Positions 1-64,000 of a stretch of DNA of 64,000 nt are shown here, piece by piece; position 1 is the first letter of the stretch; the number at the start of each line of letters is the position of its first letter. The DNA comes from Candidatus Nanoarchaeia archaeon (lineage in GTDB: Bacteria; Patescibacteriota; Microgenomatia; Woykebacterales; RBG-16-39-9b). The position numbers were made by a program, and so were the translations under genes. The notes beneath the pieces were generated by a model that made no database searches, was not told the origin of the DNA, and saw only the letters and a program-made list of their open reading frames with translations. The stretch covers positions 9,147 to 73,146 of the forward strand of contig DATBWR010000004.1 of assembly GCA_036514715.1 (NCBI GenBank), given 5' to 3'.

Positions 1-506
1 TAGCCTTTGCCTTTGTTACCGACTTCCCACTTTTTGAGTATGATAAGGAAGAAAAACGCTGGACTTTTTCCCACAACCCCTTTACTTCTCCGGATGAAAA
101 AGGTCTGAAAGATGTGATGGAAGAAAAACGTATTGGAGAAATAGGCTCCTTGCAATATGATTTAGTTTGCAACGGTTTTGAACTGGCTAGCGGTAGCATC
201 CGTATTCACGACCCAGCAGTTCAAAAGCAGGTTTTTAAGATTATGGGATATTCGGAAAGTGAGATTAAAGAAGATTTTGGCCATATTTTAGAAGCCTATG
301 AATATGGAGCTCCGGTGCACGGAGGAATTGCCGTTGGGTTGGATCGTCTAGTTGCGGTGGTAGCGGGCGAATCTTCAATCAGAGAGGTAATTGCCTTTCC
401 CGTAACTTCCTCTGGACAAACGTCAGTTATGGAAGCTCCAAGTGTTGTGGAAGAAAAAAAACTAAAAGAGCTTGGTATAGAGGTTAAGAAAATTAATAAA
501 GAGTAA
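1..506 (+). CDS. aspS: aspartyl-tRNA synthetase, C-terminal part (5' end outside window)
   Basis: Frame is open from the window edge (from nt 3: FAFVTDFPLFEYDKEEKRWTFSHNPFTSP...), then the class II aaRS motif-3 region GSIRIHD...YGAPVHGGIAVGLDRLV. Stop codon at 504-506. Confidence 0.8.
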   Translation, partial: AFAFVTDFPLFEYDKEEKRWTFSHNPFTSPDEKGLKDVMEEKRIGEIGSLQYDLVCNGFELASGSIRIHDPAVQKQVFKIMGYSESEIKEDFGHILEAYEYGAPVHGGIAVGLDRLVAVVAGESSIREVIAFPVTSSGQTSVMEAPSVVEEKKLKELGIEVKKINKE

Positions 507-557
507 TTTTACTATACTACTAAAAAATATGGGTATAAGTAATACTCAAAATACTTC

Positions 558-1640
558 TTACTTTTGGAATTCTGGTGAAATTGCAGATACGTAAGCAACA
601 AATTTTTCTTTTTCCGGGCCATTTTGACCCTCACCTTCAAAAACATAAACTGGTTGTAAAAACCTGGTTTCCTTAATTGGGCTTAAATAAGCTAAGTAAA
701 TTTTTAAAATAACTACTGTCTTGAATTTGCGAGCATTATCAGTAGCCACGTGACTCTTACCTTCTTTAAGATCTGCGTAGGCAGCCTCTGCAGTTTTGAG
801 GTTGTAAGTGCCAAAGTTGTTAAAATCCACACCCCAATAAGTGAAATTAAGTTCTAAAAGACGTTTTTCTAGCTTTCCAGCAGGGGAGATTAAAATGTTT
901 ACTGAGGATAAGTTAGTGTTTGGTTCAACAAGGGCATAGTTCTTACCTTTGAAACTGATATCTTTTCTAAAGAATTCAACCAAAACAGCATTTGCTTCTG
1001 AAAAACTTCCCACGCGGTTGCGGGTAGAACCTTCAAGTTTCCAAAAACTTACTTTAGTTTTTCCCTCCTTAAATTCATCTTTTAAAGATTTAAAGCTGCC
1101 TAAAAAGTTGCGGGCTTGACCAGCTATCTCGCTGTCGGTAGTTTTAAACACGCCTAGCAAACTTTCTGGGTCAGCAACCCAATCGTAGGCATAGACAAAA
1201 TTGTTGGTGACAATGTTCAGTTTCAAAGATCGGTTGGGATTTTTAGAGTTATTCCAGAGCCAGACCGGTTCGTTTAGTTTAATTGGGTTAGAATCCAACC
1301 CCCCATTGCGAGCGATCTCCGACCCGTTTTCCAGGGAAGTAAATTTGCCTTCCAAAGCAGGTATAGCAAAAACCGGCAAGAAGGTTGGGTTGGCTGGAAA
1401 CTCCCCACCGGGAGTTTGCAAGTCGAGTTCTAAAAGTTTATTAGTAGTATTAACAGTTTGGAATGGTCGAGGTAATTTACCGAAAGCCTGATCAGCTTCC
1501 TCAGGTCCCAAAGGAAAGATAATTCTGAAGAAAAAAGACAGAACGATCCAGATTAACCAGACAAAAAAAAGTCCGAGCAAACTGTAACCGCCCCATTTAA
1601 TAAGGGCTCGTATCTTTTCAGCAAGTATGGGCAGCTCCAC
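558..1640 (-). CDS. hypothetical membrane-anchored protein (N-terminal TM helix, large extracytoplasmic domain)
   Basis: 360-aa ORF with an N-terminal hydrophobic segment LLGLFFVWLIWIVLSFFF. No recognisable catalytic motif. Confidence 0.5.
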   Translation of the reverse strand: MELPILAEKIRALIKWGGYSLLGLFFVWLIWIVLSFFFRIIFPLGPEEADQAFGKLPRPFQTVNTTNKLLELDLQTPGGEFPANPTFLPVFAIPALEGKFTSLENGSEIARNGGLDSNPIKLNEPVWLWNNSKNPNRSLKLNIVTNNFVYAYDWVADPESLLGVFKTTDSEIAGQARNFLGSFKSLKDEFKEGKTKVSFWKLEGSTRNRVGSFSEANAVLVEFFRKDISFKGKNYALVEPNTNLSSVNILISPAGKLEKRLLELNFTYWGVDFNNFGTYNLKTAEAAYADLKEGKSHVATDNARKFKTVVILKIYLAYLSPIKETRFLQPVYVFEGEGQNGPEKEKFVAYVSAISPEFQK

Positions 1641-1760
1641 CTTTCAAGTATAACCTGCCCTTAAAGAGGCTTTCAAGTTAAAAGAGATAGAGGCTCAGAG
1701 ATTGGAAGACTGTATTTGAGTGTGTGTGTAAAACCAAGAAAAATCTCGTATAATTAGGCC

Positions 1761-3179
1761 ATGCCCAAAGAAAAAACCAAAGTTAGGACTAGGATTGCTC
1801 CGTCACCAACCGGTAGTCCCCACATCGGCACCGCCTACGCAGCCTTATTTAACTATTGTTTTGCCAAGCAAAACAGTGGTGATTTTGTCTTGCGTATTGA
1901 GGATACTGATCGAGCTAGGTTAGTAGAAGGTTCCGAAGAGGAGATTTATGAAGCTTTGAAGTGGCTTGGTTTGGAGCCGGACGAAAGTCCACAAAAGGAG
2001 GGAAAATTTGGACCCTATCGCCAATCGGAAAGGCTCGCAATTTATCGACAACAGCTAGAAAATTTGGTCAAGGAAGGTAAAGCCTATTACTGTGATTGTT
2101 CTCCCGATCGTCTTGAAAAATTGCGCAAAGAACAGCTCTCTAGAGGAGAAGCCCCTCATTACGATCAAAAATGTCGGCAAGAGCCACCCAAAAAGATTAA
2201 TAAGGTTGTAGTACGTTTGGCTGTTCCCCAAACAGGTGAGACTGTAGTTGAGGACAAAATCCATGGTAAAGTGGTCTTCCAAAACAACCTCATCGACGAT
2301 CAAGTACTCTTAAAATCAGATGGCTACCCAACTTACCACCTAGCTAGTGTGGTTGACGATCACTTAATGGAAATCTCCCATGTAATCCGCGCCGAAGAGT
2401 GGCTTTCCAGCACTCCAAAACATGTTTTACTTTACCAAGCCTTTGGTTGGAACTTACCCGAATTTGCCCACCTGCCGCTGCTTCGCAACCCTGATCGCAG
2501 TAAAATTAGTAAACGCAAGAATCCGGTAGCGATCAATTTTTATCGTGAACAAGGTTATTTACCAGAGGCACTACTTAATTTCTTGGGCTTGATGGGTTGG
2601 TCAATGCCAGACGGTAGGGAAATTTTTAGTTTGGATGAGATGGTTAAAAACTTTACCTTCGAAAGAGTTGATCCAAGCGGTCCGGTCTTTGACATAGATA
2701 AACTTTCTTGGTTGAACGGTGAATACATCCGTAAGTTGTCTGACCGGCAGTTGCTTGAGCGGTTAAAACCGTACACAAAATATTCACCAGAGCAAGTTCT
2801 CAAGGTCGTACCGCTGGTTAAAGAAAGACTAAAAAAACTATCAGAGTTCAACTCTCTGACTAGCTATTTTTTTGAAGAGCAGATTGATTTTGATCCTAAA
2901 TTGGCGGTGATAAAAAATCACTCAGAGGAAACGGTCAAGATTTATGAGGATATTAAGCAAACCTTTACTGGTTTGGAACCTTGGGATAAGAATTCTTTGG
3001 AGAAAGCTCTTGAAGTAAAACCACAAGAGTACGGTGTTTCTAAGACAGAGCTTTTTCAAAGTATCCGAGGTACTGTTACCGGTGGATTAACCTCACCTCC
3101 GCTCTACGACACCTTAGAGATGATCGGCAAAGAAAGGGTTGTTTCCAGAATTGGAACAGCGGTAGAGGAACTTAAGTAA
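1761..3179 (+). CDS. gltX: glutamyl-tRNA synthetase
   Basis: Class I signature PSPTGSPHIGTAYAALFNY (HIGH motif) and KISKR (KMSKS motif). A TATAAT at 1749-1754 lies 7 nt before the ATG. Confidence 0.9.
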   Translation: MPKEKTKVRTRIAPSPTGSPHIGTAYAALFNYCFAKQNSGDFVLRIEDTDRARLVEGSEEEIYEALKWLGLEPDESPQKEGKFGPYRQSERLAIYRQQLENLVKEGKAYYCDCSPDRLEKLRKEQLSRGEAPHYDQKCRQEPPKKINKVVVRLAVPQTGETVVEDKIHGKVVFQNNLIDDQVLLKSDGYPTYHLASVVDDHLMEISHVIRAEEWLSSTPKHVLLYQAFGWNLPEFAHLPLLRNPDRSKISKRKNPVAINFYREQGYLPEALLNFLGLMGWSMPDGREIFSLDEMVKNFTFERVDPSGPVFDIDKLSWLNGEYIRKLSDRQLLERLKPYTKYSPEQVLKVVPLVKERLKKLSEFNSLTSYFFEEQIDFDPKLAVIKNHSEETVKIYEDIKQTFTGLEPWDKNSLEKALEVKPQEYGVSKTELFQSIRGTVTGGLTSPPLYDTLEMIGKERVVSRIGTAVEELK

Positions 3180-3207
3180 ATAAGCTTAATCTGTTATCAT
3201 AATTTTA

Positions 3208-4494
3208 ATGGACCAACCTGCCTACGCCAGTGAACTGCAAGAAGCTCAAGAAAGAGAAAAACACTTACGCTTTGAAAAAGTTGCCGAAAAGTCAACTTAC
3301 TTAGTTATTTTCGGCGGCTTACTACTGACCTTCCTACCGCTCTCTTTTCCTATCCAGAGAGGGAGCCTTTACATTCTTTTCACCCTTGCCCTGCTAGTTG
3401 CTTTTTTCTGGTTTAGATTGTTGCCCCAGAGCTTTATCAGCCCTCTTAAATCGTTTCTTTACTTCTTATTCTCAGTCAGTTTTATTTACCTAGGTGTTCA
3501 TTTTACGAACGGTATTCAAAGTTTTGTAGTTTTCATCTTTTATCTTTCAGTTTTGAGAGCAGCTGCGTTCATTAATCTGGTTGGTTTTGTTGCGATAGTC
3601 TTATTAATAACGACCCTACTATTAATTGAGGCCTATTTTTTTAACACCTACCTGTCTTTAGACCAACGCCTAAGTTTATGGGCGTTACACGCATGGGCTC
3701 TAGCGGTCATTGCTATCTTTGGCAGGTACATTTTTGACAAAGAGCAAAAAGCGGAGAGTTTGGAGGAGTCAGCTAAGCTTAAGACCGCCAAACAGATTGA
3801 TGCGGTAAAAAACGAGTTCGTTTTCTTGATATCAAAAAAACTCAAAAAACCACTCCTACTTTTAGAAAGCTACTTAGCAACCGCCCTTAAGAGCGTGGAT
3901 CAAAATTGGAGTAAGGAGCTGAGTGATTTCCTTAGTAAAGCCAGCGAAAATTCCCAGCGACTGGCTAATCTGGTCAACGATCTTTCTGATCTTTCTTCTG
4001 TCGAAAGCCAAAAACTGAGCTTAGAGAAAAAACCAGTGGATCTCAACCAAGTTGTTGGTTCTACCTTGTCCGATTTCAACATGCGGGCTGCCGAAAAGAA
4101 CATTACCCTCAGTTATCAACCTACAGGCGACAAGGTGCTGGTTTTGGCGGACCAGTCGCGCTTGCACGAAATTCTAGCCAACTTGGTTGATAACGCCATT
4201 AAGTATTCACCCAACTCAGCCGTAATACAAGTTAGTTTTGGACACGATGGAAAAATTGCCCAGGTGAATATTAAGGACAACGGTTTGGGAATTCCGGATG
4301 AGGCTAAAAACCATCTTTTTGAGAAGTTTTACCGGGTCAACCGCAGTAATAGTGAACCAAAAGGGACAGGCTTAGGGTTGTTTGTCACCAAAGAGTTAGT
4401 AGAAAGGCAAGGCGGTAAAGTTTGGTTTGAGAGCAAGGTAAACGAGGGAACTAATTTTCACTTTACCCTACCGTTAGCAGGTAATTATGGATAA
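3208..4494 (+). CDS. sensor histidine kinase (multi-TM N-terminus, HisKA, HATPase_c)
   Basis: N-terminal TM helices, then an H-box-like region and ATPase N/G boxes: NLVDNAIKYSP, DNGLGIP, GTGLGLFV. Confidence 0.85.
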   Translation: MDQPAYASELQEAQEREKHLRFEKVAEKSTYLVIFGGLLLTFLPLSFPIQRGSLYILFTLALLVAFFWFRLLPQSFISPLKSFLYFLFSVSFIYLGVHFTNGIQSFVVFIFYLSVLRAAAFINLVGFVAIVLLITTLLLIEAYFFNTYLSLDQRLSLWALHAWALAVIAIFGRYIFDKEQKAESLEESAKLKTAKQIDAVKNEFVFLISKKLKKPLLLLESYLATALKSVDQNWSKELSDFLSKASENSQRLANLVNDLSDLSSVESQKLSLEKKPVDLNQVVGSTLSDFNMRAAEKNITLSYQPTGDKVLVLADQSRLHEILANLVDNAIKYSPNSAVIQVSFGHDGKIAQVNIKDNGLGIPDEAKNHLFEKFYRVNRSNSEPKGTGLGLFVTKELVERQGGKVWFESKVNEGTNFHFTLPLAGNYG

Positions 4495-5785
4495 AGATAC
4501 TTCTGGTAAAGCTAATAACTCCGCTGATAAGACCGTTATCTGGAAAAGGCTTTTTCTAGCAACCGCGCTGGTTTTGGTAGGAGTATTAGTAGCCAGCTTG
4601 CCTTTACCTCACCCCCTGACTTCGCGTCCGGTTACTACTAATTTAACCGGTGTTTTACTAACCCTTGGCAGCCTGCTAGCAGGTTTGGTAGTTTGGTGGA
4701 GCCTGCTGGCGCAAAAGTTCTCACCGCAAGTGAGAACTTTTGTAGAGGTGCTCATTTACTTGACAGCTATTAACATAGTAGTCAAGTTTACCGGTGGTCT
4801 CTATAGTTACTTCACTTTTCTTTATTTCCTCCCCATCCTTTATTCAGCCAGTAACTTTACTGCTAGGTACAGCTGGGCGGTTTTTATTTTTACAGCCCTT
4901 ATTATGAGTTTTCACCTGCTCGATAATAACGGAAGCTCATTTTCCGGCTCTGTCAGCGCACTAATCCTTAATTTGTTTGGGGTTTGGCTGGTTAACGGTT
5001 TGGGTAGGTCTCTAGCAGAACAGCTCGAACTTATTCATCAACGTCAAGTTGAAATTCAACTCGAACAACTCAATAAACTTGACAAGATTAAAGACGAATT
5101 TGTCTTTATTATCGCTCACGAACTGAGAAGCCCAATTACAGCTATCAGGGGTTATTTGGAATTGATAACAACCGATAGTGCCTTGAAGATTTCGGAAAGC
5201 CTAAAAAGTCTTTTGCAGAAGAGCTTTAATACCAGTACTAAGTTGGCTAATTTAGTAGGGTTGCTGCTGGAGATTGCTCGGATTGAGACCGGTAAAATTC
5301 GCTTCTACTATCAAAAAATCGATCTTCGCGACTCTTTGGATTTTGTTACGGCAGCTCTTAGAAGCGAGGCGGCCCAAAAGGATATCCAAATTACTACTCA
5401 GGTTGAAAAAGAAAATATTGTTTCAGTTGACAAAGAACGTTTGGAGGAAATTCTTAACATCATTATTGGTAACGCTATTGAGTACACGAGAGAGCATGGG
5501 AAAATCTTGATCAGTAGTCAGTCAACTGAGAAAGAGATTATCCTCTCAATTTCTGATACTGGAGTCGGTATCGCACCGGACAAAAAGGACAAGATTTTCG
5601 AAAAAATTTCTTCTGATGATGATCAAAACGGAGAAGCAACAGTTAAAGAGTATAGGATAAGCTTATACGTTGCCAGGCAGTTGTTGGCTCTCATGAAAGG
5701 CGATATAACTTGTGAGAGTGTTGTGGGTAGGGGAACGACCTTTAACCTTTCGCTACCCCGCTATTGGAGTTGGGGGACCCCTTAG
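4487..5785 (+). CDS. sensor histidine kinase
   Basis: H-box FVFIIAHELRSPITAIRGYLEL. N/G boxes IIGNAIEYT, DTGVGI, GRGTTFNLSLP. Overlaps the upstream kinase gene by 8 nt. Confidence 0.85.
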   Translation: MDKDTSGKANNSADKTVIWKRLFLATALVLVGVLVASLPLPHPLTSRPVTTNLTGVLLTLGSLLAGLVVWWSLLAQKFSPQVRTFVEVLIYLTAINIVVKFTGGLYSYFTFLYFLPILYSASNFTARYSWAVFIFTALIMSFHLLDNNGSSFSGSVSALILNLFGVWLVNGLGRSLAEQLELIHQRQVEIQLEQLNKLDKIKDEFVFIIAHELRSPITAIRGYLELITTDSALKISESLKSLLQKSFNTSTKLANLVGLLLEIARIETGKIRFYYQKIDLRDSLDFVTAALRSEAAQKDIQITTQVEKENIVSVDKERLEEILNIIIGNAIEYTREHGKILISSQSTEKEIILSISDTGVGIAPDKKDKIFEKISSDDDQNGEATVKEYRISLYVARQLLALMKGDITCESVVGRGTTFNLSLPRYWSWGTP

Positions 5786-7073
5786 AAGGAACCGACCCGT
5801 GCTAATTAGAAACCGAAATCAGCTTGTCAGCAGCTCTTTAAGAAAGAAAGCCTTGGCAATAATTGAAGCGGGACTAGCCTCCATTGATACTAAAAAAATC
5901 ATTCACGAGAATTTGACCCTTAAGAAAAACTTCCTTTTTATCAAAGACGCCCATTACGATTTAGACAGATATCGACAGGTTTTTTTGGTGGCCGTTGGGA
6001 AAAGCGCTCTGTCTGCCTCTTGTGAAATTGGAGAGATTTTAGGAAAAAAACTTAAAAGCGGAGTTGTTTTGTCACTAAAAGAAGGTAAAGTACCAAAAAT
6101 GGAAGTTTTTTCTTGCACCCACCCCGCACCTTCCGAGCAGAATGTCAAAGCAACCATTAAGGCACAAGAACTTTTAGAGTCGGTTGGGCAGGACGACTTG
6201 TTAATAGTTGTTGTTTCAGGTGGTGGCTCCTCCATGCTAACAGCACCCTATAAGATCAGCATAAGCGAAAAAGCCTCTGTTGCTAAAGTCCTGATGAGCT
6301 CTGGGGCTACTATTGAAGAGCTAAACACAGTTAGGAAGCATCTATCCCTAGTTAAGGGAGGGCGTCTGGCAGAACTTGCTTATCCGGCAACTATTGTTAC
6401 TTTGATCTTTTCTGATGTAGCTACAAATAACCTTAGCACTATTGCTTCCGGTCCAACAGTAATGGATCATACTACCAACGGGCAGGCAAGAGCAATTTTA
6501 GATAAATATAAAGTTCAAGAAGTCCTTAAATTGCCAAAACTTGATCTAAGTGAAACACCAAAAGAAACTAAATTTTTCCATAAAGTTCAACACCTCTTGT
6601 TAGTTGATAATTCTGTTGCCCTCAATGCAATGGTGGAGCAAGCGGGGAATTTAGGGTTCGCGGTAGAAGTTTACTCTAGAAACTTGGAGGGTGAAGCCCG
6701 CAAAGTAGGAAAAACCCTTTTGCAACAGTCCAAGAAAAACCAGGCTTTACTAGCCGCTGGAGAAACCACCGTTCATGTAGAAGGCTCAGGTAAGGGAGGG
6801 CGCTGTCAGGAGTTGGTGTTGGGAAGCCTTGAAAACCTAAGGGACAACCAAGTTCTAGTGGCAATTGGGACTGATGGGCATGATAATTCCGATTTTGCCG
6901 GCGCTATTGCCGATACCTCGACTCTCAAAAAGGCGGCCGGTAAAGCCCTTGACTACCAAACATTTTTAAAAAACAACGACTCTTTTAATTTCTTCAAAAA
7001 AGTTGGCGATGGTATTGAAACCGGACCACTTCCCTCCAATGTTGCCGACTTAATGCTTGTGCTGACTTCTTGA
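5712..7073 (+). CDS. glycerate kinase, MOFRL/GckA family (start codon uncertain, possibly TTG near 5853)
   Basis: LLIVVVSGGGSSMLTAP and IEELNTVRKHLSLVKGGRLAE are typical of glycerate 2-kinase / hydroxypyruvate reductase-like MOFRL proteins. The annotated start overlaps the upstream gene by 74 nt, so the real start is probably downstream. Confidence 0.7.
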   Translation: MRVLWVGERPLTFRYPAIGVGGPLRRNRPVLIRNRNQLVSSSLRKKALAIIEAGLASIDTKKIIHENLTLKKNFLFIKDAHYDLDRYRQVFLVAVGKSALSASCEIGEILGKKLKSGVVLSLKEGKVPKMEVFSCTHPAPSEQNVKATIKAQELLESVGQDDLLIVVVSGGGSSMLTAPYKISISEKASVAKVLMSSGATIEELNTVRKHLSLVKGGRLAELAYPATIVTLIFSDVATNNLSTIASGPTVMDHTTNGQARAILDKYKVQEVLKLPKLDLSETPKETKFFHKVQHLLLVDNSVALNAMVEQAGNLGFAVEVYSRNLEGEARKVGKTLLQQSKKNQALLAAGETTVHVEGSGKGGRCQELVLGSLENLRDNQVLVAIGTDGHDNSDFAGAIADTSTLKKAAGKALDYQTFLKNNDSFNFFKKVGDGIETGPLPSNVADLMLVLTS

Positions 7074-7140
7074 GCAACTTTTAAAAGCGAGTCATTGGAT
7101 AAAGAAATACCAGTGCCAACGCGAAACCTTGACTATAAGC

Positions 7141-7410
7141 TGTATAATCTGTTTAGCACTCAAAAACTAAAAAAAAGGGAATTTATCCGGGACATAGCTA
7201 ATTACCTATGGGGCGAAAAAGCCCTCCGTTTCTTCGGAAACGGGGACCGGTCTGTCTTGGCTGGTAAGAGACCAGCTTCAAACGGTTGTTAAGCGGAAGA
7301 CAGCGCGCTAATTAACAATCGATCTTGCACCCTCAAAACCCGAGCCACTGCGGTGGGGTTGGGTAGTTGTCTGACAGAGGGGCTCCCTGTTACCCGAATC
7401 TTCCACAGGT
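7141..7410 (+). ncRNA. putative tracrRNA-like structured RNA with a 3' anti-repeat (strand tentative)
   Basis: Extended -10 TGTATAAT at 7141-7148. Hairpin CCGTTTC-TTCG-GAAACGG (UUCG tetraloop) at about 7225-7242. Nested stems CTGTCTT...AAGACAG and GCTGGT-aagag-ACCAGC. The stretch 7381-7404 (GGCTCCCTGTTACCCGAATCTTCC) is complementary to repeat nt 6-26, giving 9-bp and 8-bp duplexes. It ends 49 nt before the first repeat. Confidence 0.5.
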
Positions 7411-7453
7411 TCAAGAAGCACGACTCCCGAAAGATTTCAAGCCTAACGGGGTT

Positions 7454-7706
7454 GTTGCATTCGGGTGCAAAACAGGGAGTAGAGTGTAACTTTCAAAAGC
7501 GCTGCCAGAACTATCAACACTAATAAGTTGCATTCGGGTGCAAAACAGGGAGTAGAGTGTAACAACAATCTTGATCATGAAACCACTCTTCATGTAAGTT
7601 GCATTCGGGTGCAAAACAGGGAGTAGAGTGTAACTCAAAAACAATGCTTCCGGTGTTGGCCAGTTTGATGTTGCATTCGGGTGCAAAACAGGGAGTAGAG
7701 TGTAAC
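7454..7706 (+). CRISPR. CRISPR array: 4 identical 37-nt repeats and 3 spacers of 36, 34 and 35 nt (transcribed strand uncertain)
   Basis: Repeat GTTGCATTCGGGTGCAAAACAGGGAGTAGAGTGTAAC occurs at 7454-7490, 7527-7563, 7598-7634 and 7670-7706. It carries an internal palindrome TTGCA-TTCGGG-TGCAA. Spacers are unique within the array. Confidence 0.95.
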
Positions 7707-7710
7707 AAAA

Positions 7711-7750
7711 TGGAGATGGTTTTCCCTTTACCATCTCCACTTTCTTCTTG
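7711..7750 (+). terminator. rho-independent terminator-like hairpin after the array
   Basis: Stem TGGAGATGG (7711-7719) pairs with CCATCTCCA (7731-7739) around an 11-nt loop, followed by CTTTCTTCTT. Confidence 0.6.
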
Positions 7751-7777
7751 ACTTCTCAATCATTTTTCAGTTAAAAC
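7748..7777 (+). promoter_or_regulatory. candidate sigma70-like promoter for cas1
   Basis: TTGACT (7748-7753), 17-nt spacer, TTAAAA (7771-7776). The cas1 start codon (GTG 7784 or ATG 7790) follows closely, so the leader is short or absent. Confidence 0.4.
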
Positions 7778-7783
7778 ATAAGT

Positions 7784-8782
7784 GTGTTAATGCACGAAAC
7801 CCTTTTGATCGATAAACCAGGCACTTTTCTGGGTAAGAAAAGCAGAAGAGTGGTGGTCAAAACTCCTGATTCGACAGAAGAATTTCCTTTGCTAAAAATT
7901 AAAGAGATTAACCTTGTTGGAACCGGTATTTCTTTGTCCGACGACCTAGTTTACCAGGCAGTTAAGCAAGAAGTGCAGATAAATTTTCAGGACAGATTAG
8001 GTAGGGTTTACGCTAGTATAGTCTCACCCTTTCTTAATCAAACAGTGGCAACTGTTAGGGCTCAGATAGGAGCGGAAGACACAGAAAAAGCCGCTGGTCT
8101 TGCCAAGGAGATCGTTCTGGTCAAAATTGCCAACCAGGAAAAACTACTGAGGTATTTTCTTAAGCACCAAAGGGTTTATTATCCGACCAACGCAGAGAAA
8201 ATTGGAGAGTTGAGCAACACCCTAGACTCTTTGGGTGAACAACTGCTAGTTACAAGCTTCAAACCGCTTAATTATCATAATCAATTATTTTCTTTTGAAG
8301 GCAGAGCCTCGGACAGTTATTGGCGAGGGGTTAAGTTGTTGATAGGAGGCAAAGTTGATTTCCCGGGTCGTAAAGGTAGAGGCGCGAAAGATTTGGTGAA
8401 CAGTCTGCTCAATTACGGTTACGCCATTTTGTACTCGAGGGTTTTAGCAGCATTGTTGGCCAACGGCCTTTTACCCTTCGCCGGATTTCTTCACAAAGAC
8501 CGTTCTGGGAAAAGTTCTCTTGTTTTGGATATTATGGAAATCTTTCGCCAGAAGATTGTTGATGAAACTTTGTTGATCTTTTTGAACAAGAAAAAATTGG
8601 AACCTACACTTGACCAAAACACCCTTTTTGCCTTTTCACAAAAAGTAGTTGAGAGATTTTCCTCAACCGGAAGGTTCGTTGATAACAAAAACTACACAGT
8701 GGAGAAAATAATCAGCCTGCAGGTTCAAGGTATTGCCGCCTATCTACGCGGAAATAAAAATCTAAATTTAGTTTCTTTATGA
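7784..8782 (+). CDS. cas1: CRISPR-associated endonuclease Cas1
   Basis: Cas1 hallmark block DLVNSLLNYGYAILYSRVLAALLANGLLPFAGFLHKDRSGKSSLVLDIMEIFRQKIVDE. Start is GTG at 7784 or ATG at 7790. Confidence 0.92.
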   Translation: MLMHETLLIDKPGTFLGKKSRRVVVKTPDSTEEFPLLKIKEINLVGTGISLSDDLVYQAVKQEVQINFQDRLGRVYASIVSPFLNQTVATVRAQIGAEDTEKAAGLAKEIVLVKIANQEKLLRYFLKHQRVYYPTNAEKIGELSNTLDSLGEQLLVTSFKPLNYHNQLFSFEGRASDSYWRGVKLLIGGKVDFPGRKGRGAKDLVNSLLNYGYAILYSRVLAALLANGLLPFAGFLHKDRSGKSSLVLDIMEIFRQKIVDETLLIFLNKKKLEPTLDQNTLFAFSQKVVERFSSTGRFVDNKNYTVEKIISLQVQGIAAYLRGNKNLNLVSL

Positions 8783-9033
8783 AAGTTTTGGTAGTCTACG
8801 ATATTTCCCAAGACAAGGAGCGGGGAAAAGTTGCCGAGATTTGTCTGGATTACGGTCTGGAAAGAATTCAGAAGAGTGCTTTTCTTGGCGAACTTAGCGA
8901 AACTTTACGACAGCGGTTGGTGGGAGAATTGAAGGAAAAGCTAGTAGGTAAAACCTTTAACCTGCAGGTATTTGAGTTAGATAAGAATTCTGCTAAGAAG
9001 AGATTAGTTTTTGAGGCAAAAAAGAAGGGGTAA
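8779..9033 (+). CDS. cas2: CRISPR-associated endoribonuclease Cas2
   Basis: 84 aa beginning MKVLVVYDISQDKERGKVAEI...QKSAF. Overlaps cas1 by 4 nt (ATGA). Confidence 0.9.
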   Translation: MKVLVVYDISQDKERGKVAEICLDYGLERIQKSAFLGELSETLRQRLVGELKEKLVGKTFNLQVFELDKNSAKKRLVFEAKKKG

Positions 9034-9056
9034 TAGCTATCTGGCTACTACCCCTT
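9025..9056. terminator. bidirectional terminator hairpin between the convergent cas2 and effector genes
   Basis: AAGGGGTA (9025-9032) pairs with TACCCCTT (9049-9056) around a 16-nt loop. The hairpin spans both stop codons. It is T-rich on the minus-strand side (CTTCTTTTTTGC). Confidence 0.6.
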
Positions 9057-10497
9057 TGACGAATAACTCCTGTGCTCGACGGGCCAAGTTTAAGGCAGTG
9101 TTGAAACCGGTGTTGTGCCGTGTTCCGCAATTACCGCAATAAACAGTGGGTCCCTTCAGAGAGATTGGTTGATCACCTTCTTTATTGGCCGCTCCGCAAG
9201 TTGAACAAAGCATCTTGGCTGTTGCCGAGTAGACCGAATAAGGTTTAGGCAAACCTTCCTTAACCGCTTTGTAGCTGGTCAGATCGGCGAGTTTCCCAAA
9301 TGGCCAGTATGACAACCTCAGGTTGAGCCGGGGATTGTATCTACCTTTGGGGATGTTGCCTACCTGCTCGACGGCAGGAACGGATTTGAACCTTAAGGCT
9401 TCTTCGACAATCTGTGCCACCTGACGGTAGTGGAAAGTTTCCAGCTCCTGGGAAAAGGGTCCGCCTCGCCGGCGCAGACGTTCCAACCGAGCAAAGTAGG
9501 TTTTCTCGTACCGCCTTGCTGGTTCCTGACGTTGGTGGACGACATTTCCATCACGATTGATAACTACCACGGTTACTAGATGTTCCAAACCAAAAGATAC
9601 ACCCATGAAGTTTTCCACTTCAAGTAGTGGTTTGGTGGGGATCTCACAAGCGACATTGACGAAAATTCTGCCGTTACGTACCAAGAGTTCCACTCGTTTG
9701 GGTTGGAAGTCTTTCTCACGCAGTAGCACTTCCGAGAGCCACTTTTTGTCTGAACGACGGTGAGTTGCTTTCCAAGTGGGTGGGTTATTCTCGCCTCGTA
9801 TGAAAGTAGCCTCACCCCACTTATCAAACTGAAGTGGAAGTAACAAACCGCTTGTTGAGCGGCTTAGACGGGCAATTTCTTTCTCTCCAAAAACCTGCAG
9901 CGCTGGTCCGCGGTCGGGATCGTAGTTATTGGTGATGTCTTCCTGGTGACTACCTCTTGGGAAAAGAGGAAGGTAGAGATAAAGCTGGCCGGTAATTGAT
10001 TGTTCGTAGCAAACGAACGCCCCTGTCCAGACGATTGGAAACTGATCGCCTATACTTGGATAGCTGGTTTTATCCGTAAATTGCGGGTCCAGTTTCCGCT
10101 TCGCATACGAGAGCAGCAAGTCTGCGACCTTGTGGCGCAAACCGTTTTTAACAGCGGAACCAAGTTGGTAACCCCTGAAAGGGGCAATCTCTTCCAGCTT
10201 TCTTAAGACCCGCATATGTCCAGCCGTTCTTTTGATAGGCCGACCCTCTTTATCAAGAAGTTTTTTGCCGTCTGGATCAGTAGGTTCCCACCAAAGTAGT
10301 TCTTGGTAAGGTTCGAACCAACGCAAGCAGTCGGCAGCTGCCTTTCGAACCGATTGGTTAACCCCAAGTAGAAGGGACAATTTTTTCTGGGGCAACCATT
10401 GCCGCCGCCAAAGCTCGCTGCGGGTTCGATTTTCCGGTAAGTCGTTGAGGGGCAAAGACATTGCCAAAGTCAGGTGCAGAGTGTTTTCTTCTGCCAA
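9037..10497 (-). CDS. miniature TnpB/Cas12f(Cas14)-like type V effector candidate (486 aa) with apparently degenerate RuvC catalytic motifs
   Basis: RuvC-I-like MGVSFGLEHLVTVVV. RuvC-II-like AVEQVGNI. LSYWPFGKLADLTSYKAVKEGLP block. Zinc finger CSTCG...CGNCG, followed by HNTGFNTALNLARRA (cf. HxDxNAAxNIARR). The canonical Asp positions read S and G/T. Good SD sequence AAAGGAGAGAG before the ATG. Coding sequence has higher GC (~50%) than cas1/cas2. Confidence 0.7.
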   Translation of the reverse strand: MAEENTLHLTLAMSLPLNDLPENRTRSELWRRQWLPQKKLSLLLGVNQSVRKAAADCLRWFEPYQELLWWEPTDPDGKKLLDKEGRPIKRTAGHMRVLRKLEEIAPFRGYQLGSAVKNGLRHKVADLLLSYAKRKLDPQFTDKTSYPSIGDQFPIVWTGAFVCYEQSITGQLYLYLPLFPRGSHQEDITNNYDPDRGPALQVFGEKEIARLSRSTSGLLLPLQFDKWGEATFIRGENNPPTWKATHRRSDKKWLSEVLLREKDFQPKRVELLVRNGRIFVNVACEIPTKPLLEVENFMGVSFGLEHLVTVVVINRDGNVVHQRQEPARRYEKTYFARLERLRRRGGPFSQELETFHYRQVAQIVEEALRFKSVPAVEQVGNIPKGRYNPRLNLRLSYWPFGKLADLTSYKAVKEGLPKPYSVYSATAKMLCSTCGAANKEGDQPISLKGPTVYCGNCGTRHNTGFNTALNLARRAQELFVKGVVAR

Positions 10498-10553
10498 TTT
10501 CTCTCTCCTTTGGAAAATTGGTATTTAGTTTTGGTGTGCTTGAGGCAAGCCAA

Positions 10554-10582
10554 AGTATATACTACTATAAGACAAAATGCAA
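10554..10582 (-). promoter_or_regulatory. near-consensus sigma70-type promoter driving the effector gene
   Basis: On the minus strand: TTGCAT (10582-10577), 17-nt spacer, TATACT (10559-10554), about 50 nt upstream of the effector ATG. Confidence 0.55.
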
Positions 10583-10628
10583 TCGGTCAGTGTTTGGGTT
10601 TGTGGAAAGATTTGGATAAAAAAAGAAC

Positions 10629-11201
10629 TTAAAGACGGGTTTGGCAAGAGTCGCAGACTGCCCGCGCAACAAATTGGTGGCTGTCAGGGCTAGTTGAGTC
10701 GGCTCGGAGTTCAAAAACAACATTCGCACCGCAGTGAGGACACTTGTAAAAATTCAAAAAGGGGTAATCTTGGGAGAGTTTGATCACGTCCCCGTAACTG
10801 TCACGTGGAGAAATACGGTAAGTTCTTAACACTGTAGCGTCGGTCAACTCTTTAATCTTGGAAATAATCTCGTTAGGAGAAAAGTTGGTTTTAAGCAAGT
10901 AATCGCGAGCTCCTAAGGAAAGCGCTTTTTTAATATTCTCATCATTGGCAACATTACTTAAAACAATTACCGGGATTGTTTTGAGTTTGGGGTTAGCAGC
11001 TAGAAACTCTAAAACTTGGAGACCGCTCACCTTTGGCATCAAAATATCAAGAAGGATAAGATCAGGGCTAACAGAAGCGATTTTATCAATCGCCTCCTGA
11101 CCGTCAGCAGCGGTTTCAACTAGGTAACCCTCAAAGGTCAGCCGGTCGGAATAAATTTTTCGGAGAATTTCTTCATCATCCGCGATTAATATTTTTTTCA
11201 T
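10629..11201 (-). CDS. response regulator: REC domain fused to a C-terminal Cys4 zinc ribbon (no HTH output domain)
   Basis: REC motifs ILIADDEE, DLILLDILMP, VIVLSNVAN. C-terminus CPHCGANVVFELRADSTSPDSHQFVARAVCDSCQTRL. Confidence 0.8.
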   Translation of the reverse strand: MKKILIADDEEILRKIYSDRLTFEGYLVETAADGQEAIDKIASVSPDLILLDILMPKVSGLQVLEFLAANPKLKTIPVIVLSNVANDENIKKALSLGARDYLLKTNFSPNEIISKIKELTDATVLRTYRISPRDSYGDVIKLSQDYPFLNFYKCPHCGANVVFELRADSTSPDSHQFVARAVCDSCQTRL

Positions 11202-12622
11202 GGCAAGTTTTTAACCTGTGGTAAAACGAAAGCAAAGGTGCTTCCTTTTCCTTCCTCAGAGGCAAACCAAAGCTTACCCTTTTGTTTCTCAACTAACTGT
11301 TTGACTGTGTACAATCCTAATCCGGTGCCGGTAGAAGCTTTACTGAGAGGATTTTCAACTCGGGAAAACTTCTTAAACAGATCTTTCTGGCGATTTTTTG
11401 GGATGCCAACACCACTATCCTTGACCAAAAACCAAACACCCTCTGAGTTAGTCATGACCCTGGCTTGTATTGTACCGCCCTCAAAAGTGTATTTCAAGGC
11501 ATTATCAAGAAGGTTGCTCATGATTTCCTTAGTTTTGTCGGGGTCAACCCAGACCTCGTGTTGATTGTTGTCCAGAGACAGAAGAAGATTTTGGGATTTC
11601 CTACCTGCCTGCATTTTTAAGCTTTCGACAACCTCTTTGGCAATTGTGCCTAGATCAACTGCTTGGATCTTGAACTGAATTCTTCCTTGTTCGAGTCGGG
11701 AGATATTCAGTAAATCATTAACTAGATTGATCATGCGGTCATTAGCCACGGAAAGCAAGTTTAAATATTCTGTTTGTTTCGAATTTAAAGGTCCGGCCAC
11801 ATTGTCGGCCAAGAGTTCAATTAAGCCTTTGATTTCCGAAAGCGGCGTGCGTAGCTGGTGTGAAGCAATGGAGATAAGGTCATTACGCATCTCCTCGAGT
11901 TCCTTTTCTCGGCTGACATCACGAAAAACGACAATACCGCCAACGATAATACCTTTTTGATTTCTGATCGGTGAGGAGTTAACCGCAACGGGTACTCTGT
12001 TCTGATTAGCTGTGACCATTACCGTTTCAGAGGGCAAGTTGAAAGACTTGCCTTCCAGTAAAACCTTGTCAATGAAGCTTCCGTATGGAGTTTTAGTTTT
12101 TAGATCAACGAATTGCAAAATCTGGTCATAGCGCTGCCTCAGAACCTGATCTCTGGAGAAACCCACCAGCTGCTCAGCCGCGTGGTTAAAGACAATTATT
12201 TCACTTCTTAAATTGACGGCGAAAACGCCTTCACCAACGTTTAGTAGAATTGCTTCCGCTCGGTCTTTGGATTCTTCAGCAACCCTAATTCTTTCTTTGA
12301 GAGCGTTGCGGAAGGTCTCTAGTGACCTGACTACTTCCCCAAACTCATCACTACTTTTTGACTCAATTGTCTCCTCCAGATTAGTTGTTATTAAGCGCAG
12401 AAGGAGATGAGTGTAAAACCCAAGTTTCTTTTTAGCGATGCTGGTTAAGATAAAAGCCAGTATTACAAACAAGGAAAGAAAAACAGCCAAGATCGGCAGA
12501 AGATTAATAACAACAAAACTTTCAGGAAGCAGCCAGATGACAATGAGCTCTCCTAAGGTAAGGAGAGAAACGATTAAAACTGTTTTTGGAACAATACCGA
12601 CTTTAAACATGAGCAGACTCAA
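11198..12622 (-). CDS. sensor histidine kinase with PAS domain (2 TM, PAS, HisKA, HATPase_c)
   Basis: PAS-like NVGEGVFAVNLRSEIIVFNHAAEQLVGFSRDQV. H-box SIASHQLRTPLSEIKGLIELL. N/G boxes LLDNALKYT, DSGVGIP, GTGLGLYTVKQLVE. Its stop overlaps the response-regulator start by 4 nt. Start is TTG at 12622 or ATG at 12610. Confidence 0.85.
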   Translation of the reverse strand: MSLLMFKVGIVPKTVLIVSLLTLGELIVIWLLPESFVVINLLPILAVFLSLFVILAFILTSIAKKKLGFYTHLLLRLITTNLEETIESKSSDEFGEVVRSLETFRNALKERIRVAEESKDRAEAILLNVGEGVFAVNLRSEIIVFNHAAEQLVGFSRDQVLRQRYDQILQFVDLKTKTPYGSFIDKVLLEGKSFNLPSETVMVTANQNRVPVAVNSSPIRNQKGIIVGGIVVFRDVSREKELEEMRNDLISIASHQLRTPLSEIKGLIELLADNVAGPLNSKQTEYLNLLSVANDRMINLVNDLLNISRLEQGRIQFKIQAVDLGTIAKEVVESLKMQAGRKSQNLLLSLDNNQHEVWVDPDKTKEIMSNLLDNALKYTFEGGTIQARVMTNSEGVWFLVKDSGVGIPKNRQKDLFKKFSRVENPLSKASTGTGLGLYTVKQLVEKQKGKLWFASEEGKGSTFAFVLPQVKNLP

Positions 12623-12627
12623 ATCTA

Positions 12628-12766
12628 TTATAACGTTCTTACGTTACAAGAGCGAACGATGTAATCGCGAGGCGATTATAACTTGCCACAAGTTACAAGA
12701 AGCAAGATATAATCTTGCGATTATAGCTCGCTAGAGCTACAGAAGGCGAGGGTTAACCCGAAGCGG
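12628..12766. repeat. three imperfect tandem direct repeats of ~45-48 bp in a divergent intergenic region
   Basis: Units start at 12628, 12676 and 12721: TTATAAC-N9/10-TTACAAGA(A)GC...TAATC(N)GCGA. Includes inverted repeat TAATCGC-GAG-GCGATTA. Confidence 0.6.
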
Positions 12767-12830
12767 TCTATACCCTCATACCCAGCAAGGTTATGGTATC
12801 ATTAAGGCGCTTTCACGACCGCGGGCAGTT

Positions 12831-13940
12831 ATGGGTAAAAGGAGTAGGTTACTAAAAGGTAAACTAACGGATTTGACCAAGCCAGAAAAGCCCAAGTTAC
12901 GGGCTGTCTTGGTGGTTCTTTTGGTGGCCACTATTATAAGCACTAGCGCTCTTGTTCTAAGCTATTCCAACTTCACCCCAAAATTTTTACCTCAAAGTTA
13001 CTTATTTGCTTTGGACAGTCTAATTGCGAAGTTACCACTGTTACCAAAAACCCCCAGGCAAGTTCTGGCTGCCGCTATCCTTAAAAACCGCACTCTTACC
13101 TCTTACACATTCTCAGCGAACCTTTTGGTTAAACTTCCTAACGGAAACTCTCTTGCTAATATCACTATGAGCGGAGAATTTTCGGACCTTGTAGACTCTA
13201 AGAGCCAAGCGCAAGCGACTCTTATGGGCAAAATTAGCGAATTCTTTGTCGGGGAAATTAACCTTAGAACAATAGAACTGTCTGACGACTTTTACTTTCT
13301 TGTTGAAAAAGCCCCTCCTTTCCCTGGTTATAACCTAAACCGATTGGTGGGGGATTGGCAAAAGGTTAATTTACCCAAGTTTCAGAATAACCTTGGAACT
13401 TCTTCCAAAACCGACGCACAGATCGTTAAGGACGTTCGTGTCCAGATGGAAAGTTTCTATACTGGTTTAATTGGAGAAGCTTTATCGCAAACTGAGGATT
13501 TTAGGCAGATTGAAGAAAAAGGTAGCCAGTATTATCGGATTACTTTGACCCCGCCAGTACAAAACTTAGGGGAAGTCCTGAATTTTGGTGAGGCTCTTGA
13601 GACTCGAGAAGTACAGATAAAGATTTTCATTAACAAAGGAAACTTTAACTTAACCAAGATAAGTGTCGAAGCTAAGCTCTTACCGAAGGAAGCTGGGTTG
13701 GACGAACAATTGGTTGAAGTAGCCTTTGATTACCAGATTGCGCCGGTGTCCGAAGCTAAGATACTTACTCCCCCACCCGAGTTTTCGGAAATCTCTGGAC
13801 CTTTGGATCTAACGATCAGGCTCTTACCAGAGGCAGACCAAGTTACACCTGACAATTTACGGATTGGGGAGACTGGCGAAAACTTTCTGACACTGGAGCG
13901 TTTGTTGAAGGTTTTATTGCTCTTACCTAAGTCGTTGTAA
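12831..13940 (+). CDS. hypothetical exported/membrane-anchored protein
   Basis: 369-aa ORF with N-terminal TM segment AVLVVLLVATIISTSALVL. Confidence 0.5.
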   Translation: MGKRSRLLKGKLTDLTKPEKPKLRAVLVVLLVATIISTSALVLSYSNFTPKFLPQSYLFALDSLIAKLPLLPKTPRQVLAAAILKNRTLTSYTFSANLLVKLPNGNSLANITMSGEFSDLVDSKSQAQATLMGKISEFFVGEINLRTIELSDDFYFLVEKAPPFPGYNLNRLVGDWQKVNLPKFQNNLGTSSKTDAQIVKDVRVQMESFYTGLIGEALSQTEDFRQIEEKGSQYYRITLTPPVQNLGEVLNFGEALETREVQIKIFINKGNFNLTKISVEAKLLPKEAGLDEQLVEVAFDYQIAPVSEAKILTPPPEFSEISGPLDLTIRLLPEADQVTPDNLRIGETGENFLTLERLLKVLLLLPKSL

Positions 13941-13961
13941 AAAATTAAGAAGGATTTTTCC

Positions 13962-13991
13962 TTGACACTTTTCCCTATCCCCTGTTAATAT
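13962..13991 (+). promoter_or_regulatory. promoter of the ArsR-family regulator gene
   Basis: TTGACA (13962-13967), 18-nt spacer, TAATAT (13986-13991). The -10 hexamer lies inside the palindrome at 13985-14014. Confidence 0.5.
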
Positions 13992-14014
13992 ATGAATAGT
14001 TATTCATATATTAA
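13985..14014. promoter_or_regulatory. 30-bp perfect palindrome (ArsR/SmtB-type 12-2-12 operator candidate), copy 1
   Basis: TTAATATATGAATA-GT-TATTCATATATTAA. Core ATATATGAATA-NN-TATTCATATAT recurs at 23997-24020, 36496-36519 and 63751-63774. Confidence 0.7.
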
Positions 14015-14026
14015 CCTAGTCTGCCG

Positions 14027-14392
14027 ATGAACAAACAAACTGTTAGTAAAACCCGCAGCCGACCCCTAACCCCTACTCTGACAGCTTTAAAAATCAAGAA
14101 TTTACAAGAAATTTTGTCAAAGAACGGTAGTTTCCAAAGGGAAAGAAATTTGGCCGAAATAGTTAGTGGCGAAACCCGTCTGAAAATCTTGTACGCACTG
14201 GCCCGTGAAAATTATCTCTCGGTCAGTGATATTGCCGATATTCTGAAATCCAAGCAGAGTGGGGTTTCCCACCAATTAGCTATCCTGCGAAAAGAAGGTT
14301 TAGTCAAGACCAAAAAGAGACAACGGCTAGTTTTTTATTCGCTAACTAAGCCTTTACCAAAATTGATTTGGGCAGCAGTAGATTTGCGCTAA
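14027..14392 (+). CDS. ArsR/SmtB-family winged-helix transcriptional regulator (no Cys, so probably not a thiolate metal sensor)
   Basis: TRLKILYALARENYLSVSDIADILKSKQSGVSHQLAILRKEGLV is an ArsR-type HTH with a conserved recognition helix. Confidence 0.75.
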   Translation: MNKQTVSKTRSRPLTPTLTALKIKNLQEILSKNGSFQRERNLAEIVSGETRLKILYALARENYLSVSDIADILKSKQSGVSHQLAILRKEGLVKTKKRQRLVFYSLTKPLPKLIWAAVDLR

Positions 14393-14443
14393 GATTGTGG
14401 AGACTTTTTTATAAACTATTCATAAGAAAAGGGGGAAAACTGC

Positions 14444-15475
14444 ATGTATAAGCTAGCAATTAACGGTTTTGGAAGAATTGGCCGGAGCGCTTTTAAGGTT
14501 GCTATTGATAAACACAGCAGTGAAATTGAAATTGTCGGCATTAACGATCTTACCTCTCCAACTGTTTTAGCTCATCTTTTGAAATACGACAGCGTCTATG
14601 GTTTGTATAACCACGAAGTTGGTAGTGATGCACAAAATGTAATCGTTGACGGTAAAAAATTTCGAGTTTATGCGGAAAAGGATCCGACTGCCCTGCCTTG
14701 GGGCCAACTTGGTGTGGATATTGTTATCGAGTCTACGGGTCGGTTTACTGATCTTGAAGGGGCAAGTGCCCATATTAAAGCCGGCGCCAAGAGAGTGGTT
14801 ATTTCCGCACCAGCCAAAGGAGAAGGTGTTGGTACGTACTTAATTGGTGTTAACGCACAAAATGATAGTGGGCAGCAGAGAGTAATTAACAACGCTTCCT
14901 GCACCACCAACTGTATCGCTCCAGTGGCGGCTGTCATGAGCGCTAAATTCGGAATCTTAAAGGCCATGATGACGACTGTGCACTCAGTAACTGCCGAACA
15001 AAACTTGGTTGACGGTCCCCCACCCGGCGGAAAGTCAACTGACCTGCGACGAGCTCGGGCTGCTTACGTCAACATTATTCCCACTACCACCGGAGCAGCT
15101 GTCGCCACAACCGAAGCAATTCCAGAACTAAAAGGCTTGTTTGACGGGGCTTCCCTGCGAGTCCCAACTATTTGTGGATCAATCTCCGACTTTACTTTTC
15201 TGGTAAAGACAAAAGTGACTGTTGAAGATGTTAATAATGCCTTTAAGGAGGCAGCCCAAACACCTCTTTTAAAAGGAGTTTTGGCCTTCAGCGAAGAACC
15301 TTTGGTTTCTAGTGACATTATTGGTCGAACCGAAAGCGCTGTTGTTGATCTGTTCCTAACTAAGGTTGTTGACGGCGACATGGTGAAAGTTTTTGCTTGG
15401 TACGATAACGAACTAGGTTATTCCCATCGGTTGGTTGAACAAGTAATTCATGCGGCCAGTTTAATTAAAACTTAG
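14444..15475 (+). CDS. gap: glyceraldehyde-3-phosphate dehydrogenase
   Basis: INGFGRIGR NAD-binding motif and the active-site SCTTNC. Confidence 0.95.
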   Translation: MYKLAINGFGRIGRSAFKVAIDKHSSEIEIVGINDLTSPTVLAHLLKYDSVYGLYNHEVGSDAQNVIVDGKKFRVYAEKDPTALPWGQLGVDIVIESTGRFTDLEGASAHIKAGAKRVVISAPAKGEGVGTYLIGVNAQNDSGQQRVINNASCTTNCIAPVAAVMSAKFGILKAMMTTVHSVTAEQNLVDGPPPGGKSTDLRRARAAYVNIIPTTTGAAVATTEAIPELKGLFDGASLRVPTICGSISDFTFLVKTKVTVEDVNNAFKEAAQTPLLKGVLAFSEEPLVSSDIIGRTESAVVDLFLTKVVDGDMVKVFAWYDNELGYSHRLVEQVIHAASLIKT

Positions 15476-15490
15476 TTCCAAGAACGTTAG

Positions 15491-15940
15491 ATGAAAATTT
15501 ATTTAGCTTCCGATCATGGAGGATTTGAACTTAAAGAGAAAATAAAAAAACATCTTGAAGAAGCTGGTAGGCAGGTAATTGATTTGGGTCCGGAAGAACT
15601 GAACCCAGAAGATGATTTTCCGGATTTTGCTGTTCCCCTGGCTGAAAAAGTGGCACAGGACCAAGAAAATCTGGGAATTGTCTTGTGTCGTAACGGTGTT
15701 GGTGTCGAAGTAGCCGCTAACAAAATTGATGGTGTGAGAGCAGCTTTGTCTTGGGAACCGCAACACGCCGCCAGCAGTCGAGAAGATGATAATTCCAATG
15801 TTTTGGCACTACCTGCCGATTATTTAGAAGAGAAAAAAGCTTTTGAAATAGTTGATAAATGGGTTTCCACACCTTACAAAGGCGAGGCGCGTTTTGAAAG
15901 ACGGCTGAAAAAAATTGAAAAGGAGGAAGATGAGCGTTGA
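15491..15940 (+). CDS. rpiB: ribose-5-phosphate isomerase B (RpiB/LacAB family)
   Basis: MKIYLASDHGG...GIVLCRNGVGVEVAANK. Confidence 0.85.
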   Translation: MKIYLASDHGGFELKEKIKKHLEEAGRQVIDLGPEELNPEDDFPDFAVPLAEKVAQDQENLGIVLCRNGVGVEVAANKIDGVRAALSWEPQHAASSREDDNSNVLALPADYLEEKKAFEIVDKWVSTPYKGEARFERRLKKIEKEEDER

Positions 15941-16616
15941 AATACTCCCGGCCATTTTAAGTAAGACTTCCTCAGATTATCATCGCAAACTAAAGGCAAT
16001 CGAACCTCACGCCTCTTGGGTGCAAATTGATATTGTTGACAACGTTTATGCGCGTAACCAAACTATTGACGCCAAGGTTGTTGCTTCGATCCGTACCCGC
16101 TTAAAACTGGAAATCCACCTAATGGTCGAGCACATCGAAAACTGGTTAGATCCGTTTTTAGCGATTCGGCCGGCTCGTATTGTTTTCCCTTTGGAAGCTT
16201 CTTACGAGCCGATACAGCTGGTTAGGCATATGAAGGCCCACCAAATGCCGTTTGGATTTTCCATCGAGCCGAAAACCTCAGCTGAGAGCTTGCAACATTT
16301 AGTCGATAAAATTGATATTGCCCTACTACTTGCCGTCCACCCGGGGTTTTCCGGCCAACATTTCGCCTTTGGTGTTTTGGAAAAAATCAGAAAATTGCGG
16401 GCGATGCGACCCGATCTTTTAATCGAAGTGGATGGTGGGATTGAGCCTGACACCGCTGCCAAATGTGCTGCTGTTGGTGCTAACGTACTAGCCGCCGGTA
16501 GTTTTATTTTCGATAATGATAAAATGGATGGAGCTACTTACAACGAGAAGGTTAGGAACGCTTACTCTACGCTGAAAGAAGCGGTGGCAGATGTAATACC
16601 AGAAGAGGGTGCCTAA
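15930..16616 (+). CDS. rpe: ribulose-phosphate 3-epimerase (likely start ATG at 15930, after RBS AAAGGAGGAAG)
   Basis: VQIDIVDNVYARNQTI, HLMVEH, VHPGFSGQHF, DGGIEPDTAAKCAAVGANVLAAGSFIF. Confidence 0.8.
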   Translation: MSVEILPAILSKTSSDYHRKLKAIEPHASWVQIDIVDNVYARNQTIDAKVVASIRTRLKLEIHLMVEHIENWLDPFLAIRPARIVFPLEASYEPIQLVRHMKAHQMPFGFSIEPKTSAESLQHLVDKIDIALLLAVHPGFSGQHFAFGVLEKIRKLRAMRPDLLIEVDGGIEPDTAAKCAAVGANVLAAGSFIFDNDKMDGATYNEKVRNAYSTLKEAVADVIPEEGA

Positions 16617-16633
16617 AAAGGAGGTGAAAAGCT

Positions 16634-17071
16634 TTGCGAAGTTTAATTATTGGCATAGTAATCGTTGCGCTCATAGCAGTTGGCGTCTTTGTTTTCGTTA
16701 ACAGCTCTTCTGACGAGTCAGGATCGGAAAGTCAGACAAGTTCACAAGGAGCCAAGGATACCTCGGGTAATTCTAGCTCAAAGGCTCCTAGTGAGGTGAC
16801 GATTACTTACACTAGCAGCGGTTTTTCACCCAGTTCAGTACGTTTAAAGAAAGGCGGGAAATTAACTTGGGTTAATGAGAGTTCCAACCAAGTCGAAATT
16901 GGCGTTAATCCCCATCCAGTCCACACCGGCGACCGAAGCATAACCAGCGAAGAGTTTACTCTAAATTTGGATAGCGGTGAAACAAAAACTATTACGGTTA
17001 ATAAAGCAGGTGACTTTGGTTACCATAACCACCTTGATTCTTTAATGAGCGGCAATATTTTAGTCGAATAA
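16634..17071 (+). CDS. membrane-anchored cupredoxin-like fold protein (no Cys ligand)
   Basis: N-terminal TM helix, Ser-rich linker, then a beta-sandwich-like segment TITYTSSGFSPSSVRLKKGGKLTWVN...GDFGYHNH. TTG start after an AAAGGAGG RBS. Confidence 0.5.
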   Translation: MRSLIIGIVIVALIAVGVFVFVNSSSDESGSESQTSSQGAKDTSGNSSSKAPSEVTITYTSSGFSPSSVRLKKGGKLTWVNESSNQVEIGVNPHPVHTGDRSITSEEFTLNLDSGETKTITVNKAGDFGYHNHLDSLMSGNILVE

Positions 17072-17087
17072 AACAAAGAACTGCCCT

Positions 17088-17960
17088 ATGGAAAACGCTA
17101 ATCCACGAGCCGATCACAAAACTTTAGAGCATCTCTCAAAAATTGCCTACGATATCCGTGAGGATATTATCAAGATGCTGTTGGAGGCTGGGAGCGGCCA
17201 CTCCGCGGGACCTTTGGGGATGGCCGATGTTTTCACTGCGCTGTATTTTGCCGTCCTTAATCACGACCCTGAAAACCCCAAGTGGGCCGACCGAGACCGG
17301 TTAGTTTTATCCAACGGCCACATTTGTCCGGTTTGGTACACAACACTAGCCCACGCTGGTTACTTCCCCAGAGAGGAACTTTATACTTTAAGAAAAATTA
17401 ACTCCCGTCTTCAGGGCCACCCTCACTACGGATCTTTACCTGGCGTGGAAAATACTGGCGGTCCCTTGGGACAAGGTTTATCGCAAGCCATTGGGATGGC
17501 CCTCTCTGCTCGGATGGACAAAAAAAGATACTGGACTTACTGTATGATGAGTGACGGTGAGCATGATGAAGGGCAGACTTGGGAAGCAATTTTGTTTGCC
17601 GGCAAAAACAAGCTTGGTAATTTAACTGCTATTGTTGACCGTAACAATATTCAGATTGACGGTTTTACTGAGGATATTATGCCGCTGGAACCGTTTAAGG
17701 AAAAACATGAAGCCTTCGGTTGGCATGTTCAGGAAGTGGATGGGCACAATATTCAGGCGGTAATTGATGCTTGCAACGGGGCTAAAGCAATTTTCAACAA
17801 GCCGAGTGTTATCATCGCCCACACCATACCTGGTAAAGGTGTTGATTTTATGGAAAGAGATTGGGTGTGGCACGGTAAACCGCCCAACCCTGAAGAAGCA
17901 AAACGTGCTTTGAAAGAACTTCGAACTCTGAAAGGTAAAATCACCGGCGAACACGAATAA
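17088..17960 (+). CDS. transketolase, N-terminal (TPP-binding) subunit
   Basis: GSGHSAGPLGMADVFTALYF, GHPHYGSLPGVENTGGPLGQGL. Confidence 0.9.
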   Translation: MENANPRADHKTLEHLSKIAYDIREDIIKMLLEAGSGHSAGPLGMADVFTALYFAVLNHDPENPKWADRDRLVLSNGHICPVWYTTLAHAGYFPREELYTLRKINSRLQGHPHYGSLPGVENTGGPLGQGLSQAIGMALSARMDKKRYWTYCMMSDGEHDEGQTWEAILFAGKNKLGNLTAIVDRNNIQIDGFTEDIMPLEPFKEKHEAFGWHVQEVDGHNIQAVIDACNGAKAIFNKPSVIIAHTIPGKGVDFMERDWVWHGKPPNPEEAKRALKELRTLKGKITGEHE

Positions 17961-18031
17961 CAATGTTTCAACTTATTAACAAATTAAAACAAAAGGAGGC
18001 TAAAAGTACGAGGACGTATAATTAGGAAATT

Positions 18032-18523
18032 ATGAATCAAATTGTCAAAATCGGTTTAGGGTTGGCAATAGCAATTATTTTTCCGTTGATGGTTGGTTTG
18101 GGGGTGGAAGCTTTTTATCCCAGTCCGAAGAGTCAGTACGAAAAATGTCGCTATCCAGTGGTAGAAGCGGCGGCAGCTGGTACTGTTAGTGAAAAATCAC
18201 CAATTTATCCGGAAGACGACCCAACTTACAAAAAATGTATTGATGATCAGGAAAAAATCGTTAACACTTACAACCGTAACGCTTTTGTAGTTATTACTAT
18301 TCTCGGCTTTGTGGCGATTGCAGTTGGGGCACTCTTCTTTAATGAGTCGCTGGGTCCGGTTGCCCCTGGGTTAGTCTTCGGCGGACTTTTCACCATTCTT
18401 TATGGTGCGGGCAGAGGCTTTACTGCTGTTGATAAACGCTGGTTATTCGCGGAGTTGGTAGTTTTGCTGGTCGGTTTAATTCTTGTGACGCGGCGCTTCT
18501 TAATGACGCAAGCTAAAAAATGA
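18032..18523 (+). CDS. hypothetical membrane protein
   Basis: Several hydrophobic segments; lies between the two transketolase halves. Confidence 0.5.
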   Translation: MNQIVKIGLGLAIAIIFPLMVGLGVEAFYPSPKSQYEKCRYPVVEAAAAGTVSEKSPIYPEDDPTYKKCIDDQEKIVNTYNRNAFVVITILGFVAIAVGALFFNESLGPVAPGLVFGGLFTILYGAGRGFTAVDKRWLFAELVVLLVGLILVTRRFLMTQAKK

Positions 18524-18561
18524 ACCGCTATGCGTTTCGTTTCTCGCTAAAATGAGTAGAT

Positions 18562-19539
18562 ATGAGCTTTTTAAACCCTAGACTTTTTGACAAAGAGGTT
18601 GAACAAGCTGGAACCAGGGATGGTTATGGCAAGGCATTGCTCGAACTTGGGGAGTCCAATAAAAACGTCTTGGTCTTAACTGCCGATTTGGCCGAGTCAA
18701 CTCGAGTCGAAGAGTTTGGGAAAAAGTTTCCTGACCGATTTATTGAATGCGGAGTGGCCGAACAAAATATGATGGGAATTGCCGCCGGACTTGCCCTAAG
18801 TGGAAAAATTCCCTTTGTCAGTTCCTACGCGGTCTTTTCTCCGGGGCGAAGTTGGGATCAATTTCGGGTGAGTGTCTGTTATACCGAAGCGAATGTTAAA
18901 GTTGCCGGTGCCCACTCTGGTATTTCCGTGGGTCCAGATGGTGCTACCCACCAAGCCTTGGAAGATATTGCTATGACGCGAGTTTTGCCCAATCTGGTGG
19001 TGGAAGTTCCCTGCGATGCCCAAGAAGCACGTAAAACTACTCTTGCCGCAGCAGCTCATAAAGGCCCTTTTTATTTTCGCTTTGGTCGGGAGAAAACGCC
19101 GATTATTACCACAGAAGAGGCGCCTTTCGAGGTCGGCAAAGCCGAAGTTTTTAAAGATGGAGATGATGTGACAATTGTTGCTTGTGGACCGCTTGTTTAC
19201 CAAGCGCTCCTTGCGGCCGAGCATTTGGAGAAAAAAGGAGTTAACCCTCGAGTAATCAATAATCATACAATTAAACCAATCGATACTCTCACTTTGGCAA
19301 AAGCAGCCAAAGAAACCGGCGCTATAGTCACCGTTGAAGAGCACCAAGTGATGGGTGGAATGGGTAGTGCAGTGGCCGAAGCTTTAGCTAAGAACTACCC
19401 AGTGCCTATAGAATTTATCGGTATGCAGGATACTTTTGGTGAAAGCGGCAAACCAAATGAACTTTATGAAAAATACGGCATGAGTCCTGACGCGATAATC
19501 GCCGCGGTTAACACCGTTTTAAAAAGAAAGAACAACTAA
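18562..19539 (+). CDS. transketolase, C-terminal (pyrimidine-binding) subunit
   Basis: GVAEQNMMGIAAGLALSGKIPFVSSYAVF...GPDGATHQALEDIAMTRVLPN. Confidence 0.9.
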   Translation: MSFLNPRLFDKEVEQAGTRDGYGKALLELGESNKNVLVLTADLAESTRVEEFGKKFPDRFIECGVAEQNMMGIAAGLALSGKIPFVSSYAVFSPGRSWDQFRVSVCYTEANVKVAGAHSGISVGPDGATHQALEDIAMTRVLPNLVVEVPCDAQEARKTTLAAAAHKGPFYFRFGREKTPIITTEEAPFEVGKAEVFKDGDDVTIVACGPLVYQALLAAEHLEKKGVNPRVINNHTIKPIDTLTLAKAAKETGAIVTVEEHQVMGGMGSAVAEALAKNYPVPIEFIGMQDTFGESGKPNELYEKYGMSPDAIIAAVNTVLKRKNN

Positions 19540-19877
19540 TGTTACAAAAAACTCTTGCAGTACTTTATTTAATCTTAGTGGTGGTAACAATAACCTACTC
19601 ATCAGGTGACCTTTTGCTAATTGCGGGTGAGGTTTTTGTCCTGCTTATTGCTAGTGCGTTATTGCTGAAACCGTTTAATAAAATACTACTTATACTATTT
19701 CTGGCGTTGACCTCGCTTGATCTTGCTTGGTTTATTTACGAGTTTGGTATTACAAGTTTTTCGGGATGCGAGGGTTCAGGAGACTTTGCCTGTGGGTTGG
19801 GAGTAATTCTCAGTTTACTTTTAGCGCCTGTTCTAGTTTTAACTCTAATAGTGCTTGTTAAACTTTTAAGAAAATGA
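19539..19877 (+). CDS. small hypothetical membrane protein
   Basis: 112 aa with three hydrophobic helices; start/stop overlap with neighbouring genes. Confidence 0.45.
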   Translation: MLQKTLAVLYLILVVVTITYSSGDLLLIAGEVFVLLIASALLLKPFNKILLILFLALTSLDLAWFIYEFGITSFSGCEGSGDFACGLGVILSLLLAPVLVLTLIVLVKLLRK

Positions 19878-20251
19878 CTTCTAAAATTGTTTTTTGGGTT
19901 CCAAGAATATTAGGAATAGTATCGTTACTGGCCCTTTTGTACTACCAAAGTAGCTTTGATATGACTTTTGGAGTTCTTTTCTTTGACATAATTGCCTTTA
20001 TACCATTACTTTCGCTATCTTTATCTTCAGTAGGTTCTGTTTTGAGAACAGTTATGTTTATATTAGGTTTATTCATTCTTGGTATGTGGTATTTCGTTTA
20101 CCTGCTAGGGGCAGGTTTATCTTCTAGTAATGGGGAACCAAGGCTTACTTATTTTTACCTATACCTAGTAACCTATTTGGTAGCACTAGTTTGGTTACTT
20201 ATTGGGAACCGTAAGAAAGTTACAAATGACACCAAAAGAGTGGTTAGCTAG
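19874..20251 (+). CDS. small hypothetical membrane protein
   Basis: 125 aa, multi-TM. Confidence 0.45.
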   Translation: MTSKIVFWVPRILGIVSLLALLYYQSSFDMTFGVLFFDIIAFIPLLSLSLSSVGSVLRTVMFILGLFILGMWYFVYLLGAGLSSSNGEPRLTYFYLYLVTYLVALVWLLIGNRKKVTNDTKRVVS

Positions 20252-21089
20252 AGCTAAAAACGAGGGTTTTGCCATACCTGCCTTAAACGCGGGGACTTTT
20301 GAGACTCTTAAGGGAATTGTTGCGGCCGCTAGCGAGGCAAAATCGCCGGTGATTATTGAAACTTCCACTAACGAAACCAAGTGGATGGAAGCCAAGAATG
20401 TACTGTGCATGTGCCGTAACTTTTCCGAAGAATACGGTGTGCCAGTTTTGGTTAATCTAGACCACGCCTACACTGAGGAAGATTTAAAACCAGGGTTTGA
20501 AGCAGGTTACGACCTAATTCATTTTGATGGCTCCAAACTTCCCTACGAAGAAAACGTGGCTATTGCCAAAAAAGTGGTTGCGGCTGCTCGCGAGCATGGT
20601 CAAATTGTCGAAGGAGAGATGGATAAAATTGTTGGTGAAGGTTCCGAAGTCCATACTACTCAGGTCGACCAAAGTGCAATTGACGCTGGTAAGAGTAAAC
20701 CGGAGACCGCCGCTAAATTTGTTAGCGAAACCGGCGTGGATATTTACGCTTCTTTCTTTGGTAACGTCCACGGCATTTACCCCGGTTATACTCCACACCT
20801 TGATATCGAACTCTTGAAAAAAATCCAAGAGGCCATTCCCAACACCTTTCTTTCGATGCACGGGTCTTCCGGAACTCCGGACGATCAAGTGAAAGCAGCG
20901 GTTGCCACGGGTGTTGTCAAAGTTAACGTTAATACGGAGCTAAGGCTCGCCTATCGTCAGTCTTTAGAAAAAGCGTTAGCTGAACATAAAGAAATCGCTA
21001 TGTACAAGGTTTTTCCGGAAGTTGTCGAAGCAGTCAAAAAAGAAGCTTTAAGGTGGATTGGAATGTGCGGTTCTGGAGGCAAGGTGTAA
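20226..21089 (+). CDS. fba: class II fructose/tagatose-bisphosphate aldolase (likely start ATG at 20226)
   Basis: AIPALNAGTFETLKGIVAAASEAKSPVIIETS...LDHAYTEE...HGSSGTPDDQV. Confidence 0.85.
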   Translation: MTPKEWLARAKNEGFAIPALNAGTFETLKGIVAAASEAKSPVIIETSTNETKWMEAKNVLCMCRNFSEEYGVPVLVNLDHAYTEEDLKPGFEAGYDLIHFDGSKLPYEENVAIAKKVVAAAREHGQIVEGEMDKIVGEGSEVHTTQVDQSAIDAGKSKPETAAKFVSETGVDIYASFFGNVHGIYPGYTPHLDIELLKKIQEAIPNTFLSMHGSSGTPDDQVKAAVATGVVKVNVNTELRLAYRQSLEKALAEHKEIAMYKVFPEVVEAVKKEALRWIGMCGSGGKV

Positions 21090-22075
21090 TGTACGACATG
21101 ATTAGCGTGGGTGATGCGACCATTGATACTTTTTTAAAAATTAACGATGCGCATATTTCCTGCAACATTAATAAAGAAAACTGCCAGCTCTGTATAAATT
21201 ACGGAGACAAAATTGCCGTGGAGAGTGTTCAGCATTTAGTAGCTGGGAACGCGGCCAACAACGCGGTCGGATCGGCCCGTTTGGGATTGAAAACGGCTAT
21301 CTACGTTAACGTTGGGTCAGATGAGCCGGGTTTCAAGATCAAAAAGAAGTTAGTCGAAGAAAAAGTTTCTCCTAACTATATCAAAGTTAACGAGGGTATG
21401 GAGTCCAACTACTCAGCCGTAATTAATTTTCAAGGGGAGCGCACGATTTTGGTCTATCACCAAGAGTGGAAGTACGATCTGCCGGAGATGGAACAGGCAA
21501 AATGGGTTTACTACACCAGTGCTGCCCCAAGTTTTGTTAACGGTACCTTTTCTCAGGATTTAGCCGCCTACGTTAAAGAAAACAGGGCTAAAATGGGTTA
21601 CAACCCTGGGACTTATCAAATTAAGGCTGGTGTGAAAAATTTCAAAGACATTTTAGAGGCGACAGAAGTCTTTTTTGTTAACACAGAAGAGGCAGAAAGA
21701 ATTTTGGGGATAGAAGGTAGCGGCAAAGTGGAAATTAAAGACTTATTGAAGAAAACTCGTGACGAGCTTGGTTTGAAGATAGTCGTGATTACTGATGGAC
21801 GTGAGGGTTCTTACAGTTTTGACGGAAACGATTACTGGAAACTACCGGAATATCCAGGCGACAGAATTGAAGCCACTGGAGCAGGCGATGCTTACGCAAC
21901 CGCACTTTGTGCAGCCCTTTTTTACGAAAAACCTTTACCGGAGGCTATGGTTTGGGGTAGTATTAACGGAGCTTTGGTAGTTGGCAAAGTAGGTCCTCAG
22001 GCAGGGTTAGCAACTTTAGAAGTAATGGACCAAAAAATCAAAGCTTTGCTCAACTTTAAGGCAGAAAAATTCTAA
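21089..22075 (+). CDS. PfkB-family carbohydrate kinase (start probably 21089; TAATG overlap with fba)
   Basis: MISVGDATIDTF, GGNAANNAVGSARLG, TGAGDAYATALCAAL. Confidence 0.8.
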   Translation: MYDMISVGDATIDTFLKINDAHISCNINKENCQLCINYGDKIAVESVQHLVAGNAANNAVGSARLGLKTAIYVNVGSDEPGFKIKKKLVEEKVSPNYIKVNEGMESNYSAVINFQGERTILVYHQEWKYDLPEMEQAKWVYYTSAAPSFVNGTFSQDLAAYVKENRAKMGYNPGTYQIKAGVKNFKDILEATEVFFVNTEEAERILGIEGSGKVEIKDLLKKTRDELGLKIVVITDGREGSYSFDGNDYWKLPEYPGDRIEATGAGDAYATALCAALFYEKPLPEAMVWGSINGALVVGKVGPQAGLATLEVMDQKIKALLNFKAEKF

Positions 22076-22077
22076 AA

Positions 22078-22326
22078 ATGAACGTAAAAATCTATACCAC
22101 AACCACGTGCCCTTTTTGTCGGATGGAAAAAGAATATCTTGATGCGGCAGGTATAAAATACGAAAATATTTATGTTGACGAAGACCAAGCGGCGGCCCAA
22201 GAACTAATTAATACTTCGCACCAGTTGGGTGTACCTTTTACAGTTGTTACTAAAGACGACGGTTCTAAGGAAAATATTCTGGGTTTCGACAAAACACGTT
22301 TAAAAGAACTTTTTCATCTTTCCTGA
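22078..22326 (+). CDS. glutaredoxin/NrdH-like thiol-disulfide oxidoreductase
   Basis: VKIYTTTTCPFCRMEKEYLD (CPFC active site), 82 aa. Confidence 0.85.
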   Translation: MNVKIYTTTTCPFCRMEKEYLDAAGIKYENIYVDEDQAAAQELINTSHQLGVPFTVVTKDDGSKENILGFDKTRLKELFHLS

Positions 22327-22350
22327 TCCCTGCCCAAGGTAAGTCTAAAC

Positions 22351-23004
22351 ATGGAAAACAACGAGGTTGCTGAGCTTAATAAAAAAGAGCGTAAGGAGTA
22401 TTTAAAAAATCTGCGCGCTGGCCAGTCGGGAAAAGACCGCAAAACCCGTTTGCTTGTTGGTGGTCTGATTGTGACCGGGGTAGTCCTTGCTGGGGCTGGA
22501 CTTTTTTACTTATCTAACTTGAACGCAACCGACAAAATCCCTCCGGTAGGAGAGCTAGTCGATGAAATGCCGGCCCCTAACACCGCGTTACACATTGAAG
22601 TTGGAGCCCAGCACGTTCCCTACAGCACCAACCCACCCACTTCTGGACCACATTACAACGCATCTGGAGCCGGGCCGATTGAGTGTAAGGTTTACGAAGA
22701 TGAGGTGGTGGATGAAGGTGTGATCCACAACTTGGAACATGGCGCAGTCTGGGTAACTTATCAAGATAAGAACGACACTGATCTTGCTGGTAAGTTAAAG
22801 GTGATTGTTGAGGATTACTCAAAAACCGTTCTTTCTCCTCGTTCCAAAAATGACTCCAAAATCGCGCTTGTTGCTTGGCGGCACATTCTGAAACTTGACC
22901 AGTTTGACGAAAAGAAAATTCGCGATTTTATCCGTCTTTACAAAAGCTCCAAAGAAGCTCCGGAGCCCCTTGCGGGTTGTGGAACTGCGGTGCCGGGAAG
23001 GTAA
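22351..23004 (+). CDS. DUF3105-like membrane-anchored protein
   Basis: TM helix LLVGGLIVTGVVLAGAGLFYL, then PPTSGPHY...NLEHGAVWVTY. Confidence 0.55.
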   Translation: MENNEVAELNKKERKEYLKNLRAGQSGKDRKTRLLVGGLIVTGVVLAGAGLFYLSNLNATDKIPPVGELVDEMPAPNTALHIEVGAQHVPYSTNPPTSGPHYNASGAGPIECKVYEDEVVDEGVIHNLEHGAVWVTYQDKNDTDLAGKLKVIVEDYSKTVLSPRSKNDSKIALVAWRHILKLDQFDEKKIRDFIRLYKSSKEAPEPLAGCGTAVPGR

Positions 23005-23008
23005 AAAA

Positions 23009-23533
23009 ATGGCTTTAGAAATCCGCACCAAAGAAAAACTAAAGGAAGTTCTCAGAGACCCATCTGCGCAAGGGCCGGACAATGCTTACTACATGATGCG
23101 CGGTATTCCCAACATCACAATTTGGGAGCCGGGTTTTTACGGGCAGGAGTTTAATAAGACTTACGGACACTATCACCTTCACAACGAGCCGGAGACCTAC
23201 CAAGTTTTATTTGGTGAAGGAATTGGAATTTTGCAGCATCGCAGCGAAAGTGGTGAAGTGTATGAGGTCCGCTTGGTGAAAGTTAAGCAAGGTGATACCG
23301 TTAAGGTTCCGCAGGGTGCTTGGGGTCACGCCTTTGCCAACACCGGTAAAACCTATCTGATTACTTCAGATGACGCCAGGAGCGATGCGTCTCATTCCCA
23401 AAACGACTACCTACCGGTGAAAGAAAAACAGGGTATGGCTTATTACATAGTTACCGAAGGCGGGGAAGTGAAAATTATTCCTAACCCCAATTATAAAAAC
23501 TTGCCAGATCCTAAGTGGGTTGACCCAGATTAA
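23009..23533 (+). CDS. cupin-type (archaeal-type) glucose-6-phosphate isomerase candidate (start probably ATG at 23009, after GGAAGG)
   Basis: TYGHYHLHNEPETYQVLFGEGIGILQ matches the cupin metal-binding motif of cPGI. Confidence 0.65.
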   Translation: MALEIRTKEKLKEVLRDPSAQGPDNAYYMMRGIPNITIWEPGFYGQEFNKTYGHYHLHNEPETYQVLFGEGIGILQHRSESGEVYEVRLVKVKQGDTVKVPQGAWGHAFANTGKTYLITSDDARSDASHSQNDYLPVKEKQGMAYYIVTEGGEVKIIPNPNYKNLPDPKWVDPD

Positions 23534-23970
23534 TGGAAAAAAATCAGTTTGATGCCAGTAACTTTACAATCGATGGAAAAGCCGAGCAGGTGGATAAGCC
23601 CTGGGGTTGGGAAATTCACTGGGCTAAAACTCCCGAATATGTCGGCAAACTGCTGCATATTAAGCAGGGCAAGAGACTCTCTCTCCAGTACCACGATCAG
23701 AAAACAGAATCCGAGTTTTTAATCAAAGGTAAAGTTACCTTGTGGTTGGACAACTTGGAGGGCGAGTATACTCCAGTGGAGATGGAGATTGGCAAAGGTT
23801 ACACGATTGTACCCTTCCAACGGCACCGCTTTGAAGCTCAGGAAGATTCCGAAATAATTGAAGTCTCTACTCCGGAAAAGGGTACTACCTACCGTTTGGA
23901 AGATGATTTTAAACGTCCGGATGAAACCGAAGAGCTTCGAAGTCAGCCTGGGCGTGGTTGGAAACCTTAA
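23533..23970 (+). CDS. cupin-domain protein (sugar-phosphate isomerase-like)
   Basis: KPWGWEIHWA...LSLQYHDQKTESEFLIKGKV is a cupin motif. Confidence 0.55.
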   Translation: MEKNQFDASNFTIDGKAEQVDKPWGWEIHWAKTPEYVGKLLHIKQGKRLSLQYHDQKTESEFLIKGKVTLWLDNLEGEYTPVEMEIGKGYTIVPFQRHRFEAQEDSEIIEVSTPEKGTTYRLEDDFKRPDETEELRSQPGRGWKP

Positions 23971-23994
23971 AACCACTTCATTTCCTAGAATAGT

Positions 23995-24022
23995 AAATAT
24001 ATGAATAGTTATTCATATATTT
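23995..24022. promoter_or_regulatory. palindrome copy 2 (28 bp), immediately upstream of trxB
   Basis: AAATATATGAATA-GT-TATTCATATATTT. It is followed by TGTAAT (24023-24028), 7 nt, then the trxB ATG at 24036. Confidence 0.7.
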
Positions 24023-24035
24023 TGTAATAGCCAAA

Positions 24036-24983
24036 ATGAACGATACTGACGATATTTTTGACACAATTATTGCTGGGTCGGGCCCAGCCGGCCTGACCGC
24101 AGCTATTTATGCTGCCCGTTCCAATTTAAAGACTTTGGTTATTGCCGGGGCTGAGCCAGGCGGGCAGTTGATTTGGACTACTGAGGTCGAAGATTATCCC
24201 GGCTTTCCGGAAGGAATTTTGGGACCAGACTTAATGAAGCTGTTTCGAGAGCAAGCCGAAAGGCTGGGGGCTAAATTTGCCGATGGGCAAGTAAAAGAAG
24301 TCGATCTTAAAGAAAGACCCTTTAAAGTTAAAGTAGGCGACCGCCAGTTTTTGGGCCAAAGCCTAATTATTGCTACTGGTGCTTCGGCAATGTGGCTGGG
24401 ACTGCCTTCTGAACAGCGTTTAAGAGGTCGGGGGGTTTCGGCTTGCGCAGTTTGTGACGGCGCTTTTTTCAAGGGTAAGAACTTAGTGGTTGTTGGTGGT
24501 GGTGACACAGCGCTTAGAGAAGCACTCTTTTTAACCAGGTTTGCACCTAAGGTTTATGTTGTCCACCGCCGTGATAGCTTGCGGGCCTTTAAAGCTTTGC
24601 AGGAAAGAGCCTTTCAAAATCCGCAGATTGAATTTGTCTGGAAAAGCGAGGTCCAAGAGGTTTTGGGTAAAGACACAGTTAACGGTGTCAAAATCAAAAA
24701 TAACCAGACTGGAAAAGAAAAAACCCTTGATGTACAAGGTTTATTTGTGGCGATTGGACACAGACCCAACACGGACTTTCTTAAAGGACATCTAGAACTC
24801 TCCGAAAAAGGTTATATAATGTTAAAAGGAGGGAGTACCACTAGTGTGAAAGGGGTGTTTGCTGCTGGTGATGTGCACGACTGGAAGTATCAGCAGGCAG
24901 TAACCGCGGCCGGAGCCGGCTGCATGGCAGCCCTTGAAGTGGAAGAGTTCCTGGAAGAGCAGAAAGCAGCCAACCAAGCCTAG
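24036..24983 (+). CDS. trxB: thioredoxin-disulfide reductase
   Basis: IIAGSGPAGLTAAIYAARSNL, redox-active CAVC, GGGDTALREALFLT. Confidence 0.95.
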   Translation: MNDTDDIFDTIIAGSGPAGLTAAIYAARSNLKTLVIAGAEPGGQLIWTTEVEDYPGFPEGILGPDLMKLFREQAERLGAKFADGQVKEVDLKERPFKVKVGDRQFLGQSLIIATGASAMWLGLPSEQRLRGRGVSACAVCDGAFFKGKNLVVVGGGDTALREALFLTRFAPKVYVVHRRDSLRAFKALQERAFQNPQIEFVWKSEVQEVLGKDTVNGVKIKNNQTGKEKTLDVQGLFVAIGHRPNTDFLKGHLELSEKGYIMLKGGSTTSVKGVFAAGDVHDWKYQQAVTAAGAGCMAALEVEEFLEEQKAANQA

Positions 24984-24986
24984 AAG

Positions 24987-25004
24987 TGATAGCACTACTA
25001 TCAC
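24987..25004 (+). terminator. hairpin after trxB (weak terminator candidate, no clear U-tract)
   Basis: GTGATAG-cacta-CTATCAC, 4 nt after the trxB stop. Confidence 0.3.
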
Positions 25005-25028
25005 AACTGAGCAGTGTAAACTAGGGTG

Positions 25029-25082
25029 TTGACAACCCCATATCTTGATGCTAGCATTTATTTAGTACCCAATATCTTGTGC
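25029..25082 (+). promoter_or_regulatory. nrdR-nrdJ promoter with two NrdR-box-like sites
   Basis: TTGACA (25029-25034), 17 nt, TAGCAT. Box 1 is ACCCCATATCTTGATG (25035-25050); box 2 is ACCCAATATCTTGTGC (25067-25082). Start-to-start spacing is 32 bp. Box 2 matches the NrdR-box consensus acaCaAtATaTtGtgt at 14 of 16 positions. Confidence 0.6.
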
Positions 25083-25276
25083 TTTGCAGTTTCCACATGT
25101 GAAACGTCTCGCCAGCATTTTAGGTTAAACGAGACCCCAAAGCCCATCAAACCACAAGTACAAGGTAAAAGGAAAAGTTCTTTATTAATTTTCTAAAAAA
25201 CAGCTTAAGGACAGAAAGCTTTGAAGTTTAAGGCGTAGTTTTTTGCGGCCTTGAAAACGGGATTATATCGACCAAA

Positions 25277-25738
25277 ATGAAATGCCCTTATTGTAGCTAC
25301 TATGACACTTCTGTACTTGACTCGCGTGACAGCGAGGATCTTGGTTCGATCCGCCGCCGGAGAGAGTGTTTAAAGTGTGAAAAACGCTTTACCACTTACG
25401 AGCGGGTTGACATGGTAGATTTAGTTGTCCTGAAAAAAGATGGTCGTAGAGAGCAATTTGACCGCAAAAAATTGATGACTGGGATTTTAAAAGCAACTGA
25501 AAAGAGACCAGTGTCTATGGATCAGATTGAAAAAGCAGTTGACGAAATTGAGAGAGAACTGCGGGGGCGAGACAGTATTGAAATCCCTTCTCAAGATATG
25601 GGCGAGATTGTCATGAAGAAACTTAAAAGTTTGGATGAAGTTGCCTACATCCGTTTTGCGAGTGTCTACCGTTCGTTTGACGACTTGGAAAGTTTCCAAA
25701 AAGAAGTCAAAAGTTTATTAAAAGATAAAGCTAGTTGA
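25277..25738 (+). CDS. nrdR: transcriptional repressor NrdR
   Basis: MKCPYCSYYDTSVLDSRDSEDLGSIRRRRECLKCEKRFTTYERV zinc ribbon, plus an ATP-cone domain. Confidence 0.95.
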   Translation: MKCPYCSYYDTSVLDSRDSEDLGSIRRRRECLKCEKRFTTYERVDMVDLVVLKKDGRREQFDRKKLMTGILKATEKRPVSMDQIEKAVDEIERELRGRDSIEIPSQDMGEIVMKKLKSLDEVAYIRFASVYRSFDDLESFQKEVKSLLKDKAS

Positions 25739-25762
25739 GCAATTAAAAGGAGGACCTGCCAC

Positions 25763-28387
25763 ATGTCGACTAAAGCCAAACCTAAATCCCACGGAAAGGA
25801 GTTTTCTTCCGTAAGGAAGCAGTCCCCGCAGGGGTTTAAGTTTTCGGAAAAGCTGCAGAAAAAGTTGGAAAGCGTAATTGCCGACGAGGCTAAAACTCAG
25901 CTAGATGGGATCAGGCAAAAAGTTTTTATGGACCGCTACTCCTTAAAAGATGGCGAAGGTAAAGCGGTGGAAGAACATCCCGAACAAATGTGGCGTCGGG
26001 TGGCAGCCGGTTTAGCGCAGGTTGAAAAAACTGCCCAAGATCAAAAGGACTGGACCCAAAAATTTTATTCAGCTCTCAAAGATTTTAAATATGTACCCGG
26101 CGGTCGGGTCCTTTCCGGGGCCGGTACTCCCTATGAGGTAACTTTTTACAATTGTTTTGTTATTCCCTCACCCCACGATTCCCGCAACGGCATTGTTGAT
26201 AACTTGAAATTAATGATCGATATTATGAGCCGCTCCGGTGGAGTTGGCATCAACCTTTCTTCTCTTCGTCCACGAGGAGCTCGGGTCAAGAAAGTTAACG
26301 GCACTTCCTCCGGGCCGGTCAATTGGGCAGAGCTTTATTCAACCGCTACGACTGATGTTATTCAACAAGGTGGATCTCGACGTGGTGCCTTGATGCTGAT
26401 GATTGATGACTGGCACCCGGATATTGAAGAGTTTATCGAAGTTAAAAAAGACCTTTCCCGAATTAATGGAGCTAACCTTTCAGTTTGCGCTTCGGATGAG
26501 TTTATGGAAGCAGTGAAAAAGAACGCCGATTGGGACCTTTACTTCCCTGATCTCACCGATCCGGATTACGACCGGGTTTGGGACGGCGATATTGAAAAAT
26601 GGAAAGCTCTAGGCAAAAAAGTCGTTCTCTACAAAACTGTTAAAGCAGCCGAAGTTTGGGAAAAGATTTGTCAGGCGGCTTGGGCTTCGGCCGAACCGGG
26701 TTTGCACTTTATTGGTCGGAGTAACTCTCGTAGCAACACTTGGTATTTTGAAAAACTCATTGCCACTAACCCCTGCGGCGAACAGCCTCTTGGGGCTTGG
26801 GCGGTATGTAATTTAGGGGCGATGAATTTGTCAGCTTTCGTTAACGAAAACAGCGAGTTTGACTACCAGGATTTGGAAGACAAGGTGCGGATTGCTATCC
26901 GGATGATGGACAATGTTATTGATGCAACCGGTTACTACTTCCCGGAAAATAAGGCTCAACAGATGGGCATCCGACGCACTGGTTTAGGAACCATGGGTTT
27001 GGGCGATGCTTTAATTAAAATGAAGTTGCGTTACGGTGCAGATGAGGCTCAAGGCGTAATTGAAAAAATCTACAAGACCATTCGTGATGCTGCCTACAGT
27101 GAAAGCGCTGCCCTTTCAGTTGAAAAAGGATCTTTCCCCAATTACAAAAAAGCAAAATACTTACAAGGTTGGTTCATCAAAAAACTTCCTAAAGAAATTC
27201 GTGATCTGATCGCCAAAAACGGCATCCGCAACGCAGTTCTTCTTACCCAAGCTCCCACCGGAACCACCAGTTTACTTTCCGGTGTCTCTAGCGGCATTGA
27301 GCCGGTTTATGATTTTGCCATGGTACGTCGGGATCGCACTGGTGAACACGTTCTTTATCACCCCCTTTATGAAGCTTGGAAAAAAGCCAATCCAGAGGTA
27401 GAGGTTGCTCCGGACTATTTTGTTAGTGCTAACGATTTGACTCCTGAAGATCATGTAAAAGTACAGGCCCTGGTACAGGATTACACTGATTCTTCTATTT
27501 CTAAGACTGTTAACGCACCCAATGCCCACACGGTTGAGGAAGTTCGACAGCTTTACATGCAGGCTTATGAACTGGGGTGCAAGGGCGTTACCTACATGAG
27601 GGACGGTTCCCGCGAAGGAGTGCTTTCTCACGAAGCCGGAGAGAAAACTAGTAGTGAGCACTCTGCAGCGGCTACCCTCCAACCGGTCTACTTGCGAAAG
27701 AGACCCGATTATCTTCACGGAGTGACGCGGAGGATTGCAACTCCAGTGGGACACGCCTTTGTGACTATTAATGAAGATGAGGCTGGTAATCCTTTTGAAG
27801 TTTTCATCAACGTTGGCAAGGCCGGCAGCGATATCACTGCGGATGCGGAAGCAATCGGTCGGTTAATTTCTTTGGCGCTACGTATCCCTTCGAATTACTC
27901 GCCCGCCGAAGTAGTGCAACAAGTGGTTAACCAACTCTCCGGAATTGGTGGCAGCAGTTCCCGTGGTTTTGGTATTGACCGCATCCACTCACTAGCCGAT
28001 GCCCTTTCCAAGGTCTTGGCAGAATATACTGGAAAGGGCAGCACCTACCCCTCTGTCGAAGAAGGAAAGGTAGCAGCTACTAACGGTAACGGTTTGCCTG
28101 CAACTAACGGGCATACTAATGGCAACACCAACGGTCAAAATAACGGGCACACAAGGGACGGTCAGGCAATTGTTCAAGCTAAAGAGTCGGTCGAAGTAGG
28201 TGAAGCCCCTGCCCTGATAAGCGAGCTTTCAGGAGGGCAAATTTTGCAGGCTTCAGGTGTTGAAAGTGAAAAGCCAATGGGCTTGCAGCCCAAGCGCTTT
28301 GACCTTTGCCCCAAATGTGGAGTGGCTTCCTTTGTTCACGAAGAAGGTTGCAGTAAGTGCATGAACTGCGGCCACTCCGAGTGCTAG
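25763..28387 (+). CDS. nrdJ: adenosylcobalamin-dependent (class II) ribonucleotide reductase
   Basis: NPCGEQPL active-site loop and a C-terminal Cys cluster CPKCG...CSKCMNCGHSEC. Low-complexity insert ATNGNGLPATNGHTNGNTNGQNNGHT. Confidence 0.9.
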   Translation: MSTKAKPKSHGKEFSSVRKQSPQGFKFSEKLQKKLESVIADEAKTQLDGIRQKVFMDRYSLKDGEGKAVEEHPEQMWRRVAAGLAQVEKTAQDQKDWTQKFYSALKDFKYVPGGRVLSGAGTPYEVTFYNCFVIPSPHDSRNGIVDNLKLMIDIMSRSGGVGINLSSLRPRGARVKKVNGTSSGPVNWAELYSTATTDVIQQGGSRRGALMLMIDDWHPDIEEFIEVKKDLSRINGANLSVCASDEFMEAVKKNADWDLYFPDLTDPDYDRVWDGDIEKWKALGKKVVLYKTVKAAEVWEKICQAAWASAEPGLHFIGRSNSRSNTWYFEKLIATNPCGEQPLGAWAVCNLGAMNLSAFVNENSEFDYQDLEDKVRIAIRMMDNVIDATGYYFPENKAQQMGIRRTGLGTMGLGDALIKMKLRYGADEAQGVIEKIYKTIRDAAYSESAALSVEKGSFPNYKKAKYLQGWFIKKLPKEIRDLIAKNGIRNAVLLTQAPTGTTSLLSGVSSGIEPVYDFAMVRRDRTGEHVLYHPLYEAWKKANPEVEVAPDYFVSANDLTPEDHVKVQALVQDYTDSSISKTVNAPNAHTVEEVRQLYMQAYELGCKGVTYMRDGSREGVLSHEAGEKTSSEHSAAATLQPVYLRKRPDYLHGVTRRIATPVGHAFVTINEDEAGNPFEVFINVGKAGSDITADAEAIGRLISLALRIPSNYSPAEVVQQVVNQLSGIGGSSSRGFGIDRIHSLADALSKVLAEYTGKGSTYPSVEEGKVAATNGNGLPATNGHTNGNTNGQNNGHTRDGQAIVQAKESVEVGEAPALISELSGGQILQASGVESEKPMGLQPKRFDLCPKCGVASFVHEEGCSKCMNCGHSEC

Positions 28388-28439
28388 TTGACAAGACTTT
28401 AACAAACCTTTAGAGTGAGTATACTTTAAAAATTTAGAG

Positions 28440-28545
28440 CAAAGGATTAATTGGTGAAAGGCCGTGGAATTCGGCCGGACTGCCGGTACTGTTATACCCA
28501 GAACCCAACCTTTGTGTTCCTTCGAGCAAGGGAGGTGTTGATGAG
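28440..28545 (+). ncRNA. structured leader, possible cobalamin-riboswitch-like element (low confidence)
   Basis: GGTGAAAGG, hairpin GGCCG-UGGAAUU-CGGCC (cf. the GUGAAAAUC loop of B12 elements), and GCCGGUACUGU (cf. GCCACUGU). It lies immediately upstream of the terminator at 28554-28590. Confidence 0.3.
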
Positions 28546-28553
28546 TGTTTCTT

Positions 28554-28590
28554 AACCAACCAACTTTGCGGGTTGGTTTTTATTTTCTGC
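28554..28590 (+). terminator. rho-independent terminator (AACCAACC...GGTTGGTT, then TTTTATTTT)
   Basis: 8-bp stem 28554-28561 / 28571-28578, followed by a T-run. Confidence 0.7.
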
Positions 28591-28618
28591 CAATTATTAA
28601 TTAATCTTAAGGAAAAAT

Positions 28619-29041
28619 ATGATGGATTTTGTTAGAAAGAATTTACTGTTGGTTGTTGCGGCTCTTGTTATCTTGGTTGGTGGAGGTTGGTATGTTGTCG
28701 ACCAGAACAAAAACACTCCAGAGCAAAATACCCAGACCTCTCAAGAAAAGAAAACTCAAGCCACAATTACTGTTGACGACGGTACTGGTGCTAAAACTTA
28801 CACAGTTGAGAACGTTGAAGGTAAAACTGCTCTGGAAGTTACTCAGATGGCTACCAGTGAGGTTGAAATGACTGGTGAGGGCACTAATGCCTACATCACC
28901 GCCATCAACGGTCGCGAAGCTTCAAACGACAAGAAAGAGTATTGGAAGTTGGTAATCAACGGCAGCGATGCTCAGGTCGGTGCTGGTAGTTACGTTGTAC
29001 AAGACGGTGATACTATCGCTTGGGAAATTGCGACGTATTAA
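28619..29041 (+). CDS. DUF4430-like protein (transcobalamin beta-domain-like; putative B12-binding), N-terminal TM/signal anchor
   Basis: C-terminus EYWKLVINGSDAQVGAGSYVVQDGDTIAWEI matches the W.y.vNG...y.l.dGD.I.W motif. Confidence 0.55.
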   Translation: MMDFVRKNLLLVVAALVILVGGGWYVVDQNKNTPEQNTQTSQEKKTQATITVDDGTGAKTYTVENVEGKTALEVTQMATSEVEMTGEGTNAYITAINGREASNDKKEYWKLVINGSDAQVGAGSYVVQDGDTIAWEIATY

Positions 29042-29104
29042 GCTAAAATGTATAATTAGTTAGTTTTGAAACTAATCCTGCCCTAATTATACTTAAAACA
29101 ACTT

Positions 29105-29638
29105 ATGCAAAAGATTTTGGAAAAACTCTCTAATCCACTAATTTTTGTTCTGATCGCAGCGACTTTGCGGGTAGTACCACACGCGCCGAACTTTGCACCG
29201 ATTGGTGCCATGGCTTTGTTTGGTGGAGCCTACCTTGGTCGAAAGTGGGCAATTGCCTTGCCACTTGTGGCGATGTTTCTCTCCGACCTTTTCATCGGAT
29301 TTGACAGCTTAACTTCGAGATTGACTGTTTATGGCAGCTTTGCGCTGATTGGGTTAATTGGAATGTGGCTGAAAAACCACCGTTCATTCCAAAACGTAGT
29401 TTTGGCAGCGCTGGGATCGTCCGTCTTGTTCTTTGTCACCACTAATTTCGGTGTTTGGGCGTTTGGAACTCTTTACCCAAAAACTGCCGAGGGTTTGGTA
29501 GCCTGTTTTGTTGCTGCCATCCCTTTCTTTAGAAACACTCTGATGGGCGATCTATTCTACACCACAGTTTTCTTTGGTGGTTATGAGTTGGTTAAGGCTT
29601 TGGTGAAAAGTAGAAAATTGGCAGTTTTGAAGGGATAA
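29105..29638 (+). CDS. small integral membrane protein (ECF S-component-like; candidate vitamin transporter)
   Basis: 177 aa, about 5 TM helices; PNFAPIGAMALFGG. Confidence 0.4.
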   Translation: MQKILEKLSNPLIFVLIAATLRVVPHAPNFAPIGAMALFGGAYLGRKWAIALPLVAMFLSDLFIGFDSLTSRLTVYGSFALIGLIGMWLKNHRSFQNVVLAALGSSVLFFVTTNFGVWAFGTLYPKTAEGLVACFVAAIPFFRNTLMGDLFYTTVFFGGYELVKALVKSRKLAVLKG

Positions 29639-29713
29639 AAATAACGATCAATAAGTTGTTTCTGAGAAACTAAGCATTAATATTACGATCGATATTTTCT
29701 CGAGGACTCAAAA

Positions 29714-29953
29714 ATGGCTAAAAAAGAAGAAAAATTTGAAGTTCGCGGTGAAGACGTGGTCAAAAAAGTAAAAGAATTGATCAAAGAAGGCAACATTCGT
29801 TCGATAACTATCTCCGATAAACAAGGTAAAGTAATTGCCTCCTTTCCTCTGACGGTGGGTGTTGTCGGTGCTCTTCTTGCCCCGCCCTTGGCCGCAATTG
29901 GTGCGATCGCCGCACTGGTTACCGATTGCACGATCTCCGTTGAACGCCGCTAA
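29714..29953 (+). CDS. DUF4342-like small protein
   Basis: FEVRGEDVVKKVKELIKEGNIRSITISDKQGKVIASFPLTVGVVGALLAPPLAAIGAIAAL. The overlapping minus-strand ORFs look spurious. Confidence 0.5.
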   Translation: MAKKEEKFEVRGEDVVKKVKELIKEGNIRSITISDKQGKVIASFPLTVGVVGALLAPPLAAIGAIAALVTDCTISVERR

Positions 29954-29973
29954 ATTGGTATTTTGTCCCCAAA

Positions 29974-30029
29974 ATATCGCACGCATATAATAAAACTTAA
30001 GATTTTCAAATCTACCTTTAGTGCGATAT
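29974..30029. promoter_or_regulatory. 9-bp inverted repeat ATATCGCAC / GTGCGATAT flanking a CATATAAT -10 upstream of the IMPase-family gene
   Basis: Arms at 29974-29982 and 30021-30029. Confidence 0.35.
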
Positions 30030-30039
30030 AATTTTCCCA

Positions 30040-30807
30040 ATGGACGAATTCAAAAAAGTAGCCCTGGAAGCTGTCAAAGCTGCTGAGGAGCGAATTCTTT
30101 TTCATTTCAACCAAGAACTTGTCGCTGAGCAAAAAGCGGACTTTTCACCAGTGACCAAGGCTGATAAAGAGGCCGAAGAAATAATTGTTTCTACAATTAA
30201 AAAAAGATTTCCCAACCACGGTTTTAGCGGCGAGGAATTTGGCACTGATAATCCAAATGCTGAATTTGTTTGGTACATAGACCCGATTGACGGAACCAAA
30301 GAGTTTATCCACGGTATTGAAACTTTTGGTACAATCTTGGGTTTAAAACACGGTGATCAAATAATTTTGGGTGTAGTAAACTTACCGGCTTTAAAAGAGC
30401 TAATTTTTGCTTCCACTCAAGAGCAAACAACTATAAATGCCGCGAGGGTTGGCGTGTCCAAAACTGACGATTTAAGTAAGGCTTACATCAATTTTGGTGG
30501 ATATCGGGTCTTAGAAAACCAGGGTTATATGCAAGCCCTTATCAACCTAAAAAACCGAGCTCAAAGCGTTAAAGGTTTCCCCTACGCTTACAGTTTTAGT
30601 CTATTGGTAAAAGGCAAAATCGACGGAATGATTGACCCGGCTGCTTTACCTCACGATGTTTCCGCTTGGACAATAATTGTTAAACAAGCAGGAGGAAAAT
30701 ACTCTGATTTTTACGGTAATGAAGACACGCTTGGGCCAACCTCACTGGCTACTAACGGAAAGATCCACAGCCAGCTAATGGAAATATTGAAAGAGGTTAA
30801 AGTTTAA
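30040..30807 (+). CDS. inositol monophosphatase / FBPase-family phosphatase
   Basis: WYIDPIDGTKEFIHG metal-binding motif. Confidence 0.85.
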   Translation: MDEFKKVALEAVKAAEERILFHFNQELVAEQKADFSPVTKADKEAEEIIVSTIKKRFPNHGFSGEEFGTDNPNAEFVWYIDPIDGTKEFIHGIETFGTILGLKHGDQIILGVVNLPALKELIFASTQEQTTINAARVGVSKTDDLSKAYINFGGYRVLENQGYMQALINLKNRAQSVKGFPYAYSFSLLVKGKIDGMIDPAALPHDVSAWTIIVKQAGGKYSDFYGNEDTLGPTSLATNGKIHSQLMEILKEVKV

Positions 30808-30888
30808 TGGCAAAGTTAAACCAATACATGTTCGTATTCTTCTTTCTGGGTTTTAAATAGGTTTTTAACTGCCAATTTTAAGAATTGT

Positions 30889-31689
30889 ATGCAAATTACA
30901 GATTTCTCACAAGTAAGAAATAAGCGACTAATCGTCTTTGACCTCGACGGTACACTTGCTCCGACCAAGTCAACTATAGACCAAGAAATGTCAAGTCTTC
31001 TTGTAGATCTTTTAAAAGTTAAAAAAGTAGCAGTTATTGGCGGCGGCAAACTGGAACTTTTCCAAGAACAATTATTAGATAATTTAAGAGTATCAAATGA
31101 ACTTTTAAAAAATCTCTTCTTATTCCCCACCACAGCCACCACTTTTTACAAACACGAAAATGGCGAATGGGAACAAATTTACGCCCACAATCTTTCCAAA
31201 GAAGAAGTCGACAAAATTATGGCTGCTTTCGACAAAGTATTAAAAGAAGTCGATTACAAGCCGGAAAAAACTTACGGTGAAATTATAGAAAATCGTGGTA
31301 GCCAAATTACCTGGTCGGCACTAGGTCAGGACGTTGTCAAAATTTTAGGTGACAAAGGCGTCGAACTTAAAAATAAATGGAGGGAAGAAAACACTCCACT
31401 CAAGCTTAAAATTGCCAAAATGCTCCAGGAAGAATTGTCCAATCTAGAAATCCACGCAGCTGGTTACACGTCAATCGACATCACCAAACCCGGTATCGAC
31501 AAAGCCTACGGACTTCACCAAATCGAGGAACATCTAGGTATAAAAATAGAAAACATGCTTTTTGTTGGTGATGCCATTTTCGAAGGTGGGAACGATTATG
31601 CCATCACCAAAACTCCAGTGAATTACGTTCAAGTAAAAGATCCCCAAGAGACTAAAGCTGTAATAAAAGCGGTTCTGCACTCCTCTTAA
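30889..31689 (+). CDS. eukaryotic-type phosphomannomutase (HAD-IIB, PMM family)
   Basis: VFDLDGTLAPTKSTIDQEMSSLLVDLLKVKKVAVIGGGKLELFQEQLL parallels the eukaryotic PMM N-terminus. Confidence 0.75.
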   Translation: MQITDFSQVRNKRLIVFDLDGTLAPTKSTIDQEMSSLLVDLLKVKKVAVIGGGKLELFQEQLLDNLRVSNELLKNLFLFPTTATTFYKHENGEWEQIYAHNLSKEEVDKIMAAFDKVLKEVDYKPEKTYGEIIENRGSQITWSALGQDVVKILGDKGVELKNKWREENTPLKLKIAKMLQEELSNLEIHAAGYTSIDITKPGIDKAYGLHQIEEHLGIKIENMLFVGDAIFEGGNDYAITKTPVNYVQVKDPQETKAVIKAVLHSS

Positions 31690-31750
31690 ATTTTCGAAGA
31701 AAAACTTTTTCGCCTTCCTTTTGTTGGCCGAGATTGGAAGACAGTTTAAT

Positions 31751-32839
31751 TTACCATTGGGGAAGGAAGTCGCGGTAGTTTTCGGGAGTAATTTCCACAA
31801 GTTGGGCGTTTTCCTCGACAATTTTGCGGGCGACTTTCCTTAGCACCCCATTAATCGTTCGTTGAATGTTGCGGATATCAATTTCGTAACCAAAAGGCTT
31901 AATCATTAAGGGCCAAACCTCTTCACTAAATTTAACCTTGGCGCTATCAACGCCAGTAGCTACCAACTCTCGAGGGTAAAGATAATCGCGGGCAATTTTC
32001 ATTTTATCTTCGTCAGTGTAGCGGGGCATAATAATAATTTCGAGACGGTCCATTACTGCTGAGGTAATATTGCCCATGCGGTTAGCTGAGGCAATAAAAA
32101 GCACTTCGGATAAATCAACTGGATAGTTAATGTAGTAGTCAGTGAAGGCAAAATTTTGTTCCGGGTCAAGTAACTCAAGCAGCACTCCCATAATGTCGCT
32201 TTCAGCACCCTCTGCAATTGAATCAATTTCATCAAGCAGAATTACCGGATTTTTGGTGCCAGCACGAACCAAGGAACGTACAACGGTGCCTGGTTCAGCC
32301 TGCGGTAGAGTGCGGGGCTGGCCGCGCAGTAACATGGGGTTACTCATACCACCCATGGCAATTCGGCCAAACTTCCTGCCCAAAGACTCCGCAATTGAAG
32401 CGGCAAACGAAGTTTTGCCGCTGCCGGGTAAGCCCACAAAACAGAGGATGCTAGCCCGGGTAGTTTTGAAAACCTTATCAGAGTCTTTTTCCTGGTGGAG
32501 TTTAAGAACCGATAAATATTCCAAAATTCGGTTTTTTACTGACTCTAAGCCCCAATGGCTCTTATCAAGAATTGTTTTGGCAGCTTTTAAGTCAAGATTA
32601 TCGGTCGAACGGGCAGCCCAGGGTATTTTTAGGATCCAATCAATATATTTGGCAGCTTGCTCGTAATCTTGCTGATACACGCCATGGGTCATGGCGCGAT
32701 TGAGCCGCACCAAAGTTTCTTTAGCAGTTTCTTTGAGATCGTCTGGTAAGTGCGCTTTCTCAAGTTTTTCAGAAAGTGCGGAAATTTCGAGTAGTGTAGA
32801 TTCTTGAGGTTCTTGGTCTTTTTCTTTGGCAGTGGGCAT
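31751..32839 (-). CDS. Lon-like AAA+ ATPase module lacking the N-terminal substrate domain and the protease domain
   Basis: ILCFVGLPGSGKTSFAASIAESLGRKFGRIAMGG, NPVILLDEIDSIA, LLELLDPEQN, ANRMGNITSAVMDRLEIII. The ORF is bounded by neighbouring genes, so there is no room for a protease domain. Confidence 0.75.
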   Translation of the reverse strand: MPTAKEKDQEPQESTLLEISALSEKLEKAHLPDDLKETAKETLVRLNRAMTHGVYQQDYEQAAKYIDWILKIPWAARSTDNLDLKAAKTILDKSHWGLESVKNRILEYLSVLKLHQEKDSDKVFKTTRASILCFVGLPGSGKTSFAASIAESLGRKFGRIAMGGMSNPMLLRGQPRTLPQAEPGTVVRSLVRAGTKNPVILLDEIDSIAEGAESDIMGVLLELLDPEQNFAFTDYYINYPVDLSEVLFIASANRMGNITSAVMDRLEIIIMPRYTDEDKMKIARDYLYPRELVATGVDSAKVKFSEEVWPLMIKPFGYEIDIRNIQRTINGVLRKVARKIVEENAQLVEITPENYRDFLPQW

Positions 32840-32955
32840 TGTTCTAAACTATTCTAGGGATAAGGAAGAATTTAGTCAACCGTTTAAAAGAAGGAGCTAC
32901 AAAATTGTCAGGAAAGTTTGGTTGTACGTTGACTAAGTAGTTATAATAACTTATT

Positions 32956-33171
32956 ATGAAAACAACCTATATGGCTAAAGTAAAGTCCCTCCCCAAAAAA
33001 GATTTAGTACCAGGAAGCAAAATCCCCATTACCTACCTACTAGACTATGTAAAAGAGGGTTATTCTGTTACCGATTTTGTCTCTGCCTACCCTTGGGTAA
33101 AAAGAAGTGATGTTGAAAAAGCTCTTGAAGAGATAAAAAAGCGAGATTTCACTTCGCAATATGCCGTCTAG
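32956..33171 (+). CDS. DUF433-family antitoxin-like protein
   Basis: 71 aa; ITYLLDYVKEGYSVTDFVSAYPWVKRSDVEKALEE. Overlaps the downstream gene by 11 nt. Confidence 0.6.
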   Translation: MKTTYMAKVKSLPKKDLVPGSKIPITYLLDYVKEGYSVTDFVSAYPWVKRSDVEKALEEIKKRDFTSQYAV

Positions 33172-33565
33172 ACAGGCAAAGCTTCAATTCTACGCTGACG
33201 AGTGTTTCCCAATCACATCAGTAACTTTTTTGAAATCACTAGGATATTCCGTAATTCACGCTTACGATATTAAATTTGTTAGAAAATCGGATCCAAAGCA
33301 CTTACTAAAAAGTAAGGAGCTAAATAGAGTCCTCTTAACTACTGACCGAGATTTTCTTTACTACAGCGAAGCTAATTTGGCCAACCATCCAGGCGTAATA
33401 GTTATTTCTTCTGGATCAGTAACTGCTCCCAAAGTTAACACTGTATGTAGCAAGTTATTCCAAAAGTTAAGTAGTGATTTAGTAAAAAGTTCGTTAGTAC
33501 GCTCTTCGAGCGAGAAGATGGTTAAGTTTAAAGATGGGGAGAAAGTTTTAGAGAGAAAATTGTAA
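33161..33565 (+). CDS. DUF5615 / Mut7-C PIN-like ribonuclease toxin candidate
   Basis: FYADECFPITSVTFLKSLGYSVIHAYDIKFVRKSDPKHLLKSKELNRVLLTTDRDF. Confidence 0.6.
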   Translation: MPSRQAKLQFYADECFPITSVTFLKSLGYSVIHAYDIKFVRKSDPKHLLKSKELNRVLLTTDRDFLYYSEANLANHPGVIVISSGSVTAPKVNTVCSKLFQKLSSDLVKSSLVRSSSEKMVKFKDGEKVLERKL

Positions 33566-33644
33566 CTAAAGTTATAGGTTGGTTGGAAAAGCTGTCAAGG
33601 AAATTTTACTGTGTCTCCTAAATTTTTTACCGGCCAATTACTGC

Positions 33645-34010
33645 TCATCTTAGTCCAAGCCAAGCTAATAGAACTGTAATTATTACAGTAATAACAATCT
33701 TTTCTAAATTTCTAGTTACCCAGTTAGGGATATGCACTCTAGGGAATTTTATGGTTTTATTAATCTTGGTAGCCCAAGGATATTTTGCCCCGCACTTATG
33801 GCAATGTGACGGAATAGAAGTTGGACCCCCTCCTATTACATTTGGTATCACGTAGTCACCTCTTATAGGCTCGTTGCATTTAGGGCACGTGTGGATGGTT
33901 TTTGCTCCACAATTACCACAAAAATCCTTTCTATGCTGTTGCAATTCATTATAATGGTCTGTAATTTGATGACCATTTAAACAAACTTGCATTACGTCAT
34001 AATATCCCAT
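33645..34010 (-). CDS. zinc-ribbon protein with C-terminal TM anchor (start probably the MGYYDV methionine)
   Basis: CLNGH...FCGNCG...CPKCNEP...HCHKCGAKYPW gives 4 Cys/His pairs, with C-terminal IVITVIITVLLAWLGL. The ORF-track N-terminal extension overlaps the upstream gene by 136 nt. Confidence 0.5.
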   Translation of the reverse strand: MGYYDVMQVCLNGHQITDHYNELQQHRKDFCGNCGAKTIHTCPKCNEPIRGDYVIPNVIGGGPTSIPSHCHKCGAKYPWATKINKTIKFPRVHIPNWVTRNLEKIVITVIITVLLAWLGLR

Positions 34011-34018
34011 GATTTTAA

Positions 34019-34309
34019 TTACCTTTCTCCGCAAGTTGGGTTGTACTGAGTTCTGATCATTAATTCGATCTTTAGACGAGTTTGTTCGTCCGCGATTTGT
34101 AAAATATACAATCCTAAATTTCCGGCTTTGTTTCTTTCCCAACAAGCTTGCCATGGGTGGTTTGGGAACCTATTATTTAAATCATCTGTTTGACCCACGT
34201 CTAACAACTTTGGTTGGTTATCAACAATTACATATACAGCAGATATTTGATTCGTGAAACCTCGGAGTGGATCGAACGGTCCTTCAAAATTGTAACCGGT
34301 AATGTTCAC
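34019..34309 (-). CDS. small GIY-YIG-like nuclease-domain protein (96 aa)
   Basis: SAVYVIVDNQPKLLDVGQTDDLNNRFPNH (GIY...YIG...R...H pattern), then RLKIELMIRTQYNP (conserved Glu/Asn). Confidence 0.5.
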   Translation of the reverse strand: MNITGYNFEGPFDPLRGFTNQISAVYVIVDNQPKLLDVGQTDDLNNRFPNHPWQACWERNKAGNLGLYILQIADEQTRLKIELMIRTQYNPTCGER

Positions 34310-34441
34310 CTAACCTCCTTACACTTGACAATTTCTGTAATTTTTTGGTTAAATTTACAATGAAGGCCAAAACCTTCACAAAAGTGCTGTTTTCCTTTGA
34401 ACGGGGGAGCGGCACTTTTATTGTCTCTAATTATACAGAAG

Positions 34442-34849
34442 TCACTTATTGTTTTCAAGTAGATCTATAACAAAAATCTCTCCAAACTCACCATCTTTAA
34501 CTTTGGTAGGAGTTTTTCTACCAACATATTCCTCTTTATTTATCTCATTAGATATCAAAAATGATCTAACTGTAACAGAACCTGTTGTTCTTTTATTTCC
34601 GTGAATTATTGTGAAGGCGCCTTCAGCATCCTTATCGTTTGTGAACTGGAAACCCACAGCTTTCCTACTTTTATCGTAGAAAAGTACGACCTTATTATAT
34701 CTACTTATACCTTCTCGATTGTAGAACCCGCTGCTGAACCCGAATGAGTGTGAGCCAGTAAGGCTAATCGAATAATTGCCTAATTTAGACCCGATTTTCG
34801 TGAAACGTTTGAATTTATAGTCAGACATAGTGTTGTAGTCACTGTACAT
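34442..34849 (-). CDS. hypothetical protein
   Basis: 135-aa ORF with no recognisable motif; part of the low-GC island. Confidence 0.4.
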   Translation of the reverse strand: MYSDYNTMSDYKFKRFTKIGSKLGNYSISLTGSHSFGFSSGFYNREGISRYNKVVLFYDKSRKAVGFQFTNDKDAEGAFTIIHGNKRTTGSVTVRSFLISNEINKEEYVGRKTPTKVKDGEFGEIFVIDLLENNK

Positions 34850-34973
34850 GATCTATTATAAGTTGTCAAGTGTTTAATACAGTAGTTTTAAATTTACTGT
34901 CTGCAGTTTAATTATTAAACTCTAGATGAGTTTCTTTTATCGGAGGTTTTAAGCTTGTTTTAAATATTTGGGG

Positions 34974-36449
34974 TTAGAAAAGCTCTAGGGTTTCGGAGGT
35001 TTCTTCAACAGCGTCTGTCTCTTTGTACGGTTCTTTATGCGGAGGCATGTCTACTTCTTTGCCGCTCAGTAAGTCTTCAACTGTCAATATTTGGGTTCTT
35101 GGATAATCCTTATTCCAAGTTTCGGAGTGATAAAACCCAGCAACTGTGGCCTCCTTTTTCATAGGGTTTGTAGGCTCTTCAAGAGTTATAAAAACACCAA
35201 TAGCGGCTTTTTCCCTTTCGATCACACCATTTAAATCTCTAATTTGTGAAACATCAGTGTGCCCACTTTTCACTTGGAGCAAAACTTTCTTTGCATCTTC
35301 TTTGCCATCCAGAAACGGAATTACCCCATCAATACCCTTGTCGGAGCCTTTTCTTTTATCTTGAACTGGCCGCCCGCCCGCTAGATCAACAGCCCACCAT
35401 TCGAACTGGAACCGATCGTGTTTTGCTAAATCGACAGCACCACTAAGATCCTTAGGTTCACCAATAACTTCTATCTTCAACCCAGGAAATGAGTCCTTTA
35501 GTCTCTTTCTCATTAAACCAACCGCCAAATGTGTTATATCTATTCCGACCCACTTCCTTTTTAATTTCTGAGCTGCAACTAAAGCGGTTCCGCAACCACA
35601 AAAAGGATCTAAAACGACGTCACCCTCGTTTGACGATGCTTTGATTATTATCTCCAGTAAAGCTACAGGTTTTTGTGTTGGGTAACCCAACCTCTCTTTT
35701 GAAATTGGGGCTATAATTGACACTTCCCAGACATCTGACATTGGTGCTCCGGGACTTTCTTCTTCGGTGGAACTACTAACAACCCTTTTGCCTTCTTCAA
35801 ACACAGCACGCTGTTTCTTTGTTCCCCATTGTTCAAGGGTTGACTTAGCTAAGTTTTCGTAAAGAGTATTGAAATCTCTTTCTCTTGCTTGGGATTTAGA
35901 GTAAAAAAGTATTACATCATGCATCCTCTGAAACCTCTGTGCTTTGGTAGGCCATCGTCTGTACCTCCAAATGACTTCGTTTTGAAAGTTTTCTTTGCCG
36001 AAAATTACATCCATTATAGTCTTTAGGTAGTGACTTGCGGTTGGGTCACAGTGTAAATAAAGAGATCCTGTATTTTTCAAAACCCTACGAAGTTCAATCA
36101 ACCTCGGCGTCATCATCACTAGATAAGCGGTTAAATCGTTATGCCCCAAAAACTTTATTAAACTATCTATCATGTCTGCTATGTTCTGGGTTGGGGCGTT
36201 GGTCATTATGTCATGATAGGTTCTTTCAGCCTCTGGACCCCACTTCCACGTATCAGTAAAGGCTTCTATTTGTGCTTCCGACTCTTTATTTTCCTCTTCT
36301 TTAAAGATAACGTTATAATCGCGTTTACTGTTAAATGGCGGATCTAAATAGATTAGATCAACACTCTCGTCAGGGAAATGCTCTCTGAGGATTTTTAAGT
36401 TGTCGCCGTAATAGAGCGCGTTGGTTTTCAATTCCATAAGTTTAACCAT
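34974..36449 (-). CDS. beta-class DNA (N6-adenine/N4-cytosine) methyltransferase fused to a C-terminal Mrr-like PD-(D/E)xK nuclease domain
   Basis: Motif IV VDLIYLDPPFNSKRDYN precedes motif I VVLDPFCGCGTALVAAQ. C-terminus KGSDKGIDGVI...VLLQVKSG...AIGVFITLEE matches the Mrr catalytic domain. The likely start is MVKLMELKTNALYYGDNLKIL at 36449; the ORF-track start at 36515 uses an ATG inside the palindrome. Confidence 0.75.
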   Translation of the reverse strand: MVKLMELKTNALYYGDNLKILREHFPDESVDLIYLDPPFNSKRDYNVIFKEEENKESEAQIEAFTDTWKWGPEAERTYHDIMTNAPTQNIADMIDSLIKFLGHNDLTAYLVMMTPRLIELRRVLKNTGSLYLHCDPTASHYLKTIMDVIFGKENFQNEVIWRYRRWPTKAQRFQRMHDVILFYSKSQARERDFNTLYENLAKSTLEQWGTKKQRAVFEEGKRVVSSSTEEESPGAPMSDVWEVSIIAPISKERLGYPTQKPVALLEIIIKASSNEGDVVLDPFCGCGTALVAAQKLKRKWVGIDITHLAVGLMRKRLKDSFPGLKIEVIGEPKDLSGAVDLAKHDRFQFEWWAVDLAGGRPVQDKRKGSDKGIDGVIPFLDGKEDAKKVLLQVKSGHTDVSQIRDLNGVIEREKAAIGVFITLEEPTNPMKKEATVAGFYHSETWNKDYPRTQILTVEDLLSGKEVDMPPHKEPYKETDAVEETSETLELF

Positions 36450-36494
36450 TTTACCATTTCTAGGCTTAGAAATCGAATTTTCTTGGCAGCTAGG

Positions 36495-36520
36495 GATATA
36501 TGAATAGTTATTCATATATC
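36495..36520. promoter_or_regulatory. palindrome copy 3 (26 bp) between the divergent methyltransferase and uppS genes
   Basis: GATATATGAATA-GT-TATTCATATATC. TATAAT at 36528-36533 follows, then ATG at 36541. Confidence 0.7.
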
Positions 36521-36540
36521 GTTGCGGTATAATGGCCTTT

Positions 36541-37221
36541 ATGGAAAATATAGTGCCGGATCATGTGGCGATAATTATGGACGGGAACCGCCGCTGGGCA
36601 AAACAGCGAGGCCTTCCCGCCCTTGCAGGCCATGCGGCAGGGGTTGAAGCTTTGGAAAAAGTAGTTACCTTGGCTGCCAAAAAGAAAATTAAATTTTTGA
36701 CAGTTTACGCACTATCTGCCGAAAACTTGCAGGAACGCGGACAAAGTGAACTTGCGGGCCTCTTTTCTTTAATTCAAAAAGGTTTGGTTACCAAACTTGA
36801 CCGGCTGGTGAAAGAGGGTGTAAAACTAGTTTTTCTTGGTAACATCAAAGCTCTACCGACGTTAGTTCAGAAGGCGCTTGGTCTGGCCTTGGAAAGGTCA
36901 AAAGGCGGTAAAGGTTTACAACTGGCTGTTGCTCTAAACTACAGTTCTCGAGCTGAAATTGTGGAAGCAGCGCAAAAAGCCTCCTCTATAAAAGATTTGG
37001 ACGAGACCAAATTTTCCAATCTTCTTTACACTTCTCCCACAGCTGATCCGGATTTAATTATCCGCACCGGTGGGCAAAAGCGGCTTTCTAACTTTTTGTT
37101 GTGGCAGGCTTCTTACAGTGAGTTATATTTCACTGACTTGTTATGGCCGGATTTTGGAGAAAAAGATTTTGAGAGAGCACTGGAGGATTTTGCGCTGCGC
37201 AAGCGAAATTTTGGAGCTTAA
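36541..37221 (+). CDS. uppS: undecaprenyl-diphosphate synthase (start probably ATG at 36541)
   Basis: HVAIIMDGNRRWAKQRGLP, typical UppS N-terminus. Confidence 0.9.
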   Translation: MENIVPDHVAIIMDGNRRWAKQRGLPALAGHAAGVEALEKVVTLAAKKKIKFLTVYALSAENLQERGQSELAGLFSLIQKGLVTKLDRLVKEGVKLVFLGNIKALPTLVQKALGLALERSKGGKGLQLAVALNYSSRAEIVEAAQKASSIKDLDETKFSNLLYTSPTADPDLIIRTGGQKRLSNFLLWQASYSELYFTDLLWPDFGEKDFERALEDFALRKRNFGA

Positions 37222-37940
37222 GTACCGGGGATGGCGCGGTTAGCAAAGAGAAAAATACCGATCGCCACAATTATCGCTACCACTAAAATCACAAAAATCG
37301 TTACCGGAAAACCACCTTGGTGCTCCTCACTTTGAGTTTCCTCACTTGGGGTAACTGCGGGAGTTGGTGTACCTGGGGCAGTTGGGGTAGAACTTTCTGC
37401 CGGTACTTGCCAAGGTAGTGGAGCACTGGCTAAGGAAGGGTCTGGAGCTGCAGGTACACTTGGAGGGGGCGGAGTATTGTCTTCTGGGCGCAGCCAACTA
37501 GGACCAACTTCACCGGTGTTTTCTGGCGGCGCTGGCGGTTCGATACTTGGAGTTGAGGTCCCTACTACTCCACTGGCAACTGGTGCAGTTGGTGTGGGTT
37601 CTGGGGCTGAAGGTTCAGGTACCGCTGGTTGGTCATTCATAGCCCATGGCGGTTTCTCCATTTCTGTTGGCGCTGGCATAGCGGCAGCTGGCGGTTCCGA
37701 TACTGTTGGGTTGCTTGGTGTTGGCGGTAGAGGATTTGGCATTGGGTCAGGAACTGCCGGAGTTGGTGTTGGACTTGGGTCAGCTAGCGGCGTTGTTGGT
37801 ACCGGATCCGGACTTGGTGGTAGCGGTGGGGGGTCGGGTATTGGGTTTGGTTCTGGCGTTGGCAGATTAGGATCAGGACCTAACGGTGAGGGTGGTGTTG
37901 GACCAGAAGGTGGGGTAGGCGAGTTTGGTTCTTCGGGCAT
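37218..37940 (-). CDS. Pro/Thr/Ser-rich low-complexity protein with C-terminal TM anchor
   Basis: PTPPSGPTPPSPLGPDPNLPTPEPNP repeats, ending VTIFVILVVAIIVAIGIFLF. The Gly-rich plus-strand ORF at 37477-37944 is its mirror image. Confidence 0.5.
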   Translation of the reverse strand: MPEEPNSPTPPSGPTPPSPLGPDPNLPTPEPNPIPDPPPLPPSPDPVPTTPLADPSPTPTPAVPDPMPNPLPPTPSNPTVSEPPAAAMPAPTEMEKPPWAMNDQPAVPEPSAPEPTPTAPVASGVVGTSTPSIEPPAPPENTGEVGPSWLRPEDNTPPPPSVPAAPDPSLASAPLPWQVPAESSTPTAPGTPTPAVTPSEETQSEEHQGGFPVTIFVILVVAIIVAIGIFLFANRAIPGT

Positions 37941-38094
37941 TTAAAAAATTAAACTGCAGATTTTATTAGAGAGCAGTTCTCCTTAAGAAAGGTTATCTTA
38001 TCATACAATAAGTTGTCAAGGATTTATCTTGAGGTTTGCCGCACACCTATTTTTGTGCTAAAATACCATAGTTTCTGGCCTCGTGCATCTTGTG

Positions 38095-38150
38095 GCCAGC
38101 GATATCGGGTTTTCATCCCAGGAGACCTGCGGGTTTGAGCTGCGGAGCAA
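38095..38150 (+). pseudogene. partial tRNA-Glu-like duplicate (anticodon arm identical, acceptor and T arm degenerate)
   Basis: GATATCGGGTTTTCATCCCAGGAGA differs from the downstream tRNA at one position (CCCA vs CCCG). The following GGGTTTGAGCTGCGG cannot form a T-stem. Confidence 0.4.
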
Positions 38151-38160
38151 CTAAAAATTT

Positions 38161-38237
38161 GGCGCGTTCGTCTAGAGGCCTAGGATATCGGGTTTTCATC
38201 CCGGAGATCAGGGGTTCGAATCCCCTACGCGCTACCA
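38161..38237 (+). tRNA. tRNA-Glu (anticodon UUC), CCA encoded
   Basis: GGCGCGTTCGTCTAGAGGCCTAGGATATCGGGTTTTCATCCCGGAGATCAGGGGTTCGAATCCCCTACGCGCTACCA, with canonical arms and a G1-U72 wobble pair. Confidence 0.9.
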
Positions 38238-38339
38238 AATTTTTACACCCCGCCGAGGTCACCACTTTAGAACCCTGTTGTGACTAACTTATCCGACCAG
38301 CTGTTGGGTAAGTGACTTTTTTTGATACCCATTGATACA

Positions 38340-38368
38340 TTGACACAAAACGCTTTCTATGCTACAAT
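38340..38368 (+). promoter_or_regulatory. consensus-like promoter of greA
   Basis: TTGACA (38340-38345), 17 nt, TACAAT (38363-38368). Confidence 0.6.
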
Positions 38369-38428
38369 CCTCATGTTAATAAACAGGTATCGGGTTTGAG
38401 TATTAGTCTCGTGTCCCGAGCAATGAAG

Positions 38429-38454
38429 TCCCCGACAAGGGGATTTTATGTTTT
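38429..38454 (+). terminator. intrinsic terminator/attenuator inside the greA 5' leader
   Basis: TCCCC-GACAA-GGGGA followed by TTTTATGTTTT, about 35 nt before the greA ATG. Confidence 0.45.
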
Positions 38455-38487
38455 CTGCCCAAAAAGACGAGCCCACTAAAGGAAACG

Positions 38488-38958
38488 ATGAGCAAAAAAG
38501 ACACCAAAGTTCTTTTGACAGCCGAAGGTTTGCAAAAACTGAAGGTCGAGTATGACGAGTTAGTCAACGTCAAAAGAAAAGAAGTAACGGAAAAAATTGC
38601 TAAAGCCCGCGAATTTGGTGACCTCTCCGAAAATTCCGAATACGACACCGCCCGCGAAGAACAAAGCTTCACTGAAGGTCGAATAATGGAACTTGAGGAA
38701 ATCCTTTCTCACGCCAAAGTTATTGAGTCCGCGCCAAAATCCTCCGGAACAGTTGATATCGGTTCGAGAGTCCGGGTCCATGTTGACGGCGAGGAAGATG
38801 AGTTTGTGATCGTTTCTTCAGTCGAGGCTAATCCTATGGAAGGCAAAATCTCGGTTGAGTCCCCGGTCGGTAAAGCGCTGCTTGGTTCTAAGGTCGGGGA
38901 TGTGGTCACTGTTTCCTCCACCATCAAAGCTACGTATAAGATTCTCAACATAAGATAG
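38488..38958 (+). CDS. greA: transcription elongation factor GreA
   Basis: LTAEGLQKLKVEYDELVNVKRKEVTEKIAKAREFGDLSENSEYDTAREEQ. Confidence 0.9.
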   Translation: MSKKDTKVLLTAEGLQKLKVEYDELVNVKRKEVTEKIAKAREFGDLSENSEYDTAREEQSFTEGRIMELEEILSHAKVIESAPKSSGTVDIGSRVRVHVDGEEDEFVIVSSVEANPMEGKISVESPVGKALLGSKVGDVVTVSSTIKATYKILNIR

Positions 38959-39071
38959 GGTAGACAATCTTGCGTTTCCTTTAGGAAACTAAAAGTCCTC
39001 GACATTAAGTAGTTTCTCCTAAACCTAAAAATTTGCTTCCAAACCCTTTTTGAGCTACAATCGCCCGCGTA

Positions 39072-40331
39072 ATGGACGATCTGATCAAATTCTTTGTTTT
39101 TGCTTCCAGGCTGAAATTTTTACCGCGCCGGCGCTGGAAAACTCTTGGTATTCCCAACCCAGAAACAGTCGGTGACCACATCTATCTCACCACCTTTTTA
39201 GCCTGGTTGTTTTCGTTTGGACACGATTTCAACAGCCGTAATTTAATGCTCTCTTCCTTAGCGCACAGCCTAGATTTGGTTTTTCGGCAAGGTCATGATG
39301 TTTATTTGCAAATCCTTAAAGAAAACCCGGCTTCTTTGTATAATGAGGTTCTCCCCACAATTCCTCCCAGCCAACTAATCAAGGGGGAGAAAGAATCATT
39401 AAACAAGTTGCTGAAATACTCTACTGGCTTCCGCAAAGAAATCCGCAAACTCTGGGAAGATTTTAGGTTAGGAAAAAGTAAGGAGGCCAAATTTTTAAAC
39501 ACTGTGGATAAATTGGAAAACCTAATACAAGCCTTAACCTACAAAAAACACTTAAGTAAGAAAACACTTAAAATTTTTTGGGATGAGTGTTACAAATCAA
39601 CTAATGATGCTAGAATTTTGGATTTTCTTAGCTCCCTACAAGAATACGAGGTTGGTAGTGAGAAAGCGGTTAAGAACCGCACCAATCTTAATTTAATAAA
39701 GTTTATTTTTTGCGTTGCTAAGCTCAAGACCATCAAACGCAAAGGCTGGCTACTGCGGGGTGTAAAAAATCCCGATTCAATTTCTTCACATTCAGCCTTA
39801 TCAGCGCTGATGGTCTGGTTTTTGAGTAAACGAAGAAAACTTGACCAGTCAGTGATGTTTATGATGATTCTTTTACACGATCTTTGGGCTTCAGAGATCG
39901 GTGATATTAGCCCGCACGAAGCTTTTATCACTAGAAAAGTGAGTGCCAAAAAAGTTTTCGAATCCTTTCCTTGGATTGGTATGCAACAGGAAAAAGAAAT
40001 TATTATGAGAAAAACTTTGGAGACAAAGGGAGCTGCCTTAGAGAGAATTTTTCGTTATTTACCTTATCAGTTTCATCGCGAACTCAAGTATTTGTGGCTT
40101 GAATTTGAGACCGGTACAAGCCCAGAGGCAAGATTTGCTCGTCAAGTGGATAAAATTGAAACCGTTATTCAGGCAATGGAATATTATCTTGAAGACAAAA
40201 AAATTTCCCCGACCTCGTTTTGGTTGGGTTTGAAAGAGATTATTGACGATCCTCAATTGTCCAAATTTGTTGAAAGCATCGATAACTACTACTTTAAAGA
40301 AAAAGTGCCTGCTAGAGAGCTTGTAAGTTGA
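39072..40331 (+). CDS. tandem HD-domain (YfbR-like 5'-nucleotidase-type) protein
   Basis: Two YfbR-like repeats: RWKTLGIPNPETVGDHIYLTTFLA, and KRKGWLLRGVKNPDSISSHSALSAL...LLHDLWASEIGDISP. Confidence 0.6.
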   Translation: MDDLIKFFVFASRLKFLPRRRWKTLGIPNPETVGDHIYLTTFLAWLFSFGHDFNSRNLMLSSLAHSLDLVFRQGHDVYLQILKENPASLYNEVLPTIPPSQLIKGEKESLNKLLKYSTGFRKEIRKLWEDFRLGKSKEAKFLNTVDKLENLIQALTYKKHLSKKTLKIFWDECYKSTNDARILDFLSSLQEYEVGSEKAVKNRTNLNLIKFIFCVAKLKTIKRKGWLLRGVKNPDSISSHSALSALMVWFLSKRRKLDQSVMFMMILLHDLWASEIGDISPHEAFITRKVSAKKVFESFPWIGMQQEKEIIMRKTLETKGAALERIFRYLPYQFHRELKYLWLEFETGTSPEARFARQVDKIETVIQAMEYYLEDKKISPTSFWLGLKEIIDDPQLSKFVESIDNYYFKEKVPARELVS

Positions 40332-40417
40332 GACAAATTATTGTAAAATTACGAGCCAAACCCAAAAACTAAACGAGGGATCAACGCCTTAAACTCTAAA
40401 GAAAGGAGGGAGCTTTC

Positions 40418-41260
40418 GTGAGGCGTGCACTGCGTATCGGCTGGTTGCTCTTGGTGGCCGTACTCGTTTGGCTCCTTCCTCCTTTGGCTGTAAAAAGCCT
40501 TGGGGTTGAGGATACGCTCAGACGAATAGCGGAGAAGTCGGTTTGGAAACGACTACTGGTCAGTTGGGAGAGAAGGAGTCGACGGCGACTTTACCGTCAA
40601 ATTGACCAGTTCTTCGAAGAGCGTTGCAGGCCTGTTCTTTCCAGGTTGCGCAAGAGCGGGTTTCGGGCTCTTGGGAGTGTGAAACCTCAGACGGTCCTCG
40701 AACACATCGAGGCTGTCAAGACCAGGTTTGAACGGGAGGCGAGAATCGAAGGTTTTTCCGAGGAAGAGATTACCGAAGGTGTTTACCGCATCATCTGCCA
40801 CGAGCTAGATGAGGTGGTAAGCCGACGTGATCGAATGCGTACACCTGGTCTTCCTCGACGGAAGGCTGATCGTGACGCTTTCGTTGACGACTTCTGGTAC
40901 GATCCGACTTGGTTCCCCTCGGTTGCCGGTGGTGTTAGTCAGCAGTGGATCGATTCCTACAATAGGGATAGGCCAGCTGTCTACCGGTTTCTCTTGGAAG
41001 AGAAAGGCAAGAAGTTTGCCTCTAGCGTGAGCCTTTACTACGAGGCCTTCCATGTTGGTATAGACCGGACCTCGGTGCTCTGCCGAGACAACCACTATGC
41101 CGAAACCGTGGAGCAAGGCATCGCCGAAGGTGTTAAGGTGAACTTCTTCTGGCAAGAGGCAGTTGCGGCCATCGCCAGCCCAAGGATCCGTATGCAGGTT
41201 GCTCGGGCGTACAATGAGTACTTCCGACGCCAAGCAGAGGAACCAGCTGCCACTAACTAA
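40418..41260 (+). CDS. hypothetical protein, GC-rich (~55%) relative to neighbours
   Basis: 280 aa, N-terminal signal/TM, Arg-rich; composition differs from flanking genes. Confidence 0.45.
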   Translation: MRRALRIGWLLLVAVLVWLLPPLAVKSLGVEDTLRRIAEKSVWKRLLVSWERRSRRRLYRQIDQFFEERCRPVLSRLRKSGFRALGSVKPQTVLEHIEAVKTRFEREARIEGFSEEEITEGVYRIICHELDEVVSRRDRMRTPGLPRRKADRDAFVDDFWYDPTWFPSVAGGVSQQWIDSYNRDRPAVYRFLLEEKGKKFASSVSLYYEAFHVGIDRTSVLCRDNHYAETVEQGIAEGVKVNFFWQEAVAAIASPRIRMQVARAYNEYFRRQAEEPAATN

Positions 41261-41294
41261 GAAAAAGGAGAAAGAGATGAAGCGTACGTAAACC

Positions 41295-41377
41295 AAGCCT
41301 CCGTGAGACCCTCGCCGGTACGGAGGCTTAACCATTTGTCCAGCCCCTCAATGTAAAACATCGAGGGGCTTTTTCTT
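41295..41377 (+). terminator. two hairpins after the GC-rich gene; the second is a rho-independent terminator
   Basis: First hairpin AAGCCTCCGT...ACGGAGGCTT (41295-41329). Second GCCCCTC...GAGGGGC (41343-41369), followed by TTTTTCTT. Confidence 0.6.
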
Positions 41378-41411
41378 GCGCAAAAATACGCTGATCAGTA
41401 TACTAAGAGCA

Positions 41412-42938
41412 ATGTTTTGGGCGGATATTATTGCCAAAAATCTAAAAGACAAAGGACCACATTTGGTTGACGATGCCAAAACTCCTTCAGGCAAAGTTCA
41501 TGTTGGCGCCTTGCGTGGAGTATTAATCCATGATTTTGTTCATAAAGCCTTGCTTGAGATGGGAGCAAAATCCCGCTATACCTACATTTTTGACGATTTT
41601 GACCCCATGGACTCTCTTCCAGTTTATTTAGATAAAAGTAAATACGAAAAATATATGGGAGCCCCGCTGAAAAACATTCCTGCTCCGGAAGGCGAAGGTT
41701 CATACGCGGAATATTACGCGCACGATTTTCGGACGGTCTTTAATAGTTTAGGAGCCAAACCAGAAATTTTATGGAATTCTAAACTTTACGAAGAAGGTAA
41801 GTTGGATAAGGCGATCAGAGTTGTTTTAGACAACGCTGAGCAGATTCAGGAAATCTACCACCAAGTTTCCGGTTCCCAAAAAGAAAAAGGCTGGCTGCCT
41901 TTTCAGCCGGTTTGTGAGAATTGCGGTAAAATCGGCACAACTAGAGCTTACGACTGGGATGGCCAAGAAGTTAAGTACAAGTGCGAGTCGGAGATGGTTG
42001 AGTGGGCAAGAGGTTGCAGCCACGAGGGTAAAGTTTCACCTTTTGGGGGAAGTGGAAAAATGCCCTGGAAAGTGGAGTGGCCGGCCAAATGGTTTGTTTT
42101 GGGAGTAACTATCGAAGGAGCCGGGAAAGACCATTCTTCCAAGGGTGGTGCGCGTGATGTTGGCGTCAAGATTATCCGCGAAGTTTTCAAAAAAGAACCA
42201 CCTTACGATGTTTCTTACGAATTTATTAACTTAGGCGGTAAAAAAATGAGTTCGTCCAAAGGTTTGGGGTCTTCCGCTCTGGAAGTTGCTGAAATTTTGC
42301 CGCCAGAGGTCCTTCGCTTTCTTTTTGCCCGAGTACCAGCTCAGAGGTCCATTGATTTCGATCCTACACAAGAGACAACCATACCTAACCTCTTTGATGA
42401 GTTTGATCGAGGGCAGAAGGCACATTTTTCTAAAGAAAATCCTGATCTTGCTAAAACTTGGGAAGCATCACAGATTGGAGAAATAAAGCAAGAATTTGTA
42501 CCACGCTTCAATTTAATTAAAGAAGCACTCTCTAACTTCAAAAACGAAGAAGAGATTCTCTCTGAAGCGGGAAAATTAAAAGGAGAGAAACTGTCCAAAG
42601 TTGACGAAGAAGCGATCAAACTACGTATTAAATACGTAAAAATCTGGTTGGAGAGGTTTGGAAAAGAAGAAAAGGCCAGCGAAAAAGCTGTTTTGAGTCC
42701 AGCGCAGAAAAAACTCCTCGAAGAGATCAGTCAAGCTCTTAAAGAAACTCAGAGGGAGGACGAGGTGCAAAACTTCATTTATAATAGAGGAAGGCAGCTC
42801 GGTTTGACTCCGCAAGAAACCTTTCAAGCGGTTTACAAAGCCCTTTTAGGAAAATCCCAGGGTCCAAAGGCTGGGAAGTTAGTCCTCTCACTCGGGTTTA
42901 AGAAAGCAAAAGAGAAATTTTTAGAGGCGGCCAAATGA
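41412..42938 (+). CDS. lysK: class I lysyl-tRNA synthetase (start probably ATG at 41412)
   Basis: MFWADIIAKNL...KVHVGALRG (HIGH-like) and KMSSSKG (KMSKS). The upstream in-frame TTG lies inside the terminator T-run. Confidence 0.85.
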   Translation: MFWADIIAKNLKDKGPHLVDDAKTPSGKVHVGALRGVLIHDFVHKALLEMGAKSRYTYIFDDFDPMDSLPVYLDKSKYEKYMGAPLKNIPAPEGEGSYAEYYAHDFRTVFNSLGAKPEILWNSKLYEEGKLDKAIRVVLDNAEQIQEIYHQVSGSQKEKGWLPFQPVCENCGKIGTTRAYDWDGQEVKYKCESEMVEWARGCSHEGKVSPFGGSGKMPWKVEWPAKWFVLGVTIEGAGKDHSSKGGARDVGVKIIREVFKKEPPYDVSYEFINLGGKKMSSSKGLGSSALEVAEILPPEVLRFLFARVPAQRSIDFDPTQETTIPNLFDEFDRGQKAHFSKENPDLAKTWEASQIGEIKQEFVPRFNLIKEALSNFKNEEEILSEAGKLKGEKLSKVDEEAIKLRIKYVKIWLERFGKEEKASEKAVLSPAQKKLLEEISQALKETQREDEVQNFIYNRGRQLGLTPQETFQAVYKALLGKSQGPKAGKLVLSLGFKKAKEKFLEAAK

Positions 42939-44191
42939 TTGACATTAAAGAAATCCGGGAAAATAAAGATAAAGTAACTCGGCAACTAGCCAAAAAAGCT
43001 TTTTCTATTAATCTTGATTATCTTCTTGAGATTGATAACGAGCGGCTCCGGCTGATCCAAGAAGTGGATAGCCTGCGTACCAAAAGAAACGAGGCTGCGA
43101 AATCGCGTGACATTGACAAGGGCCGGGAAACAAAAGAAAAACTGGAGAAAGCTGAAAGAGCTCTTTCTGCAGTCGAAGAGGAGTTTAAAACCGTGCTTTA
43201 TAGAGTACCTAACCCTCCTTTGGAAGACGTTCCGGTTGGAGATGAAACTCACAACAAAGTTCTCAAAATTGTTGGGGAGCTGCCGAAGTTTAAATTTACC
43301 CCCAAAGATCACGTAGAAATTGGAGAAGATTTAGGCATTATTGATATCCCAAGAGCAGCCAAAGTTTCCGGAACCCGCTTTGCTTACCTTAAGGGGGACG
43401 GAGTTTTATTAGAGCTAGCTTTGGTGAACTACGCTTTCAGGAAACTTTCCCAAAAGGGGTTTGTACCGGTTTTACCACCGGCGATGATTAAACAGGAAAT
43501 TACTGAAGGTTTGGGCTATTGGCAAGCTGGTGGCAACGAAAACTACTATCTGGTCAGAAATGCCGATGTTTATGCAGACGAGGAAGGTTTGGGTTTATAT
43601 CTGATTGGAACCGGAGAGCACTCGGTTGTTCCCATGCACAAAGACGAAGTTTTTGAGGCAAGCGATCTACCTAAAAAATACGCAGCTTTTTCACCCTGTT
43701 TCCGTCTGGAGGCTGGCTCTTACGGTAAAGATACCCACGGGATCTTAAGAGTCCACCAGTTTGATAAAGTAGAAATGGTTGCTTTTGTGAAGGGCGAAGA
43801 CGATGAAAAAGTAAGAGGAGAAATGCTTACTTTAGTCGAGGAGATCATGGGCGACTTGAAACTCCCTTACCAAGTCGTCAAATTGGCAAGCGGAGATTTG
43901 AGTTTTCCGGCCGCCCAAACCACTGATATTGAAACTTGGATCCCTTCGCAGGAGAAATACCGGGAAACCCACTCAATTTCAACCACAACGGACTTTCAGG
44001 CTAAAAGGCTGAATATAAAGTACGCTCAAGGAGCTAATAAGGATTTTGTTCACATTCTCAACGGTACCGCTATCGCTCTCGGCCGGACAATAATCGCCAT
44101 TTTAGAAAATTACCAACAAGAAGACGGTAGCGTAGCCGTGCCAGAGGTTTTGCGTGAGTATCTTTCTAAAGACGTTATTTCAAGGGGTTAG
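42935..44191 (+). CDS. serS: seryl-tRNA synthetase
   Basis: N-terminal coiled coil plus class II motifs FRLEAGSYGKDTHGILRVHQFDKVE. Confidence 0.9.
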   Translation: MIDIKEIRENKDKVTRQLAKKAFSINLDYLLEIDNERLRLIQEVDSLRTKRNEAAKSRDIDKGRETKEKLEKAERALSAVEEEFKTVLYRVPNPPLEDVPVGDETHNKVLKIVGELPKFKFTPKDHVEIGEDLGIIDIPRAAKVSGTRFAYLKGDGVLLELALVNYAFRKLSQKGFVPVLPPAMIKQEITEGLGYWQAGGNENYYLVRNADVYADEEGLGLYLIGTGEHSVVPMHKDEVFEASDLPKKYAAFSPCFRLEAGSYGKDTHGILRVHQFDKVEMVAFVKGEDDEKVRGEMLTLVEEIMGDLKLPYQVVKLASGDLSFPAAQTTDIETWIPSQEKYRETHSISTTTDFQAKRLNIKYAQGANKDFVHILNGTAIALGRTIIAILENYQQEDGSVAVPEVLREYLSKDVISRG

Positions 44192-44798
44192 TCCCTACAA
44201 CGGTGAGGTTAAAGTTGTTGAAAGCTTTGGCGAAAGAAGGCTGATTGCCTCTTCCTATACTCAGTCCCGTAGTCTCAATAAGAAAGGAAAAACAGCCTCC
44301 TACTGGGATGGGTTCGTCAATAATCTACCTCCTGTAAGTAGAGATGGTCGGATCCTCATTTTGGGTTTAGCCGGTGGGACGATCGCTAAACTGATAACCG
44401 CCAAATTTGGCCCGGTCGCTATTGATGGAGTTGATATCGACCCGCTGATGGTTGACCTGGGCCGCAAATACCTAGACTTCAAAGAAAAGAACGTCAACGT
44501 GATTATCGCCGATGCCTTAAAGTTTGTTGATGAGACTCGTTATAAATACGATATTGTCTGCGTGGATTTGTTTGCGCGGGGCGATGTGGCGGTGGGTACA
44601 GAATCGTCGGAATTTTTTGAAAAAACAAAAAGACTTCTTACTGAAAATGGGGTGGTGGTTGTCAACAAACTTTATAGCACCAGAGAAGCTCTGGAAGGAT
44701 ATTTAGATTTCTTGCACCAAATTTTTGGAAAAACTAACGTGTTAATGGTACGCAACAGTTTTCGTAACGAGAATGTCATCGTTTATGCCCATAGGTAA
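44154..44798 (+). CDS. spermidine-synthase-like SAM-dependent methyltransferase-fold protein
   Basis: ILILGLAGGTIAKLI...VDGVDIDPLMVDLGRKYL. Confidence 0.5.
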   Translation: MSIFLKTLFQGVSPYNGEVKVVESFGERRLIASSYTQSRSLNKKGKTASYWDGFVNNLPPVSRDGRILILGLAGGTIAKLITAKFGPVAIDGVDIDPLMVDLGRKYLDFKEKNVNVIIADALKFVDETRYKYDIVCVDLFARGDVAVGTESSEFFEKTKRLLTENGVVVVNKLYSTREALEGYLDFLHQIFGKTNVLMVRNSFRNENVIVYAHR

Positions 44799-45627
44799 CC
44801 TTTCAGAAATCTTCCAAGCAGCTATTCTCGGTATCATCCAAGGGGTGACTGAGTTCCTACCAATTTCTTCCTCCGGCCATCTTTTTTTAGTAACAGAGAT
44901 TTTGGGTTGGGAGGGAGTGGTTAACTCTCTTTCGTTTGATCTTGCTTTGCACGTAGGTACAAGCGCGGCTGTGGTTTTGTTTTTCTGGAGAGATTTTTGG
45001 CGAATGATAAAAGCGTTTGTGGACAACTTGCCAAGAGGATTAAAGGGAGTTTGGGGGGATGAGCAGTCCCGACTTTTAATTTTTATTGTGGTCGGCTCAG
45101 TACCAGCCGGCGTAATTGGATTTTTGTTCGAAGATTTCTTTACAACTGAGGCCCGCAATCTACCACTGGTCGCCCTTACCTTAATTTTTTTCGGTCTACT
45201 TCTTTACTTGGGTGATCGTTTAGGTCGAAAAGACAGACAGATCAAAGGTCTTACTTTTCTCGACAGCCTTTTTATTGGTTTAGCTCAAAGTTTGGCTTTA
45301 GTTCCCGGTGTTTCCCGCTCAGGCATTACCATTACTTCTGGATTGTTTCGCAACTTGGACCGAGAGGCCTCAACCCGGTTTTCGTTTTTGCTCTCTACCC
45401 CGGCAATTTTGGGAGCTTCGATTTTAAAATTGCCGGAAATTACCAATAGTGCTTTGGGAGGTTCGTCGCAAACTTTTCTTTTTGTCGGGGTTTTGACAGC
45501 CGCAGTCTCTGGATTTTTAGCAATCAAAGTGCTCTTGAACTTTATAATGTCCAACAATTTCACTATTTTTGTAATCTATAGAGTTGTCTTAGGATTAGCG
45601 GTTCTGGCGGTGGCTATTGGTATTTAG
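44773..45627 (+). CDS. uppP: undecaprenyl-diphosphatase
   Basis: EFLPISSSGHLFLV and 7-8 TM helices. Confidence 0.9.
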   Translation: MSSFMPIGNLSEIFQAAILGIIQGVTEFLPISSSGHLFLVTEILGWEGVVNSLSFDLALHVGTSAAVVLFFWRDFWRMIKAFVDNLPRGLKGVWGDEQSRLLIFIVVGSVPAGVIGFLFEDFFTTEARNLPLVALTLIFFGLLLYLGDRLGRKDRQIKGLTFLDSLFIGLAQSLALVPGVSRSGITITSGLFRNLDREASTRFSFLLSTPAILGASILKLPEITNSALGGSSQTFLFVGVLTAAVSGFLAIKVLLNFIMSNNFTIFVIYRVVLGLAVLAVAIGI

Positions 45628-45895
45628 GTTCAAGGGCTTTGGCCTTCCGACCAAGGGCAAAGTTGAGAGCATGAGTAACTGCTAGACCCACCCGGATGCC
45701 AGTGTAAGAGCCAGGCCCGACCTTTGCGGAAAAGCTGTCAATCTCCTTAAGTTTAAGACCGGCTTTTTTCAAGGCTGCCTCGATAGCAGCTAGGGGTGAG
45801 TCTTTGGTGATTGTGACCAAAACCTTGCCGTCTTCTTTAATTTCGACCTTGGCTTCTTTGGCGACCGTGGTGTCTAAAAGTAGCTCTTTACTCAT
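45614..45895 (-). CDS. minimal TsaB/YeaZ-like protein (N-terminal half only, 93 aa)
   Basis: LLLDTT...KVGPGSYTGIRVGLAVTHALNFALG. Bounded on both sides, so a full-length version cannot fit. Confidence 0.55.
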   Translation of the reverse strand: MSKELLLDTTVAKEAKVEIKEDGKVLVTITKDSPLAAIEAALKKAGLKLKEIDSFSAKVGPGSYTGIRVGLAVTHALNFALGRKAKALEPKYQ

Positions 45896-48129
45896 ATTTT
45901 GGGAACAGAGGCAGCGAAGTTTTTCTTTTCACTCTCTTGTCTCATTTCGTCCAAAACTGATCTTTCTGCGATCCTTAAAGTGAAAATAAAACTAGAGCCT
46001 TTACCAACCTCACTTTTTACCCAAATTTTGCCACCTAAGAGTTCGACGTAATTTTTAGTAATGTAAAGCCCTAAGCCCGTCCCCCCGCTGGTAGCAGCAG
46101 CAGCGTAAGAGTTTTCCAAACGTCCGTACTTGGTGAAGAGCTTATCGATTCCCTCCTTGGTCATACCGACTCCGGTGTCAGTTACTGAGATTTCCACAAA
46201 ACCAGCCTCTTGAGAAAGAGAAGATTTAACGGTAATTTTACCTTTTTCAGGAGTAAATTTAATGGCGTTGCCAACCAAATTTTGGAGAATTTCCGGGAAG
46301 CGCTGCTTATCTAAAATAACCTTGGGTAATTTAGGTTGTTCTTCATAGGTAAGGACGATCTTCTTCTCATCCGTCTTGGAAGCGATTTCCGCAAAAACTT
46401 GGTCCACGAGTGGTTTCAGGGCGGCTTCTTCAAAATTAAGCTGCACCCTGCCAGCCTCAATTCGAGAGACATTAAGAAGATCGTTGATCAAAGCGATCAT
46501 GCGTTCGGAACTGGTGTAGGAAACATCCAAATAATGCTTGAGCTTTTCGTTTTTAATCTCTCCGGCCCGGCCGTTTAAGGCCATCCACAAGTAACTTTTA
46601 ATCGCGGTCATAGGAGTGCGTAAATCATGAGAGGCAATGGAGAGAAATTCGTCTTTGAGCTTATCAATTTCCTTAAGAGCCTCGTTGGCTTTCTTCAGTT
46701 CACGAGTAGCCCTCTCTACCTGTTCTTTCAAAGTGATGTTGAAGCGGCGGATTTTTTCAACGGACTTTGCATTTTCAAAAGAGATGGCAGCCTCAGGTGA
46801 AAAGATCTCAAGAACTTTAATGTCTTTGGATGAATAAATCTCGCCAGAAGCTTTTTCCCCTAAGAGCAAAACTCCAACGTGGTCAATCTGAGTTTTCAGA
46901 GGGATAACTACAGTCACGTCCAGCCGCCGCAACAGTTCTTTGGTCGCACCTTCCTCAAGATCCTCAAAAACCAGGTTTTTGTCAATGGCTTCTAGTGAAA
47001 AGACATCTTTTTCGGAAAAAGAAGGCTCTTTTTTGTAGCCAGAAGTTTCACTAACAAAGATTTTGCCGGCATCGGTTAGAACAAAGGCGCCGCGGGTGAT
47101 GCGCATTTGGGCCAAAATTTTCTCAAGCAGTTTGTGGGCAATATCATCGATTAAAATCGTTTCCGCCATGGTTCTTGTAAGGTCAGAAAGCAGCACAGTA
47201 GACTCGTAATCCTCTTTAAAGAAGATCCGATCAGTAACGTGCTCAAAGAAGCGCCGTAGAGGTTGGAAGGTGAAGGCCACGACTAAAGTTAGTGAAGCGT
47301 AAATTAGTAGCTGTGCCGTAGAAGTAGTAGTTCTGAAAAGGAAGTTAGTAAGTAGAACAGTTGACCCAATGTAAAAAATTGCAATCGAGAAAACCAAAAG
47401 TGAGTAAGCCACCGTCCTCGCCACCACCAGCCGAATATCCAGCAACCGGTGCCTGACAATAGCATAAGCGGTTGCACCAAGAAAGAGCACAAAACCGTAA
47501 ATTCCTAAGCGGGTTATAGCTGGTGTAACGTTAATTAACTGAGGAAGCACTACGTTAGTCAAAACTGCTATAACTGAGGTTGAAATTAGTCCTAGCAAGA
47601 CGTAAAAAGTTTGAGACTTCTCGACTCCCACTAGAGTTTTAAACTTTATGAAAAGAGCAACCGCACTAATTAAAACTACGTATAAGAAAGAGTAGACCGA
47701 AAACAAGTCTCCTAAGGGTCCGTAGGTAAATTTAACCCTATTTCCAACTATTTCTACATAGGCGATTAAGTCTGTAAAAGAAAGAACTATTAAAAGCAGA
47801 GTTGGTATGAATAACAACAAATCTCTTTTCACGTGTAACTTTGCTTTAGGAAAGTTTAGCGAGAAAAGTAAGAACACATAGGCTATTAGGGACGCACTTG
47901 CGTAGTCCAAGCTCTTAAGGAGGTTTATTACAGATCTCCCAAAAGTCTCATCTTCGGAGAAACTGACAAAAGACCAAAAAGCCATTAAGAGGGATAGGGC
48001 AGCAAAAAGCCTGTTAGTCCAGTTCTTTGGATTTCTAGTAATTACTAGAAGACCAAGGAGAAGGTTAGCAACAATTATCGAAACCGCAAGTATTAAATCA
48101 AGACGCATCTTGGCTAGGTTTTTCTCCAA
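45892..48129 (-). CDS. sensor histidine kinase with large polytopic N-terminal domain
   Basis: About 10 TM helices, coiled coil, H-box SIASHDLRTPMTAIKSY. N/G boxes LVGNAIKFT, DTGVGM, GTGLGLYITKN. Confidence 0.85.
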   Translation of the reverse strand: MEKNLAKMRLDLILAVSIIVANLLLGLLVITRNPKNWTNRLFAALSLLMAFWSFVSFSEDETFGRSVINLLKSLDYASASLIAYVFLLFSLNFPKAKLHVKRDLLLFIPTLLLIVLSFTDLIAYVEIVGNRVKFTYGPLGDLFSVYSFLYVVLISAVALFIKFKTLVGVEKSQTFYVLLGLISTSVIAVLTNVVLPQLINVTPAITRLGIYGFVLFLGATAYAIVRHRLLDIRLVVARTVAYSLLVFSIAIFYIGSTVLLTNFLFRTTTSTAQLLIYASLTLVVAFTFQPLRRFFEHVTDRIFFKEDYESTVLLSDLTRTMAETILIDDIAHKLLEKILAQMRITRGAFVLTDAGKIFVSETSGYKKEPSFSEKDVFSLEAIDKNLVFEDLEEGATKELLRRLDVTVVIPLKTQIDHVGVLLLGEKASGEIYSSKDIKVLEIFSPEAAISFENAKSVEKIRRFNITLKEQVERATRELKKANEALKEIDKLKDEFLSIASHDLRTPMTAIKSYLWMALNGRAGEIKNEKLKHYLDVSYTSSERMIALINDLLNVSRIEAGRVQLNFEEAALKPLVDQVFAEIASKTDEKKIVLTYEEQPKLPKVILDKQRFPEILQNLVGNAIKFTPEKGKITVKSSLSQEAGFVEISVTDTGVGMTKEGIDKLFTKYGRLENSYAAAATSGGTGLGLYITKNYVELLGGKIWVKSEVGKGSSFIFTLRIAERSVLDEMRQESEKKNFAASVPKI

Positions 48130-48907
48130 CTACTATAAGTGAGTACCCTAAGCTAGGAAAAAGTTTCCCCAAAGTTTGGAATTCAAGGTTCAAAAACTTT
48201 TTCGTTAAAGATCTGTTGAGTTGAAACACTTTTTTAACTAAAGGAACCTCGGGAAAATAGGTTAAACCGAAAATTCTTACGTTATTAAACTCTTTAAAGA
48301 GTTTCTTTAGTTTTGGAGCAGAATAAAAATAGACTGGTATGGCTGGTGGTTCACCTTTACTATAATTTCTTATTTTATACGGTCTGAAACTACTAATATA
48401 TTCAGGATTTAGATGGAAAAGCGAAGAAAGAATGTTTCTTAGAGAATACTGTGAGTAGAACATAAAGATAAACTTACCGCCAGGCTTGAGGGCCTGATAG
48501 ACCTCAGCGACAAGATTGTTGATGTCAGTTGAGTGAGAAAGTGATCCATAAAAAGATACCATATTATCAAAAGAGTTGGGTTCTAGCTTAATTTTATCGA
48601 AATCTTCGTTTAAGAACTGAGCGTTTGGGTGTAATTTTTTGGCTTTCTTTACCATCTCGAATGAGATGTCCACACCCACGTACCTTTTTGCCGGTACAAC
48701 TTGGTACCCAAAGCCAGTTCCGGACCCGAGATCTAAAACATTTTCAGGTTGGCTGCTGTGTTGTAAAAATTTACTAGTAAGTTTGCTGACTAAGTCATCT
48801 TCAGCCCCACTGATAAAATCGTGGTACAAATTATCATAGTCAGCAGTAACGTTGTTGTAATAAGTTTTAGTGGCGTTTTTTAAGACGGTCGCGATAGAGG
48901 GATACAC
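48098..48907 (-). CDS. class I SAM-dependent methyltransferase
   Basis: VLDLGSGTGFG...LKPGGKFIF. Confidence 0.7.
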   Translation of the reverse strand: MYPSIATVLKNATKTYYNNVTADYDNLYHDFISGAEDDLVSKLTSKFLQHSSQPENVLDLGSGTGFGYQVVPAKRYVGVDISFEMVKKAKKLHPNAQFLNEDFDKIKLEPNSFDNMVSFYGSLSHSTDINNLVAEVYQALKPGGKFIFMFYSQYSLRNILSSLFHLNPEYISSFRPYKIRNYSKGEPPAIPVYFYSAPKLKKLFKEFNNVRIFGLTYFPEVPLVKKVFQLNRSLTKKFLNLEFQTLGKLFPSLGYSLIVVGEKPSQDAS

Positions 48908-48977
48908 TCTTTAATTTTAACATAAGGCTTTTACCTAAGAAAAAGGGCTACCTCCTTTTAGAGAAGTAGCCCCTTGG

Positions 48978-50363
48978 TTACTTATAGAGTACGCGCTTAG
49001 TTATGGCGTTGCCGAACAGAGCGATGAAGGGACGTCTGAGAAACCCAGGGATGATGTAGAGCGGGTTCTGACGTCTCAGGATCACTCCCACAGGTGGGTC
49101 ATCACGCAGGTAGTAATTGGTTTCCACCCTCACTTGGGTGAAGTCCAAACCGCGGTAATATTCCAGCTCTGTGTCGGCGTATGCCTCACTCTTTCTCCAT
49201 GGTGACCAGTTAGGATCGATCGCTTTTCTCACGTCACCCACAGTCAGGGTGGCGTATTCCTGAGGAGTTGGTGCGCGACGTCCGGATTGACAGTAGAGCG
49301 AGCAGATGTTCTTGTAATCCGGAACTCTGCTTCCGACCAAGACTTGTCTGTATCTTGAAAGAAGCAGTAGGAAAGTCTGGGCAACGATTACAGTACTGGC
49401 TCCAGTTATGCTGTACCTTGGCGGGACGCTAAGGGTTATTCCCCAAAGGTCCTTGCCAGATTTGTTAGTGCCAAACCTGTCAGCGATGCCATCGAAGTTA
49501 ACTGCAGGTTTTTGCAGAATCTCCTTGGCGTCGCAGGGAGTTGCCATACCGACAGCAATTACTCTTCCCAACCTGTTGCGAGCGACGATCACTCCGTCTG
49601 GGAAGGAACGTATCCTTTGGGCGTAAGTTTCAGCCGATCGTTCATGCCCCCTACCCCAAGCCAGACGTTCAACCGAGGCGATGTCTGGTGCATCCTCGAT
49701 TCGCGCTAGGCCGGCGGTGATTTCAGCTCTTTCTACCCTTGTGAACAGAAGCGGCCGGCTCCCCTCTCGCAAGAAAGGCGGCCTAAGGTTGGCCTCCACT
49801 ACATAGGCTTCCATCACGAACCAGAGGCCGTAAGTCAAGACCAAGTCAAAGATCACCAGACCGAGCCCAAAAGCAGGGAGACCTTCGTAACCAGCAACCA
49901 GTACGTAGGTCAAAGGTAATCCGGCAAAGAGGCGGTTAAGCCGACCAAGCCAGACCGTCAGTTTTGACGAAAGCCTCAAGTCAATAAGGCTCAGATTGTA
50001 GGCTGACCAGAGACCCCAGAAGAGCCCTGCTGGCCACCGAAGTGGGTTTTTCTTGAGGTTTTCTAAAGCCTTACTCGCGTAGGGTGGCCAGACCGACCTT
50101 TCTACAGAAAAGATCCATATTAGGGTTATCGTCAGAACTGACTCTGAGATGATTAGCAGAGTTCCGTAGAACACTACGTTTACGCCGTAGGGCTCAAGAG
50201 TCTCTACCTCAATTGCCTTCTCCACGATGTAGCCTAGTACGACAAAGTACAGAACAAGACCCAGAAGAAGGGCCTTGTTTATCCAGGATTTAGCTCTCTC
50301 GTTTAACACAATCCTCTCCTTGTTTTTGATTTTTGTACAATTAAATTGTGGTGTGCCAATCAA
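48978..50363 (-). CDS. hypothetical polytopic membrane protein with C-terminal soluble domain (GC-rich island)
   Basis: 461 aa with about 5 N-terminal TM helices; ~52% GC. Confidence 0.5.
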   Translation of the reverse strand: MIGTPQFNCTKIKNKERIVLNERAKSWINKALLLGLVLYFVVLGYIVEKAIEVETLEPYGVNVVFYGTLLIISESVLTITLIWIFSVERSVWPPYASKALENLKKNPLRWPAGLFWGLWSAYNLSLIDLRLSSKLTVWLGRLNRLFAGLPLTYVLVAGYEGLPAFGLGLVIFDLVLTYGLWFVMEAYVVEANLRPPFLREGSRPLLFTRVERAEITAGLARIEDAPDIASVERLAWGRGHERSAETYAQRIRSFPDGVIVARNRLGRVIAVGMATPCDAKEILQKPAVNFDGIADRFGTNKSGKDLWGITLSVPPRYSITGASTVIVAQTFLLLLSRYRQVLVGSRVPDYKNICSLYCQSGRRAPTPQEYATLTVGDVRKAIDPNWSPWRKSEAYADTELEYYRGLDFTQVRVETNYYLRDDPPVGVILRRQNPLYIIPGFLRRPFIALFGNAITKRVLYK

Positions 50364-50459
50364 TTATATACTATAGGACCAAGTTTGTCTAAATTTTATA
50401 GAAAAAGAAAAAGACCCGCGAGGTTTGAAAACCTTTTGGGTCTTTGGTGATCTCTCTGT

Positions 50460-50783
50460 TTGCCAAGCGCCTCTCTCGAATGCTACTATTTCTTAAGAGC
50501 CATGAACGCCCTAAAGAAACTGCCTTGGTACATCCTCCCAATCCTCTGGGGCCTACTTACGCTTCCCCTTACGTGGGCTGTGATGTGGATTACTTCCTTC
50601 CTGTTTTCTGGAGATAGTAATCTTTGGGTTGCTGCTTACGGAGTTCTAGTATGGGCATTTGTACTAGCAACTCTTCTCGTCTGTCTAGGTAGTGCCTTAA
50701 CTGCTCCAGAAAAACGACTGCGCTCCCTTGGGTTAACCATTTTCGTTGTCATCGCGACAATTGCAATCCTTTCTTCAATTTAG
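50460..50783 (+). CDS. small membrane protein (GC-rich island)
   Basis: 107 aa, 3 hydrophobic helices. Confidence 0.4.
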   Translation: MPSASLECYYFLRAMNALKKLPWYILPILWGLLTLPLTWAVMWITSFLFSGDSNLWVAAYGVLVWAFVLATLLVCLGSALTAPEKRLRSLGLTIFVVIATIAILSSI

Positions 50784-52834
50784 GGAGCGTAGTTCGTCTG
50801 CGAACCTACCAAATCTTGAGCTATTCGCAGCCTCACTTGTTCTGCTACGATCTTACCGACACTTGCCTGATCACTGGGACCTAGAAGTACGAAACTGTGG
50901 GTTTCAGCGACATCACTGTATCCACAAGTCTCTACCGAGCGCTGATCACCACAATTTGGCAGAAAGTTGACTTCGATTCGAGTTTCAGGTTTGACGAACT
51001 GCGTGTCCGCGTAGTCGGACCTACCCCAAGATGTAGGGGTATCGAAGAAGTTGTAGGGTGAGCATAAACTCGGACTCCACAGGCAATCACCTGAATTCCC
51101 GATGTTCCAGACCAGAGTGCCGCTTTCAATCGCAATGTCCTCGAAGATTTGGTTGAAGAGAAGCGCGCGACTTTCCTCAACCTGATCTTGAAGCCTTTTC
51201 TTAACCGGTCCGGTATAAAGCTCGAGGACACTTTTAGTTGCCTTGCTCGTAGCAAACCTAAGTAGGCATGGAAGTGGTAGATCACCTAGGTTAGTGGCTA
51301 AGTTTGCTACCCAATCACCGTTGACTCCGTTTAGTGGGGAGTCAATGGTGATGACGCCGGCCATTGGTAGAGCCGAACGATCCTCCAAACCTCGTTCGTT
51401 GATCGCTTGAGCCATTGCCTGGAAAGCTACCAACCCACCAAAACTGTGACCAACCAGGTAGATCTGGTAGTTTGGCTTAGCTTCTTTCAGCTGCCGGACT
51501 GCTTTGAGCAGTTGTTTTGCCGGCCGGTCGTACTTGTGAGCAGTTACGTCCTGACAACCGTAGTTGGCAGGAACCCATTCTCCGGTCCGTTTCTTGACCT
51601 TAACGTCCTTGTAGGAAAATTCAAGGAAGTCGCCCTCTGCGAAGCCAACTTCCCGCAGTTCCTGTTTGATCTTCCCGAAAGGCTCCTCATCGCCTGCATC
51701 TGATCCACAGGATTCCCCATACTCGGACCCGTCAGTTAGGCAGCTGGCGTAACCTTGAACGAAGATAACGATCTTCCTTGCGTCCGACGGCCCCGGTGTT
51801 GGGATCGGAGTTGGTGTCGGGGTTGGCGTTGGTGGGATCGTAAACGAACGGAAGCCCTCTACCTTAAAGACGCTGTTGTTGGTATCGTCAGTGAAAAAGA
51901 GGGTACCCGCCTCATCAACAGCAACATCACCAGGACCGATCTGGGCTTCCAGCAGTGCGCAGCCAGTATCGAAACTGACGCAAGTTCCTCCACCAACCAC
52001 CACTTGTGGCGAACCACCTCCTACCAGACTGTAGATTAGACCCAGCCCGGAGGAGGAATTTTCCGCAGCAATGAGAAACTCATTTCCGAGAACTTCCAAA
52101 CCGATAAAGCGTTCGCTGACCGGAGTTGAAAGCGACTGAACCTGCCCGCCGGTGATTGCCATCACCCTTCCTCCACCGGAAGCGCAAGGGTCAGTGACTA
52201 GGTAGAGTATACCTCCGGCAAATTCCGTGTCTCGTACGCAGCCAAGACCGGCCTGCGTTGCTAGAGTACCGTTTGGACTGATGCTTGGGTCGCCAGTGCC
52301 GGCGAAATGGGTTACCGTGCCGCCTGAGTTGACTTTGTAGATCTTGGCGTTATCGAGCTGGGCGTAGATGTCGCCGGTTGTTTCATCAACTGCCACTGAC
52401 CAGACGTTGGAAGGCAGTTGGGCGAGAGTGGAAATGTTGCCATCTGTACCGACAATCCGAACACGGTTGTTGGAGTAGTCGCCAATGATCACTCGTCCGT
52501 CGGCGAGGACTTGCACATCACGCACATCGTCCAGCTGGGCGTTGACTGCTGGGCCGCCGTCGCCGGAAAAGCCTGGGCTAAAATTGCCCGCAACCAACTC
52601 AACCGTTCCGTTGGGGAGTACCTTTTGGACCACACTGTTGCAGCGGTCGGCAAAATACACCGCTCCGTCGGGTCCAACGTCAACTCCGGTTGGGCAACCG
52701 AACACTGCTGCTAGACGAACAACCATCGGCTCGGCTGCTTGGGAACTCGCAAGCAGTTGTCCAAAGACAACTGGCAGCAGAACCAAAAGGACCAACCAGA
52801 CCAGACGCGTTACCTGCGTGGTTTTCCTGAACAC
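50780..52834 (-). CDS. secreted NHL-repeat beta-propeller / Pro-Thr linker / alpha-beta-hydrolase (lipase-esterase) fusion
   Basis: Signal peptide. NHL-like repeats GPDGAVYFADRCNSVVQKV and NNRVRIVGTDGN. Linker PPTPTPTPTPIPTPGP. Nucleophile elbow YLVGHSFGGLVA. Confidence 0.7.
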   Translation of the reverse strand: MFRKTTQVTRLVWLVLLVLLPVVFGQLLASSQAAEPMVVRLAAVFGCPTGVDVGPDGAVYFADRCNSVVQKVLPNGTVELVAGNFSPGFSGDGGPAVNAQLDDVRDVQVLADGRVIIGDYSNNRVRIVGTDGNISTLAQLPSNVWSVAVDETTGDIYAQLDNAKIYKVNSGGTVTHFAGTGDPSISPNGTLATQAGLGCVRDTEFAGGILYLVTDPCASGGGRVMAITGGQVQSLSTPVSERFIGLEVLGNEFLIAAENSSSGLGLIYSLVGGGSPQVVVGGGTCVSFDTGCALLEAQIGPGDVAVDEAGTLFFTDDTNNSVFKVEGFRSFTIPPTPTPTPTPIPTPGPSDARKIVIFVQGYASCLTDGSEYGESCGSDAGDEEPFGKIKQELREVGFAEGDFLEFSYKDVKVKKRTGEWVPANYGCQDVTAHKYDRPAKQLLKAVRQLKEAKPNYQIYLVGHSFGGLVAFQAMAQAINERGLEDRSALPMAGVITIDSPLNGVNGDWVANLATNLGDLPLPCLLRFATSKATKSVLELYTGPVKKRLQDQVEESRALLFNQIFEDIAIESGTLVWNIGNSGDCLWSPSLCSPYNFFDTPTSWGRSDYADTQFVKPETRIEVNFLPNCGDQRSVETCGYSDVAETHSFVLLGPSDQASVGKIVAEQVRLRIAQDLVGSQTNYAP

Positions 52835-53063
52835 TTCTCTATCCTTTCTGAACTATTGGCTATTTTCGATTATGTAAAAGTGCTTAACGATCAGCCGCAT
52901 TTTCTCATTTGCCTTGCTTGGTTGTCAAAGCTTCTTTCTCAATAAACTTGACTATGAGTGCCTGAAATGGTAAGAAAGACTGCAAGGTAGAGACTACTGG
53001 CTTTACCTTCACCCCGCACAAAAAATACACGGCAAAGCCGTTACTAGAAGGGGAGCAGAGATC

Positions 53064-53864
53064 ATGGCTGGAGGAAGGAGAGCCCGCGACTGGGTTCATC
53101 CTGAGGTGCGCGCCGCTTGGACCACTCAAGGAAGAGATCGGGAGCAGCTGTTACTGGAAGCTCGCAGTCAGATCGACAATCTAGGCTCGGGAATACACTC
53201 GGCCTTTGTCGCTGGCCTTGAGTTTTTCATCCTGATTTGGCTCATTCAGGGTAGAAGAGGTACGGACTGGGCGGCTGGTCTGAAGCGTAATTTGGTAAGA
53301 TACGTAGCTTGGGAGTGCCGTCGGCAAAAAACCAACCCAGTACTGGTCAAAGTTTACTACCAGCCGCTTTTCAACGGTATGTTAGATAACTTAATCGGTC
53401 TTCTGGGTGACGGACAAGTGGATCTGGACTTTCTCCTGCAGGGCCTGCCAAGTGCTAGGAGAGATGAGGCTCACAGATTTGCAAGTATAGACCTTGCAGA
53501 CCTGCGTGAGGGAAGAAGTGTATGGCTTCGCTTCCGGCCGCCGGAACTCGGGCCTATTTTCAACCTCACCACAGAGCGTCTTGCTGTAGTGATGGATGTC
53601 GGTTTAGCCAAAGGCCCTGATAAGGACCCACACGTGCCGGTCCGCGAGGAAGAAAACCGTCAGGCCGAACGTAAGCGCTGCCGACGCGAAGGCATTAGCA
53701 GGGAGATTACGGAGCGCTACTACGTCAGGTCGCTTCAGGGCTGGATGAACGCAGCTACTGACGTGCAGTACGTGGTAAGGAGAAATCCTGACCTTTTCCG
53801 GATCTTTCTTGATAAGACTAGGGAGGAAATTCCAAGATTGGAAGCAGTGGAAATCGGGCCGTAA
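53064..53864 (+). CDS. hypothetical protein (GC-rich island)
   Basis: 266-aa ORF with no motif recognised. Confidence 0.4.
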   Translation: MAGGRRARDWVHPEVRAAWTTQGRDREQLLLEARSQIDNLGSGIHSAFVAGLEFFILIWLIQGRRGTDWAAGLKRNLVRYVAWECRRQKTNPVLVKVYYQPLFNGMLDNLIGLLGDGQVDLDFLLQGLPSARRDEAHRFASIDLADLREGRSVWLRFRPPELGPIFNLTTERLAVVMDVGLAKGPDKDPHVPVREEENRQAERKRCRREGISREITERYYVRSLQGWMNAATDVQYVVRRNPDLFRIFLDKTREEIPRLEAVEIGP

Positions 53865-53873
53865 CCTCTGCAA

Positions 53874-53910
53874 GGAGCTCTGACACTTTAGAGCTCCTTT
53901 TCTTTTCTTG
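53874..53910 (+). terminator. rho-independent terminator
   Basis: GGAGCTCT (53874-53881) pairs with AGAGCTCC (53890-53897), followed by TTTTCTTTTCTT. Confidence 0.7.
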
Positions 53911-53947
53911 CTTTCTGGAAGCAATCAGAGTATATTTTGAAGCTGAC

Positions 53948-55078
53948 ATGGCAGAAATTCCTTCACTTTTACCTAACTCTTCTGGTTTTGAGACTACTTA
54001 TGGTAATGAGGCAAGAGACGCCTTAGATTATCTGGCCTGGTTTAAAAAACAGTTTGATAGGCAATTATTCTCGTTTTTAGACCAAAAGAAAAAAGAAGCT
54101 TCTGAAATTGACCCACAAACGCAAGATTTAGTTGGCGAAATTATCCGCTTTGGGCAAAACGGCGGAAAAAGGATCCGGCCAGCCTTTATGTACGCTGGTT
54201 ATATTAGTTCAGGTGGCCAAGCCCACGAGGCAATTCTTTTCGCTACTTTGTCAGTTGAGCTTCTTCACACCTTTGCCCTAATTCACGATGACATTATGGA
54301 CAAATCCGATCTGCGCCGTGGTCAGCTCACAACTCATCGGCAATTTACAAAACTTCACCAGTTAAAAAATTTGCGGGGAAAGAGAGAGGATTTTGGCTTA
54401 GCCGCTGCCATCTTGGCTGGGGATCTGTCCTACAGCTTTGCCGAGGAGATCTTTACAGAGGCTCCCTTTCCCCAAGAAAGGGTAAGGAGAGCCCGTTACT
54501 TTTTCGACCAAATGAAGACTCAAGTAGTTTACGGCCAGTATCTGGATGTTTTAGGAGGTTACAAAGAAACTTTAACCGAAGACGAAGTTTTGAAAATCTT
54601 AGAGTACAAGACTGCTAAATACACTGTCGAACGGCCCTTGCATCTGGGAGCAATGCTCGCCGGTGCCGACTACCAAATTCTGGAAGCTTTCAGTCGTTAC
54701 GCTATCCCCCTGGGGCAAGCTTTCCAAATTCAAGATGATATCCTGGGAACTTTCGGCAGTGAGAAAGAAATTGGCAAACCCGCGGACAGCGACATTAAAG
54801 AGGGTAAGAAGACTCTTCTTGTGGTTAAGGCGATGGAGTTAGCAAGCCAGAAAAACAAAAACGCCTTAAAATCTCTTGTTGGTAAGCCTGATGTGACTAA
54901 AGATGAGATTGAAAAGGTTAGGAAAATAATTGAAGAAACCGGCAGTTTAGATTACTGTGTCAAATTATCTCGAGAACTTTTGCGCCAAGCCAAAGAAGTT
55001 GTGACAGGGGCCAAGCTTAAACCAGAAGGCAAAAATTACTTAATTGCCGCCGCGAGTTACTTGGAAACCCGAATTTAA
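53948..55078 (+). CDS. trans-polyprenyl diphosphate synthase (GGPP/FPP synthase family)
   Basis: First Asp-rich motif LIHDDIMDKSD; second FQIQDDILG. Confidence 0.9.
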   Translation: MAEIPSLLPNSSGFETTYGNEARDALDYLAWFKKQFDRQLFSFLDQKKKEASEIDPQTQDLVGEIIRFGQNGGKRIRPAFMYAGYISSGGQAHEAILFATLSVELLHTFALIHDDIMDKSDLRRGQLTTHRQFTKLHQLKNLRGKREDFGLAAAILAGDLSYSFAEEIFTEAPFPQERVRRARYFFDQMKTQVVYGQYLDVLGGYKETLTEDEVLKILEYKTAKYTVERPLHLGAMLAGADYQILEAFSRYAIPLGQAFQIQDDILGTFGSEKEIGKPADSDIKEGKKTLLVVKAMELASQKNKNALKSLVGKPDVTKDEIEKVRKIIEETGSLDYCVKLSRELLRQAKEVVTGAKLKPEGKNYLIAAASYLETRI

Positions 55079-55488
55079 AAGACACTAATTTCCCGCTTGC
55101 TTTCATCAACTTTCTTAAACCTTACCCGCACAGTATTTTTCGGTAGAAGCTCTTCAATTATTTCTGGCCATTCGATAGCAACTAGACTGCCGCTTGCAAG
55201 AATTTCTTCAATCCCGACTGATCTGGCCGCTTCCAGACTTTCAGCTCGGTAAAGATCTACATGATGAAAAATTTTGAAGCGGGGATCTCGCAGAGAGTAA
55301 GATCGTACAAAAACGAAAGTTGGGGAAAGGACTCTTTTTTCTATTCCCAAAGTCTTTGCTAAACCTTGAACAAAAGTAGTTTTACCGGTTCCCAACTCTC
55401 CATAGAGAGCAATTACTTTAGGTTCTGTAAGGCTCTCAACCAAATTCTTGGCTAAACTTTGAGTTTCTCGCCCACTTTTAGAAATCAT
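55075..55488 (-). CDS. tsaE: tRNA t6A biosynthesis ATPase TsaE
   Basis: P-loop VIALYGELGTGKTTFVQGLAK and HVDLYR. Confidence 0.85.
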   Translation of the reverse strand: MISKSGRETQSLAKNLVESLTEPKVIALYGELGTGKTTFVQGLAKTLGIEKRVLSPTFVFVRSYSLRDPRFKIFHHVDLYRAESLEAARSVGIEEILASGSLVAIEWPEIIEELLPKNTVRVRFKKVDESKREISVF

Positions 55489-55516
55489 GGGAATATTTTA
55501 CCAAAAGAAGCCTAAC

Positions 55517-56710
55517 TTAAGCAGTGATAACCCGATCTTTTAGTTTTCTCTTCAAAATAACCAGACCACCGAAAGCTAGTAGTAAACTACCTAAAACGAC
55601 CAGAGGGGTGTTAATCGGATTTTTGTCGGTATTACCAACTTGGGCCGAGACTGTGGCTGACGTGGTGGCAGCTAGAACTTGAGGGATTTTAAATTTAGGT
55701 CCAGGGGTTTCTTCTGGGTCGTCAGACTCTAACTGATTAGAACCATTTTTTGAAGTCAGTTGTCTCTCAGACGTTGCAGCTAAAACTGTGGGGTTGGGCG
55801 GATTTTCCGCTCCTGGGGTTGGATTGGAATTGGCGAACCAGCTTCCAGCCTCATCCTTTGCCCAAGACTCTCCCTTAACAGTCGTGTCGTAACGGAAGCT
55901 TTCCACCTCGGTCCCATCAGGTTTCAATAAACGAACCGAGTCGGTCAGATCGTTGAGTTTAGGTGAACTAAAATTAACCACCAAAAAGTTTCCTGCCCCA
56001 ATAATTGTGCCGGCGGGGATTTCGTAGGGAGAAGATTTCCCTGGCTCATCGTCAACCCACCAACCGGAAAGATCGGCTGGTCCTGTCCCCTTATTTTTGA
56101 TTTCTACCCATTCGGTGCCGCTGCCAGGTTGAGCAACAAATTCGTTGAGAGAAGGTTCTCCAATCTGGTCGACAACTGTCGGCGTTCCTGTCTCCTCTTT
56201 TTGCTCCTGTTCCTTGATTACTAAAGAGTAAGTTGCCGAGTCAATGTTGGCAGAGCCGGTTCTAATCCTGACAGCCAGATAGTTTTGTCCGAGCGGGGCA
56301 GTTTTAGTGGAACGCCCTTGAATTTTTCCAACCCAGTAACCATCAGAGTCGGTTTGAAACTGAGGAAATTTGTCCCAGGAAACTGTGTCGGAAAGCCACA
56401 GATTTTGGTTGGGGTTAAAAGTTTGGCCAGCTCTTAAATCGTTAGTCTGCTTGCCGAGGCGAGCCTTGATGAAGTAGCTAGTGTTGGGACTGGCTGAAAT
56501 TTCCAAATTAATTTCAAAGGAAGTTTCGGGAAGAATTTCACTTGGAGCAGTAACTTTAAGAAAATCAGCAGCAACGGCCGAGGGTGTGAAAAAATAAAAC
56601 GAGGTTGTAACAGTAAGTAGAATTAACTGAAGAAACCAAAGTTTTTTCAGCAAGGGTATAGTTTGGGCAAGCATGTGCATTAACTTACATTGCCGCAAAC
56701 TTCCCGTCAA
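55517..56710 (-). CDS. cell-surface protein with lamin-tail-domain-like module and C-terminal TM anchor
   Basis: FVAQPGSGTEWVEIKNKGTGPADLSGWWVDDE (LTD-like), ending PLVVLGSLLLAFGGLVILKRK. Confidence 0.55.
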   Translation of the reverse strand: MTGSLRQCKLMHMLAQTIPLLKKLWFLQLILLTVTTSFYFFTPSAVAADFLKVTAPSEILPETSFEINLEISASPNTSYFIKARLGKQTNDLRAGQTFNPNQNLWLSDTVSWDKFPQFQTDSDGYWVGKIQGRSTKTAPLGQNYLAVRIRTGSANIDSATYSLVIKEQEQKEETGTPTVVDQIGEPSLNEFVAQPGSGTEWVEIKNKGTGPADLSGWWVDDEPGKSSPYEIPAGTIIGAGNFLVVNFSSPKLNDLTDSVRLLKPDGTEVESFRYDTTVKGESWAKDEAGSWFANSNPTPGAENPPNPTVLAATSERQLTSKNGSNQLESDDPEETPGPKFKIPQVLAATTSATVSAQVGNTDKNPINTPLVVLGSLLLAFGGLVILKRKLKDRVITA

Positions 56711-56857
56711 CTGAGACGATCAATATAGGAGAAATTCAAACCGGATCAATTTTCTTTCCACCTTTGGTAGCAAAGTTTGAATTTTTAACTTATCTGATGT
56801 GCCAATAGATCGCTAAAGCGCTCTGCGACCACTTCGTGGGCTAAAATTGTTTTCGGT

Positions 56858-58027
56858 CTAACGAATGTGCCAGTAGATAGTTTTTGTACCGTCGCCGTGG
56901 TCAATGCTAATGCCCTTACCTTTGCCAGTACCGGGGATGAGTTGCGGGCAGCCATTATCGCTACCTAAGTAAGCGGTTCCGCTTTTAGCGGCTTTGATTG
57001 GAGCGTTCCAGCCAGCGGTCATGTCAATTGCCGGGTGTCCTCCGGATTGTCCCAGTTGTGCATAAAAAGCGGGGTTAGCACCAAAGGGTTGGGTAATACG
57101 GGGGTTATCCTCCGGCCAGGCTAACACCCCAGAGTTCAAATAAGGCATCGGGTCAACTGCTCGACTGTTGACTAAAAAGCCAAAGTGCAGGTGCGTGCCA
57201 GTGGAACAGCCAGTGTTGCCTTGGAAAGCAATAATCTCGCCGCGTTTGACTGGGCCAAGCTTGGTTCCTAAGTTAAAGAGAGCTTGCTGAATGATTTGCT
57301 GAGCAATTTGTGCTTGAGCTAGCTCGACTTGGAAGTTTTGCTCATTGTTTTTAGTGATGGTGAGAAGGTTCGCCTTTTGGGCCCTTTGGCTATCAAGATC
57401 AGCTTTTTGACTATCAAGTTGAACTTTTAGCTCTTCCGCACTCTTTTTTTGATCGGAAAGATTGGTTTTTTCTTCCTGGTAAGTTTCTTTTAGTTCTTTG
57501 AGTGAAGTTATTAAGCGGACGTCTTGGTCGTGGATAGCTTCAGCGTATTTCTGCAAAACTAAGAAGTTATTAAAGCCTTCGGTTTTGAGGAAAAGTTCAA
57601 GCGGCCCCACAAAGCTTTGTTCGTAGACAGCCCTTACTCGAGAATTGGCAACTTCAGTTCTGTTAGTTAAATCGCTTTCTAAGTCCTCGAGTTTATTTTC
57701 AGTGTTAGCAACATCCAAGGCTAGCTGAGCGATGCGGTTTTCCGTCTCGTCAATTTTAAGCTCAGTTAAGGCAATCTCATCGTCCATCAGAGCAATTTGG
57801 CTGCTCAGGGAACGTTGCTGGTTTTGGGCGTCTTTGATCCTTTTTTGTAAATCGGATTGTTTTTTGAGGTTATCGTTAAGCTGTTTTTGCAATTCAGTAA
57901 AAGTGGAACCAGAATTTTCAGCTAAAGATTTTACCAGAGGAGCCGGCGATAGAGTCAGCAGAAGACTGAAAATTAACACTACTGGTAATAGTTTTTTTAG
58001 TTTAAGAGCTGACCAAAGTTTTTTCAT
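56858..58027 (-). CDS. coiled-coil M23 family metallopeptidase (EnvC-like, partner of FtsEX)
   Basis: Long coiled-coil N-terminus. C-terminal GNTGCSTGTHLHFGF and HPAIDM. Confidence 0.85.
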   Translation of the reverse strand: MKKLWSALKLKKLLPVVLIFSLLLTLSPAPLVKSLAENSGSTFTELQKQLNDNLKKQSDLQKRIKDAQNQQRSLSSQIALMDDEIALTELKIDETENRIAQLALDVANTENKLEDLESDLTNRTEVANSRVRAVYEQSFVGPLELFLKTEGFNNFLVLQKYAEAIHDQDVRLITSLKELKETYQEEKTNLSDQKKSAEELKVQLDSQKADLDSQRAQKANLLTITKNNEQNFQVELAQAQIAQQIIQQALFNLGTKLGPVKRGEIIAFQGNTGCSTGTHLHFGFLVNSRAVDPMPYLNSGVLAWPEDNPRITQPFGANPAFYAQLGQSGGHPAIDMTAGWNAPIKAAKSGTAYLGSDNGCPQLIPGTGKGKGISIDHGDGTKTIYWHIR

Positions 58028-58031
58028 TTCT

Positions 58032-58913
58032 TTAAATTTCTAAGTAGCGCCGGGTGGCTACCCAAGCCCCAAAAGACCCAATCAGTAAGCCAAGAAACAT
58101 TTCCGCTCCCAGAATGAGCAGAAAAACTAAAGGATCGCTAGGCAAAAGCGGTATTGGTTCGAATTGTTTCTGCAAGGCTGGTGAAATAAACGGATAAAGA
58201 ATGATCAGTATGCCCATTGCCAGCAGAGCACTAATAAAACCGTAAGCAATGCCCTCAATAATAAACGGAGTGCGAACGTAGGCTTTGGTAGCCCCGACCA
58301 GCTTCATAATCTCGATCTCCTCTTTATGCAGCGAAATATTTAAGCCAACTACAATTAGAGTAACCACCACGCTAGTTAAAAGCAAAAAGGAGACGATAAT
58401 AAAACCAACCAGCCGCACCGTTGAGGTTACTTTTATCAAAGTATCGATAATTTCTTGATAGTAAACGACTTTTGAAACTTGCGGCTCACTTTTTAGGGCA
58501 TTGGCGATTTTTTCAAAATCGCCAATTTTGTTACCGGAAACTTCAACTGAGGCTGGTAAAATGTCAGCGGTGACAAACTCAAGAAGGGCAGGCTCGTTTT
58601 TATTACGCTCTCGGTAAATTTCCAAAGCTTCTTCCTTGGAGATGTGTTTGGTGTTAGTAACCGAAGGGATTTTGGAAACGTTATTTTTTATTTCCTCAAT
58701 TTGCTCTAAGCTTGTATCGTCTTTAAGAAAAGCAGTAACTTGAGGCCGGGTTTCGTAATAGTGAATAATTACGTTTGAAGCTAGCGATACTAAAATAAAG
58801 ATTGCACCAACAAAAAAAGTTAAGAACATTACCAAAATCGCTGCCAAGGCGTTGTAGGGGTTGCGTTGAATTCTTTTAGTTGCGGTTTTGGTCAGGCGGT
58901 TTATTTGGGCCAT
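58032..58913 (-). CDS. ftsX: cell division permease FtsX
   Basis: Four TM helices with a large periplasmic loop; downstream of ftsE. Confidence 0.85.
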   Translation of the reverse strand: MAQINRLTKTATKRIQRNPYNALAAILVMFLTFFVGAIFILVSLASNVIIHYYETRPQVTAFLKDDTSLEQIEEIKNNVSKIPSVTNTKHISKEEALEIYRERNKNEPALLEFVTADILPASVEVSGNKIGDFEKIANALKSEPQVSKVVYYQEIIDTLIKVTSTVRLVGFIIVSFLLLTSVVVTLIVVGLNISLHKEEIEIMKLVGATKAYVRTPFIIEGIAYGFISALLAMGILIILYPFISPALQKQFEPIPLLPSDPLVFLLILGAEMFLGLLIGSFGAWVATRRYLEI

Positions 58914-59639
58914 TTAGTTTTTACTTTCTTTAGTTTCAGTTAACCGTTCTTTCTCCTCTTTTTGGTCTTTGGTACCTTTCTGACGGCTATCCTTAACAAT
59001 TTTGCCTTTCTCAATTTGAACTCGGCGGTGAGGAAGGGAAGAGGTAATATCCAAATTGTGAGTAGCCATAATCACCGTGCTTCCCAGACTATTAACCTTG
59101 GTTAAAAGTTGCATTACTTCCCAAGCGCTTTGCGGGTCCAAATTTCCAGTTGGTTCATCAGCTAAAACTATTTCCGGGCGCAATACTACGGCCCGGGCGA
59201 TTGAAGTTCTTTGAGCCTCCCCACCGGAGAGTTGGCTGGGAAAGTGCCCGGCCTTGTCTTGTAGGTTAACTAACTTCAAAGCTTCATTAGCAGTTTCCGA
59301 AATGTCAGAGTCTTCCAAGCCCATCACTTCTAGGGGAAAGGCAACGTTTTCAAAGACAGTCCTTTGAGGCAGCAGTTTAAAATCCTGAAAAATAGTTCCC
59401 ACCTTGCGGCGCAATACTGGAATGTGTTTTTCTTCTAGGTTAGAGACGTCCCACTCGTCAACCATCACCTTGCCGGCAGTTGGTACTTCCTCGCGGATTA
59501 GAAGCTTGAGAAGGGTAGATTTACCCGCACCGGAATGACCAATTAGAAAAACAAACTCACCGTCGGGAATTTCTAAATCAAGATTTTCCAGAGCGTAGTT
59601 ATCGTAATATTTTTTGGAAACACCGGAGAATTGGATCAT
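58914..59639 (-). CDS. ftsE: cell division ATP-binding protein FtsE
   Basis: Walker A GHSGAGKST, ABC signature LSGGEAQR, Walker B VLADEPTGNLD. Confidence 0.9.
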   Translation of the reverse strand: MIQFSGVSKKYYDNYALENLDLEIPDGEFVFLIGHSGAGKSTLLKLLIREEVPTAGKVMVDEWDVSNLEEKHIPVLRRKVGTIFQDFKLLPQRTVFENVAFPLEVMGLEDSDISETANEALKLVNLQDKAGHFPSQLSGGEAQRTSIARAVVLRPEIVLADEPTGNLDPQSAWEVMQLLTKVNSLGSTVIMATHNLDITSSLPHRRVQIEKGKIVKDSRQKGTKDQKEEKERLTETKESKN

Positions 59640-59721
59640 GGTAAAAGAGATAATACCCTCGGAGACTTAAACTCTAGCAAAAATGAACCTAAAAAGCAAC
59701 CTTTGGTCAGTAGCGCAGGTG

Positions 59722-60798
59722 CTAAAGCCGAATTTCGGCTTCTATAAACTCGTCAATTTCTCCGTTGAGCACCGCGTCTGTATTGCTAGTTTCGTAGTTG
59801 GTGCGTAAATCTTTAACCAATTTATAAGGATGGAGAACGTAAGAGCGAATTTGAGTTCCCCAAGAAGCGGTTTTTTGCCAACTCTTCAACTTCCTTTCTG
59901 CCTCCTCACGTTTGAGTTCTTCCAGTTGGAAAAGTTTCCCCCTGAGAATTTTAAGAGCATTCTCTTTATTCTGGTGCTGAGAGCGCTCTGTCTGGCAGGT
60001 AACAGTTATACCAGAGGGTAAGTGCTTGACTCGGACAGCGGTTGAAACTTTTTGGACATTTTGCCCGCCCGGGCCGCTTGATTTAAATATGTCAAACTGC
60101 AGGTCAGCTTCATTGAGAGTGACTTCACTTGCATCTTCCACCACCGGTAAAACCTCAACTAAAGCAAAAGAAGTCTGACGCAAGTGGTCGGCATTGTATG
60201 GTGATTGTCGCACCAGACGGTGAGTACCCGATTCTCTCTTTAAGAGTCCGTAAGAGAGCCTGCCGGTAATTTCAACTGTGGAAGACTTTATTCCAGCTTC
60301 TTCTCCCTTAGTCTCGTCAACTAAGGTTACTGACCAACCCTTTCGTTCGCAAAACCTTTGGTACATACGCAAGAGCATGGCCGCCCAGTCCATGGCTTCC
60401 ACACCACCCTGACCAGCGTGCACGCTCAAGAAACAATTACCGCTGTCATATTTACCGCCCAGAAAAAGCCGGTCCTCAACCTCGTTAAGCTCTCTCTCGA
60501 TTTTGTCGAGTTCGGCGGCTAAATTTAAGTCTTTTGTTTCCTCGCCTGATAAGGAGAGGAGTTCATGGACAGTTTTTATCCGTTCTTCCAAGTTTTCGAA
60601 TTGAGAAAGTTCTTCTTTTAGGTCAGAAATTTTTTGCATGGTAACTTGAGCGGTTTTTACATCGGTCCAAAAATCGCCTTTCATACCTTGGGCTTCCAGT
60701 TGCCGAAGCTCTTTCTGCAAATTTTCTCGGTCGGTTTTCTTTTCGACTTCAGAGAGCCGCTTTTGCAAAAGCTCCAACCGATCTTTCAATTCTTTCAT
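59722..60798 (-). CDS. prfB: peptide chain release factor 2 (single ORF, no programmed frameshift)
   Basis: GGQ motif SGPGGQNVQKVST. SPY(F)-type discriminator QSPYNADHLRQTSFA. Confidence 0.85.
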   Translation of the reverse strand: MKELKDRLELLQKRLSEVEKKTDRENLQKELRQLEAQGMKGDFWTDVKTAQVTMQKISDLKEELSQFENLEERIKTVHELLSLSGEETKDLNLAAELDKIERELNEVEDRLFLGGKYDSGNCFLSVHAGQGGVEAMDWAAMLLRMYQRFCERKGWSVTLVDETKGEEAGIKSSTVEITGRLSYGLLKRESGTHRLVRQSPYNADHLRQTSFALVEVLPVVEDASEVTLNEADLQFDIFKSSGPGGQNVQKVSTAVRVKHLPSGITVTCQTERSQHQNKENALKILRGKLFQLEELKREEAERKLKSWQKTASWGTQIRSYVLHPYKLVKDLRTNYETSNTDAVLNGEIDEFIEAEIRL

Positions 60799-60879
60799 GG
60801 CTTTATAGTTTACTACTTCTTTTGTTTGTGGTAAATTAGGGACCCCTCCCTTAACCTGCCAATTTTTCTGTCCGGTCTG

Positions 60880-61521
60880 ATGAGAAAAAGATATATTCCA
60901 ACACGAGAGCGACGCTCTCCTAATAAAACCCGCCTTTCAATTTCCCTTTCTGGGGTGAGCGTCAGCGTTCTTTTACTACTGGCCGCAATCAGTATTATTT
61001 CCGCCTTGCAAGCCTCTTTTATTAAACCGTATCCCAAAGTTAGCGACCGAGAGGTTGTTCCTGAACAAAAAATTAGTGACGCTGTTGTTGCAAGGCAGGT
61101 AAGCACTCTTCAAAACACACAACTAATCAGTATTCCCAACCCAACTGCCTTTGTAGCCACCTTCCCATTAGAAAAATCCTGGCCAGTGGGTGGCAGGTTG
61201 ACCACTCTTTTCAGTCGTTACCATCCAGCAGTCGATATTGCCACTACTCTGGGGACACCAGTGCATCCTTTTGCCAGTGGAGTTGTGACCCGCGCGGGTT
61301 GGTGGGGTGGTTACGGCAACAGTATTGTTATCCTTCATACTGATGGTTGGGAGAGTCTGTACGCCCATCTTAGCAGAATTTCAGCAGCAGTGGGTCAACA
61401 AGTGGATTTGGGGACAGTAATTGGCAGCGTTGGTAGCACTGGCCGGTCAACTGGCCCACATCTCCACTTTCAGCTTAGCAAGAACGGGCAATTTGTGAAC
61501 CCGTTAACCAACCTTCCCTAA
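60880..61521 (+). CDS. M23 family metallopeptidase
   Basis: HPAVDIATTLGTPV...GYGNSIVILH...GSTGRSTGPHLHF. Confidence 0.85.
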   Translation: MRKRYIPTRERRSPNKTRLSISLSGVSVSVLLLLAAISIISALQASFIKPYPKVSDREVVPEQKISDAVVARQVSTLQNTQLISIPNPTAFVATFPLEKSWPVGGRLTTLFSRYHPAVDIATTLGTPVHPFASGVVTRAGWWGGYGNSIVILHTDGWESLYAHLSRISAAVGQQVDLGTVIGSVGSTGRSTGPHLHFQLSKNGQFVNPLTNLP

Positions 61522-62606
61522 GAACCTTGCTTTCTCTTTTCCAAGAAAATCGCGCCACCAAAAAGGGCAACCGCAATGATGATTAAGATCAAAGCTTGCA
61601 ACTGTACGCCGCCAAAAGCTTTGTGGAGAAGATCGTTAAGATTGTCCGCTAGTAGTGAAAGAGCCGCACCTTGATAGGTTTCAGAGCCGGCATCAAGGGC
61701 GGAGGAAAGATTTGATTCTACGGTTTGCGGTTTAACTAGGAAAAGAAAAACAGAGGCCGCTATTAGTGGGATGGTACTAGCAGAAACTAGGGTCCAGGCA
61801 AGCCAGCGAAAAACCCCCGCGAAGTTAAACAAGCGCGAAATAGTTAAAAGTATTGCCAAGATACCGCTGACTAAAAGTAGGTAACCAGCAGAGTTTTTTA
61901 AAGCGACAAATAAATTACGCAAATGTTCAAGCGAAGGCCCCTCTTGGTTTTTCCCTGTCGGCTCAGGGTTGTCGGTTGTCAAACTTAAAGGAGGGTCAAA
62001 AACGATTTTATTCTTGGTAATAATTAGGGAGTTTGGGGCGTTGGCGGTAAGATCGCTGATAAGTTTATCAACTTCAAATTCTTGCAAGACTTCCTCAGTG
62101 CTTTTGCTTTGCAGACGACAGTCAAGGGTTGGGCTTTCTGTTCCTTGTAGGGCCAACTCTTGTTTTGGAGTGCAAGCTGGTAGGGCTTCGTAATATTTAA
62201 CAATGGCTGGTTTGAGCCCTTGCTTTAGAGTTTGGGTGTAAGCGGTTAAGTCAACCCTCGCTTCTAAGGAAGAAGAGGCTCCGACAGTGTATTTATAAGT
62301 TTCCCCGACGACTCTTTCTAAATCTTCGGCCAACCTCTCTTTATCAATAGTAGCAATAACACTGCTAACAACTTCGCTGGGTATACCTTGCCCAGGTTGT
62401 TCTGCGGAAGTTAAATTAATAATGGTTGACGGCAGAATCTCTGTTGCCAAGGCCTCATAAGTCTTGTTTTCCTTAAGGGTTTCAAGAAAAGTTGCCTCGT
62501 TTAAAAAGACATTGGAAAAATTATTTAAGAACAGGAAAATAAGTAAAGATGGTATTAGAAAAAAAGCAACGACGCTGGAAAAGAAATTTCTGAGCAGATT
62601 TAACAT
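61518..62606 (-). CDS. hypothetical membrane protein
   Basis: N-terminal TM, internal TM pair and C-terminal TM; no motif recognised. Confidence 0.45.
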   Translation of the reverse strand: MLNLLRNFFSSVVAFFLIPSLLIFLFLNNFSNVFLNEATFLETLKENKTYEALATEILPSTIINLTSAEQPGQGIPSEVVSSVIATIDKERLAEDLERVVGETYKYTVGASSSLEARVDLTAYTQTLKQGLKPAIVKYYEALPACTPKQELALQGTESPTLDCRLQSKSTEEVLQEFEVDKLISDLTANAPNSLIITKNKIVFDPPLSLTTDNPEPTGKNQEGPSLEHLRNLFVALKNSAGYLLLVSGILAILLTISRLFNFAGVFRWLAWTLVSASTIPLIAASVFLFLVKPQTVESNLSSALDAGSETYQGAALSLLADNLNDLLHKAFGGVQLQALILIIIAVALFGGAIFLEKRKQGS

Positions 62607-63845
62607 CTAACGTTCAAGCAGTAAACTAAAGTCGCCAGTTAAAAGCTTGGCTAAAATTAAGTATACAACAAAAAGGATCAAAATAATTGCTGGGTAAGTT
62701 TTCGGCAGAGAACGCCCCTCACTAAGGTCCTTGAAAGTCCAACGACTGTTAACCACGTAGTTAAAGATAGCTACTAAGGGTATGGTCATGGCTTTGGAGA
62801 GCAAATCGTAAATTTTTAGGTAGTGGGTGTAGGTTAAAATTTGCATTTGTGAGATCATCAAACCCCCTAAAGAGACAAATTGGAAAGCGAGAAACTTTCT
62901 AACTAGACTTTGTTGTTCCTTCCGTTTTGAAAAAGTCCAGAGGTTATTGAGGGTAAAATTCCAAATAATCGCAAGTTCAACACTCAGAGGATTAGCCCGT
63001 AGCGGAGAAAGTCCCAAATACCTAGTTAAAAGGTAATAGCTGACGTAGTCAACTAAGGTACCGCTTGCGCCGACGAGGGCAAAACGGACGAAAGTTTGGT
63101 GTCGATAGATTAGGGCAAAAGATGTGTCCAGCTTTCCGTTTCCGTCTTTAGCATGGCGCAGACGTAATTTAATTAAATCCACAAAGGCGTTGACCGTATC
63201 TCTGACCCTGACTTGCGAAAGAGAATCGTTGAACCATAAAACCGGTACTTCTTTGATTTTTAATTTCTGTCTCTGAGCAAGGAAAAGCAGTTCGATGTCA
63301 AAGGCGAAGCCGCTGACAGTTTGTTTTTCGAAAATTGGCTCGGTTGTTTTTTTGCGAAAAGCTTTAAAGCCACACTGGGTATCGTAAATGCGCTCAACCG
63401 CCCCCAGCCTGATCAAGATGTTTGCAGCCTTACCAACAAGTTCTCGCAGAAAAGGTTGGCGTTTTTTCACTAAAGAGCGGTCCAAAGCCCGCGACCCAAT
63501 AGCGATATCGTAGCCGTTATTAACCTCGTTTAAGAGTTTGTGAAGCTCAGTTATCGGGGCTGAAAAATCCGCATCGGAAAAAACAACAGTTTCACTCCTT
63601 GCTTCCTGAAACCCCCGTTTCACAGCCGCTCCTTTGCCAAGATTTTCCCCGAGGCTAATAACTTTTAGGTTTTTAATTTCATTTTGAAAAGAGCTTGCAA
63701 CTTGAACAGTTTTGTCGTTGCTTCCGTCATCCACAACAATAACTTCAGAAATATATGAATAAGTATTCATATATTTAGCAAGTTTTTCTAACGACTTGTC
63801 CAGCCGTTTTTCTTCATTAAAACAAGGGATTACTAGTGAGACCAT
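62607..63845 (-). CDS. GT2 glycosyltransferase (DPM1-like) fused to a GtrA-like membrane domain
   Basis: VIPCFNEE...VVDDGSND, DAD motif SDADFS, and 4 C-terminal TM helices. Palindrome copy 4 lies in-frame at codons ~24-32 (KYMNTYSYI). Confidence 0.85.
   Translation of the reverse strand: MVSLVIPCFNEEKRLDKSLEKLAKYMNTYSYISEVIVVDDGSNDKTVQVASSFQNEIKNLKVISLGENLGKGAAVKRGFQEARSETVVFSDADFSAPITELHKLLNEVNNGYDIAIGSRALDRSLVKKRQPFLRELVGKAANILIRLGAVERIYDTQCGFKAFRKKTTEPIFEKQTVSGFAFDIELLFLAQRQKLKIKEVPVLWFNDSLSQVRVRDTVNAFVDLIKLRLRHAKDGNGKLDTSFALIYRHQTFVRFALVGASGTLVDYVSYYLLTRYLGLSPLRANPLSVELAIIWNFTLNNLWTFSKRKEQQSLVRKFLAFQFVSLGGLMISQMQILTYTHYLKIYDLLSKAMTIPLVAIFNYVVNSRWTFKDLSEGRSLPKTYPAIILILFVVYLILAKLLTGDFSLLLER
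63749..63776. promoter_or_regulatory. palindrome copy 4 (28 bp, central AG), located inside the glycosyltransferase coding sequence
   Basis: AAATATATGAATA-AG-TATTCATATATTT. Confidence 0.6.
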
Positions 63846-64000
63846 TGCGTAATTTTAGTATACCAGAGCAAGTTTGACGACTTTGATATAGTCGGACTAG
63901 AGTTGAATACAGAGTTTATTGGAAGAAGGTGTATTAAGATGCTTGACGGTTATTATGGAATGATGGGTAGTTTTGGGGTGTCCTCTGGTTTAGCTTGGTT

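Follow-up and report, generated by a model that had tools for sequence, protein, structure and literature searches.

A perfect palindrome, ATATATGAATA-NN-TATTCATATAT, occurs exactly four times in the 64-kb window, the whole stretch of DNA analysed here, and is probably the operator of the 121-aa ArsR/SmtB-family repressor encoded beside its first copy. Judged from sequence, this is a real and largely ordinary repressor–operator system, unusual in its sensor-less regulator and its non-metal targets. As the regulator lacks metal-binding residues and stands first in a sugar-metabolism operon, it looks as if a familiar metal switch has been redirected to housekeeping genes.

A palindrome with ArsR/SmtB operator geometry

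We scanned the window with the pattern ATATATGAATANNTATTCATATAT (22 specified bases; core form TGAATANNTATTCA) and recovered 24-mers at 13988-14011, 23997-24020, 36496-36519 and 63751-63774, a set that remained unchanged when three mismatches were allowed. The earlier note had reported four copies of the core that could not have arisen by chance, and both points hold: its palindrome coordinates are right to within 1 bp, none of 100 shuffled windows contained a match, and the chance expectation for the 24-mer is none. The first three 24-mers are identical at all 24 positions, with GT as the central dinucleotide, and the fourth carries AG. Perfect palindromy reaches past the shared 24-mer with different bases copy by copy, forming a 15-2-15 repeat, GTTAATATATGAATA-GT-TATTCATATATTAAC, at copy 1 (13984..14015), 13-2-13 repeats at copies 2 (23995..24022) and 4 (63749..63776) and a 12-2-12 repeat at copy 3 (36495..36520), none assigned to a strand. 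Three of the four lie in short, promoter-proximal intergenic DNA and copy 4 in a coding region. The DNA flanking them is unrelated among copies and no degenerate copies with 1–6 mismatches in the 22 specified bases occur in the window, so we rejected a mobile repeat of the MITE or REP type.

With perfect inverted repeats of 12-2-12 to 15-2-15 around TGAA...TTCA cores, the palindrome is by its geometry a canonical ArsR/SmtB 12-2-12 operator; such operators are described as 12-2-12 repeats upstream of or inside the regulated genes (PMC8790569). Genome and metagenome pattern scans found at least 206 exact occurrences of the 24-mer elsewhere. Among the matches listed, 110 of 206 have an ArsR-like ORF within 300 bp, as do 90 of 148 when only loci with enough flanking DNA are considered. 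Nearly all of the 110 listed palindrome-associated ArsR-like genes encode alpha5 or Cys metal sites, most of the regulators (that of the window included) share the recognition motif [ST]QS[AN][VI]SHQL, and 6 of 10 sampled neighbouring genes function in metal transport (CDF, P-type ATPase, ArsP/HMA). Using the window regulator as a tblastn query, we obtained matches in about 80 palindrome-bearing loci, with the palindrome present in every one and within about 250 bp of the match in all but one; this organism contributes one locus to the metagenome matches listed. These associations, together with the published description, bear out the view that a 12-2-12 repeat with TGAA...TTCA half-sites is typical of ArsR/SmtB operators. 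The earlier note had also named a generic repeat as what would refute it: the sequence is indeed found at hundreds of bacterial loci, yet as an operator of ArsR genes and not as a mobile repeat.

A sensor-less regulator and its own promoter

Copy 1 precedes the regulator gene (14027..14392, + strand) and coincides with a sigma70-like promoter, TTGACA-18-TAATAT (13962..13991, + strand; 10 of 12 matches, with TG before the -10); a promoter scan of 13900-25400 yielded just one further site of this kind. As previously claimed, the -10 overlaps the palindrome: it shares the first 4 nt of the copy 1 24-mer, and copy 1 overlaps the -10/+1 region. DNA was available for four regulator orthologues (69, 61, 59 and 57% protein identity; loci L108, L113, L109 and L112), and the core lies at the same place in all four. 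L108 carries the identical 24-mer with the same flanks as copy 1, and the other three retain the core TGAATA-NN-(T/C)ATTCA. Wherever orthologue DNA extends far enough, a -35 TTGAC and a -10 TAnnAT are conserved; the regulator–gap order is also kept, reaching rpiB–rpe where the contig is long enough. The proposed autoregulation, by an inverted-repeat operator that precedes the gene and overlaps its promoter, is thus supported in silico by the -10/+1 overlap and by phylogenetic footprinting across the promoters of four orthologues.

No other ArsR-like ORF occurs in the window, and the regulator scores above the cutoffs of Pfam PF01022 (HTH_5; 56.6 bits, cutoff 22) and NCBIfam NF033788 (68 bits, cutoff 55). 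Its AF2 model (pLDDT 73) predicts an extra N-terminal helix, four helices, two strands and a short C-terminal helix, consistent with the ArsR arrangement alpha1-alpha2-alpha3-alpha4-beta1-beta2-alpha5. Foldseek matched the model to HlyU, SqrR, CadC, CzrA, SmtB and PagR with a probability of 1.0, HlyU being the best structural match and PagR having the highest TM-score relative to the target. The best PDB sequence matches include pI258 CadC and Lmo1102, the latter carrying only the name 'Lmo1102 protein' in the PDB. The recognition helix reads KQSGVSHQL, and an N-terminal arm, LTPxLT, is conserved.

The earlier note's description of a regulator without Cys or His ligands agrees with what we found. 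The protein contains no Cys, and its sole His, H82, falls within the conserved SHQL recognition helix. The alpha5 ligands DxHx10Hx2(H/E) are absent, the C-terminus KPLPKLIWAAVDLR having no Asp or His ligands, and the reactive Cys pair of thiol- and persulfide-sensing ArsRs (SqrR/BigR/HlyU, RexT) is missing along with all other Cys. Every other member of the 110 listed palindrome-associated ArsRs has the alpha5 motif, at least one Cys or both. The nearest relatives outside its own 50% cluster carry a C-x-G-P-T N-terminal arm and ELCVCD in alpha3, and the window regulator aligns with these CadC-like proteins column for column; where they hold C and CVC, the N-terminal Cys and CVC of an alpha3N site, it has P13 and S65-V-S67. 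Sister sequences show intermediates (CVN, CVG and a retained N-terminal Cys). By this alignment the regulator is a fossil CadC-like alpha3N sensor that has lost all its ligands (Cys to Pro, CVC to SVS), which leaves no room for classical metal or thiol chemistry in any signal it receives. Some ArsR members lack inducer sites altogether, according to a review (PMC11672702).

The regulator shares with the alpha5 zinc sensors CzrA, SmtB and ZiaR the fold, the SHQL recognition helix, autoregulation (predicted in silico here) and TGAA...TTCA cores in a 12-2-12 repeat overlapping the promoter; across many phyla the exact 24-mer is found next to ArsR genes of the alpha5-motif type that have CDF or P-type ATPase neighbours, and at a Staphylococcus hominis locus (L078) it adjoins an alpha5-motif ArsR gene. 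Unlike those sensors, the window regulator lacks DxHx10Hx2(H/E) and has a very short alpha5, its candidate targets serve central carbon metabolism, redox and the lipid carrier instead of metal efflux, and it is accompanied by four sites sharing one 24-mer rather than one or two at a single operon. To thiolate sensors of the CadC/AztR type it is linked by the nearest relatives, which it matches column for column, and by the conserved N-terminal arm, whereas every ligand is replaced. HlyU, PagR and NolR likewise lack metal ligands on a winged-helix ArsR fold. However, persulfide sensing by HlyU and SqrR uses two Cys, of which the window regulator has none, and the operators of those proteins are not known to follow the metal-sensor 12-2-12 consensus, which the window regulator keeps exactly. 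In its logic the arrangement resembles CggR, the SorC/DeoR-family repressor that responds to a sugar-phosphate effector and is encoded first in the Bacillus gapA operon: in both, an autoregulated repressor gene (by prediction here) lies directly upstream of gap and would control central glycolytic genes. CggR belongs to a different family, uses a different operator and has no homology to the window regulator, and the analogy suggests only what type of effector to consider.

Genes at the four sites

The regulator is followed on the same strand by a co-directional cluster (14444..23970; gene calls, Pfam and ORFs) that encodes gap, rpiB, rpe, a cupredoxin-like protein, a split transketolase, fba, pfkB, glutaredoxin, DUF3105, a cupin-type GPI and a cupin. 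It thereby heads a 16- or 17-gene gap/pentose-phosphate/glycolysis/glutaredoxin unit with trxB at its end. The largest intergenic gap in the cluster is about 71 bp, the scan of 13900-25400 found no strong promoter inside it, and its order is conserved in L108, L112, L113 and L226; the cluster is probably a single operon.

Copy 2 occupies the 65-bp cupin–trxB spacer and ends 15 nt before the ATG of trxB (24036..24983, + strand; thioredoxin-disulfide reductase, Pfam Pyr_redox_2), the last gene ahead of the next strong promoter in the scan, at 25029-25057. The earlier note had placed this copy against a trxB promoter; the location before the start codon stands, and a consensus scan found no sigma70-like promoter there. 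The sequence can be read as TGTAAT-N7-ATG, a candidate leaderless start with only a partial -10-like element. The note's suggested comparison of trxB orthologues gave a divided result. In the closest species (L227; assembly GCA_034680565.1, also the source of L108; TrxB 75% identical), a counterpart, TCATATGAATAAGTATTCATATGA, lies 11 nt before trxB: it is a perfect palindrome in which the two changes relative to copy 2 are symmetric and compensate each other, the remaining spacer sequence is diverged, and the 5' flank of the site, tcccctgt, is shared with that species' regulator promoter. In four of the five related species (L226, L228/L229 and L230) the site is absent, and trxB still follows as the last gene of that conserved cluster. 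L226, from a CVG-type relative, is stored reversed and begins at a record end, position 405979 of contig CAYHXX010000001.1 (GCA_964360785.1).

Copy 3 lies, as had been described, between a divergent methyltransferase–nuclease gene and uppS. The former, an N6_N4 DNA methyltransferase–Mrr-type nuclease fusion, is called at 34974..36515 (- strand; Pfam and N-terminal translation), and with translation probably beginning at 36449 or 36437, copy 3 would lie about 45-60 bp upstream. The latter, undecaprenyl-diphosphate synthase (36532..37221, + strand; Pfam Prenyltransf, 239 bits), likely starts at 36541. A perfect TATAAT (36528-36533) is found 8 bp past the end of copy 3 and 7 nt ahead of this ATG, so TATAAT-N7-ATG is a candidate -10 with a leaderless start; the consensus scan detected no full promoter at uppS, only this partial -10-like match. 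The related loci retrieved for comparison contain no uppS orthologue.

Copy 4 lies 70-95 nt inside a gene for a polyprenyl-phosphate glycosyltransferase (62607..63845, - strand; Pfam and homologue names), a GT2 + GtrA fusion that some sources name 'dolichyl-phosphate beta-glucosyltransferase'. This location, also as claimed before, corresponds to codons 24-32, which encode K-Y-M-N-T-Y-S-Y-I. Orthologues are of equal length and have other residues there, the closest (P0130) reading E-Y-L-N-T-Y-S-D-E, and unchanged gene length speaks against a mobile insertion. By this comparison the site is lineage-specific and intragenic, and residues unique to the lineage in a gene of unchanged length imply selection or conversion at the DNA level. 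Intragenic repeats of this kind are also covered by the published description of SmtB/ArsR operators (PMC8790569).

Proposed mechanism, alternatives and significance

What follows on binding, repression and roadblock action, and on what the signal may be, we infer from sequence. By analogy with CzrA and SmtB, a homodimer of the repressor would bind, with one TGAATA half-site read by each winged-helix recognition helix (KQSGVSHQL). At copy 1, bound repressor would sit across the -10 and +1 of the sole strong promoter preceding the 16- or 17-gene unit, which would place the repressor under negative autoregulation together with the glycolytic and non-oxidative pentose-phosphate genes. trxB is probably part of this copy 1-controlled unit, and copy 2 could serve as an internal operator or roadblock, or act at a weak or leaderless trxB promoter. 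Copy 3 would cover the -35/spacer region of the TATAAT-N7-ATG at uppS and also lies upstream of the divergent methyltransferase gene, and repressor bound at copy 4 may form a roadblock within the glycosyltransferase gene. Since the consensus scans gave no promoter at trxB or uppS, the mode of action at these two genes is guesswork. The signal may be a metabolite or partner acting via the still-conserved N-terminal arm; alternatively, there may be no effector and the circuit may provide simple homeostatic feedback. It counts against the operator reading that a sensor-less repressor has no obvious means of relief, and that the copies are identical and unaccompanied by weaker sites, which is not what transcription-factor regulons usually show; the identity could reflect conversion or copying instead of independent selection.

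The four-member regulon put forward in the earlier note survives in part. The trxB site is kept in the closest species; its absence from four of five relatives and the unconserved, lineage-specific and intragenic GT2 site indicate that most of the 'regulon' is young or species-specific. Our examination for sites covered about 74 kb of the genome, and same-species contigs from other samples are about 100% identical; the window corresponds to positions 60005-124004 of the 193,794-bp contig k141_494325 of ERZ27254762. At four sites per 64 kb, a whole genome would be expected to hold dozens, a better fit to a global or structural role than to a small regulon.

It is accordingly worth asking whether only copy 1 works, with copies 2–4 being by-products of gene conversion, template-switch 'palindrome perfection' or duplication of an operator segment that have little or no regulatory effect. 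The uniformity of the copies, with no sites of intermediate quality, would fit such an origin, as would the restriction of the trxB and GT2 sites to the closest lineage or lineages and the want of recognizable promoters at copies 2 and 3 in the consensus scan, and the tcccctgt flank common to the L227 trxB site and regulator promoter hints at copying. However, although intergenic DNA is scarce, three of the four copies lie close to promoters, at 11-21 nt from a start codon; the trxB site has persisted in two species while its spacer diverged; and a perfect 24-bp palindrome in a coding region, with no indel and about 4 residues changed, is hard to explain without selection. We consider this explanation rather unlikely, and still prefer an operator bound by the adjacent repressor.

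The palindrome might instead belong to another protein: the neighbouring ArsR-YHS, an ArgR-like protein or a factor linked to the methyltransferase–Mrr gene, which copy 3 abuts. A second, YHS-fused ArsR gene does lie about 2 kb beyond the window end; we considered its product an unlikely binder, as it has an SQHL-type recognition helix (RQANLSQHL) and a different inverted repeat at its own promoter. The core TGAAT-N4-ATTCA presumably resembles an ARG box, but ARG boxes normally occur as tandem pairs and the window contains no tandem pair of sites. Conservation of the site at the first regulator's promoter in four other species, and the pairing of the exact palindrome with SHQL-type ArsR genes across bacteria, likewise point to the adjacent regulator and make another binder improbable. 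A role in nucleic-acid structure, as a DNA cruciform or as an RNA hairpin for termination, processing or stability, is if anything slightly less credible still. In favour of a structural element, hairpins of 10-14 bp are predicted at all four copies (-9 to -14.6 kcal/mol, with z-scores between -3 and -5.7), palindromy continues past the 24-mer with different bases per copy, and the L227 changes are compensatory. Yet the stems are A+T-rich and have no consistent U-tract, terminator scans were negative at all four sites, and Rfam at its gathering threshold reported no family at the palindromes, its only matches elsewhere being tRNA and a cobalamin riboswitch, so we rejected an intrinsic terminator or known RNA. 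Moreover, the predicted transcription start falls inside copy 1, so that a hairpin there would never be transcribed whole, and the copy 3 palindrome lies upstream of the -10. The arms in L113, L109 and L112 differ non-compensatorily while TGAATA/ATTCA is invariant, a signature of base-specific protein recognition.

Candidate-phyla-radiation (CPR) bacteria have very few regulators, and to our knowledge almost nothing is known of their transcriptional regulation; our literature search found no published work on an ArsR regulator controlling a gap/pentose-phosphate operon, nor on ArsR regulons of Patescibacteria. A far-reaching extension, which we regard as speculative and doubtful, is that the protein, derived from a metal sensor but now sensor-less, has turned into a regulator acting globally in a reduced CPR genome. 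This would involve dozens of perfect, identical palindromes across the genome, intragenic roadblocks included, and would tie sugar-phosphate metabolism to thiol redox (grx, trxB) and to the glycosylation of lipid carriers (uppS, polyprenyl-phosphate glycosyltransferase), with a new ligand or partner as input via the conserved, cysteine-free N-terminal arm and with sites spread and kept perfect by conversion or template switching. Should the regulon claim fail, what remains is an ordinary autoregulated ArsR gene. The locus nonetheless offers a directly testable candidate repressor–operator pair in a CPR bacterium, for which binding assays and reporters are straightforward because the operator is a textbook metal-sensor site. 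Sister lineages record the stepwise loss of the metal site (CVC to CVN/CVG to SVS), and the candidate targets have shifted to genes of glycolysis and the pentose-phosphate pathway, of thioredoxin reductase and of the cell-envelope lipid carrier. The system may thus provide a clean case of how an ArsR scaffold is re-used after decay of its allosteric site, and of what, if anything, replaces the signal.

A palindrome of the ArsR/SmtB operator class

The window contains four zero-mismatch matches to ATATATGAATANNTATTCATATAT, a 24-mer palindrome, at 13988-14011 (copy 1, at the promoter of an ArsR-family regulator), 23997-24020 (copy 2, before trxB), 36496-36519 (copy 3, between a methyltransferase gene and uppS) and 63751-63774 (copy 4, inside a GT2-GtrA gene). 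The four perfect copies that an earlier note had reported are confirmed, and the pattern was absent from 100 dinucleotide-preserving shuffles of the window (G+C ~0.44). Scans with 3 mismatches allowed, or with a 14-bp core and 1 mismatch permitted, returned the same four sites, as did a scan with up to 6 mismatches, which found no degenerate copies in the window; the sites are thus all-or-none. Three copies share the centre GT and are identical at 24/24 bases, with AG at the centre of copy 4, and perfect palindromy extends past the common 24-mer in bases that differ from copy to copy (15-2-15 in copy 1, 13-2-13 in copies 2 and 4 and 12-2-12 in copy 3). Alignment of the four loci beyond the palindromes revealed no similarity, and a transposon-like repeat was rejected given the short, sharply bounded site and unalignable surroundings. 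The 10 kb past the window end (~74 kb of genome read in all) held no further copy. Four sites per 64 kb could scale to dozens in a ~1 Mb genome, and the system may be either a limited regulon or one that acts globally. Two unrelated long perfect palindromes lie at 4712-4742 (CAAAAGTTCTCAC-CGCAA-GTGAGAACTTTTG, 13-5-13, inside a histidine-kinase gene) and 58500-58526 (ATTGGCGATTTT-TTC-AAAATCGCCAAT, 12-3-12).

In a scan of one genome per species, the exact pattern occurred at 97 loci in Bacillota, Chloroflexota, Aminicenantes, Alphaproteobacteria, Campylobacterota, Thermotogota, cyanobacteria and other phyla, and a metagenome scan added at least 108 loci. Among the matches listed, an ArsR-like open reading frame (ORF) lay within 300 bp of the palindrome in 110 of 206 occurrences, and in 90 of the 148 flanked on each side by 450 bp or more. 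The alpha5 motif D-x-H-x(9-11)-H-x2-[EH] is present in 98 of these 110 listed regulators, and 109 have either that motif or cysteines, the sole exception being the window's own regulator. Their recognition helix is mostly [ST]QS[AN][VI]SHQL (KQSGVSHQL in the window regulator), and 6 of 10 neighbouring genes sampled encode metal transport (CDF efflux pumps, P-type ATPases, ArsP/HMA permease). SmtB/ArsR repressor operators are 12-2-12 inverted repeats located upstream of or within regulated genes (PMC8790569). The site was therefore rightly typed as an ArsR/SmtB operator, and its sequence is close to the idealised consensus of that class.

One metagenome contig (L116) carries the exact 24-mer twice in tandem, 2 bp apart (1121-1144 and 1147-1170), an arrangement similar to that of the smt operator, where paired 12-2-12 repeats have been described. 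At three Chloroflexia loci (L014, L060 and L095), the exact palindrome and an ArsR gene lie ~1 kb or less from a GT2 glycosyltransferase gene; these GT2 proteins share 24-27% identity with the window's, and the proximity is possibly coincidence.

The regulator, its lost sensor and its promoter

The source MAG is labelled 'Candidatus Nanoarchaeia archaeon' at NCBI. Because its gene content is bacterial (NrdR, UppS, TrxB, sigma70-type promoters) and, among named homologues of TrxB and the glycosyltransferase, the closest come from Woykebacteria, Saccharimonadales, Daviesbacteria and further Patescibacteria/CPR, the MAG is probably misclassified under this label, and we treat the host as a CPR/Patescibacteria bacterium.

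The window has no ArsR-like ORF other than the regulator (14027-14392, +; Pfam HTH_5, 56.6 bits; NCBIfam NF033788, 68 bits, cutoff 55). Cysteine is absent from the protein, its single His sits within SHQL and its C terminus (KPLPKLIWAAVDLR) lacks the alpha5 ligands, bearing out its description as free of Cys or His ligands. An AF2 model (pLDDT 73) has ArsR topology with an additional N-terminal helix and a very short alpha5, and best matches HlyU, SqrR, CadC, CzrA, SmtB and PagR. The next-nearest representative proteins combine an N-terminal C-[LMVI]-G-P-T arm with ELCVCD in alpha3, which, judged against a CadC sequence, is the CadC-type alpha3N arrangement. In alignment, the regulator places Pro opposite the N-terminal Cys and S-V-S opposite C-V-C, and sister sequences include intermediates that retain the N-terminal Cys (P0005-P0007) or carry CVN (P0007/P0008) or CVG (P0249, P0251, P0255); at L226, a relative's locus, a CVG-type regulator likewise lies immediately upstream of gap. 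These alignments indicate that the regulator is a fossil sensor whose ancestral alpha3N site has been completely lost. Its N-terminal arm probably retains some role; M1, K3, V6, K8, L14, T15, P16, T19, Q27 and L30 are invariant across eight clade sequences. Some ArsR proteins have no inducer site at all (PMC11672702).

Copy 1 overlaps the -10 (TAATAT, 13986-13991) of the regulator promoter, TTGACA-18-TAATAT, and reaches across the expected start site. Orthologues are rare: one search returned eight proteins, and a profile search of 1.84 billion representatives gave one cluster at E<=1e-30, with scores falling off steeply after it. Among four orthologous species, L108 (regulator 69% identical) shares both the 24-mer and its flanks unchanged, and the sites read TTATATGAATAGTCATTCATATAT in L113 (61%), TCATCTGAATAGATATTCATTTAT in L109 (59%) and ATATTTGAATATACATTCAACTAT in L112 (57%). 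All four sites end 12-17 nt upstream of the start codon, with -35 TTGAC and -10 TAnnAT aligned wherever the DNA extends. The TGAATA and ATTCA cores make up the invariant columns, and changes in the outer arms are non-compensatory, which fits base-specific protein recognition and counts against a hairpin. Autoregulation through copy 1 is thus well supported by its overlap with the -10 and start and by conservation in four orthologous promoters.

A second ArsR gene, fused to a YHS/TRASH metal-binding domain, lies ~2 kb past the window end (~66046-66564 in window coordinates; 7282-7800 on the minus strand of L222, a locus reaching past that end). It is oriented divergently to DsbD_TM and Redoxin genes and stands first in a metal-resistance cluster (DUF305/MacB/ABC/MerC/P-type ATPase). 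Its helix, RQANLSQHL, is unlike that of the window regulator, and its own promoter has a different repeat; the intergenic region carries ATATTCGAATActTGAATAT, with related half-site words in another arrangement.

Candidate operators at trxB, uppS and GT2-GtrA

The regulator is the first gene of a co-directional cluster with intergenic gaps of at most 71 bp, which continues with gap, rpiB, rpe, a cupredoxin-like gene, transketolase N and C halves, fba, pfkB, glutaredoxin, DUF3105, a cupin-type glucose-6-phosphate isomerase, a cupin, copy 2 and trxB. gap directly follows the regulator in all four orthologue loci, with rpiB and rpe next where the contig extends. Between 13900 and 25400, only two promoter-like sites have at least 10/12 matches and a TG extension, ahead of the regulator (13962-13991) and after trxB, ahead of nrdR (25029-25057); since no other such site lies between them, the regulator-to-trxB stretch may be a single transcription unit. 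The isomerase (PF06560, 22970-23533) sits in this glycolysis/pentose-phosphate cluster, and an unannotated 163-aa ORF separates the transketolase halves (17088-19539). Downstream of NrdR and ribonucleotide-reductase genes, an AdoCbl-II (cobalamin) riboswitch (28439-28515, +; 40.4 bits against a gathering threshold of 36.5) precedes small ORFs at 28619-29638. Cas1 and Cas2 genes occupy 7784-9033; a tandem-repeat search detected no CRISPR array in the window, and the adjoining 486-aa gene (9037-10497, -) has no Pfam match on record.

At L227 (same assembly as L108; TrxB 75% identical), a perfect palindrome, TCATATGAATAAGTATTCATATGA, lies in the spacer before trxB, the remainder of which is unrelated to the window's. 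The relatives' loci L226 (54-bp spacer), L228/L229 (6 bp) and L230 (20 bp with AGGAG) have no palindrome before trxB, which in each immediately follows the same gene cluster. Thus trxB probably closed the regulator's cluster ancestrally and was co-transcribed with it, and the window's sub-lineage appears to have gained a separate candidate operator there. TGTAAT-N7-ATG is readable at trxB, where a promoter scan was negative; copy 2 would act either as an internal roadblock or at a promoter that is weak or leaderless.

Copy 3 separates uppS (+ strand) from the gene for a DNA methyltransferase-Mrr fusion (- strand), and is ~45-60 bp upstream of where the methyltransferase probably starts. The palindrome ends 8 bp upstream of a perfect TATAAT, with the probable uppS ATG (36541) 7 nt further, so that its occupancy would cover the -35 and spacer ahead of uppS. 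The fusion gene (34974-36515), which abuts copy 3, joins an N6_N4 DNA methyltransferase to an Mrr-type restriction-nuclease domain within a low-GC stretch at 30-36 kb; given its G+C of 0.39-0.40 versus ~0.44 elsewhere, this region may be an acquired defence island.

Copy 4 forms codons 24-32 of the GT2-GtrA polyprenyl-phosphate glycosyltransferase gene and translates as KYMNTYSYI, within a variable segment. In orthologues whose length is identical, the residues there are EYLNTYSDE (72% identity) or FLKTFxxx, so copy 4 was built by substitutions within coding sequence, a sign of selection at the DNA level or of conversion. Because the site is 70-95 nt into the gene, a protein bound to it would form a roadblock.

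Alternative origins and the candidate regulon

Strong predicted hairpins, symmetric extensions specific to each copy and two compensatory changes at the L227 site suggest that the palindromes could work as nucleic-acid structure, a hairpin or cruciform; however, a terminator signature is absent, the palindromes at copies 1 and 3 are not entirely inside the predicted transcript, and the more distant orthologues diverge non-compensatorily around their invariant core. The perfection and identity of the copies also leave room for creation by copying or template-switch processes. In one species, the 8-mer tcccctgt stands immediately 5' of the palindrome at both the regulator promoter (L108 9950-9965) and the trxB site (L227 3340-3352), and because of this common flank the trxB operator may have arisen as a copy of the promoter-operator segment. 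Copies 2-4 may have little effect.

The four-gene regulon proposed in the earlier note is partly upheld: the trxB site is kept in L227, but is missing from L226, L228/L229 and L230, and GT2 residues differ in orthologues. A functional thread can be proposed in which the polyprenyl carrier comes from uppS and is glycosylated by GT2-GtrA, with sugar phosphates provided by the gap/pentose-phosphate cluster, as can a thiol-redox theme linking glutaredoxin, TrxB and the DsbD/Redoxin genes just upstream of GT2; all functional statements made here draw on sequence position and comparative evidence.

The system appears to be a recognisable ArsR/SmtB repressor-operator pair. It is unusual in that the ancestral alpha3N sensor has been fully lost, a textbook metal-sensor operator is retained, and four exactly identical sites occur, one of them intragenic; in this CPR bacterium the candidate targets have also moved, to genes of central metabolism, redox and the envelope.

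What the first reader, a model, noticed from the sequence alone, without database searches (positions are those of the whole stretch)
34974..36449. DNA methyltransferase fused to a C-terminal Mrr-type PD-(D/E)xK nuclease domain
A beta-class methyltransferase (motif IV DPPF before motif I FCGCGTA) continues into a ~150-aa domain with KGSDKGIDGVI and LLQVKSG, matching the Mrr catalytic core (D...D...QxK) with conserved residues. N-terminal-nuclease/methyltransferase fusions (type IIG/IIL) are known, but this C-terminal Mrr arrangement is unusual. It could be a single-chain restriction-modification enzyme or a modification-dependent nuclease coupled to its own methyltransferase. No separate restriction endonuclease is adjacent. 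Palindrome copy 3 sits in its promoter region.
Basis: partly seen in the sequence, partly recalled or inferred. Interest (0 to 1): 0.55.

Follow-up and report, generated by a model that had tools for sequence, protein, structure and literature searches.

The report
Methyltransferase fused to Mrr-type nuclease domain
This gene really does encode a DNA adenine methyltransferase joined to a C-terminal restriction-nuclease-like domain, but the design is not rare: thousands of relatives exist in bacteria, archaea and especially temperate phages, and I found no published test of whether the nuclease part cuts DNA.

Summary
The minus-strand ORF 34974-36515 (likely start Met23 at 36449 or Met27 at 36437) encodes a beta-class N6/N4 DNA methyltransferase (DPPF before FCGCGT; Pfam E 3e-49). 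It is followed by a ~130-aa PD-(D/E)xK domain matching Pfam Mrr_cat and NA-iREase1. That domain folds like the MspJI nuclease domain and aligns with E. coli Mrr with E372, D392, D396 and Q414-x-K416 in register.

The claim that the arrangement is unusual is wrong. The same two-domain protein occurs in at least 594 reference genomes, at least 479 viral contigs and cultured phages (Marinitoga MPV1, Streptomyces Yasdnil group, Mycobacterium Dori). It is annotated there as DNA methyltransferase or restriction endonuclease.

It has no conserved partner gene. In viral and phage loci it often sits beside the repressor or integrase.

D392, D396 and K416 are invariant in 290 sequences, but position 372 is Q in 80% and position 414 is S in 38%, so nuclease activity is plausible but unproven.

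Best reading (0.45): a self-contained single-chain restriction-modification enzyme. Main rival (0.35): an orphan or phage methyltransferase whose nuclease-fold domain only binds DNA. I found no experimental study.

The parts
34974..36449 (-). Coding sequence of the methyltransferase-nuclease fusion, taken from Met23 (491 aa plus stop). Alternative starts are Met27 at 36437 and the upstream ATG at 36515, which gives the 513-aa ORF.
   Evidence: ORF list; homolog N-termini; the 487-aa annotation of a near-identical MAG copy; coordinates checked.
35529..36362 (-). Beta-class N6/N4 DNA methyltransferase domain (residues 52-329).
   Evidence: Pfam PF01555 E 3.3e-49. PDB sequence hits to M.BceJIV, CcrM, MboIIA and RsrI. 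Foldseek hits to EcoP15I Mod, MboIIA, M.BceJIV and RsrI at E about 1e-13 to 1e-15.
36333..36344 (-). Motif IV DPPF (residues 58-61), the catalytic motif. An Asp at the first position suggests N6-adenine (inference).
   Evidence: Invariant in 121 of 121 homologs and 167 of 169 loci.
35586..35603 (-). Motif I FCGCGT (residues 305-310), the AdoMet-binding loop. It lies after motif IV, which is the beta-class order.
35676..35954 (-). Variable middle region (residues 188-280), the presumed target-recognition region.
   Evidence: The least conserved part (46% mean identity against 56-75% elsewhere), with large insertions and deletions between homologs. Its role as the recognition region is inferred from the beta-class layout.
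35448..35528 (-). Linker (residues 330-356) between the two domains. It contains conserved G352 and P354.
   Evidence: Alignment and the AlphaFold secondary structure.
35067..35447 (-). C-terminal Mrr-type PD-(D/E)xK (restriction-endonuclease-fold) domain, residues 357-483.
   Evidence: Pfam Mrr_cat and NA-iREase1, both above their cutoffs. Domain model pLDDT 86, pTM 0.80. Foldseek: MspJI nuclease domain E 1.3e-4, TMq 0.50, then EcoO109I, Can2, EcoT38I, Cap4, BamHI and Ecl18kI. hhalign against EcoKMrr: probability 90.7%, E 1.2e-6.
35268..35402 (-). Putative active-site segment: E372 (helix 1), D392 and D396 (GSDKGIDG), and Q414-V-K416.
   Evidence: In register with the RFE, GDGGIDG and QAK segments of EcoKMrr. 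It parallels the MspJI D-X20-QAK motif (PMC4231741). D392, D396 and K416 are invariant in 290 sequences; position 372 is E in 20% and Q in 80%; position 414 is Q in 62% and S in 38%.
36496..36519 (.). 24-nt perfect palindrome ATATATGAATA-AC-TATTCATATAT in the roughly 80-nt divergent region between this gene and uppS. It is a probable promoter or operator element and is not specific to this gene.
   Evidence: 3 exact copies plus 1 variant in the window, 0 expected by chance. Copies 1-3 sit about 25-28 nt upstream of plus-strand start codons.

Best explanation
The gene encodes a self-contained, horizontally mobile, two-domain enzyme. The N-terminal part is an active beta-class DNA methyltransferase, probably N6-adenine. 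Its variable middle region would choose a short DNA target and methylate it using S-adenosylmethionine. The C-terminal part is an Mrr-type PD-QxK nuclease module. The most likely mechanism is a single-polypeptide restriction-modification enzyme (type IIC in the broad sense, but with the domain order reversed and a different methyltransferase class from MmeI/type IIG). The methyltransferase moiety would bind unmodified target sites. When two molecules meet on unmodified foreign DNA, their nuclease domains could pair and cut. Resident DNA would be protected because the same protein has already methylated it. What is shown: the identity of both domains, intact methyltransferase motifs, the full Mrr residue set in this protein, the absence of a partner gene, and the phage or defence-island context of relatives. 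What is inferred: the adenine target, actual cleavage, dimer-dependent control, and the defence role.
For: Both domains score above Pfam cutoffs. The methyltransferase motifs are invariant. The C-terminal domain has a confident nuclease fold, closest to MspJI. It aligns with the active enzyme EcoKMrr, matching E372, D392, D396, Q414 and K416. Mrr and MspJI are described as PD-QxK enzymes (PMC12707154; PMC4231741). D392, D396 and K416 are 100% conserved across 290 sequences from many phyla and phages at 36-69% domain identity. Eroded, inactive nuclease domains, described as having degenerate catalytic motifs (bioRxiv 10.1101/2025.10.09.681413), would not be expected to keep such residues. The two domains always travel together, and this C-terminal subfamily is found almost only behind this methyltransferase. 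No neighbouring gene family occurs in more than 11% of 169 loci, so any restriction function must lie within the protein itself. Relatives sit in defence-rich spots (Shedu, ThsB-TIR, SNase). In temperate phages they sit next to the repressor or integrase, where prophages are known to carry host-protecting genes (background knowledge). The presumed recognition region is hypervariable, as expected under an arms race. The review PMC12707154 explains how single-chain enzymes can be safe: monomers methylate, and assembly is needed to cut.
Against: No experimental report of cleavage, or of any activity, for this family was found in 8 literature searches. The domain matches the Pfam family named 'inactive restriction endonuclease' slightly better than Mrr_cat (52 of 52 members against 51 of 52). 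Two of the canonical positions are not conserved. The helix-1 Glu is Gln in 80% of members. The Q of QxK is Ser in 38%. In 37% of members both are non-canonical at once (Q372 with S414), and no compensating acidic residue appears in the Ser group. Many copies are in phages, where plain orphan methyltransferases used against host restriction are common (general knowledge). A phage-borne nuclease acting on unmethylated DNA could harm a newly infected host. The domain order and methyltransferase class differ from every characterised single-chain enzyme I could identify.
Confidence: 0.45

Rival explanations
1. It is an orphan or phage-type DNA methyltransferase, used for anti-restriction or epigenetic marking. 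Its C-terminal nuclease-fold domain does not cut DNA. Instead it serves as an accessory DNA-binding, dimerisation or sensing module, functionally like the C-terminal DNA-binding domain of CcrM.
For: NA-iREase1 ('inactive REase') is the slightly better Pfam match across the family. Position 372 is Q in 80% and position 414 is S in 38%, and 37% of members have neither canonical residue. Full-length copies are annotated simply as DNA methyltransferase in MPV1, about 25 Streptomyces phages, and Mycobacterium phages Dori and Mask. No endonuclease partner is present and no toxicity-control gene is conserved nearby. CcrM, another beta-class enzyme, needs an extra C-terminal domain to hold the non-target strand (PMC6787082). 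Foldseek also matches the non-enzymatic Rpb5 N-terminal domain.
Against: D392, D396 and K416 are absolutely invariant in 290 sequences. The query itself has the complete EcoKMrr residue set. Two invariant acidic residues are unusual for a purely DNA-binding surface (inference). The CcrM C-terminal domain is SAND-like, not nuclease-fold, so the analogy is only functional.
Confidence: 0.35
2. It is a modification-dependent (type IV-like) nuclease coupled to its own methyltransferase. The enzyme would methylate DNA and then cut methylated DNA, for example to degrade host or competitor DNA.
For: The nuclease domain belongs to the Mrr/MspJI group, whose characterised members are modification-dependent.
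Against: In Mrr and MspJI the modified base is read by a separate N-terminal winged-helix or SRA domain, and Mrr_cat only cleaves (PMC12707154; PMC4231741). No such reader domain is detected here. An enzyme that cuts its own product would be self-destructive in the many chromosomal and prophage copies.
Confidence: 0.05
3. It is a selfish mobile cassette. The nuclease domain would mainly promote spread or retention of the gene itself, by homing-like cutting of unmethylated empty sites or by post-segregational killing, rather than defending the host.
For: The distribution is very patchy across phyla, archaea and phages, with no conserved neighbours. In this window it abuts an AT-rich stretch of orphan genes between housekeeping genes. 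Some variants are fused to an ImmA/IrrE-type peptidase typical of mobile-element switches.
Against: No target-site duplications, empty-site comparisons or repeats were examined, so there is no direct evidence. The idea also requires an active nuclease, so it shares the weaknesses of the main explanation.
Confidence: 0.08

Closest known systems
EcoKMrr and MspJI catalytic domains (Pfam Mrr_cat PF04471; 'PD-QxK' type IV / type IIM nucleases)
   Same: The fold is the same (Foldseek best hit is the MspJI nuclease domain). The residue pattern is the same: FE, GxDxGIDG and QxK aligned with EcoKMrr. D-X17-QVK here compares with D-X20-QAK in MspJI.
   Different: In those enzymes the nuclease follows a reader domain for modified bases (winged helix or SRA). 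Here it follows an active methyltransferase. Most family members replace the helix-1 Glu with Gln, and 38% replace Q with S.
Beta-class N6-adenine/N4-cytosine DNA methyltransferases (M.BceJIV, M.MboIIA, M.RsrI, CcrM; Pfam PF01555)
   Same: The motif order is IV before I, with DPPF and FxGxG motifs. Sequence and structural similarity are strong.
   Different: Those enzymes are 230-360 aa and lack a nuclease-fold domain. CcrM has a C-terminal DNA-binding domain, but it is SAND-like (PMC6787082).
Single-polypeptide restriction-modification enzymes (type IIC/IIG/IIL: MmeI, Eco57I, BpuSI families)
   Same: A nuclease domain and a methyltransferase domain sit in one chain with no separate endonuclease gene. 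This is the proposed working principle.
   Different: The characterised families have an N-terminal PD-(D/E)xK nuclease, a gamma-class methyltransferase and a C-terminal recognition domain (PMC2731913 title and abstract; PMC4389544; gamma class from general knowledge). Here the order is reversed, the methyltransferase is beta-class, and the recognition region is internal. Cleavage is not demonstrated.
Type III Mod subunits (EcoP15I Mod, Mbo45V Mod)
   Same: It is a beta-class methyltransferase with an internal variable region. The top Foldseek hits of the full model include EcoP15I Mod, and PADLOC MTase_III models match.
   Different: No Res helicase-nuclease gene lies adjacent here or in 169 homologous loci. 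The best PADLOC model is a type II methyltransferase.
Already deposited homologs: Marinitoga phage MPV1_55, Streptomyces phage Yasdnil gp48, Mycobacterium phage Dori gp42, Dehalococcoidia and Acidobacteriota proteins, and QBM02112.1 / HEY4694531.1
   Same: They share the same two-domain architecture at 41-67% identity over the full length. The window protein itself is in NCBI.
   Different: They are annotated only by homology ('DNA methyltransferase', 'restriction endonuclease', 'hypothetical protein'). Their recognition regions differ. Phage copies sit in lysogeny modules, whereas this copy sits next to uppS.
NA-iREase1 (Pfam PF22722, NACHT-associated inactive restriction endonuclease 1)
   Same: Significant match above the cutoff for the query and all 52 sampled family members.
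   Different: There is no NACHT/STAND NTPase here. The canonical D and K, and in the query also E and Q, are retained.

Membership tests
Beta-class N6/N4 DNA methyltransferase (PF01555) | Pfam score above the gathering cutoff | tested here: met
   168.2 bits against a cutoff of 26.7, E 3.3e-49.
Beta-class N6/N4 DNA methyltransferase (PF01555) | Motif IV (D/S/N)PP(Y/F) lies N-terminal to AdoMet motif I FxGxG (the permuted beta order) | tested here: met
   DPPF at residues 58-61 and FCGCGT at 305-310; both invariant in homologs.
Beta-class N6/N4 DNA methyltransferase (PF01555) | Structural similarity to solved beta-class enzymes | tested here: met
   Foldseek hits to MboIIA, M.BceJIV, RsrI and EcoP15I Mod at E 1e-13 to 1e-15.
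Beta-class N6/N4 DNA methyltransferase (PF01555) | Methyl transfer to DNA, and which base and sequence are targeted | not testable with these tools
   Needs a methylome or an enzyme assay. N6-adenine is inferred from the Asp in DPPF.
Mrr_cat PD-(D/E)xK nuclease (PF04471) | Pfam score above the gathering cutoff | tested here: met
   36.1 bits against a cutoff of 21; 51 of 52 family members match.
Mrr_cat PD-(D/E)xK nuclease (PF04471) | Restriction-endonuclease alpha/beta core fold | tested here: met
   Domain model pLDDT 86. Foldseek hits to MspJI, EcoO109I, EcoT38I, BamHI and Ecl18kI.
Mrr_cat PD-(D/E)xK nuclease (PF04471) | Catalytic residues E (helix 1), D, and QxK in register with EcoKMrr | tested here: met
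   hhalign probability 90.7%, with E372, D396 and Q414-x-K416 aligned. This holds for the query; in the wider family E372 and Q414 are variable.
Mrr_cat PD-(D/E)xK nuclease (PF04471) | Mg-dependent DNA cleavage | not testable with these tools
   No biochemical data were found for any family member.
Type IIG/IIL single-chain RM enzymes (MmeI-like) | Nuclease and methyltransferase in one polypeptide | tested here: met
   Both domains are in one ORF.
Type IIG/IIL single-chain RM enzymes (MmeI-like) | N-terminal nuclease, gamma-class methyltransferase, C-terminal recognition domain | tested here: not met
   The nuclease is C-terminal and the methyltransferase is beta-class. It is therefore not a member of this family, although it may work in a similar way.
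Type III restriction-modification (Mod + Res) | Adjacent Res gene encoding a helicase-nuclease | tested here: not met
   None in the window. No helicase family appears among the neighbours in 169 loci.
Type IV / type IIM modification-dependent nucleases (Mrr, MspJI) | N-terminal reader domain for modified bases (winged helix or SRA) | tested here: not met
   The N-terminal part is a methyltransferase with intact catalytic motifs; no winged-helix or SRA hit was found.
NA-iREase1 (PF22722) | Pfam score above the gathering cutoff | tested here: met
   35.5 bits against a cutoff of 27; 52 of 52 family members match.
NA-iREase1 (PF22722) | Association with a NACHT/STAND NTPase and loss of catalytic residues | tested here: not met
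   No NTPase domain is present. D392, D396 and K416 are invariant and the query keeps E372 and Q414. I could not inspect the Pfam consensus itself.
Orphan / phage-borne methyltransferase | No cognate endonuclease gene linked | tested here: met
   No neighbour family occurs in more than 11% of 169 loci, and the window's downstream ORFs do not recur elsewhere.

The most novel reading that the evidence does not exclude
This very large family (3068 clusters at 50% identity) could be an unrecognised class of single-chain restriction-modification enzyme. It would have reversed architecture: a beta-class methyltransferase followed by a C-terminal Mrr-type nuclease. Temperate phages would carry it next to their repressor or integrase to protect lysogens, or to attack unmethylated DNA, with a minimal D-D-K active site that tolerates Q or S at the classical positions.
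Probability: 0.35. Interest if true: 0.55.

Novelty: new member of a known kind. Interest (0 to 1): 0.33.

Why it matters
As a sequence observation it is ordinary. The protein is already in public databases and belongs to a huge family that is annotated by homology. Its value lies in the gap it exposes. A two-domain methyltransferase-nuclease design is present in hundreds of species and in hundreds of viral contigs, where it often lies beside the repressor or integrase, yet I found no experimental characterisation. If the nuclease is active, the family would add a compact restriction-modification type with new specificities and would explain a common prophage accessory gene. If it is inactive, it would be a clear case of a nuclease fold reused as a DNA-handling module for a methyltransferase.

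Tried and rejected
1. CcrM analogy. I recalled that the CcrM C-terminal domain might have a nuclease fold. The paper says it is SAND-like (PMC6787082), so the parallel is functional only.
2. Haloferax HVO_A0006 (PMC4389544) is a fragment of an N-terminal type IIG nuclease and is unrelated.
3. The Asgard 'novel type IIG fusion' with DPANN relatives (PMC11529989) is MmeI-like, so it belongs to a different family.
4. PDB sequence searches with the C-terminal domain, as a single sequence and as a 52-member profile, found nothing meaningful. Only fold comparison and hhalign worked.
5. Search for a partner gene. The downstream ORFs of several loci are unrelated to each other. Clustering 1299 neighbouring ORFs gave no family in more than 19 of 169 loci. 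The window's 135-aa, GIY-YIG-like and DUF2321 ORFs do not recur elsewhere.
6. My first count of 5 tandem second copies was wrong. Only L116 is a true tandem pair. L039 has a methyltransferase-only paralog, L043 and L080 are split genes, and L132 is a weak match.
7. Test for a compensating acidic residue in the Ser414 subgroup, as in Cfr10I: none was found.
8. Sigma-70 promoter and terminator scans were at chance level.
9. I could not find the source description of NA-iREase1.
10. An exact look-up of P0001 found no contig.
11. The host's domain of life was not resolved.
Full report
OBSERVATION. The minus-strand ORF 34974-36515 encodes 513 aa. Homologs of about 480-495 aa start at or near this point. 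A near-identical copy in a 'Candidatus Nanoarchaeia' MAG is annotated at 487 aa, which corresponds to Met27 at 36437. The first ATG, at 36515, lies inside a 24-nt palindrome and is unlikely to be the true start.

Pfam gives N6_N4_Mtase over residues 52-329 (E 3.3e-49). It also gives Mrr_cat over 383-457 (E 7.9e-9, 36.1 bits against a cutoff of 21) and NA-iREase1 over 384-483 (E 1.1e-8, 35.5 bits against 27). DPPF (58-61) precedes FCGCGT (305-310), which is the beta-class order.

THE METHYLTRANSFERASE. The closest solved sequences are M.BceJIV, CcrM, MboIIA and RsrI. The full AlphaFold model (pLDDT 75, pTM 0.72) matches EcoP15I Mod, MboIIA, M.BceJIV and RsrI at E 1e-13 to 1e-15. The best PADLOC model is a type II methyltransferase, and type III Mod models also match. 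DPPF and the motif I glycines are invariant in 121 close homologs and in 167 of 169 further loci, so the enzyme is very probably active. N6-adenine specificity is inferred from the Asp of DPPF. The middle region (188-280) is the least conserved part, at 46% mean identity with large indels, against 56-75% elsewhere. It is the likely target-recognition region.

THE C-TERMINAL DOMAIN. Modelled on its own with 36 sequences, it is confident (pLDDT 86, pTM 0.80) and has a helix-helix-strand-strand-helix-strand core. Its best PDB match is the MspJI nuclease domain (E 1.3e-4, TMq 0.50). The next matches are EcoO109I, Can2, EcoT38I, Cap4, BamHI and Ecl18kI, together with the non-enzymatic N-terminal domain of Rpb5.

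Sequence searches of the PDB, with a single sequence or with a profile, found nothing. A profile of 52 diverse family domains does align with E. coli K-12 Mrr (hhalign probability 90.7%, E 1.2e-6). The alignment pairs FE372 with RFE, GSD392KGID396G with GDGGIDG, and LLQ414VK416 with YVQAK. Mrr and MspJI are described as PD-QxK enzymes (PMC12707154), and the MspJI motif is D-X20-QAK (PMC4231741). Here the motif is D396-X17-QVK. The query therefore carries the complete Mrr-type residue set.

HOW COMMON IT IS. The same architecture fills the top 120 of 8000 scored hits at 51-67% full-length identity. These are annotated as 'site-specific DNA-methyltransferase', 'DNA modification methylase' or 'restriction endonuclease'. 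The genomes span Chloroflexota, Acidobacteriota, Sphingomonas, Rhodobacteraceae, Aquificaceae and Thermoplasmatales, among others. All 171 loci retrieved include the C-terminal domain.

Cultured phages carry full-length copies at 41-47% identity: Marinitoga phage MPV1, about 25 Streptomyces phages (Yasdnil, Werner, Hippo and others) and Mycobacterium phages Dori and Mask. The C-terminal domain alone retrieves 3068 clusters at 50% identity, 1499 of them at E 1e-10 or better. In longer proteins it follows an N6_N4 methyltransferase. The only other architecture seen adds a Peptidase_M78 (ImmA/IrrE) domain at the end (P0232, P0257). The window protein itself is in NCBI as QBM02112.1 ('hypothetical protein', uncultured archaeon). 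The claim that the arrangement is unusual is therefore not supported.

CONTEXT. In the window the gene is divergent from uppS (36532-37221). It is followed on the same strand by three small ORFs in an AT-rich stretch (GC 0.36-0.37). These are a 135-aa orphan, a 96-aa ORF with a sub-threshold GIY-YIG match, and a DUF2321 zinc-ribbon protein. Beyond them lie a DUF433/DUF5615 pair and a Lon-like AAA ATPase. None of the small ORFs recurs near the fusion gene in 169 other loci.

Clustering 1299 neighbouring ORFs within 3 kb shows no family in more than 19 loci. The top three families are a CI-like HTH plus S24 repressor (19 loci, mostly just upstream on the same strand), tyrosine integrases (15) and serine recombinases (11). 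At least one of these lies within 3 kb in 34 of 83 viral or phage loci, against 5 of 86 cellular loci. The same pattern holds in MPV1 (next to the CI-like repressor), Yasdnil and Dori (near the integrase) and a Mu-like prophage. Other loci place the gene beside Shedu, ThsB-TIR, SNase, or an HTH plus M78 peptidase pair with an HNH gene further along. The unit is thus a stand-alone mobile gene that recurs in defence-rich spots and prophage lysogeny modules. It is not half of a two-gene system.

IS THE NUCLEASE ACTIVE? The argument for activity is conservation. D392, D396 and K416 are invariant in 290 sequences spanning many phyla and phages, and D/E427, E435 and E455 are more than 90% conserved. 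That is not the degenerate catalytic-motif pattern described for inactive nuclease-fold domains (bioRxiv 10.1101/2025.10.09.681413).

The argument against is variation at the other canonical positions. The helix-1 position 372 is E in only 20% of sequences (the query included) and Q in 80%. Position 414 is Q in 62% and S in 38%. The combinations are Q/Q 124, Q/S 107, E/Q 55 and E/S 4, and no acidic residue is gained specifically in the Ser group. The family also matches the 'inactive' Pfam family slightly better than Mrr_cat. I found no experimental paper on any member. Activity is therefore plausible, especially for this EDDQK-type copy, but unproven.

MECHANISM. The best-supported reading (0.45) is a single-chain restriction-modification enzyme. 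The methyltransferase and its recognition region would find a short site and methylate resident DNA. Nuclease domains of two molecules would pair on unmodified incoming DNA and cut it. That assembly step would also allow safe establishment, as the review PMC12707154 argues for type IIC enzymes. The domain identities, intact motifs, lack of a partner and genomic context are shown. Cleavage, its control and the defence role are inferred.

A selfish-cassette reading (0.08) is not excluded.

COMPARISON WITH KNOWN SYSTEMS. The protein is a member of the beta-class methyltransferases and of the Mrr_cat nuclease-fold group. It is not a member of the MmeI-type IIG/IIL family, because the domain order and methyltransferase class differ. 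It is not type III, because no Res gene is linked. It is not type IV, because there is no reader domain. It may nevertheless work like a type IIC enzyme.

NOVELTY. This is a further member of a large family that is already annotated in databases but is functionally untested. Interest is modest (0.33). It would rise if the nuclease proves active, which would define a reversed-order class of single-chain restriction-modification enzyme common in temperate phages.

SIDE OBSERVATIONS. The 24-nt palindrome occurs four times in the window. Three copies sit in one orientation about 25-28 nt upstream of plus-strand start codons, including uppS, which suggests a shared promoter or operator rather than a control element specific to this gene. 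The contig is deposited as archaeal yet encodes GreA and several histidine kinases alongside a class-I LysRS, so its taxonomic assignment deserves a check.

Noticed in passing
window 13988-14011, 23997-24020, 36496-36519, 63751-63774: A 24-nt perfect palindrome, ATATATGAATA-AC-TATTCATATAT, occurs three times exactly and once as a variant, with 0 expected by chance. Copies 1-3 are in the same orientation, with their centres about 25-28 nt upstream of plus-strand start codons (14027, 24036, and 36532 = uppS). Copy 4 lies inside the start of ORF 62607-63845. It looks like a shared promoter (TATA-like, short or no leader) or an operator.
   Followed up: partly
whole window (e.g. GreA 38488-38958, histidine kinases 3208-5785 and 45892-48129, class-I LysRS 41376-42938): The contig is deposited as 'uncultured archaeon' or 'Candidatus Nanoarchaeia'. 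It nevertheless encodes bacterial-type GreA and several histidine kinases together with a class-I lysyl-tRNA synthetase. The taxonomic assignment, or extensive gene transfer, is unresolved.
   Followed up: partly
window 33645-34849 (minus strand): An AT-rich stretch (GC 0.36-0.37) just downstream of the fusion gene holds three small ORFs. They are a 135-aa orphan with no hits in any library, a 96-aa ORF with a sub-threshold GIY-YIG match (E 0.008), and a DUF2321 zinc-ribbon protein (phrog_16447). None recurs next to the fusion gene in 169 other loci.
   Followed up: yes
window 32956-33565 (plus strand): An overlapping DUF433 / DUF5615 (PIN-like) gene pair that looks like a toxin-antitoxin module, next to a Lon-like AAA ATPase that shows no protease-domain hit (31751-32839).
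   Followed up: no
proteins P0232 and P0257 (representative library): A triple-fusion variant of the family: methyltransferase, Mrr_cat domain and Peptidase_M78 (ImmA/IrrE). It links the family to the proteolytic switches of prophages and mobile elements. Locus L010 has separate HTH and M78 genes close to the fusion gene.
   Followed up: partly
L039:708-3830 and L116:52-3059: L039 has a methyltransferase-only paralog (42% identity, no nuclease domain) just upstream of the fusion, which (from general knowledge) recalls type IIG systems with an extra methyltransferase. L116 has two full tandem fusion genes at 64% identity. L043 and L080 carry split or frameshifted copies.
   Followed up: partly
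window 28439-28515 (plus strand): An AdoCbl-II (cobalamin) riboswitch lies immediately downstream of a ribonucleotide reductase gene with a TSCPD domain (25763-28387). It presumably controls the next gene.
   Followed up: no
window 49000-54000 and 37218-37940: These are compositional outliers. A stretch with GC 0.51-0.53 (window mean about 0.44) includes an NHL-repeat/lipase-like protein (50780-52834). A proline-rich, low-complexity 240-aa ORF with a hydrophobic C-terminal segment lies next to uppS.
   Followed up: no
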